DNA of 64,000 nt, taken from the NCBI GenBank assembly GCA_964106915.2, contig OZ066922.1, one strand, 5' to 3'. This document shows, one piece after another, positions 1-64,000 of this stretch (within the stretch, counting starts at the first letter, position 1; each line of letters opens with the position of its first letter). This DNA is from Podarcis gaigeae. Taxonomy: Eukaryota. The position numbers and the translations under genes were made by a program. The notes under the pieces were generated by a model. The model had not been told where the DNA came from. It did not search any database and saw only the letters and a list, made by a program, of their open reading frames with translations.

Positions 1-52
1 GGAAGTTGCAGTCTTCCAACATCTGGAGGATCACAGATTCCCCACCACTCCA
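1..52. mobile_element. Right arm of degenerate palindromic hAT-type MITE, cut by window edge
   Basis: ggaagttgcagtc..aacatctggagg..acagattcccca resembles the right arm of the intact copies at 28194 and 61793. Confidence 0.55.
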
Positions 53-476
53 TTACAGGAAGCCAAATTTTGGAATATCTTAAAGTGGGAAGATATTTCA
101 ATTTTAGCCAAATGATTGGGGCACAAATATTACATTTTCTTTATTGTATTAATGAGTTCCCTATTTTTTCATGAATTTAAAGGAAATAAAATACGCAGAC
201 TCCCTAATTTTTGTTATGTTTTGTTTAAAAATGTTCCCCTTTGAAAACAGAGACTAAGCTTACTGTCTTGTATTCTTGAAAGGATGCAGCCAATGCAAAA
301 TTCGACAAGGAAGCAGGAGGCTGCCATTAGAGGAGAGATTTATGTGGCTGAGGGAATACAGATCTGAGCTGATTTGAATAGAAAATCAGCCAAGGAGGCA
401 AGATGTGCTACGATTATATCTCTTTAATAGCACAGTAATAGAAAACTGAGCCAAAAGCAGTCAGATTCATCTACAA

Positions 477-1046
477 CAGCCATGTCCAAGGCATCAACTG
501 CGATCGATCAGGCAATCCTGGTATGAATTCTGGTCGATTGCCATGTCCCCCTCTGCTGGAGACATGGCTGAGCAGCCACCATCTTGTCCTGAGCTCCTCT
601 CGCGGGAGGAGCTGTTTTGACACTTTGCGCACCCACGCCTGCCCCGTTGGCATGAGCTCGCTCACCCTGCACCCCCCAGCCATGGCTGGGGAAGTGGGCG
701 GTGCCAGAGGAGGTGAGCGGCAAGCGCCCGCCCACCTTACACCCAACCTTGTCGCCCACCCTGCACCCATCCCAGCTCCTTCGGGGGAAGCAGATAGGGC
801 CTGCCCCCTTAGGGAAAGCAGCCAGCACACACCCATCCACCCTGCACCCATTCCTGCTGCCCACCCTGCCCTCATCCCTGCCACCCTTCCTGCCCCCATC
901 CCTGCCGCCCATCCTGCATCTATCCCAGTCCCCTTGGGAGAAGCAGCCGGCAGCGTGTGCCCACCCACCCATCCCTGGATGGTAGATCACTGCCAGTTTT
1001 TATACTGGATCGTAGATCACAGGCTACTTCGAGTTGGACATGCCTG
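477..1046. mobile_element. Non-autonomous hAT (Charlie-like) DNA transposon
   Basis: TIR cagccatgtccaa / ttggacatgcctg (12/13); perfect 8-bp TSD atctacaa at 469-476 and 1047-1054; GC-rich interior with degenerate 12-nt C-rich minisatellite at ~836-930. Confidence 0.88.
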
Positions 1047-2766
1047 ATCTACAACACTGTAAAAGTATAAAGCAGGAAGGATAACATTGCTTACATGTTT
1101 GCTTCCTGATGCCTATTGGCAAACGATAAAGTTTTCCTTGCAGAATTGCAGTAGTAAATACTCAAAACAAAATGGAAGCAAATATTAGGCAAGACTAAAA
1201 CTGTTGCATGGGAAAACATGATCCTCACCTGCAACACACTGTATGGAAGAAAGGAAGGCTGATTGGCCATGTGAAAAAGGAATGCATCCTTGTTATATGG
1301 CTTATACTGTGCCACAACGAACAGTAGGGGGGGGGGAGTTATCTTAACCTTCCTGCAAGATGCTCAGAACAGCAGTTTAGCTTAGCATGCCCTCTGGAAG
1401 TGCACGAGGCTAAGAACTAGGGCTGAATCACACCTTAGCTGCTGTTTTCCTTCATGGCATTTGTCAACAGTACATTATAAGAAAGGACTGGATGTGAACC
1501 AGGCTCTACAAAATGAGCTACTATGATTATGGAAAAAGAAAAGAAATACTGCCAGGAACCTGCATCACTATATAAGGGAGCAAGAGTCATATATGAACTT
1601 TTCCATTGGTAGGTTGTCTCCAGAAGCAACTGAGATATATCAATGGAAGGAAGCTTTGGGTTAGTGATAGCATTGAAATGAGTAGTTACGTAGCTCATAA
1701 GGGGAACTCGACTCATTGTTAATGCCTAGCTGCCTAACTTGTTTCCTCACCTGTCCCATTCTTCAACATCTTGGATGGAACACAGGATGAGGCCTTCCTC
1801 TGTCTCTGTCACTTGGAAGCTGCCTTTGAGAAACCACATTTTCCAGGGTCCCTGGTGATGCGGATGATGACACAGTGATGTTTTAGGAAACAAGGAATTG
1901 CTGCCTCCGGTTTAAGTGGGGCGTGAAAAGGGCTATGGGGGAAATGGGGGAGGCAACAGACAGCTCTACATTTGGTTTGCTTCTAATTCTGAATGTGATC
2001 TATAGCTTTGGGGCTGACTAGAGATTTGAACTTGAGATTTCAATATACAAACCAAATATTTTAGCTACTGGACTGTATTCACTCATCCTAAGAGATATTT
2101 CTAGTTAAATCCATTTCCTAAAACATACATGTGCTTCTCTGCCTTTCTAGCACTGGATTAACTCAGCTCCACTAAGTGGTTAATCCTTTCTAGCACTGGA
2201 TTAACCACTCTGCTATAAACTGTCTCTGGATGAAGGGGCAGGGGGGAGACTTGCTATAGTGCCTTTGGATCAAATGTAGAGCTCTTTTGCTATCCAGAAT
2301 TGGATTCACCGCCACTACACTTAGCCTCTCATCAATAACACTTACCTGGTCGCCTATTAAAAATCATTTTACAATAATCAACAAGTTTTACAATGGTATG
2401 GCTACATATTCAATTAGCTCCTGCAATCAATGGTTCCTCATTAATTCTCCTTTGATTGTGCTTCCTTTAACCAATAGTCCCATTACTGTAATTACTTACA
2501 GAAATCATTTTCATCAAGTAAAGAGCAGACAAGAACTGTAAAACATTAGCACACTGCTAATTAAGACTGATATTAACATCCAGTTTCATTAGCCACATAG
2601 AACACCAAAGAGGGATTAGTGTCCAGTGCTTTGTACTTTCAGATCTATTCTACTCCTCTTATTTAAAAAAGTAGTAGCGAGCTACATGATGCCATTTCAA
2701 GGCATGGGGGTAACCTGCAGCTCTAGGGCCTAAGAATAATGGCAGCAGTCTAGTTGGGCAGTCTAA

Positions 2767-3851
2767 TAGGCCTGGGCAATATATTGATATATCGCCTAGG
2801 ACCAGTATGTGGGGGCAGACCGCAACGACAGTTTCAGTCAGTGGTATATTCCTGGGGAAACCATCACCGTTTTTGAGGCCCTCTGCCTCCAGCGCCCAGC
2901 ACGCTGAGGGAGAACCAAATTAGCTGGGCACTGGAGGCAGAGGGACTCAAGTGGCGGTTTCACCAGCGATATACTGCTGGTGAAACCGCCGTCACACTCT
3001 GCCCCAGCAGAGAGAGTATAAAGCTGAATCTGTGTGCTCTCTGTCCCCAGCTGGGAGAGCCTGCCCCTGCTCCTGCTTAAACATGAGTAGGAGCAGGATT
3101 GGGGCTTTTCAGCTGCGAAGTGGGAAGCCTGCCCTTCCCAGCTGGGAGAGCCCCAGCTCTGACCCTGGTTGGTTACCTTCTCTGGGAGGGTGTGATTTGC
3201 CTTTCCTCCCAGAAAGATGGAGCCCACCCTCCCGGTGGAAGGCAGCCAGGTGGTACAGGGGCTCTTTGATGCTGCTGGCAGGCCCAGCGCTCAACAACAG
3301 CTTCCAGCAGCCACTCTCCGCAAGGTGAAGATAGGGTGGCTTTGCCTTGCGGATTTTGTCTGGGAGGGTGGGCTGCATCATTCCTCCTGGGGTGAACGAC
3401 ACCCCTCCCACCGGAGGAAAGAGACAGTGCACCCGCATGGCAGTCAAACGAACAGAGCCTGACAGGTTCCATGCACTTGGCTACTGCCACTTGGTCTATT
3501 CTCAGGGAGTGGGGGGCAAGTAGGCAAGGTAGCTCACCCGCTCCCCATGCCAGCAAAGGCAGAGGGAGCTTGACCAAGGAGCCTCAAGGTCCTTGTGGCT
3601 CCAGCGTGAGCAGCAGGGGACTTGGGGCTGGCTTCACTGAGGACGGAGCCTGGCCAAGGGGCACCGGGGCTCACTTAGCTGGGGGCAAGATCCTTTCCGT
3701 CTTTCCAGCTGTATTTGCCACAGCCTGCGAGGCTCAGTGTTGAAAGCGCCTCAGCTCCCATGATTTTTTCAACATCGCCGTATATCGCCAAACTGCAATG
3801 TTTGTCTGGCAATACACTGCAATGTTGAAAAACCAACATCGCCTAGTCCTA
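2767..3851. mobile_element. Non-autonomous hAT-type element, 1085 bp
   Basis: Termini taggcctgggcaatat / acatcgcctagtccta (12/16 inverted match); 8-bp TSD cagtctaa (2759-2766) / cagtctag (3852-3859); subterminal atatcgcc-like repeats; GC-rich compared with flanks. Confidence 0.75.
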
Positions 3852-5854
3852 CAGTCTAGTAGCGCAAGCATGCACCCAGTCCTGAAATATAATCCCCACC
3901 CAAGTAATATTTTTTCAGCATTTCATGTGTTATATTTTAAGTCCTGCTTATTTAAGTTAGCTGTCAGCAGCCGTTTTCCTCTTTGGTAAACTCACATTGG
4001 CAAACTCACAAAGATCTATTCATCCTTCTCGGTCATTCCCTTCATAATTATTTACATTAAAAATAGCTGCACAGTTGTGATTACATACGTATGTATTTTG
4101 TGCACTAATTGCATTGGCTGTTGGCTGCAAATAAATATCTATCTAGCCATCTGTGCACATTAAAAATAGTTACAAGGCTTGTCAAATATAGATTAATACA
4201 TTAATATATTCACAAAACCTTCAGAGACTCATTATGCAAAATCATAGGTGCGTTATAAAACCACATACATCTTAAATATTGCATGCCAATATTGAAGTAG
4301 AACCCTAGGCCAAATGTATACATGGTGACTATTGTAGGATTGCGTTGTTCTTTTTAATTTGGTCCAGTTATTATTGTTTAAATACCTGCTGAAGACATGC
4401 AGCCAGCTGTGTGGCTCACTTGACCCTTGCCCATGTATCAGATGTAGGGTTTGTAAGAGCCCTTTATTTTTCCATGATGATGAGATAAACAACATTTTGT
4501 AATTAAGTTTCCCTGGCTACATTGTAGCTGAAGGTCTAATCATTGTAATATGAACTAAATTACCTTAATTTATCCTGGCACAAGACAAAAACTTCCCTCT
4601 ATAACTAGGCCTTTTAGAAGTTGGTGGGATGTTTGTAATGTATTTTTTTTTCCTCTTGGTTTTAATGCATCTATGTGGGGTTCTTTGTCTGTCTGTTTGT
4701 TTGGTTGCTTGGTTGCAAGTTGCTTTGGGTTGCCAAGGAATGAAGTTTCAGCAATGGCTTTTGAAGATAACAAGTAAACAAGTAGAGGAGATATGATATA
4801 GATCCAAAGTCATGGCACCACAAGTTAGTCAATGCAAAGCATGTCAATAGATATACTGACACAACTGCTAGGTTTAAAACAAAAACAAACAAACAAAAAC
4901 CCAATAGGGGATGAAAGAGACTAACTCAGATTAGTTGAATAATGGGAAAAATCTGAAAATTAACCCCTAAATTGCCACGCATGGTGTCAATGTAACCTGT
5001 CTGATCCTGTATCCACAATTAAGAGATCAGAATTTGTGGCACAAGGCTGCAGAATACCTCAGAACAAATTCTCAATAGCTTCTCCCTGTTGGCCTTAACT
5101 ATGGATAAGGCACATGTTCTTAACCAGATTCACTGTTACCTAGAATCAGAAGTAGATTACCATGGTTAAAGTAGGTGTTGTCTTAGGCCAAAGTGGAGAA
5201 TTATACCAGATTTAGTAAGGGGTGTTGGGAGGCAGCTTGTGGCTCCTTTCCAATCCTTTAACACCAAGGCAGCAAAGAGGAATGCATCAGCACCAGCCTG
5301 CCAAAGCTGAGCACCACATTAAAATCTCACAACTGCTATAGAATATTTAAACACAATATAGACAGTGTTTGAGCATGCAAAAGCACTTTAGAAATGTATG
5401 CACATATTTGTTTCTTAAACTTAAAGAGGTTGACTCTCAGCAAAAGCTACTGAGATGGAAAATAATAAAATCAGCACAAATAAATACAAATCACAAGGGG
5501 GAGGGGAATTTAAAAAAAAACTTTAAACACACACACACACACTGACAAACAGATTAATAACATTCAGAAAAGTAAAAATGAACAACAGTAATCTATCCAA
5601 GCAAGTAAAAAAAAAGCTTTCTGGAACAAAAATCATTTTTACATGTGTTAAAAGGGAGAGGACACAGGCCAGGCAAACTGTCTCCATATTACCCAATTGC
5701 CTGATCGGTCTGCTGTCCAGGTGCTAACTGTTGGTTGACAACTCCAAGCACCCTGAACTACCTTCTTGTGATTTTTTAATATTTAATCTGGATTTGAAAC
5801 AGACAGCCCATCAGATAGAGGCCTCCTTCAAAATAAAAGGCTGCAAGCACACAA

Positions 5855-6055
5855 TACATTCAAAGCAGAGATAAATCACATAACTTGGCGTCCGCCCCCC
5901 AAATCCTGGGAACTGTAGTTTTAACAAACTACTATAGCTCTGTGGGGGTAAATTATGGAATTATATGATGGGAATTATAGCTCTCTCTGGAAACTATAGT
6001 TTCCAGAATTCTTTGGGGGAAGCCATGTGCTTCAAAGTTGATTCAAGTGTGTTTA
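5855..6055. repeat. Old palindromic MITE-like repeat
   Basis: Degenerate inverted arms tcctgggaactgtagt ... actatagtttccagaa; related remnant near 26110-26200. Confidence 0.45.
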
Positions 6056-6547
6056 AAAATATGCCACTCACGTTATCACATCTCCTTTTTTATCTTAATT
6101 TTTAAAATTGTCCCCTAAAAAGCAAGTGTCATAATCTCAGCCCCTCTTCAATGAGTAGGATGACCATGGATTCTTTTTTATATTTGCCAAATGGGGCAAG
6201 TTTATCCTTATTCTCAGTATCAAGTTGTTCAGTGTATATAGGATAAAGACAAATGTCTCCTTGTCATATTCATTTAAAACTAAAGAGGAAATTTTACTGC
6301 TGCCATATTTCCTTAACACACAATTGAGATTCATAGTTTGCAGTTGTTGGCACAGCGGGACTCCTTCACTCCTAATAGCGCTTAGCAGGCAGTGCATATT
6401 AGGAAGGCTTCACACACTACAGGAGACAACAGCATTTTTAATGTGATGTGCACAAAGAGCTCTGTAGGCGCATACATGGCTTGCCCCAGTTGATTCATTA
6501 ACAGAGTGTATTCTGTAAATGGGCAGCATTCCCTGCAACTGAACACA

Positions 6548-6712
6548 GCAGCCGGTATGGTGTACTGGTTAGAGTGTTGGATTAGTACTTGGGACACCAG
6601 GGTTTAATCCCCAAGTCAGCCATGAAGCTCACGGGGTGACATGCCAGTGTCTCTCAGTCTACTCTACTTCATGGAGCTTTTGTGCAGCTAAAAGAGTGGG
6701 GAGAAGCAGGTA
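6548..6712 (+). mobile_element. tRNA-derived MIR/Ther1-related SINE (Squam3-like), degenerate
   Basis: A-box-like tggtgtactggttag, B-box-like ggtttaatccc, then gccatgaagctcac.gggtgac..gccagt..ctctcag core. Confidence 0.7.
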
Positions 6713-8096
6713 CAGGAGAAAAACAACGAACACAACTGAGAAGTAAGGAGATAGGCAAAGGAAGGTGGGTCTAGCTAAGTTCAAGAAGGCATCCATGGGT
6801 TTGGAGCAGACTCAAAGAAAGATGAAGTGGGTGCAATAACCAAAGGGCTATATGAAGCAGAGCATATTCTGGGTCGAAGACTGAACTAAGTGGGGGCTGT
6901 AACAGGCCTAATTGTAGAAGTCTTCTTGATTGTGTAGCCCCAAATGGTGAAAATGTTCTCGAAGGCTTGCAAATGCCATCTTGATAGTCAGTATAACCCT
7001 GGGACTAATTCTTAGTTGCTGCAAGAATAAGATCATGTATGTTTATTCACTTGCTTTGATGTATGCTAATTGGCTTCTTTGATGCTATGTTTATCTGTGG
7101 TGGGCTTGGGACCTTTGGCTATTAGCCTTCAGAAAGGAGCTATCCATGAATTTTGAGTGCCAGTCACCTATGCCTTCAGCAGCAAAGTGCACTGATGGGA
7201 GGTTCTGGCCAAATGGATGCATGCTGCTTTTTGTATAAGTAATGCTTAACCTGTCAGCACCTCTCAGACAAGTCATGACAACTGCTTGCTGCTTCAGTGT
7301 TTGCCTGGAGCCGGTAATGGCAGCAAGGCTTGTCAGGCTGTGTTGTATTCTACACTTCCTTCTAATAAAGCTCTAGAATGGGCTATTCTGGAATTTTTGA
7401 CATCCTTTTTTGGTAGCCCTGCATTAAACCACTCTCACAACTCATACCTTGGGGCTGTGGATCAGGACACTGATGAATGTTAACCATAAATGGTCATCTC
7501 ATTAAGGACAGGACTGGAAGAAGGGGCAATAAATGTTAATTAACTATAGTATGTGGTTACATGAATACCAGTTTCCTGCCACATAGTTGCCAAATAGTAA
7601 TTATTCTAGTGTTGATTAAAACACAGATTTTCAAGTATGTCTACATTAAAAATTCACAATATCATTAATACAGGAGCTTTAGTTTTGAAATGTATTTTTT
7701 ACTCTTCTTGGGCTACTATTCTGGATAAAAACTAAGGGCATACTTTCATTAGATGCATTAACATGCACAGGCTGCAGCAAATTTAGACAATAAAAGTTCC
7801 CAATTCTCCACTTTCACTTGCATAGGGCATTCCTCAAGAAAGCATGCCTGTCAATATCTTTATTAATAGCTGTCTTTCTTCTAGATATTGGAGTTGTGCC
7901 ATTAACTGAATTCAAATACTTTCAAATGCATCTTTTAAACATAGTTGCACTGAACAACATGTAGATTCGGATGTAGAAGTAGGTTTGTGTTTGGATACCA
8001 TGGTTGGTAGCTGGATATTTGGAAGTTCAAGCCATGGTCTGGGTTCCAAACTATGGTTAGTGCTAACCATAGTTTGGTGTTGTTTCTATATACATC

Positions 8097-8921
8097 TGTC
8101 AGGGGCTCAGGAGCAGAGGCACAGGGGAGAGAGGAAACGGAGAGCGAAGGGGAAGAATCTGAGGACAGCGTAGGGGAGTATGACAGTGGCCCGAGAGATT
8201 CCATGAGCTTCTCCAGCAATTCAGAAGATTCCCAGAGGGGGGCGCCGATGGCCAGGGCAAGGGGGGTCCCAGGGGGGACGCACCAGAAGCAAGGGGCCAG
8301 CGGGGACTCCCAAAGCAGTAGCGGGAGATCAGGACCAGTTCCCCCTCCAGAGCGTAGTGGGGGGGAAGAGTCCCATGTATCAGGGCCAGCCTCTCCTCCA
8401 GTAGGGAGAGAAGATGAGTCAGAGCTGACCACGCCTCTATCGGAGAGTGAGGGAACGGAGGGGAAGTCAGGTCCAGCTAGCCCCCCCTGAAGGGGGAAGC
8501 AGTGACAGGAGCAGTGTAACGGTCAGGAGAAAGGTTGCCGGCTGGGCGCGTGCGCCAAGTTCAAATGTGCAGGCGCGCGGGACAGCAGAAAACCCGGATT
8601 GGGAACCAGGTCCTAAAGCCCGCCGGAGGCAGGGGGAAGACTCAGGGGACTCAGCGTCAGAAGAGTCTAGAAAGGGCAAGACCCCAGTGGACAGGCGGAC
8701 CCAGAGGAGGAAAGAGCAAAGGAAGAAGTGGAGCAAGGCTAGAGTCTTAAACTGGTGTCTGGGAGGAGGAGATTCAGACGGAGCTTCAGCGGTCTAGAGT
8801 TCAAGACGTAGAGCTGCGCGCCGCGGCTTTGAAATCGAAACTGAACTTCAATAAAGACTTTTGTATATAGCAAGAACTGGCGTTGGTCCTTTGTGAGCTG
8901 GGACCTCGGACAGCTCTGACA
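8097..8921 (+). mobile_element. Solo LTR (Ty3/gypsy-like, 5-bp TSD), young and CpG-rich
   Basis: TGTCAG...CTGACA inverted termini; perfect TSD acatc at 8092-8096 and 8922-8926; AATAAA at 8850-8855; many intact CpGs. Confidence 0.85.
8098..8797 (+). pseudogene. LTR-internal reading frame, ~232 aa after removing one C; acidic/Ser-Pro-rich N part and Arg/Lys-rich C part
   Basis: Track ORFs 8053-8490 and 8447-8797 join at the C7 run 8481-8487; frame is open from LTR base 2; SGPASPP repeated with synonymous codon changes. Confidence 0.55.
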
Positions 8922-9100
8922 ACATCCATTTCCTTTTGTCTTTCTTTCTCTTTGCTGCAGTTGTGATTTCTGTACTAATAAGGATTTAGCTATGATTATC
9001 TCAGCTATACAAGGTGCCCTGTTGAAAACCAAAGCAACCAGCTACCAGAACATACATTTTAAAAACTGTAATTTCTTCAAATTACTTCTGGGAAAACTAC

Positions 9101-9540
9101 TGGTTTTCCCAGTAGTGATGTATGGAAGTGAGAGCTGGACCATAAAGAAGGCTGATCGCCGAAGAATTGATGCTTTTGAATTATGGTGCTGGAGGAGACT
9201 CTTGAGAGTCCCATGGACTGCAAGAAGATCAAACGTATCCATTCTTAAGGAAATCAGCCCTGAGTGCTCACTGGAAGGACAGATCGTGAAGCTGAGGCTC
9301 CAATACTTTGGCCACCTCATGAAAAGAGAAGACTCCCTGGAAAAGACCCTGATGTTGGGAAAGATTGAGGGCACAAGAAGAAGGGGATGACAGAGAATGA
9401 GATGGTTGGACAGTGTTCTTGAAGCTACAAACATGAGTCTAACCAAACTGCGGGGAGGCAGTGGAAGACAGGAGTGCCTGGCATGCTCTGGTCCATGGGG
9501 TCACGAAGAGTCAGACACGACTAAACGACTAAACAACAAC
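9101..9540 (+). mobile_element. RTE-BovB LINE, 5'-truncated 3' end
   Basis: Translates as VFPVVMYGSESWTIKKADRRRIDAFELWCWRRLLRVPWTARRSN...LRLQYFGHLM..EDSLEKTLMLGKIEG; (caa)n-type tail; 14-bp TSD aatttcttcaaatt at 9070-9083 and 9541-9554. Confidence 0.95.
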
Positions 9541-9723
9541 AATTTCTTCAAATTCCTGTACTGTCTCAATACCTCTGAATATTCTTTCAAGTCTCTGGCA
9601 AAGAGTAAAGTTAAAATTGCAGCAGGCATGATCCCCCTCTTTCTAGTACCACAACACAAAGAAAGGCAGGGAGAAACTAATGGGCTCTTTTTTAAAAATG
9701 ATACACTATGAGTTGGCAACAAA

Positions 9724-9809
9724 GTCTTACTCAGAGTAGACCCACTGTAATTAATGAACCTACGTTAGTCACGCCCATTAACTTCAATGAGTCTACTCTG
9801 AGTAGGACT
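9724..9809. repeat. Small palindromic MITE-like repeat
   Basis: gtcttactcagagtagaccca ... tgagtctactctgagtaggac inverted arms; related remnants near 21720-21770 and 52170-52220. Confidence 0.55.
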
Positions 9810-11373
9810 AGAATGGAATACCAACCCATATGTTTAGCATGGCTGGGGAAAAAAAGCAAAAGGGGGAAATTACTTGTTTCTGTCATGCTGAAAAATGGAT
9901 CCTTTCACCAGAAACCTCTGTCTTAGCTCCAGGCATCCTTGAAGCTACTGAACTACGCAGCTGAGAGGGGACTGATCAAGTTGGCAGTTGATCTCCAACA
10001 TGAAGCTTCTGCTTTATTGAAGAGGCCTGGGGCAGACTCACAAGAAGCACAGGAAGAACTTAGGAAAGAAATATGCAGTAGGCTATCAAAGTGAATTTGC
10101 CAGTTACTATGTTAGAATACAATGTAGGTGGACATTTCAATGAAGTCAGATGCTCCGTATCAAACTGCTCCAAACAGTCAGTGAAACTGTTTGAAAGTTA
10201 AGTTAAAGACTGCACTTCTTCACACAATTCATAATGAATTTCAATTAATTTTTATTATATATATTTTACAGGAAATAATTCTATATATTCTACACATTTT
10301 CAATGCAAACCAATCTGTAAACTTCTGTGGAAGGTCAGTATAGAAATGTCTCTAAAATAATAAATCAATAAGCAAATAACCATGAAATGCAGCTTAGATG
10401 GCTTTTTAAAGGAATTGACCAATAAATGCAGGGAATTTCTATTAATAGCAATATTTACCAATTGAATACATTTGACTGCTAGGGCAAGCATCAGTCGAGG
10501 TTGTCACCACCTGTTTGCATGAACTTTACATAGGCTTCTGACAAGCTACCACTGGAAAGCCATTAGACTGATCTGTAGTGTGTCGGATCCAGCCTGACTT
10601 GCACTCTCTCCATGCATTTAAATATAGCATATGGCTACCATATCAAGGGTTGTGTGCAGAGTTTAGACGTCATTGAAGGATACCCAAGTATATTCTCACC
10701 CTGGCCAACAAACTCTCCCATCAACATAAGGCAGTTTTAGAGACATACAACTGGAAAAAGGGGTAGTTTGCCTCAATGTATACAGCAGTTGTCAAGGCAT
10801 TTTTAAATGAAAGACCCTTCTTAACAATTGCATTCACGGAATAGCACACGTGCTATTCCATGAATGCAATAGCTTGTAATATAGCATTTTATTTCTGGTA
10901 TTAGTACGGTGATTGGTGAGAACATCATCTGAAAACAACAACAGAAAGGGTCTTAAGCAGTTGAACATGGACACAGACAAGGGTTTTAATTACACAACAA
11001 GCTTTTTAATCTAATTAAAAATCTATACCATCTATTTCCATGAGCTGAATACTAATTGATTTCACCCTTTAATTGAAATCAGTTGAATAACAAGACCCTG
11101 GTGGATATAGGAGAGCAAAGTCTGAAATAAAAATCAAGCAGCAGTGATATAGATCTTCAACCAGATTTTTCTATTCCATGTGAGTCTCTTCTGTGCAGAG
11201 GCTGTACAGGAGGCTGGAGGGAAAAGGAGATGAAGACAAAGTTCTGTTGCACACATGGAAGTCCATTGTGCCAGCAGAGTTGCAGCATTGGATATGGCCC
11301 TGTGATCCCCACTAGAATGGATACTTTTCAACTAATAACAGATTGCACTAAAATCTCAGGTAAGGGTTCCAAA

Positions 11374-11709
11374 CAGGGACAGATCTACTATAAAACTAAT
11401 GAAGCTTAAGCTTCAGGTCCCCTAATCTCGGAGGAGCCCTGAAGCAACTTAAATTCATATTGCCTTAAAATGTTGGGTCTAGTAGACCCAATTTGAGTAG
11501 TATAACTCAAATATATATATGTTATAAATATTTCAACAATCCCAAAACTTGACAGTCAGTAGCACAGATGTTGTAAAGGTTTGGTGATCTGTTGTGGAAC
11601 AACCCCTTTGAAGAAGATAACCATGGTTACCCAGACCTCCTTGCTGGTTGCGAAGGGGTCCGCATGACAGTTCAAGCTTCATGGCCCCATAAATGTAGGC
11701 TCACCACTG
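11374..11709. mobile_element. hAT (Tip100-like) MITE, degenerate
   Basis: cagggacagatct ... aggctcaccactg termini; TSD gttccaaa / gtgccaaa (7/8); subterminal aagcttca motifs. Confidence 0.6.
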
Positions 11710-12349
11710 GTGCCAAAGGTTTTAGGTCAGAGCTGGTAAATCTATGGCTCTCCACAGAGCCATTCATTCATTCAGTTTAGTGCACAGTTGCTTTGTACAA
11801 GAGATGAGTCAATTAAGCATTAATAGCTAATCTTTCACTTTTTGAAAGTCAGAATTCTAAATTGGAATATAATGTTGCCCAATAAAGTTGTGTAATTAGT
11901 TAATATTGTCTATATTCCTTGAAGATTTACTTCAACACTTTAAAACTGAAGTTGAATCCCATCAGTCACTCGCATAGAAAAACATGTCACTGCACTGAAT
12001 GAAATATCTTCTTTCCTGTTAATGGACTTTTATAATTCCGTAATTGCAGTTATTACATGATGATAAATTTGAGGGTGCACTTTGCATGGAGGTTATACTC
12101 TGACCCACATTAAGCAGTGTGTTCTTTTCCATACCTTTAATCTTGAAAAATCTATATAACTACTTACATAATGGCCTCTTGAACTCAGGATGACACAATG
12201 CACTGAACCATTATTCTTGCATTCCAATTATTAGTCATAAAAGCATTTTGTATACTTCCAAGGACTTCATAAAATTATCATTTACATTTACTAGCCTCAG
12301 CTGAATATATTTAATATGGTTAGAATTATGCCACCCTTGCACTAAAGTA

Positions 12350-12575
12350 CAGTGGTACCTCGGGTTACAGACACTTCAGGTTACAGACTCCGCTAACCCA
12401 GAAATAGTACCTTGGGTTAAGAACTTTGCTTCAGGATGAGAACAGAAATCGTGCTCTGGCACCGTGGCGGCAGGGGGAGGCCCCATTAGCTAAAGTGGTG
12501 CTTCAGGTTAAGAACAGTTTCAGGTTAAGAACGGACCTCCAGAACGAATTAAGTACTTAACCCGAGGTACCACTG
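12350..12575. mobile_element. Tc1/mariner-superfamily (Tigger/pogo-like) MITE
   Basis: TIR cagtggtacctcgggtta / taacccgaggtaccactg; TA on both sides; same family at 35054 and 46041. Confidence 0.92.
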
Positions 12576-14234
12576 TATTTATGAAAGGGCTTAACTGGGA
12601 GATTTCACTGAAGCTAAAGAACAGCAAGAAGTGGTCTCTGAACTGCTTGATGAGTTGATAATTAACTATTATAGTTCTCTAGTATCTAACATGTAGTATT
12701 TAATCTTAGATGAGGTGACAAAGATATTTGGTTGAATAAACATCCATTTTGAAAGGGAGTTCCTTGAGTCTTTGTTGTCAGGCTCCGTAAGAGTAAAATG
12801 TCTTTCCAGGAGTGGAATGCAGGCTAATGAAACCTGTGTGAGAGAGAGCTATGTCTGTCAGCTCTGATTATAAGTTTATTTTACTTCTTTTGAACAAGTA
12901 TAGTTTTGAACAACCTAATGGGTCTGGAAAATGCTTCATTCCAAAAAGAATAAGTATTTTTATGCACCCAGTCACTTCAAACTGCACAGTATTAATATTT
13001 GCAATAGGCCACACTTGACGTCAGTGGGAAAAAGGGGCTGTAGGAATGTAAAGCTTCTCCATGCATTTGGGAACCCTGACTGGACATGCCCCTAATCAGG
13101 TGAAGCAGCTGTATGTGCACAGAGCTGTGAAGCGGGCTGCATGAATATCACAAGAAGTGGGAAATCAAGTAAGTACTATACAATATAGTTGTATCCAACA
13201 CTACTTTGTCTTCCTTCCCTTCCCCGGCGTGCCCTCAAGTTCTCCAAAGCATCTGGGGCTGTTTTTGAGGACACACAGGGGCTGGAAGGAACAGGAGAGG
13301 GAAAAGAAGTTCCATTATGCACAAGGAAGTGAAGCCCAGCCTATTTTTTTTTTTAAAAATGTAGCACATTTACACATCTCCACTACAGCTTTTTTTTTTT
13401 TGCCTCCTGAAGCCAGCTCCACACAGCCTGAGACCAGAAACAAATTTGTGATGTTTGAAGTAAACCAATTCTCATGTTTAGTTTTGCTGATATCGTTTCA
13501 ATTAGCTAAAAAGAACCCATTACCAACTATTGAACTGTGGCTCGTTAGAACCCATTAGCTGTAGGGTGTTCACATGTGATGACCCAGAATCACATTTAGG
13601 CTGATGGAGCTCTGGGTAAAAATTGCTGACAGATCCTTCCACATCCAGCCATGTGCATTACTTTATGAAATTGTGGTTTATCTGCTCTCAGAGCCTTTTA
13701 AAACTATTATAGGTTAACAGACTTCAGAGCATTTGTGAGAAATGCTGTGCTCTTTGGCTTCTCACTTTGAATTAAAAGTATGCAACAGGCAGGGAATGAA
13801 CACACTTCAAGGAGAGATGTGTCACAGCCAAAATGTAGTAAAAATGGGCACTTTTAGTGATGCTTTGATTGACAATCATACTATAAAATCCTGGGAAATG
13901 GATGGGAATCCTATTGATTGATAGGAAGTGGTAACCATTCTATTCACAAAGGCTCAGAAGAAGTCAGGTACTAAGTTTCCGAAAAAGAGATGATGAGAAA
14001 TAAAAATTGGATTCTGGCTTTGCTCTTAAGTTGGCTAGGTCTGGAACATGAACAGATATTGCTTTGGGACTAACACTGTCTGAACTGGCTGTTTCTCCCT
14101 TATCATTCTTCCTCAATTCGTACATTTTCCACTGTATTGCTATATAGAGATCCTGGCAGCTGCCAGCATCCATGTCAAAAGTTCCATTTGCTGAAATGTC
14201 TTCATAGTATCTGTCCACATATTTAGAGGGATAA

Positions 14235-14471
14235 TGTTATGTATTGAAGTTCTCACCCCGGCCACCAGGGGTATCATGTATATAGTTTTCACTCAGGTCC
14301 ACATCAGTTAATTTAGGCGGGAAACCCTGGGTTGTTATTGTTGTTACAATGTTGATAGCCAGCTGCCTATAAAAGCTGTTCACTTCAGTTCAGTTCCATC
14401 TTACTTATAAAGAACTACCAGTACTTGGAGAAATCTCTGTGTCGTCTGCTATGTCCACCCACTATTTAATA
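14235..14471 (+). mobile_element. Solo LTR, 237 bp
   Basis: TGTTA...TTAATA (decayed TTAACA); perfect 5-bp TSD gataa at 14230-14234 and 14472-14476; TATAAAA at 14368-14374; both ends match the LTR at 63658. Confidence 0.85.
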
Positions 14472-14769
14472 GATAATTGGGGAGAAATTTGAATATGTGT
14501 TTTAATAATCTTTGATATCTCCTGATAAATTTGATTCCAGAATAAATGCTACTAGAGATGGAAGAAAATTTATTTGCTCCCACAACCTCTCTAACAGTTC
14601 AGAGATGAATTGGAAATAAGGTGAGATGGCGGAACAGGTGTACATTGCCATTGGTGTATAATTTTTAGGGAACATTCTCTCTCAAGTGCAGATATTGATT
14701 TGTACAGCTTAGAATTCCAAAGTGCACTCCAGTCCACATAACTCTACTTTTCAACCCACAATATAATCT

Positions 14770-15220
14770 GCCTTAAACAGCTCAGGACCGCAATACCTCA
14801 TGGACTGCCTCTCCCCATATGAACCAACCTGGACCCTGTGATAATCATCTAAGGCCCTTCTTCATGTGCCTTCTCCACAAGAGTTCCAGAGAGTGGCAAC
14901 ACAAGAGCAGGCCTTTTCTGCAGTGGATCCCCATTTGTGGAACGCCGTCCCCATGGAGGCTTGTTTGGCGCCATCATTATATATCTTTAGGCATCAGGCA
15001 AAAACTTTCCTCCAAAATCAGGCCTTTGGCATTAACTACCTGTGCTCTTTTAGAAATAGGCTGGATGCTCTTAGTTTCTTTTTTCCTCTTAGTTTTAATG
15101 TATCTATATGGGTTTTGGGGTTTTTTTGTCCATCTGTTTGGCTGGTTGTTTGTAAGGGAAAGCTACAACAAATTCAATAAATATTAATAGTAACAATGAT
15201 AATAATAATAAATGAATAAT
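14770..15220 (+). mobile_element. L2-clade LINE 3' fragment
   Basis: ORF2 C-terminus-like peptide ...RVATQEQAFSAVDPHLWNAVPMEACLAPSLYIFRHQAKTFL; AAT-rich tail; similar to 58140-58573. Confidence 0.75.
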
Positions 15221-17898
15221 AGATTGGATTCTTAAGCCATGCACTTGGTGCCTGCTTTTCTGAAGACAATCCGGGAATAGCAACATAGCTACAATCGTTT
15301 ACAATGACCTTTCTGAAGGAGGATTAAAAAAAAATCAGAAAAGCAGTCTTATTTTCTATGGCATTATATTTTCAACTCAGGAAAAGAGTCCTGCTACTGT
15401 AAGAGGTATTCATATTTTCAGTAACCATTTATCTGGCACTTAGAAATATTAATATATTAATGTGTTTCAGAAACATACATACGGAGTAATATAACTGTGC
15501 CATGTACCAGATCTGGAAGTCTCTCTGAGAGTACATCGATATACAGACACTCAGGCACTTACCAGCTGTGATTGCCAAAACTGCTTAGTAGCACAAGGCT
15601 ATTCATTTCAAAACTAGCTGCCTGTTACTTTACGTGTGACATTTATGCTATTAATATTGATCTACACAAATGCATTTGCAGTATCTTGTTAACATTAGTT
15701 GCTCTTTAGAATCCGCCATGAGTTCTGGGGGAAATGCCTTAAACAGTTCATGCCAGGATGTGTCCTGAGTCAATCCCATTTCAAGGTTAAAGAATAGAAT
15801 TCTGCATTGGATACCCATCAGTCTTCAGTGACGTAACAGGCAAATAGCATCTGCATTCAATTCTTCAGATAGGAATGTCACACTACTACTTCACTTACAG
15901 CTGCACAGAAAGGGTAGGAAAAAGGAGAAAATAGATCCTTCATTCTTTGCCACAATTCACTGTTTAATAGATGGGTTCTCAAGCTTTGGGAAGAGGGAGC
16001 AGTCCTTATAGGTGAAGTGGTACTTCAGTTTAATATGGAAAACATCATGTTCTTTCATTTCAAAGAAATGAAGAAGATAGTTGGAGCTGAACTAAAAATC
16101 TTCATTAGAAGCATAGCTGATGAGAATGTGGGCTCTTGACTAAGGACAATTTTTATATTTATATTTATTTTTAAAGAAACACATTTAAAACTCCTGTTTT
16201 ACAACATCCTTCTTGCTGTTCCTTATCACAGCATGGTGGAATTAGATGATTTGATATGTTCAAAATGGTACATATAACTTTGGTAACATACTTCTTGATG
16301 ACTGTTTACATCCCTCCTTTCACCCCAAAATCAATGTATATTTCCTGCATAGGTGTGCCATAGTTTCATATACAGTGGCAAGGCTATAGTAGCTATAAGA
16401 GAGGGGAGAATCATTTATATACCTCATTGTGTATTTGCTTGGTAGGGTCATGAAGTTCTGGCAGAAAAAGCCTTTGTATTTCTGCTAGAATTTAACCTAC
16501 TCAACTGGATAAAAGCTATTTGTTTTAGATCATGCACTGAATCAATATTGGCTATGCTAAAAAGCCAAATTTTACTATCAGCCTGAATTCTGCAAGCTCC
16601 AAGGAATGAGAAAACTTTTCATGCACCAGCATTTCTGTTGGTGCAGACAAACTAATTGCCACTGGCAAAGTGACACTCAAAGGTATTCAGCAAATAAATA
16701 CATTTCCAATATACTCACTCCCCTCTTACAGTCATCTTATTAGCAGATTTGGCATGAGAAGCCAAGAGTTCTCCAGTTTGACAATTTTTACAATGGGAGA
16801 CCTTCATGCAATCCACTGTTAATTCTAATAATTATGCTCTTTCAAATCCTTTTATTCTTCAAGCAGTGTGTCTGGGAACATCTCAGACCTTTCAATGTTA
16901 AATGGAACTTTAAAAAGATAAACTAAATTAAAACCTTTTTCAACCTTGGCTGTAAGTGGCTGAATAGCTAGACATGCATATGCAGCCAGTGGGCTAAAGC
17001 CCTGGTAGCAACAGTTTGGTTGGATAAACAGAAACCCGGAGCACATGAGCATAAATAGAGTGAGACGGATGGATGGTAGGAAGTGCACACAGGTCTAGCT
17101 GTGCAAGTATGTCCTCAGCAAAGGCCTCTGTTAACTAAAGTCGGCAGGGACCTATCAATTTCACATGTGAGAAGACTGAGCATCCTTATGCCAAACCTTC
17201 TCAGAGTGAGAGTCTAAATCTGGTCTGTCCCTATGTTTACTCAGACCAGAGTCTGCTAATGTTTTCCGAGGGTAAAATGTATTAACCTGGACCTTGATGA
17301 AAACTGATTAGGAGACCTTCTACAGAGCTTTGGGGTATCACAGTACACATGGAATCTTTGAGACAACAGACTTGGGGCAAAAGGCCACTTGATATGCCTT
17401 GATTAGTCTGACTGTAAAGCTACCAGAATAGTGTATCCAGGAGAAAGAGAAAGAGGGAGAGAGATATGTAAGATGAGTAGCGTAAACTCAATAAAATATG
17501 CAATGAGTTAGAATTATGATTCTTCTAAGCGATATGGAATCAAAGATGTATATATAATATACAAAACACAAACGTCATGTAAATTACGGCATAGGAAAGC
17601 AAGATTAATAATGTACAACTTGTAATTTATATTGCACTGAACATATATCTGCACTGCTGAACTAAAAACTACAAAGCATGCTGTTGCTAGCAAACATGTT
17701 TGTACCTATTTTTCTTTTCCAGTTCTTTTCCAGTTAAATTTTTGCATCATATCAACATTAAATTTTCAATTTTCCTAGCATGTTTCAAGGATAAAAATTC
17801 CAGTATGACCTTCTGGCTGGCTGGCTAATTTTCCATAGGCAGGGATTTCTAAGATCCTGCGCACAATCAGAAATGGCACAGACCCAGCTGGTCTATAA

Positions 17899-18136
17899 CA
17901 GAGCTTTCCAAACTTTTCATGTTGGTTACACACATTTTAGACATGCATCATTTTGTGACACAGTAATTCAGTTTTGCATCAATTTTGTGACACAGTAATT
18001 CAGTTTTACTAGCAAACCAGAGGTTAAACTAGCCCCTTTCTAGCCCCGGGAGAAGCCTGGTGAGCGTTTCCACGACATACCTACACACTGCAGCTGACAC
18101 ACTAATGTGTCACGACACAGAGTTTGGAAAGCTCTG
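17899..18136. mobile_element. hAT (Charlie-like) MITE
   Basis: Perfect 16-bp TIR cagagctttccaaact; perfect 8-bp TSD gtctataa (17891-17898, 18137-18144); internal ~31-bp tandem duplication gcatca(a)ttttgtgacacagtaattcagtttt. Confidence 0.92.
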
Positions 18137-18569
18137 GTCTATAACGTGATTCCATCCAATACACAGAACAGTTATTTATGCTTTGATTGTCTTATGAGTA
18201 AAGACTATCCTACAATTACATGAAATGATGGCAGATATACCAGGGAGAAGACTATGAAAGCTTCAGTCTGTATAGCAGTATAGTAAATGAACTGCTCCTG
18301 CTGCTTCACTGTAAGCCAGTCACAAATCTTGGTGATTACATGAGAGATTATGGGAGGAAGATTTCAGTGCTTCTTAGCATGGAAATAGGGAGGTGGAAGT
18401 TGCTCAGATAATGTGATGCCAGCTTCAGTCTAAAATGTAACAATAAAGTTGAATTGATTTTGGCCTGTTCATATATTACAGGAACCTGCCAGGATGAGCT
18501 GAAAGAGGGAGACTCTCAGTAATATACGGTTAGAGAGTTATTGTAGTTAAGTCTTATGTGGCAAGGTAC

Positions 18570-18660
18570 CCTCAAGATATTTGGCGCTACAACTTCCCGA
18601 ATCCTTGGCCATTACCTAGTTTGGGCTGATGGGAGTTGTAGTCCAGGTTTTGGGAGGCTA
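18570..18660. mobile_element. Degenerate palindromic hAT-type MITE
   Basis: ctacaacttccc ... gatgggagttgtagtcc core shared with the 61793 family. Confidence 0.55.
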
Positions 18661-19130
18661 CTAGTGTCTGTCTGAGTCTCACCTTTCCAGGTGCCATGTC
18701 TGGTAGAATCCCAGCTGGGTTAGAGCCTTTGGATCCCAAACTCAGTGACAGTTAATGGTTGCGTGGTCTTCCATATTTTTTTTCTCTTGACATGAACCAA
18801 ATTAACCAGGGTTTATATATGAGCCATGATAAAGGCTATGGTCTGCCTTCACTATTGGATGCTGTATGCCAGCTGCTGGAAGCCACAAGAGGGGATAGGG
18901 CTTTTCCACCCCTGCTCTACATAAATTTTATTTTATTATTTCATGAAATTTATATACTGCTTGACTACAGATAAAACATAAAATTGTTTACAAAAACAGG
19001 ATATACTACAAAGGACTGGAGGGATCCAAGCCTAGCATTGTGAGCTGAAGAATGACTTCAGAAATGTAAAATAAAAACCTTTGGTGACAGGTTGCTATTA
19101 TTTTTATTAATTATTCCATCATCATTAAGA

Positions 19131-19132
<2 letters not shown>

Positions 19133-19182
<50 letters not shown>
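19133..19182. repeat. (TC)25 microsatellite
   Basis: Direct reading. Confidence 0.97.
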
Positions 19183-19186
<4 letters not shown>

Positions 19187-19881
19187 TTTAACTACACAAA
19201 GACATCAGCACAATGTACCAAAAGCTAAAAGGGGAAAGGCTCTCCTTGAGTTATTGAGCTGCATTGTTTATTACAGTCTGGGTTTTTTTTTTATAATGTT
19301 CACATTACAAATTTAAATGAGTAATTTAATCCCATTTTATTTCACTGTGACTAATCAAGATAGTTAAAATTCTATTACATTGCTGTATACATTCAATGGC
19401 TGTCAACTTTAAGTTAGTAATTAGACAGAAATAGAAATTTCCACCCTTTCTATAATCAAAATGATACTTATTGGATGCAGAGTAATCAAAAGCTGTTATC
19501 TATTGTTTGAATTGCAAAATTATTATGGCTAATTCAAGAAGTCTGTGACTTCATTTTGAAAATATAGGCATCATTTTGTTGAGCACCAGCAACATTTTTT
19601 AATGGGGAAGCTTTATAAATAATGAGTACTCATTTGTCACCGGAATAATTAGATTGGATGTAACTGCTTGAGTCAGACTGTGATAGTATTACTTTAGCTA
19701 AGCATAGAATGAAGAATTATATCATGATCTTCCCACTTGACTTCTGAATTGTGTATAAAGGAATTAAAAGATATGCCAGAAACAAATTATAACCACTTTA
19801 AGGTGCCTTAAGAGACGAAATACAATTTTATTATTTACATATAGTATTTGAATGCTGCCCAGTAACAGTGCTATTTAGTTA

Positions 19882-20088
19882 GGCTGTGTAATGGTTAAAC
19901 TGCTAGGAAGACACTCAGAAGACACAAGTTTGAATTCTTCGTCTGCCATGAAGCTCCCTGGCTCACCTTGGGCCAGTCACTATTTCTCAGCGTAACATAC
20001 CTCATAGGGTGGTTTTGAAGATAAAAAGCAGGGACACTATGTACACTGCCTTGAAAAATTGTGGGATAACATTGTGATTAAATAAATG
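19882..20088 (+). mobile_element. MIR/Ther1-related SINE (Squam3-like)
   Basis: gccatgaagctccctggctcaccttgggccagtcact..tctcagc.taac.tacctca.agggt core; taaataaat tail. Confidence 0.75.
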
Positions 20089-21999
20089 AAATTACTCCAG
20101 TGATTTAAGACTGAGCATTCCTGATGAGCACCTATGGTAAATCTAATTTGAGCTCCAGGGATTAAAACATGTTAGTTTAACACACACTGAAAGAGAAACT
20201 GAATAGTGAAATGGACACCTAGATGCAAGAATGTAAGCCTTTAGTCATGTGCAGTGAGTACTTGAGTAAGTGTGCAACTCAATAACAAAACAGTTTTTTA
20301 AAGGTCATAACCCCAGGCATAATTTTCCTGGCATTATTTAATTCCTCCCCGTTAAATGTACTCACAATGAGTATCAAGCACAAACGATGGGATTAGATCC
20401 AATCAGGCAGCTTAGCAGGTAAGTATGATCGTTCATCACAACAATCACTTGCAGGTGCAAAATTGATGACACTCGTCCTAAAATCATGCATCCCTTTCTT
20501 CTTCTGCAATTGACACAGTTAGAAACCAGGTGTAATTTTATCATCCAATAGCAGGGTAGGTGGGTGGAAGGGGGGACATCTTAAACCAGGGTAAAGATAT
20601 GTATGTGTGTATTCTTCTACATCTTTCCAGTTGAATCTAGTTTTGTCATTTTTGCTTCCACATGCTGCAGGCGTTAAACTGTGGAATATAAATAAAACAG
20701 GTATGGATATAAAGTACAGCAAGGGAAAATGTACCTAGCCATGCATGATTACTCACTTGAAGTTATTGTAATTTCCCCATTACCTTCCTGTAGCAGATGG
20801 CAGCAGCTTACATTCTGGCACTTACAGCCAATCATGCTTATCATACACTTTCTACAAAAGTCTTGAGATTCAAAGGGATGCAGGTGACTGGATGAGACTA
20901 ACTGCAGAGAAACATGTATCTTATCTGTGCAGGAAAATGCAAACATGAATAACATCAAGCTGTTGGTTTACTGTACAAGGCACATTCACACGGCCAATCT
21001 CCTATCATATGTGTGCCTTTAACAACCAAGCAAGACCCCGATGAGCTGATAAATAAAGATGGTCAACTTGGTTTGCATCCAGTGTTTGAATAATAATATT
21101 CTACACTAGTTTTTCCCACGCAGGACCTTATGGCTCCCTGCCCCCTCCAGGAGGCCACAGTTGAAAATTGTGTAAATGGGGGGCCACAGCACGAGGCTAG
21201 AGGGCCAAAGAGGGAAGTGAGAAGTGAAGGGGGGGAATCATTTTTTAAAATAAAAAAACCCCTGATTGACTGGCTATCCGCTTAGCCAGTCACAAGCAGG
21301 TAAGGGTCGAGCACTCCTTTTTGCCACGTGTGTTTTCTTGGGGCAGTCCTGGTTTGGGTTTTGTGGGAGAAGGCAATTGCTACGGCTCCCATTTTGAGCA
21401 GTTGGGCCCGCGATCCAGAACCCCCAGGTCAGGTAAGTGCAGCAGTGGGGTGGCAATGGGTAGGGCTGGGCAAGCCGGAGCTGCTTGTTGCTTCCACCAG
21501 TGCTGGGCCCGGAAGCAACCTGGGCCTGATTCTGCAAGGTGCAGGGTGCAATCCATCCCAGCACCTAGTGGACCAGGGCCTTTGGATGTTGCTGAGGGGC
21601 ATAGGACTCAGCGGCAGCGGCAGCCCGGCTCTTCAAAGTGTGGGGTGAAATCCACCCCAGCGCCTAGCCCAGCAGGGTCGTCTGGTGCTGCTGACTTGCA
21701 TCTAGTAAATAATTAAGTGTCTACTCAGAAGAAAGCCACACTGAGTTCAGTGGGTCTTACTTCCAGCTAAGGGTGTGTGGGGCTATAATGTTTTATCTAG
21801 GCAGCCAGGGCTCTTCTGGATGACAAGATCTTTTTGCACCAGGTCAGTGAGGACCAGTTGCTTTTAAAATTATCCCATACATACAGAACTCCCTGTGCAC
21901 CTTTTGGATTGTATCAGTAGGTTTCCCCCTCTGTGTTAAGTAACTAGGGTTAAATAAGTGTTGTTTACTTTTTATAATACGTGGAAAACAGATCTTCCT

Positions 22000-22160
22000 T
22001 GGGAGGTTCTGGACTCTTCTTCCTTGGAGGTTTCTAAGCAGTAGTTGGATGGTCATCTGTCATGGATGCTTTAGCTGAGTTTCCTACATTGCAGGGGGGG
22101 GGGGGGGGGTTGCACTAGATAGATGACCCTCGGGGTCTCTTCCAGCTCCATGATTCTATG
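22000..22160 (+). mobile_element. CR1 LINE 3' end
   Basis: tccttggaggtttctaagcag..ggatgg.catctgtca...gatgaccctcggggtctcttccagctccatgattctatg tail. Confidence 0.8.
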
Positions 22161-24300
22161 TTTTTCTCTGCTTCAACAATATTTCATTATGTTCCTATCA
22201 TTTAATGTAATTGTATTTTCTATACCATTGTAATTTTAAAAAATAAAACATGTTCTATTTACAAACAAAGCATTTATCTTTCTACCAGTCGGATAGGGGG
22301 GCATAGGCAGGATTTTTGTTTGGACCAGGCTTTTGTTAGGGGAGAAGAACCTCAGATTTGTATTGCTTTTTACTGATTTTTACTTGTGGGGGCAGCTGCC
22401 CCTCCCCCCCCGGCTACGCACAGGAAGGAAGCAAGGTCAGAAAGGGACCATGGTTGGGAAAAGGCTGGGAAACACATGGTTCCACACCATGACTTTTTGT
22501 ACTGTATTTGATTAATAGAAAAAGGAATCAACCTTGTTATGCATACAGATGATTACCAACTTCTCCAGAAGCTTTTGTCCATGCAGGCCTATTAAGCTCA
22601 TGGGGATATTCCCATTGCCTTCAGCAGGATATTCACTGACTGCATCAGTAATCCTCAGCCATGAAATGTAAACTGAAATTGTGTTTTGGTTTTTCAAGAA
22701 GCAATCCCACCTCATCCTTTGACCCATTCTGGAATGCTGCTTTAATGCTTTCATTTGAATAAAAAAGGGAAAAACATTTGCTTTTAGGGCTCTCGGCTTG
22801 CCCTAGTTGTAGCCCTTCTAGTTGTTGGACACAGTTAATCAAGTAACTAATAAAGCACTTTAGGAGATGTGCAGGTAAAGGCTGAACCAATATTGCAGAA
22901 TTATTATTAAATTTGTATACTGTCTTTCATCTGTAGATCTAAGGGTGGTTTACAACATAAAATTACAATATAAAAAAACCACACAATCCAATATAAAAAT
23001 AAGAAGAAAAACAAACCAATAATCTCCTCTCTTTCCCCTCATGAAATACAGACGTCTCTGGCTGTCTTTCATAGGTTGGTAATGACATTTTATTCCGGCA
23101 AGCTTTTGTCTGCTAAATATTTGCTGCAAAGGTCATGTTTTATCTGTGGCCTCTGCCTTGGCTGTATTTTTAAAGTAGAATTCTTTAACACACTTTGATT
23201 GTTATTTTTTTTTATTGCATTTTATGCCATTGGGTTTTAAATTGTGGTAACCAGCTCTGAGTAGGCACTTGAAGGGTGGGACAGAACTCTTGAAATTTAT
23301 GGGTCCAGCTCCGGAACTGGAAAAGGAGATGCTTCCTTTCCCACTGAGCATTTTAGCTGCTGCAAAAGCTCAAAATCCAGCTGTGTCCCTAACCTGCAGT
23401 ACAGGAATACTTCAGTCTTATCACTCCACCAGAAAAAAGCATGTCCCAGGAGCAATGCCATGTCATGCAGGAGCAATGCCATGGAAACTGCTGATGGAAA
23501 TTCTGGCCTATTTAATGCCGCACATGCATCTCTTGGATGGGCTAGTTTCCTATTGAAAAGGCAGTCAGACAAATCTTCTGCATTATCCCAAACGCAGAAT
23601 GGTAAAAGCTTTTATCTTTTCACTTCTGATAAATTGGCTGCCCTGCTGATTTTGAATCCAATGATTCTCCAGTAATTGAAGCCATCCAGATCCTAAATGA
23701 TGCACACTTAAGTAATACACTGTAAAGAATCTGCCCGTAGCAGCTCTCTAACATTAGTTCCTAGGATCCTGCCAAAAGGTGATAAGCCTCCAAATTGGTA
23801 TTACTGTTACGAGGTAAGAGCTCTGCTCATTACATGCTAAATCAATAAACTTTGAAGTTGTATTCTTCACTTTGAAGCTGACCAAGACTTCCTTTTGAAG
23901 CTTACTTTCATATATTTTACCATCCAAAGGAGAGAAGTGGCATAACCTAACACTTTTTCTACCAGAGGTAAAAGAAGCTTCAGTTTGAAAACAATGTAGG
24001 TGAGTGAGATCGGGGACAATCCTGTGTCAAGATCCACCAGGATGAGCAGCTTAGCATGCAACAGATTTCTGGCTCAGCTGGCTGATTCCTGGCTCAGCTG
24101 GCATTAAGTACCCAACCCCAGCTCAGCTGGCATAACTTGCTCATCCCAGCTGAGCTGGCTGAGCTGAGGCAGGTGTAAGTCTCAAAAATAAGGCATTCAG
24201 TGGGTGTGACAGGATCAGAGGGTGGGGGTGGGGGACTTGGGATGGATGCTAAGGCTGTTCAGTTAGGTTATGTGACCTGGAAACTTGGCATATAGCACTA

Positions 24301-24655
24301 CAGTGGTACCTCGCAAGACGAAATTAATTCGTTCTGCAAGTTTTTTCGTCTTGCGGATTTTTCGTCTTGCGAAGCACGGATTCCAACCCAAAATCCAAAC
24401 CCCCCCCAAAAAAGTTTTAAAAGTTTAATTTACCAAATGGCTGCAAAAGAAGTTTTGGAAAAGCTTCAAAAATCACCAAAGTCTTCAAAAACCTCAAAAA
24501 AGGCTCAAAAAAGGAAACAAACTTGCAAGACGTTTTCGTCTTGCGAAGCAAGCCCATAGGGAAATTCGTCTTGCAAAGCAACTCAAAAAACGAAAAACTC
24601 TTTCGTCTTGCGAGTTTTTCGTCTTACGAGGCATTCGTCTTGCGAGGTACCACTG
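24301..24655. mobile_element. Tc1/mariner-superfamily (Tigger-like) MITE, second family
   Basis: TIR cagtggtacctcgcaagacgaa / ttcgtcttgcgaggtaccactg; TA flanks; repeated ttcgtcttgcga motif inside. Confidence 0.92.
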
Positions 24656-25665
24656 TATTTTAATGGCTTGTTTTCCCTCAGCCAGGCTTGGCAGAAAGCA
24701 GGAAAAGCAGCTGTGCTACTGATCAGAGTTTGGATCTGGTGTAACTTTACAGTGGCTTAACTTCCACTGGCTTGCTTTCGGTCAGCTTCTTGAGCACTGG
24801 ATTGCTCCCATAGTTGTGTAGCGAACCACTGTAATGTTGATTTACCTTTTTAAAAATACTTTTTTCTGGTATGTGTGTGTTTGCAATTGATATAAAATCT
24901 TACCACACACACAGATAGAGAGATAGTATACTACCCTTTTTCTGTATATCAGGGCAGGTCACAACATCAAATACAATATAAAAACACAAAATACATGGCG
25001 ACAAGCAAAAGATCAAAAAACAAGAACAAATGCCCTCAAACAAAGGAACAGCACAATTATTATGCTCTTAGAATAAAAAGAGGTATGTGTATCCTCAACG
25101 ACATGACTTTAATTTTTATAAAGTGAATGTTGAAGGAAGTCTATGGTTGCAATGCTAAGTAAAATTATATGCAATTAAATTTTACTTTAATGTTGTAAGC
25201 TGCCTTGTTATAGGTTGGCCAATAAATGTTGTAAATAAAATAAATAGATCCCACTGAAATAAATGTAATTTTATTTTCATATATACATTGACAATGAGGT
25301 TGCATGCCCTTGCAATATGAAACAGAATGCAAACTTATATCCAATTATAAATTCAAGTTGTTGACAAAGCCAGTTAAAACTGTTACGTTAGGGTTTTTTT
25401 TTTGGTGATGGGAGTGATGTTTCTATCAAATGAAGGGCCACAATTCTACGACAAAGGCAAACGATCTAACCAATATTTTTAGTCAACTACTGGTACCAAA
25501 AAGTAAAGCGAAATATACCAAGCATGAAATCAATTCTGAAAACTGAGGTGGGAGGGATTAATAAACTAATCAATCTATAAATTTAAAAGTAGGGTCATAA
25601 GACCTTCTACTTTAAACTTAATAATCTATAGAAAGATTTCAGTAGGAATAAATGTTTTAGAAAAA

Positions 25666-25792
25666 CAGTGTTCTCCAACCTGGTGGCCTACTGATATTTT
25701 GGACTACAACCCCCCCCCCATTGTTCATGACCATTGGCCATGCTGTCTGTGGCTGACGGAAATTGTATTCTTAAATAAATTGGGGAAGGCTG
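25666..25792. mobile_element. Degenerate palindromic hAT-type MITE
   Basis: cagtgttctccaacct..ttggactacaac... ttggggaaggctg; same family as 61793. Confidence 0.6.
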
Positions 25793-27253
25793 GCCTAAAG
25801 TATGAACAATTTCTGCACAGTTATATATTGCAGCACTTGCTCCTTCAGCATAGATTTTAATGAAAAAGTGACACTGTGATCTATTTTATTATTTATTGTT
25901 TGTCTTCTTTCGGGATGCATTGCAATGACAAATGCACAGGATACTAAAGAGAAGAAGCAGAGATGGTACAGTAATATGTCAACATAAGAGCTCTTGTTTC
26001 ACAGGTGCAAACAAATTATTCCAACCCTTCCTTATGACCATTTCGGTCTGATTTTCGTTTCATTTGTTGAGAAAGGTTCTGCAGCTAGGTGTGCACTTGA
26101 AGAATATTGCTTCCCCAAGGAATCTTGGGAACTGTCATTTAGCTTCACACAGCTCCAATTCCCAACACCCTTAAACACGCACACATACACACAACTACAG
26201 CTATTTTTTAATATATCATCATAGATTAGATATTACATTTCATCAAACCTCAAGATTCATTATACTGCAGTGTCAGTATCGGCTTAGCAGAACCGCATTG
26301 CATGCTCTTGGCTCTTGTCTGAAATGCTTCCCCACGTTTGTTTATATGCTTGGCGGAATAGATCTATTTGTTTTATAAAAGTAAGCATCTTGGCAAATCC
26401 TTTTGTCAATAGAATGTTCATGAAGCAGATGTCAGAATCAGAAGAAAATCTCTCAACAAAACATCTGCTTTTTTTAGGAGTCCACTCACCAGCCTCTTTA
26501 GTTCCAAAGCTAGTTTTAGATTTAATAAATGCAACATGCTGAACAAGACAACACTGCACACTGAAATGTTTTCATTTAATATGCATTTATAACATATTTT
26601 AGAATATTTTTAGCATTAAAAACCATGGACTTAACTATTCCTTTAAAATTATCTTGTATATTGCTCCATTGTACCCAAGGGATTGATTTTACAGTACCTA
26701 GAATGTTACAACTTTGAACTACAGGCTTGATGGTGCTATCAAATTCAGCGAGACCTGGTATTTATGCTCCATGAAGGAAACTGACATTTGACTTTTTGAA
26801 AAAGTTTAGAGTATATGAAAAATCTTGCTGCAGATTACTTTTACCATCAAGCAACTAACCTTTGAAGATCTATTCCAATAGGAAACTTCATAAAATGCAA
26901 CTTTCTGTCATAGTCCTAGTTATACTCAAAAACCTTTTAACCTTGTGGAAATTACTTATTGAAATTAAGGGATAGGCCATCATTTAAATAATATCTCAAG
27001 AAGCACAGCGCAAAAGCAGTGTTGGGGTCAATGTAGTCTGAAAAGATACTCAAATTGCAGGAAAGATGACAAAAAGCCATGTGGCTTTTTAAATATGAAC
27101 TACTTTGTTGCAGTGTGGGCTTCTCTAGGCAAGTGCTTGTTTATCCTGATGCATCAAGTGGGAAGTGAAGATGTGTGTCCATGTATGAACCCCATATGTT
27201 CTCAACAGCTAGCAAAGGCTCAGAGTGGAGAAGGCAGGGAGGAGAAGACTAAC

Positions 27254-27423
27254 AATGGCTGCTAGTCATGATGGCTATGCTCTGTCTCTGCAGTTTGAGG
27301 AAGCAATGCTTCTCAATACAGAGTTGCTAGAAACTATGGGAGGGGAAAGGACTCTTGTGCTCGAATCCTGCTTGTGGGTTTCCCGTAGGCATCTGGTTGG
27401 CCACTGTGAGAGCAGGATGCTGA

Positions 27424-27468
<45 letters not shown>

Positions 27469-27558
27469 TTATTATATCTAACCCACCCATCTGGTTGGCT
27501 TCCAACAAAAGATATGGACCACTGGCCTGATTCTGCAGACTCTTCTTAGGTTCTTATG
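27254..27558 (+). mobile_element. CR1-type 3' end interrupted by (AAT)14
   Basis: ggcatctggttggccactgtgaga.caggatgctg ... atggaccactggcctgat ... tcttaggttcttatg tail; microsatellite at 27427-27468. Confidence 0.65.
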
Positions 27559-28129
27559 TGTGTGCTGCATGCTTCAAATAAGGACCAACAATGTAAACAG
27601 GGTCCATTTTAACCCCCATCTTCTAATGGTCGTGTGGCAACAAAGAACATTTGACATTCATTTTCTGGTCATGCGGAAGCAACATCCTGAATATTCTGCA
27701 GCACCAGAGGAACACCTCAACTTCACGATACTGTTCTAAATCCAATACACATCTGCATTGCTTTTAGTCTAGTCCTGCCCCACCTTTGTAATCTTTCCAT
27801 ATGCAAGGAGATTTCGTCATCGTGGTACCTCATGTATCCCTGAACATCTGAACCAGAAATTAAGCTGTGGCCAAAGGTAAGAAGACTTCCCAGCCTTCTT
27901 TTCACCTTTGATCTACAATAACCATGTGTGGAATCCCACAAATGTTTTGGAGAGGATATATATTGTTTGGAGAGGAGATGCTAAAATACAGGATGCTGGA
28001 ATTTTTTAAAATCAGGTTTGAAGATTACATTTCATTGTTCATTGAATTTTCAGGTAAATGTTTCCCACTGGTTTAAAAAGGGAAATTACTGACCATTAAT
28101 TCCAGGGTCTAAAATTGCCTAACACAGGG

Positions 28130-28455
28130 ACATAGGAACTTGCCTTATACAGAGTCCGACCACTAGTTCATCTAGCTTAAGCACTGTCTACACCAGCGGT
28201 TCTCATCCTGTGGGTCCCCAGATGTTGTTGGACTACAACTCCCACCATCCCTGAGCTCTGGCCTTGCGAGCTAGGAGTGATGGGAGTTGTAGTTCAACAA
28301 CACCTGGGGACCCACAGGTTGAGAAAGGCTGGTCTACACTGATTGGCAGCCGTTCTCCAGGGTTTCAGTCAGGCAAAATTCTCAGCCCTACCTGGAGATG
28401 CCAGGTACTGAATCAGGGACCTTTTCCAGGAAAAACAGAGGCTCTGCCCTTCCCT
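28130..28455 (-). mobile_element. tRNA-derived SINE with CR1-like tail (Squam2-like), split by a MITE
   Basis: cataggaacttgccttatac..gaccact.gttcatctagct.. | ..gcagccgttctccagggtttcag..ccctacctggagatgccagg.actgaa.cagggacctt; degraded relative at ~30070-30200. Confidence 0.7.
28194..28331. mobile_element. Palindromic hAT-type MITE nested in the SINE
   Basis: Long inverted arms; perfect 8-bp TSD gtctacac (28186-28193, 28332-28339). Confidence 0.9.
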
Positions 28456-29690
28456 ACATAGCTGCATCGCTCTGCAACAATATTTTCTTGCCTGTTCACT
28501 GCAGTGTGTACTGTATACACCAGCAGTCAAAATGCTCAAATGAGCACAGTCAAGAGCAGATACAACACATATCTGGTGTACTTTTGAAAATTAACGCTCA
28601 TGGAATAAGCATCACAATATGTCTCAATATGACGGTTCAAATGGACACTCAGTATCAATGCTGGCAGTAGTGATTGTAAACACATAGTCAGCGACTGTAC
28701 AGATCCTACTCTAGGAAGTGCCTCAATCTCCCTAAAGTACTTCCCAAAGCAATTCCTGTCTTTGCACTCCATCATTAAATAAGTTGCTCTCTAAAAGTGA
28801 CCTTGTATTCCTTTGGGGCCCATTGATCGTGCTGGATAAACAGAATGGATCTCACAATGCTAATACAAATCTTTTCAATCCTGCAAACAGAACTGTCACA
28901 ACCTCAGCTCAACTGTGTTGTCAGAGCATACATATTCTGGAATGTTAACTCAATGCCCTTAGCTCTTCTATTCATGCCATGAATATGCAGAAGGGCATTT
29001 CATTAGCTGATAATATTTAATCATGCTAGAACTCTTACTGCATTTCTATTTTTCATCCTAAAACACAGAGGAACCTTAATCAGATTTTTGTATTCTATCT
29101 TGTTGGAAATGTAAGCTAGTAGGATTTTAATTAAGCCATTTTAATACTTTTTTTTAAAAATCCCTAATACAGTCAGTTTTCTAATTTGGATATATGTTGC
29201 TATTTCTTTCTTTCAACAGAATGGCCACTTATTTACCCAAACCAGCCAGGAACAGTTTGCGAGGGATGGACAGGGGCATGTGTCTCCATGATGCATCCCT
29301 GTGTTGTCAAGCTTTGCAACTATGAAAGCATCTGCTTTTCTTAAGATGGCAGAAGCAGGTCAAGGATCATCTTCCATACAGAAATCAGTCTACTGAAATA
29401 AAATTGTTCAATACAGTTTCAATGAAGTGATATATATGGAGCAAAACCTTGGGTTTAATTAAAGCTAGGATTAGGATTTAATTAAGATTTTCCAATATAT
29501 GAGGGTTATGAAATCTCCTCTCCCTGGAAGGATTCTGCAGATATCTTGGGATGGTTCAGTGAAGTCTGCAAACCACTGAATCAAATATGTATCTCAAATC
29601 TAAAGAATGGATGCATCATACCTAATTATATTTTAGGGTCAGTCAAGCTCATTAGAATGAGAGGTAAGTGACATAAATATGTACACCAGC

Positions 29691-29862
29691 CAGAGGCAGA
29701 TTTGAGGTAGCAGGATTGGTTCACCTGCACTGGGCACCTGCTGAGGGTGCCACAGGGAGTGCTGCAACAATGACGAATAACAGAGGGCAAGAGGTGGAGG
29801 GGCGCCAAATTTGGCATTACACAGGGTGCCACTGAAATGTTAAAGCCCAAAGTTCACCACTG
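29691..29862. mobile_element. hAT-like MITE, degenerate
   Basis: cagaggcagattt ... aagttcaccactg termini; flanking caccagc / caccagt. Confidence 0.5.
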
Positions 29863-30565
29863 CACCAGTCACACTTCGGTTCTATAGTCTCATTTACTCA
29901 GAACTCTCATTTAACTCAATGGAACTTAACCCACGTCAGTGTGAATGATATTACAAACAATATACTGCATTGCTTGATGAGTCACAGTGGCAGAGATTAA
30001 CAGCTTCTGTTGATAAGTATTTTATTTTGGGTTAAGTGTAATTCTGTGCTTGTTTCAAGGCAATTCCAAACATAGGAAAGTACCTCATACAGACCTCTGG
30101 TTCACCTAGCTCAGTATTTACAATGATTGGCCATGGCTCTCTAAGGATGTCAGACAGGAGGTCTGCATAAAGATGCCAGAGACTGAATGCGGGTCCTTTG
30201 TACACGCATTGTACCTCTCTGTCCTAAAATACTGTCTCTGATATTTGATCAATAATGGATAACTTAAACAAGCAAAACATCACTTCTTTTTGCAGTACCT
30301 GCCTGCTTCAAATACACATCCAAAGTCTACTGTAGTGCATACCATGCACAACTTCTGCCAAGTTATTCCTCTGAAAAATGTGGCTTGGAGGCAAGAAAAG
30401 CAAGTGGCATTTTGATCATGAAAGAGGTCCTTCCTTCTCCATTTCAAAGTGACCTCCCCCAAATAGCTTCTGATGATTAGGGGACTCTCCATAATGGCAA
30501 GGAAGTCACAGTTGGGAGGGCAGGGGAACCAAGCAATTTTGATACAATATAGAGATTACGCTATA

Positions 30566-30920
30566 TAGGAATGGAGGAGAAATTCAATTCATGTCTCATT
30601 TAAAGCTGAATCTATCCAATTACACTTTCCAAAACAATATGTGAACCGAAACACAGCTAACCTTCGAAATTTGGACTTCTCTGAATTTTGCTATGCAGTT
30701 TGCCAACCGCTCAGTGTTTACAAAAATGTATAAATTAGGGGAAAATGTATATAAAAATAAACATATTGCTGAAAATGACACACACCAATGCATTATATTA
30801 GGGGGTATTGCTTCTAAAAAAGTGTACATTAGTTAACACTGCATATAAAATGTGTTTATTAGGAGAAATTCACACTAAAGAAGCTGATGGATTCTTTTAT
30901 ATATATATATATATAAAATC
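30566..30920. repeat. Old AT-rich interspersed repeat (probable hAT family with TAGGGATG-type ends)
   Basis: Shares ttctctgaa.ttt..atgcattat.ttagg..aaattcacactaaa blocks with 36690-36990; reverse-oriented relatives at ~43690-43965 and ~61027-61420. Confidence 0.5.
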
Positions 30921-31695
30921 ACAAATCTCTGCAAATATTGCTGCAGGCGCACAACAAATGATTAACTAATGATGTGCAGACTGGGCAATTATAAAATAGG
31001 CATAAACACAGATTTCACATAATCTATGGTAAGCCATAACTTGTGCACCAAAAAGATTTTGTAAATTTTAAAGAAACTTTATGCAAGGTCAGTAACTTGA
31101 TGGAAAGGAATTCAAAACCACCTCCCTAGCCCTGCTGTTCCAACTTTGTCCCAGGGGATCATTGGACTGCCACTGTGAATTAATTTGTCATTATATTCTC
31201 CAAAGTGACTCATATATCATGCCTTGTAGGTAGTTACAGGTGGTTCCTTTTTCTCTTTGTCTTAAGAATTCGTTTTCTCTGGCAGGTAAACTTCAACTGA
31301 TATTAAGAAGAGAAAAGATATGCTTGGTAACACTGTCAGAATAGATTGGCTTCCTGTAGCAGAAATATTACCTGCAGCATTGCATAAATTTATACATCAG
31401 TATTTCAGTACTGATGGCAAGTGAGCATTGTGCCATAACCACAGCAGGACTTGAGTGCTCACTACCAAATCATCATATAATATAACTAACTGTGGTTAAA
31501 GGTACAGTTATCTGCATGCTGTCAGGGTTGGATATGACACAACAGATCTACCTCTGAGCAAAACTAACTTCCACTAAGGGAAATACATTCTACAGAGAGG
31601 TGAAAAATATTTTGAATAAGTGGGGGAAAGAACAGAATCCTAAAATGAATGAGCAGAAGACAATGCAACAACTAAACCTCAACTACATCCGAAAA

Positions 31696-31876
31696 CAGGG
31701 CCGTCTTTAGCATATGTGGGGCTGGGGTGCAGAGCTTTTTTAAGGGGGCCAAGTCAAGTCAAGGAGGGGAACAGCGAAAACCGCTAACTTGAAAAAAAAA
31801 GTGGCAGCAAGAATTCCGTCCCCCAGAATTCGGCGCCCAGGTGCACCCCTTGCACTCCCAAGTAAAGACGGCCCTT
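31696..31876. mobile_element. hAT (Tip100-like) MITE
   Basis: TIR agggccgtcttta / taaagacggccct; TSD tccgaaaa (31688-31695) / tctgaaaa (31877-31884), the difference being a CpG transition. Confidence 0.82.
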
Positions 31877-34217
31877 TCTGAAAAATTGCAATTATGGTAA
31901 ATTTTATTTGTGCTGACATTTTTAAATGATGTCAACTGATTGCTTTAATTAAGGTGCAAGATGTTTATACATGTGCATCTTTATTCACCAGTACAAAACA
32001 GCACTGAAGTTGTAAGAATGCATAAACACTTTGGGCTGGTTCACACATATAACAGTGTCACCAGATTCAGAGTGTCCTTTGGCTTGTGTATGCCCACAAT
32101 AACTCACATGGGCCAGTAGTATACCTAAATACATGGTAGATGGACAAGCCCCCATTAGATCTAATCAACTCTTGAGTTGCTGTACATGGAGCAAGGAATA
32201 GGGCCACGCTGAGTAGCTCCACTCTGACATTGCACACTGCATTCACACCTTCTGCCAACATCTGCACACGGAGTGTTTCATACATCTAGTTGTACATGCG
32301 AAGGCTTTCCTGGATTCTGGATCCTGAAGAACTGGCACCCAATTCTATGGAAACCTTCACACATGAAGCTCATGAAGGCCTCCGCCTTACAGGCATTTGC
32401 ACTGTATGCACAGATGTTAGGGGAAGGTCTGGATGGGATAGTTAGGGATCCTTAAGAAACTAATTATTTGCAGATACTGATAGAAATGGACCTGATATAC
32501 ATCTTCCAGGTTAAGTACAAACTCGTTATCCATTGGTTTTCACACTTCCTGAAAGTTCTGATTCAATTGTTAACACACACACACACACAAAAAGTACACA
32601 AAAATTTTGCAGTGTGTGTTTTGAGAGAAAATACATTGAGAACTGTATATTTAAATTCAAAATTTTATGATCGTTTTGGATCCAATACTACTGTTCTCCT
32701 GGTGCACAAGACTAGCTATTACTTGTGCAACTGAAATTTCCCTTTGTCTCCTATTCCATGCAGCCCCCCATGACCACACGAAACCTACTTCAGAGGAACC
32801 ATTCCAAGCAGATTTTGAGGGTTATATGGGGAGAGGAATCCTTGTTACATGTGTGATCTCTGCACACTCAGAGTTGTTTTCAAGTCACAGATGTATGCAG
32901 AAATTGAATGGAACAGGTTTATGGATGAATACATGCAAAAGTGATGCAACAAGAAATATATTGATTTATTCATCCTTATGCTCTACACTCAAAAGCAAAA
33001 AAACTTTAAACTGATTGCAAGATTAAAATCCTATTATTCTAAGTTCAGCTATTAGTATTAAGAACATCTTCTCCATAACATGCAGTTTTTGTGCTAGTGA
33101 AATGTTAACTTTCTAGCACAGAAACCTGATGCACTGAATAAATAAATGCAATGTGCTTTGTGCTGGGTAATAAATGCTGTGTAATACTATTACAAAAATC
33201 TCTTTAATTAAGGATACTTTGAATGGGGACAGATATGTTACTGAGACGTCTCCCAGGAAACTGATTTAGCTAATGATAGCAAATGGCAATAACAGTTGTT
33301 TAATCAGGACACCATTAGCATAAATTCAGTTTAATGGGGATACATTTAGATTGTGGTAAGTGGAGTTTAAGCAAGTGAAACATAGGTAGGATTTGAGAAA
33401 CTTTTAATCTATTAATCACTGAATGAATACTTAGATTTTCAATCACAGAGGAACTGGCAATCAAGCAGAACTCACCAAAGCAGGGGGCAGTGGGGGAAGA
33501 TCCCTGAAAAACAAAACTCTGCATGGAAGTTCCCTCCAGTATAGATAATTTCTAATCAATACTTCAGCACTTGACAGTGAGCCTCCTAAGGAGCTTCATT
33601 CTCACCCTTCTTTTCACAGAATTCCTGAACCCTCGATCCCCCTCTATTTAGATTACTTTAATGTTTCTAGCACTTGTTGACCAGCAGGGAAGAAATGAAT
33701 ACACTTCAAAACCAGCTAGTATGCTGAATTTTGATATATTCATTTGGATCTGTTTTAGGTTTGGGTTTTAAAAACTACTTGTGTGAAAATTCAGACTACT
33801 GGCAGATTTTGTGTTGCAAAGAATAAACACATGGCTCAAAAAACAATATGCTGCTATGGCTGCTACAAAGCAAGGAGGCGCTCAGGAAATGTGATTTCTC
33901 TCACATAGGTAGTTAGCCAGCAAGTTCTATTTGCGTGGAGGGCTAAAGAATAATATATGACCACTAAAATATGAATGACACAACCTAAACAGTTTGGGAC
34001 CCAATAATCTAAAACAGCACCTCCCCTGATATCAGCTATATCAGGTCTTACCACTGTCACTGAGCCACCACTGACCAGCTGGATTGACCCATGGCAGGAT
34101 CTTCTTCATGGTGGCTCCCAATTTGCAGAATGCCCTTCCTGGACAGGTCCTTCGGTCTCTCTCATTATTGACATTAAGCATTCTGGGTTAGCCAGGCACT
34201 GGATAGCTGAAAAACAC

Positions 34218-34652
34218 TGTTCCTGGCAATCTCGAAATTATTAGTTGTGAGCGTATGCTATTGGCTCAGAGGGAGAACAGGGTCAGGGAGAGTGACCCTC
34301 CCTCCTCAGAAATGCCAGCTGCTGATTCTAGAGATAGCATGAGGCAGGCTGAGTTTGAGTTGGAATTGGATCGAGAGGGGGAAGGAGAAGTGGAGGAGCA
34401 ATCCCTCCCAGAATCCCCTCGCAGTCGACGCATGAGCAAACTCCAGGACCGACGTCAACCCTGCAGGAGGTGGGGTCCGGGTCGGAAGTTATTCTGTTGT
34501 TAAGGGAGGGCCCAACCATTGGGGCTATCTGACTCTTCTGAGGATGAATGACCGTGAGGGTTCGGACTGAGCTACTGTGTAATTACCCAATAAATCCAAG
34601 AAACTGTAAACCTGTTGGCATGCTGTTTCTTGGTGTGATCATAAATCCAACA
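34218..34652 (+). mobile_element. Solo LTR, 435 bp, with internal acidic/basic reading frame
   Basis: TGTT...AACA termini; flanks aacac / aaaac (4/5); AATAAA at 34589-34594; frame open from LTR base 2 to 34503. Confidence 0.65.
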
Positions 34653-34671
34653 AAAACTAGAGCTGCAGCCT

Positions 34672-34743
34672 GTTGAGATTCCTGCATTGGACCACAAGAC
34701 TCTTAAGAGTCCCTTTCAACTCTACAATTATATGACTCTATGA
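34672..34743 (+). mobile_element. CR1-type 3' tail remnant
   Basis: gagattcctgcattg..gtccctttcaactctacaattatatgactctatga. Confidence 0.6.
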
Positions 34744-35053
34744 CATACTTTTCCATTCATGAGAGGTCCTCAGAAACCCCACTGCCACAAACTGACAATT
34801 ATCCCCTAAATCCAAGATGACAGTTCCAGCTCATGTGACACTCACACACCAGGGATATACCTTGTAACATTTTCTTGTAGGGACCCACTTACCTGTATTT
34901 TATGTTGTTATAATTAATTAATAGAATGCACATGTCACTTGATTGTTAACAAATAAAAACCCTCAAAAGTGGTATACAATGTTTAAATTTTTACTTTTTT
35001 TGTTATTAGCCTGTAAAAATGTTCATCTGCACAACCCAAAGAGAATTCTTATA

Positions 35054-35295
35054 CAGTGGTACCTCGGGTTACATACGCTTCAGGTTACATACGCTTCAGG
35101 TTACACACTCCGCTAACCCAGAAATAGTGCTTCAGGTTAAGAACTTTGCTTCAGGATAAGAACAGAAATCGGGTTCCGGCGGCGCAGCGGCAGCTGGAGG
35201 CCCCATTAGCTAAAGTGGTGCTTCAGGTTAAGAACAGTTTCAGGTTAAAAACGGACCTCCGGAACGAATTAAGTACTTAACTCGAGGTACCACTG
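35054..35295. mobile_element. Tigger/pogo-like MITE (12350 family)
   Basis: cagtggtacctcg TIRs, TA flanks; extra tandem copy of ggttacatacgcttca. Confidence 0.92.
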
Positions 35296-35759
35296 TAATC
35301 GTTTCTGGGGGGAAAAAAGATCTACTATGCTAGTCATGGAAATTCTACCCAGTTACTCCCCCAGCATGAAAATCCCAAAGAGCTCCATATCGACTAGTCC
35401 CAAATATGAACCATCATACCACGCAGTGTTTCTTTTTTGAAAGAACCCATTCATTCAGCTCAAAAGTAAGGCTGATAGCTACTGGCGCCTGTTATTATAG
35501 TTTATCTGGGAAAGTGTTGAAATATGACATTACAAGTAAGTCTCTAAAAGAAGCTCCACATGTACAAAACATATGAAAAATAGGACTCTTTATAGGCACC
35601 GAACATGCTAAGTGTTCAGATGACCGTGTATCCTTAAGCATAACATTGGGGTAACAGAACTTTAGAATAACTGGTGCTTGATACACCGACCCAGGATTAA
35701 TCACTCATGCTCTGTTGTTGTTCTCTCTCTCTTTTCCAGCTGCAAGCTGAGCATGGGGT

Positions 35760-35891
35760 ATTGATTTTTTAAAGTTCACACTAGATGTAATCATAAGCAT
35801 GGAAATCAGAAAGTTGAAATTAAGGCATTGATTTGGTAAAGTTCACAATAGATGTAATCATAAGCACGGAAATCAGAAGACTGAAATTAAA
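35760..35891. repeat. Two-copy tandem duplication, period 67 bp
   Basis: aaagttcaca.tagatgtaatcataagca.ggaaatcagaa..tgaaattaa at 35771 and 35838. Confidence 0.85.
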
Positions 35892-37101
35892 AGGTTATAA
35901 ACAGTTGAAAGTGATGGAAATATAGTACAAATGAATCAAGCTAAAAGTGTGTAGCGTGATGCGTGCAGACCTAGAAGTGGTGTTTCAACACCGCACCTGG
36001 AAAGTAAGACAAAATTTCACAGATCTCTTCCACAAAGGCCTTTTCAGTAATAAATGATCATAATAAATTATAAATTGCTATTAGATTACCAGGCCTTCAC
36101 ATCTGACCTCTATGCGCTGTTTGCAAGATGTTTCTTAAAAAGCATATTGGGGGAGCAAATCCCTTCCATTTAAAGAAAATAAGGTTCTTAAAGATTTACT
36201 CATGTGGCAAAAAGCATGGAAATGGCAAGTCGGGGCACCTAGCCTTAACTTCTATGTCACGTAAGCAATAAACACACAGACTCAAATAATGTGCTCACTG
36301 ACAATTACACTTTACCCTCCATGCATGCACTCTTACTTGGTCTTTCAGACTAAATCCTCTTCCTTTGCAGTTCAAGAAAAGTTAAGTCAAAAGCCTTTAA
36401 AATTGACAGTAGATGTACCAGTTCCTTGGTGTTTTCTGGCGCACAGTGCAAACTAAAGACGTCTTTACATTGATGCATATTTAAGATGCTTGAAGTAATA
36501 GATCCTTTTGAAACATCCTGCTCTTTATTTCACAGACGAATCTGAAGACTTCATTCACCACTAAATATTTTTTGTACTTCTGAAAATGTCAGAATTAGGG
36601 ATGAAGGAGAAAATGGATCCAGTTTCCATTTACAGGTGAACCTACCTGATCTACACTTTCCAGAACTATATGCCAAGCATTCTTTGAAATTTGCACTTCT
36701 CTGAACTTTCATTGCTCTCCTCCAGCCAAGTAATGGTTTAAAAATACATATACTTGGATAGAGTGTGCATATAAAAGCATGCATTCATTAAGATAACATA
36801 CAAAATGCATTATGTTAGGAGAAATTGCTTTGCAAAATTTTGTATATTAGGCAATATTGTATACAAAATGGTACATATTATGATAAATTCACACTAAAAT
36901 AATGATGAATGTTCTTGAGTACTTGTTGAGGGTAGGGGGTAACTGCAGACTGATGTGGAAATGTGGAGAACGGAACTTCAGATTGAAAAAATTAGAAATT
37001 CATAGGAAATAAACCTCCGGTGTATAGTGAAATCCTAAGCTTATTTACCCAAAGGAAAGTTTCTTTAGGATCAGTGGAACTTACCCACTGGTAAGCATGT
37101 T

Positions 37102-37515
37102 GTACGGAAGTGAGAGCTGGACCATAAAGAAGGCCGATCACCGAAGAATTGATGCTTTTGAGAATTATGGTACTGGAGGAAACTCTTGAGAGTCCCATGG
37201 ACTGCAAGAAGATCAAACCTATCCATTCTTAAGGAAATCAGCCCTGAGTGCTCACTGGAAGGACAGATCGTGAAGCTGAGGCTCCAATACTTTGGCCACC
37301 TCATGAGAAGAGAAGACTCCCTGGAAAAGACCCTGATGTTGGGAAAGAGGAGAAGGGGACGACAGAGGACAAGATGGTTGGACAGTGTTCTCGAAGCTAC
37401 CAGCATGTGTTTGACCAAACTGCGGGAGGCAGTGGAAGACATGAGTGCCTGGCGTGCTCTGGTCCATGGGGTCGCGAAAAGTCGGACACGACTAAATGAC
37501 TAAACAACAGCAACA
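37102..37515 (+). mobile_element. RTE-BovB LINE, 5'-truncated 3' end
   Basis: Near-identical to 9101-9540 (RVPWTARRSNLSILKEISPECSLEGQIVKLRLQYFGHLMRREDSLEKTLMLGK); 9-bp TSD aagcatgtt (37093-37101, 37516-37524); 12-bp internal deletion. Confidence 0.95.
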
Positions 37516-37550
37516 AAGCATGTTTAGGACTGCAGCCTTAAGTACATTTT

Positions 37551-37552
<2 letters not shown>

Positions 37553-37597
<45 letters not shown>
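37553..37597. repeat. (AAT)15 microsatellite
   Basis: Direct reading. Confidence 0.95.
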
Positions 37598-37599
<2 letters not shown>

Positions 37600-37885
37600 A
37601 CATTTAATTACATGTTAAAATGCATATTTAAATGTGAATTGTTTTGGCTTTTAAATTGCTGATTAACATGGAATGGAACAAAATTATGGGTGAAAGGATG
37701 GAAAAGTGTCATGGAACAGAAATCAAGCCACCCTTTGCTATGTTCATTTGCTGTGTAGGAAGAAGTTCAATATTGTGCTGATGCTGGCTACAATGGAATG
37801 CAAGTTTAAATGAGCAATTATGGGTTCGAAGATGTAATAGGCATGTGAACAATAGGTCCATGGCTAGAACCAATAGAATAATAAC

Positions 37886-38266
37886 ATCCTCAAGGTCCCA
37901 GGCCTCAGAGAGGTTAGGCTGGCCTCAACTAGAGCCAGGGCCTTCTCGGCTGCGGCTCCAATCTGGTGGAACGCTCTGTCACAAGAGACTAGGGCCCTGC
38001 GGGACCTGACATCTTTCCACAGGGCCTGCAAGACAGAGTTGTTCCACCAGGCCTTTGGTCAGGGCGCAGCCTGACTCCCTCCTCTGGCAACCTGCACAGA
38101 ATATTGCTTAATTGGTTGCCATTAATTTGATTTTAATTAATTTTTATAATGAATATTTTGAATGTGTGATTATTTGATTGATTATTTGATTATTGTTAGC
38201 CGCCCTGAGCCCGGCTTCAGCCGGGGAGGGCGGGATATAAATAAAATTTATTATTATTATTATTAT
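37886..38266 (+). mobile_element. L2-clade LINE 3' fragment, younger subfamily
   Basis: Peptide LKVPGLREVRLASTRARAFSAAAPIWWNALSQETRALRDLTSFHRACKTELFHQAF; tail gccgccctgag..gggcgggatataaat(tta)n; possible TSD taataac. Confidence 0.8.
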
Positions 38267-40640
38267 TAATAACTAAAAACCTTTACAACATTGCAATGCA
38301 AATGCAGTGTGTGATATCACATAAATAAGTTACAAAACAACTGGCTGTGCTGACTAAATATGCATTTTAAAATGCTAGTTATACCACAACAATGGAATAC
38401 AAAGGCATGATACCCCCAGATCTTTAAGAACAGAAGATGAAAGATGATTACAAATGATGTGTTTCAAATATCACTTTATTATATTTTTAAAATAAAAATT
38501 ACCTGAGCCCATCAGGATGCAAAGGATGAAGGCAGTTTAAATCTAAACACCTTTGCCATGTGATTTAAGATGCATCTTTTGTAACCATCTATCATCTTCT
38601 GGACGTCAAGATTTTGAACTGTCACAAACAGGATTCAGTTCTAAAACATTATTTTACAAACATCAATGGGTTCATTACAAAAGCTGTAGCTGGTGAGTGC
38701 TGGTGTCTACACGTGATGTGCCAGGGTGGCTGTGTGAATAGGCCCAAACACCCAGACAATGGAAGGAAATTGGCAAAAATGGAGAGATTTCACACCGATA
38801 GTAAAATGACAAAATTCAGTGCTTGCCAATAGTTAGTCATTTGATACAGCTTCCAGACCAAATACATATGCAAAAAAACTATGCCTGATATAGAAATGGA
38901 GCCATGGAAGACCAGCAGGAGGGCTTGTCAGCCTATTCTACTTCGCATGGATGCCATTCTAAAAATGTCACAGTGATATCCATTAAAAAACAACAACATT
39001 AAAAGAACAAAAATCAAACACCATTTTCTCAGCAATTATATGTTCGAAGATGTAATAAATGCAGCTATCTCAAAGCCGCGAGGATGCTAGGCTGGCACTG
39101 GGCAGCGTTCCATTGTTGTCTTTGTTAATGCAGTAATGAGGCATTGTAACACTGCCGCCAACCTGGCATTAGCAGTTATAATACATTTACTGCAAGAGCA
39201 CTGCTGTTTGTAATTAGCTCTTCATTACACAATCAGGCTGATTTAGGAAAAACTCTCTTATGATTTGCTCAGCAAATGAAGCAATATAATTACACCTCAC
39301 TTGAAATCAACAAATTAGGCTGCTATTTGCAATTGGCTGTATTACCTACTATTACCACTCCGGCATTTAAATAACAGAATCCTAATTAAAATACAGCATA
39401 TACTATTGAAATTGCTAGGTGGGTTCCATAGAGGTCACAGTGTGTTGTATTTAAAGAAGAAGTCAAGATTTATGCTTAAGGCATTCTGCATAATTTAGAG
39501 TCTCATCCCATCCCCTCTGAACCTGAGTGATATGTGTAATAAAAAGGGGGAAGAGGGGGCATAGGTTGGGGAGGAGAAACATGTTGGGTTTTCTCCCAGT
39601 GTGTACTACACATCTGGAAATTGAGCATTGGAATTCGTGCTATTGGTGGAAAAAGATGAACACAATCTTGTCAGTCAGTTGCTTTGTTTTTAGCATTATG
39701 TCATAAGAAGGCACCATTTTAGAAACACCCACACTGCAAGAATAAAATAGAAATTAAAACCACAATTCCTTATATGCATTGCAATATGTTTTATTGGGAC
39801 ACTTGGATCTAGTGTTCTTGTGAATGGAACTCCACTCATGGGACAATGCTACTGGAGGAAGGTATGTGTGGGTTTTTGGGTGATTCCTTCTTTCCTCTGA
39901 TGCCCTAAACTCCCTGGAAAGTTGTTTCTAATGGCTGAAGAATCTTTCATGACAACATGAGAGGTGGGCCTGGGGACTGCAGAAGGAATGGGCAAATGTC
40001 TCCTCCATACTTTCTCCAGCAGAAGTCTGTGCTGGATCTCAGCCCCTTCTAAGAACAAACGGAGCTTTTCCAATTGCAGAAGAACAATTCTGGATCAAAC
40101 CCAGTTGCAGAGAAATAAATATTTTCATTTGATTGGATTGTTGTAGAAAAAAAATTGGTTCTTATTTACCAAGTTCAATGAGTTCTGAGGTCTATTGATT
40201 ATTGCCTCCTACTGCAAACCCACAATCATCTAATTATTACAGCTCAGATAACTAGAGCACAGAAACAGAAAAATGTTTGAAGTCCTCAAATTGAAGGTAG
40301 GCTAGATATGGACATTATATCTCACTCAGGTAGCACGGTTTAGAAAAAGCACAGAAGAGCAGTCATCACTGTTAGGATACATGTTTTATGTTAGACTTCA
40401 TTTGTTAATATTTGGAACATTTTCAACAAAACTTAAGTAATAATGTATCACATTTCTGAAATGTGTTAAAGAAAGAATACTTGAAATATGTCTCTGTATT
40501 GTTGTGGTATTCTAATATTAATGTTAATACCAGCACCAGCAACGCTGAATTGGACTAGGACGTTAAAATCAACTTTTTGAATATGGTTAGGAAGCCACTG
40601 ACGCAGAAGCTGGCAATTCAGAATTCTGAACCATAAGGAT

Positions 40641-40893
40641 CAGGGTTCAGCAAACCTTTTCAGCAGGGGGCCGATCCACTGTCCCTCAGACCTTGGGGGG
40701 GGGGGCAGACTATATTTTGGGGGAAAATAATGAACGAATTCCTATGCCCCACAAATAACCCAGAGATGCATTTTAAATAAAAGGACATATTCTACTCATG
40801 TAAAAACAAGCTGATTCCTGGACAGTCTGCGGGCCAGAGTTAGAAAGCAGTTGGGCCAGATCCGGCCCCCGGGCCTTAGTTTGCCTACCCATG
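40641..40893 (+). mobile_element. hAT (Charlie-like) MITE
   Basis: cagggttcagcaaac ... gtttgcctacccatg; TSD ataaggat / atatggat (7/8); inverted second copy at 59134. Confidence 0.85.
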
Positions 40894-42238
40894 ATATGGA
40901 TAGCCTACAAAAGTAGAGGAGGCTCCCAATTACAGAAGTTCCTTGCCTAACACATAAAAATCAATGGATTGGGATGGGGGGTTGGGGAGAGGAGTGCCAG
41001 ACTGACGAGGGCTATAGCTTCTGCTGGTTTCACTGAAACACACTGGATAATCATTTGTAGTCATTATACTGACCCAAATAATTTCACCCCTTTCCTAACA
41101 CTAAGCATAACACAATGCAAATGTAACAAAAAGAAAATTTAGGGTGGGCAGTATTTGTTGAATAGTTTAGTGTTTCTATCATATCCCAAGTGCAAACCAA
41201 AAGCTTCCCCCAATGTGTCAAGAGATAGAAAGGCATGCTGCTGTATGAAAGCCCTGCTATTTCCCTTCCCTTTATTATTGATGCCTTTTATGGTGTGCAG
41301 CAGGAGAATGAGATGGGTTTGCCTGCAAATGTTTTGTAAAGTCAGATACTGCCATCCACATGCTTGAATGTGCAGAGATGCTCCCTGGCGTGCAGCTAAG
41401 CCTTGCTGTTCTGGGTTGTTTGTTTATCTTAAAATACCCCTTTTTATTTGTTTAGGTAAATTATATCTGAAAAATAAAGATAAGTGGTGGCAAAACAGGT
41501 GGCTGTGTGGAAAGCGTGTTTTGTAAGACAACAATCTGATCCCTATCACATGAGAAAATACCAAACAGGGAAGCTAGGTGGCAGAATCCACACAAACAAA
41601 TAATTGGCTTGCAGAGACAAAACTACACTATACGTTGAGACAAGTAATCAAAATTGCCTAATTTTAGAGATGTACAGCTTCCTAGGAAAGGACTAGACTG
41701 GGAGATAAGCTGCTGCCTTCAACTATCTGTCCTGGATGGCAAGTCCATACTTTGAATAAAGATCCAGCAGCAGAATGAATTGAAGACTGGCGCTAATTCT
41801 CCAAGGGGAAAGTAATTTTCTTCCAAGATAAGAAATGCAAACCTGCTATGTTTACACAGCAAGGCTGTTTAATGCGGTTTGGGAAAAGAACCAAATATCT
41901 GAGCTGGTTTCGAAAATAGGTTTAAGAAGCAAAAGCGCTGCTAGCCATTGACTTCTCCCGCTTACCCCACAACATATGTATGCACACCAACACATTTAAG
42001 GCTAGACATAATTACATTTTAATCATGGTTTGAAACCAGCTTCAAATCTAAGTTAGCATTAACCGCATTTACTGACCACATTTGGGTCATCATATCTTGG
42101 TTCAATAAGATGAAAGATGAACAAGTCTTTTGCCTGCACATACAGCAGTTAAACCTGGAAACCTCTTAAAAAGCTATAGTTTTCCATTTTGTTCAAACTG
42201 AGAAGCTATAATTACCAACTTTGAAACAAGCCAATGAT

Positions 42239-42371
42239 TTGTATGAGCCATGATTTTTCTTTCTTTTCCAAACTAGGAATCCAACTGAGGTATTCAACAG
42301 CTAACTTAGTTGCTGAATACCTCAGTTGGATTCCTGGTTTGGAAAAGACAAAAAAATCATGGTTCATACAA
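42239..42371. repeat. 133-bp fold-back inverted repeat
   Basis: 66-bp arms matching 60/66 with a 1-nt spacer at 42305. Confidence 0.9.
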
Positions 42372-42771
42372 CTAGGCCTGAATATACAGACAACAGAACT
42401 TCTTAAGCCAAGATAAAATTCAAAAGTGGCCAATGTGTGCACTGACCTCATGCTTAATGGGAGGAGGAGGAAGAGGAGGATTTGTAATCCAGAAAGGACA
42501 GGCAGGGAAGTAGGAGTACATGATCTTGCTAACTCTTTCAATCATATAATAATCTAACTCAAATATAATAACGAGATCCCCACAATTGCCACTGCACATT
42601 ACTGAGTTTTGGAAAACTGTAAACCCATACAAGAAAAAGACTAAACTCTATAAATTGTCAAGAGTAGAGAGTTGGGGGAGTGGGGAGAAACTCCAATAAT
42701 AAACTAGCGTTAGAGAGAAAAATATAGTACTCATCTCTATGCAGAATTTATCAGAAGCTTGCTTTTTACTG

Positions 42772-42825
42772 GTGTGTGCGTGTGTGTGTGTGCATGCGCG
42801 CGTGTGTGTGTACACACACACATGT
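42772..42825. repeat. Compound (TG)/(CG)/(CA) alternating purine-pyrimidine tract
   Basis: 54 uninterrupted alternating R/Y bases. Confidence 0.9.
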
Positions 42826-42833
42826 TCCAAGTA

Positions 42834-43042
42834 CAGTGGACTCTCTGGATACAAATGTAATTCGTTCCAGGGGTCCAAAAATCCACAAGTTGAGGCGCTG
42901 CTTCTGTGCACACTCGCAGCGTGATAGAGCGCTTCTGCACATGCACATGCGGTGAAACCCAGAATAATACACTTCCGGGTTTCTCGCGTTCACAACCCGA
43001 AAGTTACGTTACCTGAAGGTAATATAACCCGAGGGTTCACTG
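42834..43042. mobile_element. Tigger-like MITE, older
   Basis: cagtggactctc ... gagggttcactg with TA flanks; cacttccgggtt core shared with 45088. Confidence 0.78.
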
Positions 43043-45087
43043 TATATAGGTAACCAACTTCTAAGTGGATGAAAACACAGAATCTAGAAGTGGACATTGC
43101 ATCAGATTAGTCTTACAGTTCCTTTTGTAGAGTTTTAACGTTTCAATGTATTTGATTTCTTTGTTCACAGTCTGCAAGCATGTTCGTGACCTATAAGTCA
43201 AGTGTGAATCCCCCTCCCCACCAGATCAAGCTAGTGAGAGCTATAAAAACACTAATTAAAAGACCTGAAAATACTTAGACTATTTATCAGCACCAAGGGA
43301 CCACTTTGAATCTATTATGTATCAAAAAAAAGGTCACACAGTCGATTTTCACAAGGTTTTCCTGGACTAAGCCATCACTTAGTGTCCAGAAAGTCAAAGA
43401 AGGTCTTGGGGGTGGTAAAGGAAAGAGAAGTTAAAGTTCCATAGGGACTGGAAACGCATATAGGTACAATGCAGGTAAAAATATTAGAATCAGGCTGCTT
43501 AATACAATGGCTGAAATTCTGAAGACAGACCACAGCACTTAAGCTCTCTCAAAGCAACAGGTTTAAGCATGGCTTGAGGGTAATGTGATCCCTAAGTAAT
43601 GATAACAGAATATTGAGAATGAAGCTGACTAAAGTCTAATTGGGTGATGTAGCGTACAGGGCAACGCTATGGTTCCGCTGCTATGGATGGACAAATCACT
43701 TCGACGTTTCTCATTTTTCCAATCCACATTTAGTATAATGCATTTTTTAAATGTTATCTTGACTAATATATGCATTTCTAGGCAGACTTTAGCCTAGCAT
43801 ATGCCTGTTTGTATACATTACTTAGCTAGAGAACTGAACTGCAACAGTCAGAGAAGTGTGAATTTTCAAGAATGGGTGCATTTCAGTTTGCACATTGTTT
43901 CAGAAAGTGAGAGTTAGGTAAGATGGCCTTTAAATTCAAGTGTGTTGGATTTCTGCCCCATCCCTATTTCCTACTCTGGGTAAACACTGCACCGGGGATA
44001 GCAGTAGCAGGGCTGGCCCAGGACATTTTATTGTTTTTGGTTCAAAACGGAAGCATATTCCTTCCATTCCATCAAGAGAAGCCGTTTTGAATGGAAGCTG
44101 CATTTCATTCTGATATTAGTCATGGGAAACCAGCTTCCTCCACACCTGAGGACAGCACACTCTGATAGCACAGGTTGGTCAAGAGTGTGGCTGGGGAGGT
44201 TGCTGTTGCCTCCACCCTCCAGCACCTAGTTTTGCAAGCATTGCATAAGGCACTTTTATATGCTAGATGAAGATGTGTGGGAGGGGCACTGTGTACTTGA
44301 TGTGAAAGAGCAGAGTTACTGTGTAGGGGAGCTCTTTCAGATTGCATAATGAACACTGGAGATCAGATACCATTCCCCCTCTACCACCATGTCCCCCCTC
44401 TACCACCATATTACACCTGGTTAGGGCTTAGGCCAAACTCTTAAGCACTTGCAGCAGCAGTAGCAACACTAAAACAACAGTTGAAACACCAAATTCAGCA
44501 CCGCTATACATACTGACAGACATGCCTACAGCATCATTGCCAATCCTATAAACTGTGCAGGTTGTAAGGCTGGGCCTACTCGACTTGCACTTACTTGCAC
44601 GTAATTGAAGAGGAGCACTTACTCTTATGAGCAAGGAACCCCAGTTCCTTCTTTACTACATGGGCACTGTGATATTCTATCACTGTTCCCATGATAAGTC
44701 ACACACTTCTATTCTTGGAGCAGTTTGAGAACTGTTTTAAATGTGGATAAAAAAAACTGTAAACACTGAAGCTTATCACTATATACAGCTCTAAAAAGAG
44801 AGAGGGAACATGTTGCAATGTCACTTGCTTACTCAAAGCAAAGACCCAACTTCCATTTTCCTTTGGGCATTCCTTCTCTCTGGCACAAAAGCTACCATAT
44901 TTACTATGTATAATTGCCTTTGACGCTTTCTGCTTTATTATACTGGTACATCAAGAATCAAGTAGGATTGGAGCTAGTGTTGCCGCAGTACTAATGGGGA
45001 TGATACTTCCATTATTGTCTGTCTACACATAGCATTGAGCAAGATCAAGGCATTTGGAAAAACCAATATGACTATCCAGTAGGAGTA

Positions 45088-45317
45088 CAGTGGTACCTCT
45101 GGTTGTGAAAAGAATCCGTTCTGGAGGCCTGTTTGCAACATGAAATCCCGCAACCTGAAGTGTCGTATCTGCACAGGTGCGCAAAGCACGATTTAGCGCT
45201 TCTGCACATGTGTGAGTGGCGAAACCCAGAAGTAACCCTTTCTGGTACTTCCGGGTCGCTCTGGGATGCAACCTGAAAAAACATATCATGAAGCAAACGT
45301 AACATGAGGTATGACTG
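45088..45317. mobile_element. Tigger-like MITE
   Basis: cagtggtacctc ... gaggtatgactg with TA flanks. Confidence 0.82.
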
Positions 45318-46040
45318 TACTATATTAACACATGCTATATCTGAGTAAGAGATGAAGTGCTCATTATTCACTATTTATCCAGTGCTTTGGTGGTTTCAAG
45401 GCACCTTGTTTATATTAAAAACAATAAGGAATCTTGTGGCATGTTAAAGACTAGCACATTTATTATGCACCAGAGTCCACTCCATCTGCTACTTACATAT
45501 ATTTGCTTCACTGCCGAAATGTAGAGCTATTATAATGGGCTATGAGACAAAGTAACCAGAATCGTTTCAAGTGCTGAATAATAATCTGCTGGGAAGTCAA
45601 AAGATCTTATTATGGAGTCAAGAAAATAGTGCAGAAGTTGAAAATGTAGAACAAGCATCAAAGTATGTTAATCTTGCGGCCAAACTAAGGGCCTCTCCAC
45701 AGAGATCTTCCTGCTATTCTACTCATGTTATGTTAACAATCAGATAGTCTCCAGAGTCTTTAGAATATCTTGTGTAAAGCAACAGCACAATCTATTCAGG
45801 ATGAGGCTTCTCAAGTGCACAATCTTATCAACTGGATGCAGAATACTCTAGCCAGAAAGATAATCTGAGTCAATCCAATGAAACAGATATTCTGCCTTCT
45901 TATAATGGGGTATGCTGTAATTGTAATTGAACTAGATTCTGCAGTTGAGAAAGGCTAAAATTCTGGTCCATTAGTTGAGTATCAAATTTGTTTCCTGTGT
46001 GGAAAATCTAATAAGGTTGAGCTATGAACAATGTCTCATA

Positions 46041-46261
46041 CAGTGGTACCTTGGGTTAAGAACTTAATTCGTTCCGGAGGTCCGTTCTTAACCTGAAACT
46101 GTTCTTAACCTGAGGTACCACTTTAATTAATATGGCCTCTTGCTGCTGCTGCTGCCATGCGATTTCTGTTCTCATCCTGAAACAAAGTTCTTAACCCAAG
46201 GTACTATTTCTGGGTTAGTGGAGTCTGTAACCTGAAGCATCTGTAACCCGAGGTACCACTG
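46041..46261. mobile_element. Tigger/pogo-like MITE (12350 family, opposite orientation)
   Basis: cagtggtacc TIRs, TA flanks; interior is the reverse complement of the 12350 copy. Confidence 0.92.
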
Positions 46262-46759
46262 TACAACCAATCATAGAGTTTGAGATGCGCAAAATACATG
46301 ATGTCCAAAGTGAAGCTAGTTGAATGATGTTAAAGAATCCATGGCTTGAGTCTGAAATTGTTTATTAAATATCACACAGTTTATATTCAGTGACTTCAAG
46401 GGCGCCTTCATGGCAGATGCTCAAGGATTTTGTTCAGTCTGTATTTGCAAGCAAAACAGCTAAATTCACACTTCCTGGACTAACACACTACACATAACTC
46501 AGTTATTCTTTAGTTTTTGCACTTCTCCATTTCTTTTCAATGTAGCTCTCTGGTTTTAGGTTTCAAAAACCTGTTTTATAATAAAAATGCAAATCAGAAT
46601 TGCATTTTTTAAGAATAAAATTTGTCCAAATACAATCCAAGTTTTCAAAGCAGAAAATTTGGAAATGGTTCAGATTGGATTTATGAATGAACATGGAAAT
46701 AAAATGATCCATTTATAAATGATCCATTTATCCCTACTCACCAGTCAGTCTTATTACAA

Positions 46760-47260
46760 GCTGAGTAGTCAAGAGGGATAAGAAGGAGAAGACTGGGATG
46801 AGGAGGCCTTGGAAGCTGAAGAGGTAACAGGGCTTAGTGAGAAGGGAGAGTCTATGACAGAGAAATGTCCTGAAGCAGAAGTTGGAGAGTAGGATGAGGG
46901 AAGCCCAGAGACAGAGATGAGTCAATCTGGTGAAGAAGCAAGGGTGTCTCCACTCCCAGCCATGGCAAGCTCCCCTCCCCAGGTCTCCCAGGACCAGAAG
47001 AGGCATGAAGCAGGAGAAGCAAAGGAAGGCATGACAGTGTAGTCTCAGAATGCTTGGGAAAGACCCAGGAGATTAGGAGACTTAGGCAGCTCTTGGAAGG
47101 CAGGGACCTTCAGTTTCCATAACTGCCTCATAGGGGCAAAACCTACTGAAGAAGAGTTGCTGTGCTCATTAGGTCCAGCACTCCTGAGAAGATCCTGTTT
47201 CTTCTAATAAGAGGTAACTTGACTTACTTGGTGTGATTTATTGCTGGCTCACTCCTGACA
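46760..47260 (+). mobile_element. Decayed, apparently 5'-truncated LTR with acidic/basic reading frame
   Basis: Ends in ..cctgaca after an aataa-like signal; GA-rich U3 translating as Glu-rich, then SPRTRR; left terminus and TSD not identifiable. Confidence 0.5.
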
Positions 47261-47349
47261 ATGGGCTGGCATTAAAAAATGTAGCAGACAGGATATTGGC
47301 AGAGAGGGCTGTGAGATCACATAAAACATCTCTTCAAGGCAGCTACATT

Positions 47350-47760
47350 GATTGTGTATTAGCTCCTGGGCCCAATTAAAGGCGCACATGTTAGTGTTGA
47401 AAGCCATAAATCATCCGGGCCCCAAATATCTGAAAGCAGGCCTCTTTCACAGTTGCAGGTTTGATCCCTTTTGGGACAGCTGCATATTCCTGCACTGAAG
47501 GGGTGGACTAGATGACCCTCAGGGTCCCTTCCAACTCTACATTTCTATGGTTCCCTATAGACTAGCTCAGGGATTAAGATCAGCGGAGGACAGCCTCCAG
47601 ATGGTTCTACCACTCTCTGAGGTTTGTGGGATACTGGTTTGTGAGAAGGCCTTTTCATTAGTGGGACCCAAAGTGTGGAACTCCTCACAGAGGTGCATCT
47701 GGCAGCATCCCATTACAGTTCCTATCAGCTGCTGAAAACCTTTACCCTGGCCTTTGAAAA
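47350..47760 (+). mobile_element. Old L2-clade fragment carrying a short CR1-tailed SINE-like insert (~47450-47555)
   Basis: aaagccataaat..ggccccaaatatctga..aaggccttttca..gtggaactc; insert ends gggtggactagatgaccctcagggtcccttccaactctac. Confidence 0.55.
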
Positions 47761-50700
47761 CTGAAGAACTGATTTGGTGTCTTCAATGTAATGTGTCGTG
47801 TGGATTTCTCGAGTTATCAGTGGGGTTGGTTCTTACTGCTTTCATTGTCTTTGTGTTTGTTGTATTCTAGTGAAGGGTGTAAGAAAAGCAAACCACCACT
47901 ACCACCAGAAAATGCACAATTTAAAAACCACTTACATAAAACAAACCAATACTGTATAAACATTCAATAGTGGCTCTTTGCTTTCTATTTAAAAGAATGG
48001 TTGAATATTCAACATGGAATGCCCTAAAGCAGCATCATATTTTGGGAGACAATGTCTAAGAAATATTGTTGTGTCCCTGGGATAATTCTATGTCCAATAA
48101 TTGTATGATTTAAGGAGCATTTTAGAGTTTATTTTTCATACTCTGATAGAATACCAGCAACCAGCAAAGTATACTTGCATATCTTGTAACTACTTAACTC
48201 TCTGAAATTCACACAAGCAATGTATTGACCCTCTCCTGATCAGTGTTTATATATATTGTGTGGTGAAGCACAAACTTGTGTTTGCTTCCTATCCAAGAGC
48301 CATTGTATGCAATTTGAGCTTCAGTATCATATCGTAACTGAAAAATATATAATCAAATCTTGTCTATAGTGGTTTCAAATGTAGTATTTTGTATCTTAGT
48401 ACAGCCTTAGTACATACAGTACATATATGAAGTGCAAGCATGCCAGAGTAGTTCTCAAGAATGCACACGGGTACTATTTGCTACTTGCCCTTTTAAAATA
48501 TACGGAAGCAGGATTCTGACCTTTCTTCAGTTCCAGTGATGCCTTCGCAACTGAAACTCTGTGTATTTTGGCATTTGGATTTCCACACCACTATCAAGGG
48601 CTGGGGGAAGAGGATGGACCAGCATGCTTTGCCATACTTAACTTTGCTATCCATTAGGTGATTATTTTTCAGCCATGAACAATTTGTTCGGAGCTTTGCT
48701 CTAGGGTAAACTCATCATGAATCATGTGAAATATAGCCTTCATATCATGCTCTTTTTGCAAGATTTTTACACAGTATGACACACCATTCCTAAGATTCAA
48801 AGACGCACTTCCAGAAACGTAAATGTGTCTATAGGAGATAAATCTACAAGCACAGTAGGAGTGGGAAAGTGTTGGTACATCTGGAACAGATGCTGCATAC
48901 CACTAAACAGACTCTTTTCTGAAATAATTATAGACTATTGAGGAAAAATGTGCTCAGAAAGTGATTTTCACTGAACCACCTGGGAACTGGTTTTGCAGTA
49001 GTTTTGCAGGTAACCAACAGCTCCACAGATCTCAGGCTACAAGTTCTCTACAAAATTTCCTGAAGGGCACTTGGAAACTAACATACCCAAAACTGATTAT
49101 TTACTTCTTTACATTTTAAAAAGTGGCCTTTTGAGGCAAGACCTCAGTAGACAGATTCTTTCACCCAGCCAGCTTAAGCATTCGGGGGCTTTAACTTTCA
49201 CACCTTTTACTTAATTCTTGGGACCAGAAAATTCAACAGGACTGGAAAAGATTCACAACCAGAAGCATAATATTAAAGTAGCAAAATGTATAGTGCAAAA
49301 TATTAGAGCTGAGACAAAAATTCTCAAAGATTAAAAAATAAATAAATAAAATTTCAGATTTTTCTTTTTCTCCCCCCTCTGTAGTCATCTCTCAAAAAAC
49401 AAAGCCTCTTAAAAAGAATTTACTTTCACCACTTCTTGGTGGAAACTGCCATTTCCTCTATCGCCACCCAAAAATGGTCTGGACTGATGTTTGGGACTGC
49501 CAGCACTTGATAGCCTATTCATGCTTTAACGGCTCCTAAACTTTTAAAACGTTCCAAGAGAAACCTATTTGGAATCTGAAGTATGATTAATGTGCTTCCT
49601 GGAAAAATAACACAGAATAAGGAGGAGGGGTAAGAATTTTCCTACCACCATTGCTTTTCTTGGGTTCTAGATGTTTCTAAACTTAAATAAATTCTTATCT
49701 CCATTGTTTAGTCTTTGCACACATTTTAACATGTGCCTCTCATTCAATTGTCACTGCAGAAAACTAGTGATTTGTTACAACTGCAGATGGCGCCATTGGC
49801 ATCAAGAGAGACAGATTGTCAGTTCAATAGGGCTCAGATGATTGTATAGAATAGTCTAGGTGCCCATGTGCCTCTAGAAGCCTGTTTGCACATGGAAATC
49901 CTCTTGTTGGATTGGTGTAATGCTGCCAGATCACAGGAGCTATCAAAACTATTACCACCATCCTAGATGGACAAAGACAGGAAAAGAAGAAAATGCACTG
50001 CTGGCTCCCAATTTTGAATGCTTCAGCATTCGATGAAAACTGGAGGTTATAACATGAAAACTGAGATCATTTCATTCCTTGTTTTCTCCCATGCAATAAA
50101 TCTCTCATTTATAACTTGCCCTAAGGTTGCCTGGATTTCATTATTATCACTGCTATAGATTTTTGGCCCACTTTATAAAGGAAAGTGTCTAGATGAATAC
50201 TATATTCTCCTGGTTAATTCTTCGAGCTCTACCTCATACATCATCAATCTCCTTTAAGCCTTTCCTTGTAAAACAGCCAAAATACCAAGAAACAAGGTGC
50301 CTTCTGGGATGAAGATTACATCACTGACTTTTTACCTTGCCCATCAATCATTCTGCTGCAATTCTTCTCGACAGCTACGAGTCCCCAGAAGCAATGCAAA
50401 GCAGGCTGGGGTGGGAATAAAAAAAATCTCTCGTTTTTTATCTCCCTGAAACTTCTGTATCAGACACACAGAAATGATCAGTTTTGAATCTCTTTGATTT
50501 ATTGTGGCACAACTTAAGTATTTTAATTAGCCCCTGCACTTTCCCAACTCTAACACAGCCAGAGATTCAGATATGCAGGTCATCATTATTAGCTATGCTA
50601 ATTCATTTTCCTCTGCCTATTAAAGCACTTGCAATATTCATGAAAGTTTAAAATAACCTATATTTGAGCTAGTTCTGCATTGAAATCTAGCAATGAATGC

Positions 50701-51023
50701 TTCCCTGTGAAGTTGTGATAAGCTCTAGCTTGTTAAGGTTGAGGAATCAACCTTAATATATACCTTATTTTTCATAAAACATCAGGTTTGAGGCAAACAT
50801 GGGAGTTTTGCACTTAATGAAGGCCATTTAGGCACATTGACTCCAGCTCTGACTGGGTTTACTTCTATTTAACCTAACATAAAGCTCTCTTTCAACAGCC
50901 TTCTCCATGGACTCATGAGATAAAGCAAGATGAAACATATTCACCAGGGCTGGCACGTTGATGAAGCAGCACATGAAAGCTGCTCCTTCCCCAACACACA
51001 CACACAGTCATCAAGGTACATAG

Positions 51024-51407
51024 GATGCGGGTGGCGCTGTGGTCTAAACCACTGAGCCTCTTGGGCTTGCCAGTCAGAAGGTCGGCAGTTTGAATCCCCG
51101 CAACAGGGTGAGCTCCCGTTGCTCGGTCCCAGCTTCTGCCAACCTAGCAGTTCGAAAGCACACCAGTGCAAGTAGATAAATAGGTACTGCTCTGGCGGGA
51201 AGGTAAACAGCATTTCTGTGCACTGCTCTGGTTTCTGTCACAGTGTCCCATTGTGCCAGAAGCGGTTTAGTCATGCTGGCCACATGACCCAAAAAGCTGT
51301 CTGTGGACAAACGCCGGCTCACTTGGCCTGAAAGTGAGATGAGCGCCGCAACCCCATAGTTGCCTTTGACTGGACTTAACCGTCCAGGGGTCCTTTACCT
51401 TTACCTT
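51024..51407 (+). mobile_element. Sauria SINE (Squam1), full length
   Basis: tRNA-like head gatgcgggtggcgctgtggtctaaaccact, B-box-like gtttgaatcc, body aacctagcagttcgaaagca..gtgcaagtagataaataggta, (acctTT)n tail; 7-bp TSD tacatag (51017-51023, 51408-51414). Confidence 0.93.
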
Positions 51408-52823
51408 TACATAGCACCAAAGGCTGGTTATGTTATTTTGGCATCCAAGCCAGAAAATCCCACAAGCGCCTCTGGTAGTAAAAAATATGATTATGATGAC
51501 AATAATAACAATATGTATAATGATAGTAATAAATTAAGTAACTCAAAAAATTGCTGCACTTCCATGATACTCAAAACCAGTTGCTTGAGGCAGCTGTGTC
51601 ACTCTACCTAATGGTAGAACCGGCACTGTGAGGGAACACGGTTTCTCTGCTTATGATTGGGGTGGGATGGAATTACCAGCAACTTAGCACCAATGGTATG
51701 TATATGTGAATTACATGCCACATCCACCCATACCACTAGACAGATGGATGGATGCCGCTAAAAGGAGAGGTGAGCTGCACTGAGCACCAATTGTTCAGAG
51801 CCAACATGCTCATCTGTTCAACATGTTGGGGGAAGAGTAGACACACAGAGAGAAGCACCAGGCAGAAAAACTTTTGCTGCATGTCTAGCATATACACAAA
51901 ACATTTCACAGAACAGGAGTGTGTCCCTAACACAAAAGTTTCCCCAAAAATTGTAAAGTTCTTGTGATATGGACACATTCCCATTCTGAGTCTAAGGAAC
52001 ATTGTCCTTCTACATTGCTGAAGAATCTTTTCTACCGGTTATATGTTAAACTACACACAGACAGGCAGTTATCAGGTCATGGGGTAGGAAACAAAGCTTG
52101 ATATTTACCTGATCCTTACCTGATGAAAGTGAACAACAAAGATTTAAGCTAGACTCCGATACACAGTTACCTGGGAGTAAGTCCTATTGACCTTAACAGG
52201 ATTTATTTCTGAGTAGACATGCATAGGGCTGAAACTCAAAGGGCTCTAGTGCATATCGGAGACCTACCCAACATCTTCACTGAAAGCAAAAGTAGGGACT
52301 AAATAAATAGAGTATTTGACCAGATCTACATGCCAATGAACAAAGCCTTGTAAATACAATTGGAATGTATATCATGGGGTTATGGGACCATGTGGGTGAA
52401 AGTCAAGGCTTAAATTACGAGAAACAAATACAAATCCTTAAAAGGTACAAAATTTAGCTTTTTAAAATATTTATTTCAGAGTTGGTAATATTAGATCATT
52501 ATTAGAAAAGCTAAAAAAGCTGAAAAATGAGTACCATATTTTTCCTTCTATAACACGCAGATTTTTTCTTCTAAAAAGGAAGGGGAAATGTCTGTGCGTG
52601 TTATAGAGAGAATGTGTGGTCCATGGAGCCGAAAAATCATGCAAAAATCAAATCGCGGCGCTGCACGCTGCACGGAGAAGCAAAACCTGAAAAGAGGAAG
52701 CGGCTGCTTTCCTGCATTCTGCCTCAGGGTCTTACTGCCCAGCCTCCTCTGTTTCGTTGCTGTGTTTGCTGAAACGGAACAAAGAGCAGGGAAAGCCCCT
52801 CCCCTCCAGGCAAGCTCCGGTGC

Positions 52824-53003
52824 NNNNNNNNNNNNNNNNNNNNNNNNNNNNNNNNNNNNNNNNNNNNNNNNNNNNNNNNNNNNNNNNNNNNNNNNNNNNN
52901 NNNNNNNNNNNNNNNNNNNNNNNNNNNNNNNNNNNNNNNNNNNNNNNNNNNNNNNNNNNNNNNNNNNNNNNNNNNNNNNNNNNNNNNNNNNNNNNNNNNN
53001 NNN
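52824..53003. other. Assembly gap (180 N)
   Basis: Run of n. Confidence 1.
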
Positions 53004-53120
53004 GAAACTTTTGCCTTTCTTTCCTCCCTCCCGTTAAATCCCTCTCCTGCATTCTTAGCCAGCTGCTTCTCTGCACACCCCTCTAATGCCCCTTCTTTGT
53101 TTTTCCTTCGCTCCCCACTT

Positions 53121-54740
53121 AAAATGTGGTTACAAAGCATGGATCCTCAGGACCTTTGCATTGGGTCACCCCAAATTCACCATCAGATCACATAGCATGT
53201 CCATGGCTACAGCCTGCACCAAAAAAATCAAGCACCCACTGTTGCCTGGGGCTGCAATGGTGCAAAAATGTGGTTAAAAAGCATGGATCCACAGGGATTC
53301 TCAGGATCCTTGCATTGGGTCACCCCAAATTCACCATCAGATCACATAGCATGTCCATGGCTACAGCCTGCACCAAAAAAATCACGCACCCACTGTTGCC
53401 TGGGGCTGCAATGGTGCAAAAATGTGGTTAAAAAGCATGGATCCACAGGGATTCTCAGGATTTTGGCATTGGGTCACCCCAAATTCACCATCAGAGCACA
53501 TAGCATGTCCATGGCTACAGCCTGCCCCCCCAAAAATCACGCACCCACTGTTGCCTGGGGCTGCAATGGTGCAAAAACGTGGTTACAAACCATGGATCCA
53601 CATGGATCCTCAGGACCTTTGCATTGGGTCAGCCCAAATTCACCATCAGAGCACATAGCATGTCCATGGCTACAGCCTGCCCCCCCCCCAAAACCACGCA
53701 CCCACTGTTGCCTGGGGCTGCAATGGTGCAAAAATGTGGTTAAAAAGCATGGATCCACAGGAATTCTCAGGATTTTGGCATTGGATCACCCCAAATTCAC
53801 CATCAGATCACATAGCATGTCCATGGCAACAGCCTGCCCCCCCAAAATCACGCACCCACTGTTGCCTGGGGCTGCAATTGTGCAAAAATGTGGTTAAAAA
53901 GCATGGATCCACAGGAATTCTCAGGATTTTGGCATTGGGTCACCCCAAATTCACCATCAGATCACATAGCATGTCCATGGCTACAGCCTGCCCCCCCCAA
54001 ATCACATACCCACTGTTGCCTGGGGCTGCAATGGTGCAAAAACGTGGTTACAAACCATGGATCCGCATGGATCCTCAGGATCTTTGCATTGGGTCAGCCC
54101 AAATTCACCATCAGAGCACATAGCATGTCCATGGCTACAGCCTGCCCCCCAAAAATCACGCACCCACTGTTGCCTGGGGCTGCAATGGTGCAAAAATGTG
54201 GTTAAAAAGCATGGATCCACAGGAATTCTCAGGATTTTGGCATTGGGTCACCCCAAATTCACCATCAGATCACATAGCATGTCCATGGCTACAGCCGGCC
54301 CCCCAAAATCACGCACCCACTGTTGCCTGGGGCTGCAATGGTGCAAAAATGTGTTTAAAAAGCATGGATCCACAGGAATTCTCAGGATTTTGGCATTGGG
54401 TCACCCCAAATTCACCATCAGATCACATAGCATGTCCATGGCTACAGCCTGCCCCCCCCCAAATCACATACCCACTGTTGCCTGGGGCTGCAATGGTGCA
54501 AAAACGTGGTTACAAACCATGGATCCACATGGATCCTCAGGATCTTTGCATTGGGTCAGCCCAAATTCACCATCAGAGCACATAGCATGTCCATGGCTAC
54601 AGCCTGCCCCCCAAAAATCACGCACCCACTGTTGCCTGGGGCTGCAATGGTGCAAAAACGTGGTTACAAACCATGGATGCACAGGGATTCTCAGGATTTT
54701 TGCATTGGGTCAGCCCAAATTCACCATCAGATCACATGTC
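53121..54740. repeat. ~154-bp tandem satellite-like array, ~10.5 units, AAB higher-order pattern
   Basis: Unit starts at 53268, 53422, 53577, 53734, 53888, 54042, 54196, 54349, 54504 and 54658, plus a shorter lead unit at 53121. Confidence 0.95.
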
Positions 54741-57552
54741 TGTGGCCACAGCATGAAGCACAAAAATTATACATCCACTGTTTCATTCAGAATGTTTTTT
54801 CCCTTGTTTTCCTCCTCTAAAAACAATGTGCGTGTTATGGTCAGGTGCGTGTTATAGAGCGAAAAATACGGTATCATGTGAGAGGCATCCGCTTTAGTCC
54901 ACTTCGGTTCCTTACTTTTAATTTTCACCCTTGACTTGCTTCAGACATTTTGCTTTCTCTGCTTTAATGCATTTAGAATCCATGTATAAAGTATATTAGG
55001 AGGAATGTGCTTGTCCTAGTAATAAAACAATTATGTTGACTGGAAAAATCTATGAAGAATTGGCTTGTATCTCATGTAGGACATCTAATTAATTTTACAC
55101 ACACCTGATTGGGTTTGTGAGACCTGCTTTGGAGGAGGGAGGATGGCATTCAAAGGTGGTGTCACTCTTAACGTAACAAGTATCACAAGCCCATCCTTGA
55201 GACACTATTTATTCTATACCTTTATTATAATGAAGTTAATCTGTTTGTAAGCTGTGAGTGCCTTTATGAAAGATCAACTACATACTGGTTTTGTGATGTG
55301 CTGGTGCTATTAGCATGTCCAATAGTATCTTATTGCCTATGTGATTGCTACTCATTTGGGTCATTGGTCTTGATTACACTGTTTTGTATTCTCTCAGTCT
55401 ATGTGATTCCTTAAATGAAATGCCTCTTTCAATTATTGGTCACAACCATCTTCCTCCACAGGTCTAGTCTGGAGCTCAAGACATTTTAGGGCGTATCTTG
55501 CAGTAGCATTTCATAAAATCTTGCTCTGTTCTAGTTGGTTGTTCTCAACCTAAAGAATGCATTGGCAGCTCTTTATCTGTTCAGATATACTCATGAGGTT
55601 TTCCTTGCAAAAAATGTGGCCTCAGTCTTTCCCTCCAAAATGCCTATTATGCCACACATTGCAACCCATTGTCAGGCATTTCATGGAATGCTTCAGCAAT
55701 GTGTGGAAGACTAGATATTTAATACCTCTTCTGGTGTCAGGGAGTCTGTTTCCTAGATATTTTTTAGAGTAGATGAATTGGCAGTTTGCCCCTAAAACGA
55801 GCTGCATCCAGCACTGCATGCATAGATTTTCACTTGCACAGCGGGACTTCCCTTTCATCTCCTCTCTCTGTGCCACCCTCAAAATCTACTCCAGAAGGTT
55901 CTCCAATCGCCTGGTGCAGATTTTTGGAGGTGCATGATGTTGCTGGAGAGAAGAGAGCAAAGTTCCATTGTGCAAGCAGTTGTCTGCTGCACTAGCATTG
56001 AATATTACCCTATGTATATTGTTCATACCTTTAATGTGATTTATATATATATATTTTCATTGGAAGCCAGCTTAAGAAACCATGATAAGGTAGTGGTGGT
56101 ATAGGGCACCTAAGCTACTCACTTTACAAGCTACAGTTACTATTATTACTTTAAGATTTGCACATGATATTAAGTCTTATGCACAGTTTCTGAATATGAG
56201 ATTTAAAAGTGTCCAGGTAGATAATTGAGTGAAGTGGCAATAAAGGTCCTCACAAAACAGCCTGTCTTTAAAATTAGAAAAGATGTTCTTTATCACTATC
56301 TGGTGTGCCTTTACTCCAGCCATGTATCTCTGATATTTGTCCCTTGTATGACATTTAATTTCCTGGGAGACTGGAAAGTATGACAAGGTTTTTTTTTTCT
56401 CATCAGATGAGATTTTCTGTCACCTTGGGTAACCATTAGCCTTATTTTTCTTGTTTATGCTCTTTTATCTTTTCATACATAGCCTGTCCTATTCATACAT
56501 CATATTGAGCTAGCACTGGTATCTGTTTAAATTATGTTAAGTATATTAGATTTATAAAACTGAAATAGAGCTTTTAAAGTTCCGGGCTCTTACTTATGGG
56601 ACATCTTGCTGGACTCATCCTTTGCTTTCTATTAGACATCTTTTAAAAACTGTACTGTTTAGGCAGGACTTTGGAACCTGAATTTTCATACCAATCAGTC
56701 TTACTGAAAAGCTGTTAATGTTTTTATGATGTTATTGTTGTGGTATCAGGATTTCATATTGTACACTGCCTTGTTTTATTTTCTATGAATGTATAGTTTA
56801 TTAATATTTAAAGAAAATAAATGCATACCATATACTGTACTGCCTAGTAATTTAATCTTTGCTTGCTGTTATTTCACCTTCTGTCCCCAAGACTTTTCAA
56901 CTGCTTGTGAACTTTCTGCAGTACTGAAATCTGGAAATTTTTTGTATAAAGATCTATAAAATCTTCAGAGCAAATGAACAGAGAACCCGTTAAATCATAT
57001 TCATATTCATAAGCTACCTGTATTGTCTCTGTGCATGACAAAAATACAATGGGGCAGAATGTTTTGCAGGCGATAGGGGAACCAACATACAAATATGTAG
57101 ATAAAGACTTCATAACAAAGCCCTGAGAATACTGAAAAGTATTCTTTTCCACTTGCAGAATCCTATCAAAATGATAATCACCGTTATTTGAGCAGATGTG
57201 TAAATAGGGTATCACACATCATTAGTGTTTCTACTTCAGCAATAAAAAGGCACATAAATTCTTTGTTTTTGTCTTTCTGCGGAGGAGTGGAAAAAATTAT
57301 TTGCATACAGTAAAGGGAAAACATAAAAGGTTTAACTATGACCTTTATTTTTATAAGGAAAGAAATATGGCGGAATTGTCTCCCCTTAATTAGGGAAGAG
57401 CAATCTAAAGGGAAATGCTGTCAAATTAGCTACGGCAGCACTCTCCAGAAGGCAGCATCAACAAATGAATGTAGGTAAAATATGCCCCCCTCCCTCACCA
57501 CCATAGTAAGACATTAAGCTTACCCTGGATATCTGGCAAGACCAGGACACTG

Positions 57553-57680
57553 CAGGTGAGGGGTACCTTTGGCCCTCCAGATGTTGTTGATATCCAACTC
57601 TCACCATCCCTGGCCATTGGCCATGCTTGCTGGAAGTTGCGGTTCAGTAACAACTGGAGTACCCAAGGTTCCCCACTGCT
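57553..57680. mobile_element. Degenerate palindromic hAT-type MITE
   Basis: ggccctccagatgttgttga..caactc..catccctggccattggccatgct ... aaggttcccca. Confidence 0.6.
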
Positions 57681-57716
57681 GCTCATGTATTCAATAATTA
57701 TCCTAAACAGATTTAA

Positions 57717-57853
57717 TATTTTATTTATATATTGCATTTATATACCAGCTTTTTCCGCTAAGGAGCTCAAGGTGGGCTAAGAGATGGTGACTGGCCCAAG
57801 GTCACTCAGTGAGTTTCATGGCTGAGTGGAGATTTGAACCCTCGTCTCACAGG
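57717..57853 (-). mobile_element. MIR/Ther1-related SINE (Squam3-like), internally deleted
   Basis: gtgactggcccaaggtcactcagtgagtttcatggctgagtggagatttgaaccc is the reverse complement of the 19882 core and B box. Confidence 0.72.
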
Positions 57854-58139
57854 TAATTACATACCTAATGTATGTATTATAGCCTTCCCATAAACTACTA
57901 TGGGTGCATATTCATCTCTACAAGTAAACAAATGCACTCAATTCATTACTAATTTGTTTCTATGACAAACACACACAAATGAACACTCTTTTTCTTTCAT
58001 TTTCTCATTTATTTCTTATAGCAGGGATTCCTCAAACTGACAAGACAAATTTCACCGTACTGCTTAGCACATCCAAACATATTGTTACTGCCAGAGAACA
58101 TTCTGTGGGGAGGATAGATCCCGGAGTGCTCTGAAGGTG

Positions 58140-58528
58140 CCAATACCTCAAGGACCGCCTCTTCCCATATGAACCTACCCAGACCCTGAGATCATCTTCT
58201 GAGGCCTTCCTTCATGTGCCCCCTCCTTGAGAGGTTTGGAGGGTGGCAACACGAGAACTCTGCAGTGGCCTCCTGTCTTTGGAATGCTCTTCCCATAGAA
58301 GTTCACCTGAAGCCTTATTATACACCTTTAGGCGCCAGGCAAAAATGTTTCTTTTTAACCAGGCCTTTGGTTGATCCAATTTACATCCTATGCACTTTTA
58401 AATGTGTTCTTTGTGGGGGGTGGGCACTATTGGGTTGTGGTTTATATTAGGTATTTTGTGGTTTTATATCTTAATTTTATTCTGTGAACCGCCCTGAGAC
58501 CCCCGGGTATAGGGCAGTATATAAATTC

Positions 58529-58573
<45 letters not shown>
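58140..58573 (+). mobile_element. L2-clade LINE 3' fragment with (AAT)15 tail
   Basis: QYLKDRLFPYEPTQTLRSSSEAFLHVP..LWNALP; tgtgaaccgccctgag..gggcagtatataaat then (aat)n at 58529-58573. Confidence 0.8.
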
Positions 58574-58581
<8 letters not shown>

Positions 58582-59133
58582 GGAAAGCTTAAGACTGGGT
58601 GTCATCTTTTTAAATTATGCTTATACGATTGGGACATTTTAAACTGAAGCATTGGAAAGTTGTACAACACCTAAAGATGTAATGGCATTTGAATGGAAAA
58701 CTTCAAAGTTATAGGTATCAGAACAGGGGCTGGGGGTCCTTGGGTCTGCATTGTAGTCAGCAAAATGGTTAAAAAATGAAAAGTGAATGAGACAATAACG
58801 AATGGAAAATGAAATGAAATGGGTCTGCCAGAAACAAAATGAAATGAGCAATGTTCGAATTCACACTCATATGCTATACATAACAACACTATTTTCTATG
58901 TAAGTAATGACCTAATAATATATTGGGGCCTGGTGTTTCTGAAATAGTAAAACTTGTGGAGAAATACCCTGTACTACACTCTTCAGGATACAACCTTGAT
59001 CTGTGTCTGCTTGTTTTAATCAAGGCCAAGGCAAAGAGGGGGGAAGAGAAATATTTGCGACTTTCAGGTAATAAATTAATTTTCAGAATTTTCATATGGG
59101 TGGGCTAACCATTAATTATAAAATGGCCAAGAG

Positions 59134-59373
59134 CATGGGTAGGCAAGTTAAGGCCCGGGGGCTGGATCTGACCCAATCACCTTCTAAATCCAGCCCAGGA
59201 ATCAGCATGCTTTTACATGAGTAGAATGTGTGCTTTTATTTAAAATGCATCTCTGGGTTATTTGTGGGGCATAGGAATTCATTCATTTCCCCCCCCTCCC
59301 AAAAAAATATAGTCCGACCCGCCAGAAGGTCTGAGGGACAATGAAACCTGCTGAAAAAATTTGCTGACCCCTT
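59134..59373 (-). mobile_element. hAT (Charlie-like) MITE, 40641 family
   Basis: Reverse complement of the 40641 element; perfect TSD gccaagag (59126-59133, 59374-59381). Confidence 0.88.
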
Positions 59374-60627
59374 GCCAAGAGTCTCCCACCCCCCAATGAA
59401 AATGGTTGTGATGGTGAGGATCACAGTCTTTTCACAGGATAAAGCTTTTGAAAAGCACATCTTGCTATTACCATAACCTAAGCTTTAGATGCGGAAGTTC
59501 AACAAGTATGTAAACCTGAGACACCATACCTTGTGCTAACCATCAGCGTTAGATCAGTGTTTTCTGGTTTCATCTTTAATTGGCTTCCTTTTATCCAGCC
59601 ATAGCTAATCATCGCAGTAAGAACAAACCATGGTGAATTTTTTTTAAAAACAACAATCCCAGACTGAACTATGTGCCGTCAATATATTTATTTTGTTGTG
59701 TTTTTCTTTATCATCTGGTATTTTATTTTTTAAATTTATTGTAAGCTACACTACATTGTAATGAGTATGGTTAAAATCATGATCTATCTATATACATGTA
59801 TGATAAATAAGAAATGAGTATTATTTTGAAGCAGAATTTGCTCAGTATAATGAATATGTTCTGCAAAAAGTTTATTTCGGGCAATACATTTGGACCCTAT
59901 CCAGCAACACCATTCCAGATTCAGAAGGACACAATTTTTTTTGTTAAGATTCAGCAAGAACCTAAAGCCCGCTTTTAGTTACAGCCAAATTAAAAAGTGA
60001 AAAAGCATGGCATTTTAAAAGCTTGTGTTGTGCCTATTTTCCTTCTTTTTATACTTCATAAAAACTATAGCAATGTTATCAGTCCTCAACAAAAAGGCAC
60101 CATTTGTTGTTAGTGAAGAAAATGGATTGAGGCCATGCATACCTACCACGCAGAGACCATTAATTTAAAATAGCCCTTCATTGTGTAGGACCTGTGAGTA
60201 GCTGGACCAAAATTTAGGCATAATCACATGTGGTCTGGAACATATCATGGTGGAACTGTTCATCATTCTGTAGAGTGTTCCAGTAGAAACATCTGCACTG
60301 TTTTGCATCTCAAAGTACAAGAGAGTTTATGACCATGAATTAGCACCATCCACCCTAATTATATGCACTCCTTTCAAGAACTTGTTAGCAGCTCTTTGTA
60401 TACACTCAGTTTTATGTTTACATTTGGTAGCAGCACAGCTTGCAGCCAATAACATGATTTGTGCTCTAGGCATTTCAAAAGACTGGGAAGGGGAAGCAGC
60501 TCATGAAATGTACTGATCCAAGGCTCAGTGCATAAACTTCAGACCATTTTGTCCCTTGTCATATAATTAAAACCTTTATTGCCTTCTGTGGCAAAAAGGT
60601 TTCAAGCATGGAAAAGATGCAGGATAA

Positions 60628-60848
60628 AGTGGGGTGCCGCAGGGTTCTGTCCTGGGCCCGCTGTTCTTCAACGTTTTTATAAATGACTTGGATGAAGGAA
60701 TTGAGGCGATGCTCATCAAATTTGCAGATGACACCAAACTGGGAGGGGTTGCTAATGCCACAGAAGACCGAAGAATAATTCATAATGACCTTAACAGATT
60801 GGTGAACTGGGCATAAGCTAACAAAATGAATTTCAATAGGGACAAATG
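60628..60848 (+). mobile_element. CR1 LINE internal reverse-transcriptase fragment
   Basis: SGVPQGSVLGPLFFNVFINDLDEGIEAMLIKFADDTKLGG..DLNRLVNWA*ANKMNFNRDK, containing the QG and FADD RT motifs. Confidence 0.93.
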
Positions 60849-61792
60849 AATTTCAACAGGGACAGATTGGTGAACTGGGCCACAAGTTCACAACTCCTGA
60901 GATGTAGAAACAGGTAGAAATGTATACCGGTACCTATGACCAAGAAGCAACAGGGTGCCAAAGAAGGCTCTCAACCCAGGGTCTCCAGCAGTCCCACTGT
61001 TCAGCACCACCCTGGACACTCATGGATAGGGATGGATGAATCTGCCAACTGTGGCTTCTTAGAGTTTCTCATTTTTACAATTCAGTTCTCTGCTTTTCCA
61101 CAGTAATTTGTGATTTTAAAAAAAATGCTGATGAAAATTCAACACCATTTTACTGCAACCTTCTCCTAATACAGAAGAAACTATGTTTCGTGTGCACTTT
61201 TTGAAAGCTATTTTCCCTAATGCAATTAATTTTTCTGTGCTATTTTTTTTTATTTTACTAATCTATGCATTTTAAGCACACTTCCTCCTGGTGTCCCTCC
61301 CCATAAAAACACATTTAAGGCTGGGGAACTGAATCACAAAATTTAGTGACATGAACATTTTGAAGGAATTTGGTTTGCATATTGATTCAAAAAGTTCAAA
61401 TTAGGCACTTTCTCATTAAAATGTAAACAACACTGAATAATTCCCCCATCAGTAATCTGACGGGCATTTTCTTTGTGGGGTGTTGGGCTACAGAAGGTTG
61501 AAAGGAAAAGGAAGATTGGTTGCACAAGCCGCCTTCCACTCTCACAATGATTTGATACAACCCACTCAAAACTATTCTATGATGTTGATGATATTGGTTG
61601 ACTTGGTGCTGAGTCTTGGCCAATTCATCTCTGTACATGGAGCTAAGTTCCTGCAGTGGAACTGGGAAACATACAAGTAAATTCAAAGAGATGAGCATAG
61701 TGCAGTGTGCAGTATTTTGTTTTCTTTTGTTTCAAACTTTCCTGTTCACTTTACATTGATCTTGTGGCAAGGACAATGCTGTGTTTCTAAAG

Positions 61793-61928
61793 CAGTGTTT
61801 CCCAACCTTGTGCCTCCAGATGTTTTTGGCCTACAACTCCCATCATCCCTGACCACTGGTCTTGCTAGCTAGGGATGATGGGAGTTGTAGGCCAAAAACA
61901 TCTGGAGGCACAAGGTTGGGAAACACTG
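61793..61928. mobile_element. Palindromic hAT-type MITE, young
   Basis: Perfect 58-bp inverted arms (61793-61850, 61871-61928) with a 20-nt loop; perfect TSD ttctaaag (61785-61792, 61929-61936). Confidence 0.95.
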
Positions 61929-62301
61929 TTCTAAAGGGCTTCTTGGAAAGTTTAAGTTCATTCACAATCTTATGAATATGTTTAATCTTAAGAATCACTT
62001 GCAGTGTCCTTCTAGTTGGTGAAATCAGCAGCTGCTGCTGTACCCAGGTATAGAACATGCTGTTTAGGTAAGGTAGAATGTCATTCTTGCTCAAGCTGTG
62101 AACTCTCTAAATGCACCTTCCCCCTGCGCAAGTCAAATATGTTATACAATCCACAATATTTTTTCCCCAATGCAATGAGAGTACAGAAATTATACACAGC
62201 TTCACTTTTTGATCTGAAATCTTTCACATGTAGTTTTTGCAATAAAGTTTCACACACTGTGAGAGTAATCATACTGAAGTTAATGGAACACAGCATAGTG
62301 T

Positions 62302-62585
62302 CAGTGCCGGATTTACGTATAAACTGAGCAAGCTATAGCTTAGGGCCCCACTCCCCCCCCACTCCCCCCCCCGCTATTAATATACTTACTAAGTTCAACA
62401 ATTACTTTTATAAAATACATATTTTGTTATGTTCAAATGGCTTTAGATGCCTATTAGGTCCATAAATTACCATATAGCAGATATTCAACACAAAAAAACT
62501 AGCAATGATTTGTTGTTTACAAAGGACAGCTGGGCATATATAGGGCCCCATTACCTTCAGTAGCTTAGAGTTTCATCAAACCCTG
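62302..62585. mobile_element. hAT (Tip100-like) MITE
   Basis: cagtgccggattt start, ..ccctg end (right TIR partly deleted); perfect TSD catagtgt (62294-62301, 62586-62593). Confidence 0.85.
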
Positions 62586-63657
62586 CATAGTGTGCTCAGA
62601 ATATTTTTGGCCACATGACTTCCAACAATGTATATAAATATATAAATATTAAAGTTATATAAATATTACAGTTTCTTGCCACATGCCAAGAAAAATGGGG
62701 AACAATGAAACTTATGGAAATTTACAGAATTTTAAAACATTGTACTCAAAATGTGTCTTACATCCTGAACTTACCCTGTAGACAGCACTTTTTAATGTAA
62801 AATCAATAGCTTTCATACAGCTGTCAATGCAGATTTAATAAATATGTATGCATTAGTAAAGTGGTATAAAAACATCTATCTAGATACCAAGTAGATCTTA
62901 GGAGGGAAAATTCTATTATGCATCTCTCCTCTAAACACATACAGCTTTGTTCTGCATAAAGCTACACTCAAATATTCCAGAGCCCCTTTTTAATGGTTTT
63001 GAGGGTATTCCCAGAACCAGGAGAGAAAAAATGGATCTTTGACTACAGTCATGAGGAGCATAACCACTAAGAGGCAAAAGGTTCTGGCACTGATGATGGT
63101 AGGAAGACATAAGCCTATTTCATTTCTATTTTTACTTCCAAGTGAACCGGATATGGTGATCATGTGTCTAAGTTTGTGGTGACTGGATTTTAGCTAGATT
63201 TAAGAGGACGTTCAGATTAATTCATTTATGAGGTGATTAACATGAGAAGCATCATGTAATTTTCAAGGCCAGCTACCTTCACACTGATGGATGCTTTTTC
63301 TTTATGGTAAGGATGAGAAAACCAGAGGGCTTGGACTCCAAACAGTGCAGAAACTGATGGGCTTAGGCCTAGCATTCCATTTTCAGCCTGACAATTAATT
63401 TGTAAATTTGTTACCTTCTAAACTAAACAGCTCCCTAATTTACCATATCTCTGCCACTTAAATAGATACACACATAAATTTCTTTGTATGCCACCTTTCC
63501 GTAATTCAAACTATGCTCAAGGCAGCTAACAACATGAAAAAATACATAATTACAAACCTAACAAAAGTAGTTATAAAGAATAAATAAAACACTGAACGTA
63601 CAAATTAAATTGTTTCCACATAAATCATATTAAGTTCTAAAATAAAGATACAAAAAC

Positions 63658-63903
63658 TGTTATGTACTGAAGTTCTCACCCTGGACCAGCAGGGGGATAC
63701 TGTAGATAGTTATGCAAATGAAGGATCGAAAGTGACGTTCAGTGATTGGCTAGTTACAGAAAATGGTTACTGTTGCATTCTAGTGGAGCTCTATATAAGC
63801 AGGCTGACTGAGCTCCTCAGTTCAGTTCTGTTCCAGCTTACAAATAAAGAGCTGCTTTGGAAGAATTGCTGTGTCGTCTGATATGTTCGCCCACAACTTA
63901 ACA
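63658..63903 (+). mobile_element. Solo LTR, 246 bp (14235 family)
   Basis: TGTTA...TTAACA; flanks aaaac / aaaaa; TATATAA at 63792-63798; AATAAA at 63843-63848. Confidence 0.87.
63712..63798 (+). promoter_or_regulatory. LTR U3 promoter cassette: octamer, CRE half-site, inverted CCAAT, TATA
   Basis: ATGCAAAT 63712-63719, TGACGT 63733-63738, ATTGG 63745-63749, TATATAA 63792-63798. Confidence 0.6.
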
Positions 63904-64000
63904 AAAAATAATATAAATAACAGCAACCCCCCCAACACAATACTCTAGCCCATGAATCTTTTTAGTAGCCTTAGCTTTTGTAGCTGGTGTCAGTCAAGGG

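Follow-up and report, generated by a model that had tools for sequence, protein, structure and literature searches.

A Podarcis Ty3/gypsy retrotransposon family whose pol frame continues through the predicted U3 of its LTR

The long terminal repeat (LTR) described here, a single copy within a 64,000-nucleotide stretch of Podarcis gaigeae DNA (the window), comes from a Ty3/gypsy family in which pol reads through the polypurine tract (PPT) and the whole predicted U3 of the 3' LTR, is under selection there, and likely supplies an import or docking module in the tail that it encodes. We regard this as the best explanation of the data and give it, taken as a whole, a probability of roughly 0.6. One part of it, that the LTR frame is the end of Pol and is coding sequence under selection, is very likely. 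Both the layout and the selection were observed among natural copies of the family, and the layout was observed again in a second family of the same genome.

The solo LTR and the element it comes from

An earlier note on this DNA had described a well-formed solo LTR, and the termini TGTCAG..CTGACA, the 5-bp target-site duplication (TSD) ACATC and the AATAAA at 8850 are all in place. Since no other part of the element was found in the 64-kb window, the copy at 8097-8921 is a solo LTR, and its parts are as follows.

8092..8096, no strand: left target-site duplication ACATC, a flanking repeat
8097..8921, + strand: solo LTR, 825 nt, TGTCAG..CTGACA, 98.06% identical to both LTRs of a full-length element
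8097..8775, + strand: predicted U3, coding throughout from base 2, its boundary inferred from the self-primer
8098..8490, + strand: first part of the Pol tail frame, acidic and rich in Ser, Gly and Pro, broken in this copy at TGA 8488-8490
8491..8797, + strand: remainder of the Pol tail frame, shifted to the next phase in the window copy, ending with TAG 8795-8797
8681..8758, + strand: basic stretch with the RVLNWC motif, the sole predicted helix of the LTR-coded part, lying within the most constrained set of codon columns (omega 0.31)
8747..8751, + strand: TTAAA, TATA-like, 29-25 nt upstream of the predicted start site, a putative promoter element
8776..8786, + strand: 11-nt self-primer complementary to the PBS of full elements, predicted transcription start, within the last codons of the frame
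8776..8921, + strand: predicted R-U5, non-coding beyond 8797, where 1-nt indels are tolerated
8850..8855, + strand: AATAAA polyadenylation signal, 53 nt 3' of the stop
8922..8926, no strand: right target-site duplication ACATC, a flanking repeat

A frame running from LTR base 2 to 8797 with one break had also been reported, and such a frame is there, meeting TGA at 8488-8490 and carrying on in the next phase to TAG at 8795-8797. Slippage in a C7 run, to which the break had been attributed, is ruled out as its cause, the same run being common to 17 of the 30 closest copies. Because this run is shared and the frame is open to the same stop in 16 of the 30 copies fetched, the break near 8488 is private to the window copy, which, with this break and no upstream frame, would itself make no tail protein. 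The first part of the frame is acidic and the second basic, as described; the Pol tail as a whole likewise starts acidic (37 Asp/Glu and 8 Lys/Arg in 154 residues) and ends basic (17 Lys/Arg in 61).

The best 40 of 2258 first-look candidate matches in the genome are 93-100% identical to the LTR, which belongs to a young Ty3/gypsy family with features of the Tf1/sushi group. A full element (L031) is delimited on contig C32 by two matches 5.9 kb from each other; in it a gag frame is followed by a pol frame that measures 1591 codons between stops, the two overlapping by 190 nt with GGGAAAC inside the overlap. Pfam recognised Retrotrans_gag, Ty3_capsid and, below its cut-off, zf-CCHC in the gag frame, and RVP_2 (weak, below cut-off), RVT_1, RT_RNaseH, Integrase_H2C2, rve and SH3_Tf2-1 in the pol frame, where the recognised domains reach residue 1116; no env frame was found in L031. 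After the SH3 domain come a chromodomain-like region, 154 acidic residues, the PPT, read as GFEGGMD, and 232 codons in the 3' LTR. The tail beyond the chromodomain-like region amounts to 360-390 residues, 207-232 of them LTR-coded, in a Pol of about 1440 residues counted from the protease region.

Retrieval of full-length elements, as the earlier note had recommended, bore out its proposal that an internal frame crosses the PPT into the 3' LTR; of the two identities considered for this frame, it is pol, with the integrase tail, and not an accessory gene. Pol is in frame across the PPT and continues for 207-232 codons inside the 3' LTR, and in 7 of 21 full-length loci, 20 of which had been picked for long frames, it is continuous both for this length and for at least 1200 codons upstream. 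The junction was recognised in 26 of the 30 loci that have the junction region, with 11 open for at least 231 codons in the LTR and 3 of these junction loci also open upstream to the edge of the retrieved DNA. Among 155 distinct LTR copies from best-hit samples, 107 have the frame open for at least 200 codons, with modes of 207, 210 and 232.

The chromodomain-like region scores 18.1 bits against a cut-off of 25.1 with Pfam Chromo (E 0.0026). Its top ten Foldseek matches are all chromodomains at probabilities of 0.85-0.99, but with E values of 0.03-0.06, and the cage aromatics are missing in its alignment to HP1 and CDYL2. In an AlphaFold2 model of the tail, built from 7 sequences with a mean pLDDT of 38.8, a chromodomain-like fold is predicted first, confidence is low across residues 66-411, and a single helix follows at 411-437 with pLDDT in the 50s.

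The U3 boundary and the transcription start at 8776 are predicted from the self-primer. The bases immediately 3' of the 5' LTR form no tRNA site but are complementary to an 11-nt stretch within the LTR, and self-priming from the RNA's own 5' end is, in the descriptions given by two sources, a hallmark of the Tf1/sushi group (10.1101/2022.12.06.519325, PMC6317226). The match between self-primer and PBS is exact over the 11 nt in 24 of 31 5' LTRs and has one mismatch in 7, and the two change together in four sequence types (31 5' LTRs; L031:6150-6344, minus strand). These types alter the last Pol residues too (DGAS, DGTS, EGTS), and the 207-codon subfamily has its stop codon overlapping the primer end. 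The predicted 5' RNA folds the self-primer/PBS duplex, the whole fold being no stabler than shuffles (z -1.13). Given the position of the self-primer, the start site would lie at 8776, 19 nt 5' of the stop, so that the whole predicted U3 would be coding, with both the TATA-like box and the primer falling within the final codons of the frame.

Selection on the LTR frame

The selection tests were all made on natural copies, and the omega (dN/dS) runs used only open-frame copies (100 distinct of 155), tip branches included, under a model without recombination between subfamilies. The dN/dS estimate that had been called for came to 0.41-0.47 for the LTR frame, below 1. A codon model fitted to 22 LTR copies, taken from the 100 distinct open frames, gave an omega of 0.47 (2dlnL 68 against omega 1), and in full elements, with 12-21 copies for each region and copies with breaks dropped, the values were 0.17 for protease, 0.09 for RT, 0.10 for RNase H, 0.10 for the integrase core, 0.11 for SH3, 0.16 for the chromodomain-like region, 0.39 for the internal tail and 0.41 for the LTR tail. 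An omega of 0.4-0.5 is weak constraint, and it is uneven, falling to 0.31 in the last 42 codon columns and reaching 0.97 (neutral) in a 40-codon window at columns 81-120. Pairwise NG86 estimates are 0.30-0.36 (0.41-0.48 with kappa 4) in every divergence bin, the closest included.

Changes shared between copies favour third positions in all ten subfamily quartets, with an omega of 0.35-0.56, or 0.28-0.59 without CpG sites; as the signal persists without these sites, CpG decay is rejected as the source of the low values. The two other sense frames gave 0.87-2.8 in the quartets, and mutations private to a single copy gave 1.26 (19 N, 6 S), or 1.08 without CpG sites. The antisense frame that shares third positions with the Pol frame is open for 335 codons in L031 and gave 0.29-0.63; since pol is joined by the sense frame alone, we take this low value for a shadow of the latter.

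The lengths of indels, which the earlier note had also wished to see checked, agree with a coding frame: those widely shared within it are 3, 9 and 63 nt long, whereas beyond the stop 1-nt indels are common to up to 83 copies. Within the ORF, +1 events common to 4-5 copies occur close to runs of G and C. With two of the three reference copies, the 63-nt and 3-nt indels came out of the pairwise alignment in pieces, and U3 length was therefore used as well; it is a multiple of 3 in 113 of 150 copies, with modes of 612 and 678 that lie 22 codons apart, the modes of R-U5 being 146, 147 and 148. None of the outcomes that the note had named as speaking against its proposal occurred, be it a consensus with stops or frameshifts in the frame, an ORF ending before the PPT, or neutral dN/dS together with random indel lengths. 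The 63-nt block, carried by the 824-nt subfamily and missing from the 760-nt subfamilies, covers LTR codon columns of about 110-132, repeats an SGPASPP motif and looks like a tandem duplication.

Some of the terminal conservation acts at the DNA level, as TTA AAC TGG is the same in every one of 100 open copies. When random sequence was matched for dinucleotides, the base-2 frame was open for at least 207 codons in 37 of 20000 trials, and any of the six frames for at least 232 codons in 46 of 3000, the median longest open run being 132 codons. Composition alone makes such a frame unlikely, not impossible, and the case rests on the phase with pol and on selection.

It is against these results that the frame has to be considered as a mere by-product of a purine- and GC-rich LTR recently copied from few masters, with promoter constraint acting on the DNA and the protein unselected. 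Stop codons are indeed rare in this composition, as the median run of 132 codons indicates, the copies are young, with LTR pairs in full elements 96.7-100% identical, and TTAAA and the self-primer are DNA or RNA signals within the frame. However, the third-position excess holds in ten of ten quartets with or without CpG and is missing from the other sense frames and from private mutations, the shared indels are in frame, and the same phase and end point recur in a family with unrelated LTR DNA. The quartet, codon-model and second-family results refute this explanation, barring a mutation process with a 3-nt periodicity in phase, and it is scarcely credible.

A second family and comparison with known systems

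The tail is carried to the same end by the Podarcis proteins P0001 and P0003 and by protein P0008, at 54-58% identity, and the nearest species-named proteins are from Podarcis muralis and P. lilfordi. A profile of the tail searched against 1.84 billion proteins gave 10 hits, all species-named ones being Podarcis, and no match to the tail outside these elements was found by Pfam, profile or Atlas, a blank that is no proof of novelty. By way of two distant profile hits a second family was identified in this genome, with a Pol 55% identical over residues 58-1216 and LTRs of 400-435 nt that have no blastn match to those of the first. Of 20 loci retrieved 16 have an LTR pair, and 10 of these 16 have an exact self-primer of at least 11 nt. 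Here too pol enters at LTR base 2, and it stops 22 nt past the primer start; 33 of 42 junctions are open for 96-114 codons, and omega is 0.40 (2dlnL 88, 31 copies). At its end come a basic stretch and then [QE]LLCW, spelled by many synonymous codons. The chromodomain of this sister family reaches 44.4 bits in Pfam and aligns over the chromodomain-like region of the first family, and it is in the longest-tailed family that the last cage tryptophan of the chromodomain is lost.

Judged from protein alone, P0016 and P0021 have a like junction peptide and a basic, tryptophan-bearing end. No alignment was found between the tails of different families (E 0.16), so that the likeness of their terminal motifs is one seen by eye only. 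The distant hits P0025 and P0027 end shortly past the chromodomain, and the tails of P0026 and P0029 are long but unrelated, from which it follows that post-chromodomain tails are not unique. A Podarcis muralis gene model annotated as 'vomeronasal type-2 receptor 26-like' (P0023) carries the integrase, SH3 and RNase H domains of this group and is probably a gene model fused to an element.

The constancy of the end point across the two families bears on the main rival to a selected tail, which is that the frame is kept for the sake of the RNA: a pol stop 50-130 nt from the RNA end would spare it the long 3' UTR that invites nonsense-mediated decay, and the peptide would be a tolerated by-product, selected for nothing but solubility and harmlessness. 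With a U3 of 280 nt as with one of 680 nt, the stop lies 10-22 nt past the start of the self-primer, the tails are unalignable between families, omega is only 0.4-0.5, and a 21-codon block has been gained or lost, all of which is consistent with such a view. From the two-frame layout, however, most ribosomes would be expected to terminate after gag, about 4.7 kb short of the RNA end, and the position of the pol stop should then matter little; constraint peaks at the C-terminal end (omega 0.31 over the last 42 codon columns), and in the second family LLCW persists while its codons change synonymously. We consider it unlikely that the frame is kept for the RNA and prefer a Pol tail that is itself selected.

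The element shows features of a Tf1/sushi-group (V-clade) chromovirus, an assignment made by features, those of the group being taken from two sources (10.1101/2022.12.06.519325, PMC6317226). Shared with the group are a gag with a zinc knuckle, an overlapping pol in another frame with a GGGAAAC heptamer, the order PR-RT-RH-IN-SH3, a 5-bp TSD, the absence of env and an 11-nt self-primer in place of a tRNA PBS; at the place of the group's chromodomain the first family has the chromodomain-like region that scores below the Pfam cut-off. In pufferfish V-clade1 pol is described as partly overlapping the LTR, and the Pol given there has 1119 aa (PMC11117352); counted from the protease region, the lizard Pol has about 1440 residues. 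The V-clade1 overlap is partial by its description, whereas the 207-232 LTR-coded residues of the lizard family span the entire predicted U3.

In plants, pol of CRM group A is described as running into the 3' LTR (PMC3059260, PMC3605345), and the targeting of these elements has been proposed to lie with their LTR-coded CR motif (PMC3059260). Group A, with its CR motif, and as far as described Beetle7 and Bingo1-4 and 7 of Beta vulgaris, are the systems that the lizard family resembles in having pol run into the LTR. They differ in that CRM primes from a tRNA-Met PBS and the lizard family from a PBS that is an 11-nt complement of its own LTR, in that the CR motif replaces the chromodomain whereas the lizard family keeps a chromodomain-like region upstream of the PPT, and in that CRM is concentrated at centromeres whereas the lizard family is dispersed over all deciles. 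No plant proteins were found among the hits of the lizard tail profile. The likeness to CRM is convergence, not membership. The earlier note had said that retrotransposon LTRs are normally treated as non-coding, but LTRs with the end of pol in them appear in the accounts just cited (PMC3059260, PMC3605345, PMC11117352). To go by these accounts, the entry of pol into the LTR is already known from plant CRM group A and fish V-clade1, and the apparently new part is the coding of a whole U3 under selection in a vertebrate element. No account of the family, or of such whole-U3 coding in a vertebrate element, was found in the literature searched, which lay outside repeat databases and subscription papers.

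Protein coding that overlaps the U3 of the 3' LTR is found in lentiviral nef and MMTV sag, which are separate genes of env-bearing retroviruses expressed from their own spliced RNAs. These had been put forward as the precedent, and the dual use of promoter DNA through U3 coding is common to both; unlike them, the lizard frame is the continuous end of pol in an element without env, and the plant CRM elements whose LTR carries the end of pol are the closer precedent. Ty3 is described as having a chromodomain without an aromatic cage and an integrase C-terminal region that binds TFIIIB to choose sites (10.1101/2021.07.27.453949). The lizard family resembles it in a chromodomain-like region that lacks the cage aromatics and in the integrase C-terminal region, host-factor binding being described for Ty3; Ty3 differs in having a folded domain in the internal region and strict targeting of tRNA genes, and no sequence match to the lizard tail was found. 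General background was drawn from PMC3601003 and PMC2774666.

Proposed role of the tail, RNA and insertion sites

In the mechanism that we propose, the RNA would start at the self-primer in the 5' LTR, and U3 would therefore be present only at the RNA 3' end, the 3' LTR copy being transcribed and translated and the 5' copy serving as promoter. A -1 frameshift would yield Gag-Pol, and the tail would stay on integrase as a 360-390-residue acidic tether, predicted to be disordered and capped by the basic helix, which would act as a nuclear-import and chromatin-docking module for integrase. This role is suggested by analogy with the host-factor binding of the Ty3 integrase C-terminal region and with the LTR-coded CR motif, and nuclear import or chromatin tethering as the job of the tail has in our view about an even chance. 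A broader picture, of a lizard clade of self-priming chromoviruses in which the entire U3 promoter is an obligatory part of Pol and the basic helix, encoded across the TATA-like box and start site, is a new targeting or import module of integrase that is supplanting a decaying chromodomain, as an independent counterpart of the plant CR motif, is offered tentatively and is somewhat doubtful.

The U3 peptide might instead be a separate accessory protein, released by the protease or made from the in-frame ATG of the PPT on a shorter RNA, in the style of retroviral U3 ORFs. The first family has such an ATG 5 nt 5' of the LTR, the GTAAG right after the 5' LTR resembles a splice donor, and the long disordered linker would permit cleavage. 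The second family, however, has GTG in place of the ATG and no GT after the LTR, the GTAAG belongs to the self-priming PBS, and the tail is under like constraint on either side of the ATG (omega 0.39 for the internal part, 0.41 for the LTR part). RNA reads from a related organism showed no splice joints leading into the PPT in any of 4 runs, at low internal depth. A separate gene, ATG-started or spliced, is not favoured on account of the ATG not kept in the second family and the missing splice joints, and an accessory protein of any of these kinds seems quite improbable beside a tail that remains on integrase. The same reads, most of them less than 95% alike, covered the LTR to a depth of 45-250, with loose ends that pass into host sequence, pol to about 1-22 and the leader to near 0, and come mostly from LTRs embedded in host transcripts. 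Over pol the depth was mostly sense in one of two paired runs, assuming usual stranding, and mixed in the other.

If the predicted boundary is right, promoter and protein-coding region overlap completely in these elements, with the start site and the reverse-transcription primer within the last codons, and the natural copy set lets the three constraints be separated. The terminal 30 residues are a candidate module for nuclear entry or site choice in vertebrate chromoviruses. There are practical consequences for annotation as well: thousands of candidate LTR matches (2258 at first look) carry a selected open frame that can give rise to false host-gene models, and several such frames have already been deposited as hypothetical proteins of Podarcis. 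Nor can divergence of the LTR between subfamilies be assumed here to escape codon constraint.

In best-hit samples, 151 insertions on 18 large contigs fall in all ten deciles, with 8-27 per decile, and there is a 4.3-fold excess within 1 Mb of a contig end. No strict insertion target is evident, and, to judge by the spread over deciles, the family is dispersed rather than centromeric. Contig C32 (29.5 Mb) holds 45 of 203 sampled insertions against 1.9% expected from its share of the genome, many of them full-length and many in repeated blocks at 24-28 Mb. We infer that C32 behaves as a non-recombining, possibly sex-limited chromosome, and the excess may reflect low recombination rather than targeting.

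LTRs of other subfamilies lie within 200 nt of family members, or nested in them, at L002, L004, L030 and L104, which suggests insertion into each other or local clustering. The TSDs of 65 solo-LTR copies varied, with T or A often central, in forms such as GTAAC, ATACC and GATGT. Just 3' of the LTR, at about 9100-9300 of the window, lies what we take to resemble a BovB/RTE LINE fragment. Further along, at 53141-54737 and adjoining an N stretch at 52824-53003, the window has a tandem array of a 154-nt unit in 10.3 copies with 92% matches, and a similar-looking array flanks element L105.

Follow-up and report, generated by a model that had tools for sequence, protein, structure and literature searches.

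Does the open reading frame near 34 kb in a stretch of Podarcis gaigeae DNA (64,000 nucleotides of contig OZ066922.1, assembly GCA_964106915.2; hereafter the window) encode a peptide characteristic of long terminal repeats (LTRs), and if so, what was that peptide part of? An earlier note, made from the letters alone, had described positions 34218–34652 as an LTR whose frame opens at base 2 and ends in a motif shared with the peptide of another LTR, at 8097, and had read the two as a conserved module in diverged LTR families. The analysis presented here leads us to regard the 34-kb element, from 34267 to about 34641, as probably an old solo LTR, truncated at its 5′ end, from a Ty3/gypsy chromovirus of squamates, with a frame that is a relic of the C-terminal tail of Pol and not a separate peptide.

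Boundaries of the 34-kb element

Four runs out of the 23 listed, from organisms A, B, C and D, supplied the contigs that were compared with positions 34000–34900 at 80% likeness; the contig depths given below are not copy numbers. The body of the element proved to be repeated, as the earlier note had supposed: in all four runs compared it is a dispersed low-copy repeat, with a family that matches 34371–34638 at about 84% identity. Neither of the LTR ends that the note had proposed withstood the comparison. Contigs of a high-copy repeat run unbroken through 34218, over 34188–34255, where the depth is 2414–3688 versus 76.5 in the unique part (run X3); loose contig ends are found before 34192 and behind 34229/34251. 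Because this other repeat spans 34218, the TG there is no LTR end and the base-2 phase of the frame is a coincidence, the first 13–16 residues quoted for the peptide being those of another repeat. The proposed start (TGTTCCT) also misfits the Sushi 5′ motif TGTYANR given in the accessible text of PMC3601003, which the start of the 8097 LTR (TGTCAGG) fits.

The high-copy repeat is probably the 3′ tail of the same LINE as the multi-copy repeat upstream of it. We take the frame at 34090–34188 to resemble the C-terminal end of an L2/CR1-type LINE ORF2; motifs like that of this frame at 14899, 37928 and 58265 in the window are weak, non-significant matches.

On the 3′ side, the family contigs end at 34637–34638 instead of 34652 (at least eight contigs in three runs: X3 11, 13 and 15; X5 18, 20 and 21; X7 26 and 29), which gives a common boundary about 44 bases past the AATAAA at 34589. 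An A-rich five-base target site duplication (TSD) past 34652 was rejected because these five bases carry two differences in the orthologous contig of organism C. Positions 34218 and 34652 were thus both discarded as LTR ends, the first for the spanning repeat and the second for the family stop. The interval between them has neither a TG...CA pair at family boundaries nor a TSD, both of which are present at 8097–8921, and the revised interval, 34267–~34641, is a dispersed repeat whose copies have their 3′ boundary in common, just after AATAAA. Just downstream, 34674–34743 is the tail of a very high-copy repeat (depth up to 43,000 in X3) that recurs at 47504–47549.

At the 5′ side, orthologous contigs are longer than the window copy. 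The organism C ortholog (X5 record 16) skips nine bases and has 217 letters between, a net 208 extra bases, which is not a multiple of three; the organism D ortholog (X13 record 1) has a net 204 extra bases with a 2-base overlap, and a contig of organism B (X7 record 25) begins at 34265. The true LTR 5′ end and the left TSD probably lay within these lost 204–208 bases, and the 5′ TG terminus and TSD of the revised LTR would then fall in the 204–217 letters absent at this locus. A deletion of about 204–208 bases in the source organism would have taken the LTR 5′ end and joined the remainder to the LINE tail.

Table 1. Features of the 34-kb locus and of the LTR used for comparison (window coordinates).
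Feature	Position	Strand	Details
Comparison solo chromovirus LTR	8097..8921	+	825 bases, TGTCAG...CTGACA; perfect 5-base TSD ACATC (8092-8096, 8922-8926)
Multi-copy repeat upstream	34093..34190	+	Depth 850-1015 vs 76.5 in X3
High-copy repeat across the proposed start, outside the LTR	34188..34255	+	Contigs 34188-34251 and 34192-34255 in X3 and X13; high depth in 4/4 runs
Junction without the ~204-208 bases found in orthologous loci	34256..34266	.	X5, X13 and X7 contigs
Acidic part of relic frame	34267..34413	+	33% Asp/Glu
Basic patch	34414..34488	+	25 codons, 10 Lys/Arg, 1 Asp/Glu
Core motif	34489..34500	+	LFCC in the window copy; Trp at codon 4 in other contigs and Leu at codon 2 in a paralogue produce the h-h-x-W core seen in related Pol tails
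Premature TAA	34501..34503	+	Private to the source organism's copy
Asp/Ser-rich frame end	34504..34551	+	15 codons, then TGA
AATAAA	34589..34594	+	38 bases past the TGA
Likely LTR 3′ end	34632..34641	+	GTGTGATCA region; family contigs stop at 34637-34638

The window holds several other repeats. Two fragments, at 9116–9542 and 37098–37513, are 84–98% identical and have a frame like the end of a reverse transcriptase; we take them to be Bov-B/RTE LINEs. Short elements with TACAGTGGTACC inverted-repeat ends, presumably Tc1/mariner-type MITEs, lie at 12348–12578, 24299–24657, 35052–35297, 45086–45319 and 46039–46264, and near-perfect short-spacer inverted repeats with arms of 63–67 bases at 28186–28339, 42239–42371 and 61788–61933. 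A satellite-like tandem array (53121–54827; a unit of about 154 bases in at least 11 copies) stands beside an N gap near 52.8–53.0 kb, and a GC-rich segment at 442–1047 has a stop-free frame of 201 codons with Pro-Ala-Pro-Ile repeats. Rfam gave no match in 33900–35400.

Reading frame of the 34-kb element and its copies

The frame from 34219 reads as quoted in the earlier note, with a TAA at 34501–34503 and a TGA at 34549–34551. The TAA is copy-specific, a point that the note had left to be checked: 10 of the 11 contigs covering the site differ from the window at both 34500 and 34501, and the sole contig that agrees is the source organism's own locus in a second sample (X3). In the other contigs, a sense codon stands in place of the TAA and a Trp codon in place of the second Cys; a paralogue that occurs in each of the four runs encodes Leu instead of Phe at 34492. 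Paralogues differ from the window copy at 43 of 268 bases in one comparison and at 32 of 206 in another, with zero gaps. Among the 12 indels listed, none falls in 34267–34550 and five lie at 34551–34558, just past the TGA; in one X7 contig, 78 bases spanning the frame's end are skipped.

The ungapped 14-residue match to the 8097 LTR peptide is present, with five identities and a BLOSUM62 score of 30. Of 2000 global shuffles, 16 reached the local score of 52 between the whole peptides, as did 150 of 2000 local-composition shuffles; for the ungapped score of 41 the counts were 85 and 279 of 2000, respectively. Measured against these shuffles, the pairwise match alone is weak evidence. A shuffle test on the last 40 residues (5 and 26 of 5000) was given no weight, since that segment was picked after the match had been seen.

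The register proposed for the motif, W-x3-R-x-L-x-[WC]-C-x-G, was rejected. MAFFT, given the window copy only, set its second Cys in the invariant Trp column of five other tails, and the other contigs do encode Trp there; the second Cys being a private mutation, the C-x-G part of the motif is unsupported. Nor do the two LTRs share a phase, as had been claimed, since within this window the motif of the 8097 LTR lies in frame +2 and its base-2 frame is +1. The note was thus right that the peptide exists and mistaken in both of the LTR boundaries and in the motif register that it assigned.

The parent of the 8097 LTR and the extension of pol into the 3′ LTR

The peptide of the 8097 LTR matched three proteins, two of which are Podarcis muralis gypsy polyproteins with PR-RT-RH-IN-SH3; in P0003, Pfam domains follow this gypsy order. 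The matches of the 8097 family are to Tf2-type gypsy Pol, with no pol of ERV or BEL/Pao type, and Pfam matched no family to the LTR peptide itself, or to that of the 34-kb element. The tail of P0170 is 84% identical to the 8097 LTR over 125 residues. In the window copy, the Pol tail is split between two frames near 8460–8510 and the motif lies outside the base-2 frame: tblastn with the P0003 tail placed residues 1–118 at 8098–8457 (+1) and residues 115–205 at 8510–8782 (+2). By these protein matches, the 8097 LTR belongs to a Ty3/gypsy chromovirus.

In the polyproteins of the 8097 family, what remains of the chromodomain is followed in the same frame by an acidic linker, then by the polypurine tract (PPT), translated as G-G-F-E-G-G-M-D, and then by Val at LTR base 2. 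The base-2 phase of the 8097 LTR is therefore that of pol reading through the PPT/LTR junction. The junction, G-G-F-E-G-G-x-D followed by V, is found in 12 of 18 proteins, 10 of which run on for 209–211 residues to the end of the motif; the Pol frame of the 8097 parent enters the 3′ LTR for about 209 residues after the PPT. The tail stops 53 bases before AATAAA, so that, given standard LTR structure, it would lie within U3 and on the genomic RNA.

Searching with P0001 gave 150 representatives. Three more families have a G/E-rich junction of D followed by V and a tail beyond it: P0027 (218 residues), P0020 (101) and P0073 (102), with integrases about 48–58% identical to that of P0001. The end motif was found in three of the 150 representatives, which are the three with junction tails. 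P0073, P0020 and P0027 derive from contigs of only 1.4–4.6 kb, which argues against an artefact of spliced gene models. In all four tails, an acidic stretch (19–27% D/E) is followed by a 25-residue patch with 8–11 K/R and at most two D/E, an h-h-x-W core and 8–13 final residues with Asp/Ser. Proteins of this kind are already in UniRef under generic names.

As predicted from these sequences, pol reads through into the LTR in the 8097 family and, at the level of predicted proteins, in three more families. The idea of a conserved module in diverged LTR families holds to this extent: four chromovirus families have position-homologous tails, which are the C-terminal end of Pol and not free-standing peptides.

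The tail-bearing clade and its chromodomain

In an integrase tree built by a quick method from 85 of 86 rows (P0027 was left out), all tail-bearing rows fall in one 11-row branch with an SH-aLRT of 100, and the sister row of this branch is a Rhineura model. Three unlabelled rows in the branch are truncated or chimeric models; of the eight labelled ones, three (P0019, P0023 and P0169) stop short of the junction or close to it. Two NCBI models fuse a chromovirus integrase to a host protein, P0029 to a vomeronasal type-2 receptor (Podarcis muralis) and P0085 to TM9SF2 (Rhineura floridana); both are probably annotation chimeras, and possibly cases of exonisation.

The three aromatic residues of the chromodomain cage are all kept in none of the eight clade rows versus 51 of 65 others (73 of 154 rows could be parsed). 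The cage-incomplete rows are P0001, P0003, P0019, P0020, P0023, P0073, P0169 and P0170, and the 8097 family is without even the central Trp. P0001, P0003, P0170 and P0027 have no Pfam Chromo match, yet an alignable remnant; the sister rows P0073 and P0020 pass the cut-off.

A scan of metagenome contigs with P0073 returned 80 loci, all of distant chromoviruses with at most 47% identity and with no DNA match to either LTR. The chromodomain was reached by 75 of the 80, one of them cut off, and 71 of the remaining 74 stop within 50 residues past it. The distant chromoviruses differ from the tail clade both in this early stop and in the cage, which most of the other parsed rows keep. A scan of viral contigs found nothing.

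A model of the tail and its possible function

In our model, the pol frame of this clade would continue past the chromodomain, through the acidic linker and the PPT, into the U3 of the 3′ LTR and end shortly before AATAAA, and the integrase would thus finish in an LTR-encoded tail that is presumably still attached after the protease has released the enzyme. The tail would be mostly disordered and acidic, ending in the basic patch and h-h-x-W. As to its job in active elements, we tentatively propose nuclear import and/or the anchoring of the integration complex on a chromatin factor of the host, in replacement of the cage-less chromodomain, a role that we hold to be possible though short of probable. 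The basic patch would serve nuclear localisation or bind chromatin, and the Trp core would be a short motif that binds a host factor.

The main rival on tail function leaves the anatomy of this model in place and concerns function only: the clade's pol may have lost its stop and run on through a purine-rich U3 that stays open, the patch and the Trp reflecting a DNA or RNA constraint near the polyadenylation signal. In its favour, the tails range from 101 to 218 residues with most positions unalignable, and an AlphaFold model of P0073 (6 sequences) is confident for the chromodomain and one helix only, with a tail pLDDT of about 40. The synonymous excess among copies of the 34-kb element is also weak (5 of 11 against an expected 22–34%, from 20 of the 40 differences listed). 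However, the MAFFT alignment has the Trp and the hydrophobic pair conserved across four families whose tails otherwise diverged, the 10 full-length tails among the 12 Podarcis junction proteins have been retained to the end, and the DNA at the 3′ ends of the 34-kb and 8097 LTRs is not alike (762 of 2000 shuffles reached the observed likeness). We consider a tail that is carried along in this way somewhat unlikely.

Relationship of the 34-kb element to the clade

The 34-kb element has the acidic, basic, h-h-x-W and Asp/Ser layout before AATAAA. A layout filter, which like the motif pattern was written after the sequences had been seen and which took its limits from the extreme values of the four Pol tails, retained two of the 804 core sites in the window; these belong to the two LTRs and have an AATAAA 100 and 106 bases downstream. 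The same filter gave one match in 40 shuffled windows and none when the acidic stretch and AATAAA were also demanded, and the GC-rich stretches at 2.8–3.9 kb and 21–22 kb have no such layout. With 94 codons remaining, the tail would have been about 100 residues long if the LTR began within the deleted bases. From this layout, together with the Trp codon in the other copies, we judge membership of the 34-kb element in the clade to be likely. The gap-free paralogues and the listed indels that begin just past the TGA also speak for this reading; the 78-base skip in the X7 contig and the 208 extra bases of organism C, no multiple of three, speak against it.

The 34-kb repeat could instead be an unrelated low-copy element, such as another LTR class or a non-LTR fragment, its likeness to the tails being a chance product of purine-rich, GC-rich sequence. 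Similarity searches fit this view. A profile built on 12 tails from the 8097 family does not have the 34-kb peptide among its best 25, and a four-family tail profile misses it; a two-family profile ranked it first of 2136 chunks, but with 5.9 bits against 5.6. Shuffles against the tails of P0003, P0027, P0020 and P0073 were non-significant (107–527 of 2000, global), tblastn with the P0073 and P0020 tails did not find the 34-kb frame at E≤5, and BLASTP of the peptide against P0003 gave nothing, all of these scores having been computed with the damaged copy and an X at the stop. Word-seeded protein searches at near or longer lengths found no homologous protein for the peptide, metagenome contigs no relative of it, and the ESM Atlas no usable match for either this peptide or the P0073 tail; aligning the DNA of the two LTRs told nothing further. 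The element stands without a linked pol, PPT or TSD, its 5′ terminus being gone. On the other side stand the filter, which matches the two LTRs only, the Trp that the alignment predicted and that other contigs carry, and the shared 3′ boundary soon after the polyadenylation signal, and we regard an unrelated element as improbable.

A separate small protein, made from a spliced or LTR-initiated transcript in solo LTRs as well, is a highly improbable reading of the frame. It would suit a frame that lies wholly in U3 upstream of AATAAA, the acceptor-like sequences ending in AG near the start of the 8097 LTR, and the Met codons at 34312, 34339 and 34432 of the 34-kb frame; against it, intact elements have the tail in one uninterrupted frame with pol, both copies in the window are broken, and all four Pol tails open with Val at the junction and not with Met. 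Co-option by the host has next to no likelihood, for although the insertion with its flanks is present in organisms C and D, and probably in B, the source organism has a deletion and a stop in it, and the orthologue-only differences (seven non-synonymous, two synonymous) are as expected without selection. Under the reading as a Pol-tail relic, the frame of a solo LTR would be untranslated and decaying, as there is no upstream pol; the private TAA and the deletion accord with this.

Comparison with known systems and implications

Coding sequences that overlap U3 are familiar from HIV nef and MMTV sag, but these are separate genes of enveloped viruses; the tail clade is like them in its coding use of U3. 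Short C-terminal signals of integrases that direct the integration complex include the nuclear localisation signal of Ty1, the targeting domain of Ty5 and the BET-binding tail of MLV. To our knowledge, none of these is LTR-encoded.

The closest parallels in layout come from plants. CRM group A is defined by a Pol that runs into the 3′ LTR, and the LTR encodes the CR targeting motif, according to the accessible text of PMC3059260; the part of PMC6317226 available to us ties the gain of the CR domain to the loss of the ordinary chromodomain. In Beta vulgaris, pol of the Bingo elements also extends into the 3′ LTR (PMC3605345, in the text available). The Pol frame of the squamate clade enters the 3′ LTR as in CRM group A (PMC3059260, PMC3605345 and PMC6317226, from the portions available), with a difference in the parts: the CR motif of CRM-A replaces the chromodomain (CR motif / CHDCR), whereas in the squamate clade a degenerate chromodomain persists upstream of the PPT and an acidic/basic tail of 100–220 residues is added. 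CRM is a plant lineage and the named relatives of the tail clade come from Podarcis; the parallel drawn here is one of layout. Bingo1–4 and Bingo7 are similar in having a chromodomain upstream of the PPT and a frame that enters the flanking LTR, but they are plant elements, and the accessible part of PMC3605345 describes no conserved acidic-basic-Trp tail. The Sushi-type chromoviruses of vertebrates and fungi share with the clade the order integrase-SH3-chromodomain and an AATAAA close to the LTR's 3′ end, as given in the available text of PMC3601003.

LTR-borne frames are absent from the accessible portion of PMC4585706. Our literature search, which covered few subscription journals and no Repbase reports, found no LTR-encoded Pol tail in squamate or other vertebrate chromoviruses, and an earlier description may exist.

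The 34-kb locus itself is a dead fragment, and its value is in the clade feature to which it points. For annotation, the finding is a caution that open acidic frames in lizard solo LTRs may be Pol tails and not new genes. In the clade, U3 would act as promoter region while also coding for the C-terminus of integrase, and this would go with the loss of the chromodomain cage; a vertebrate lineage would thus repeat a change that in plants accompanies centromere targeting. The tail offers a candidate signal of about 40 residues for nuclear entry or for the choice of insertion site by a vertebrate LTR retrotransposon. Going further, the squamate clade may have evolved its LTR-encoded integrase tail independently of plant CRM, the basic patch and h-h-x-W replacing the methyl-lysine-reading chromodomain as the targeting determinant, a speculation that we rate as unlikely. 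If it is true, the clade would insert at distinct chromatin, perhaps centromeric or other heterochromatin, by way of a host partner.
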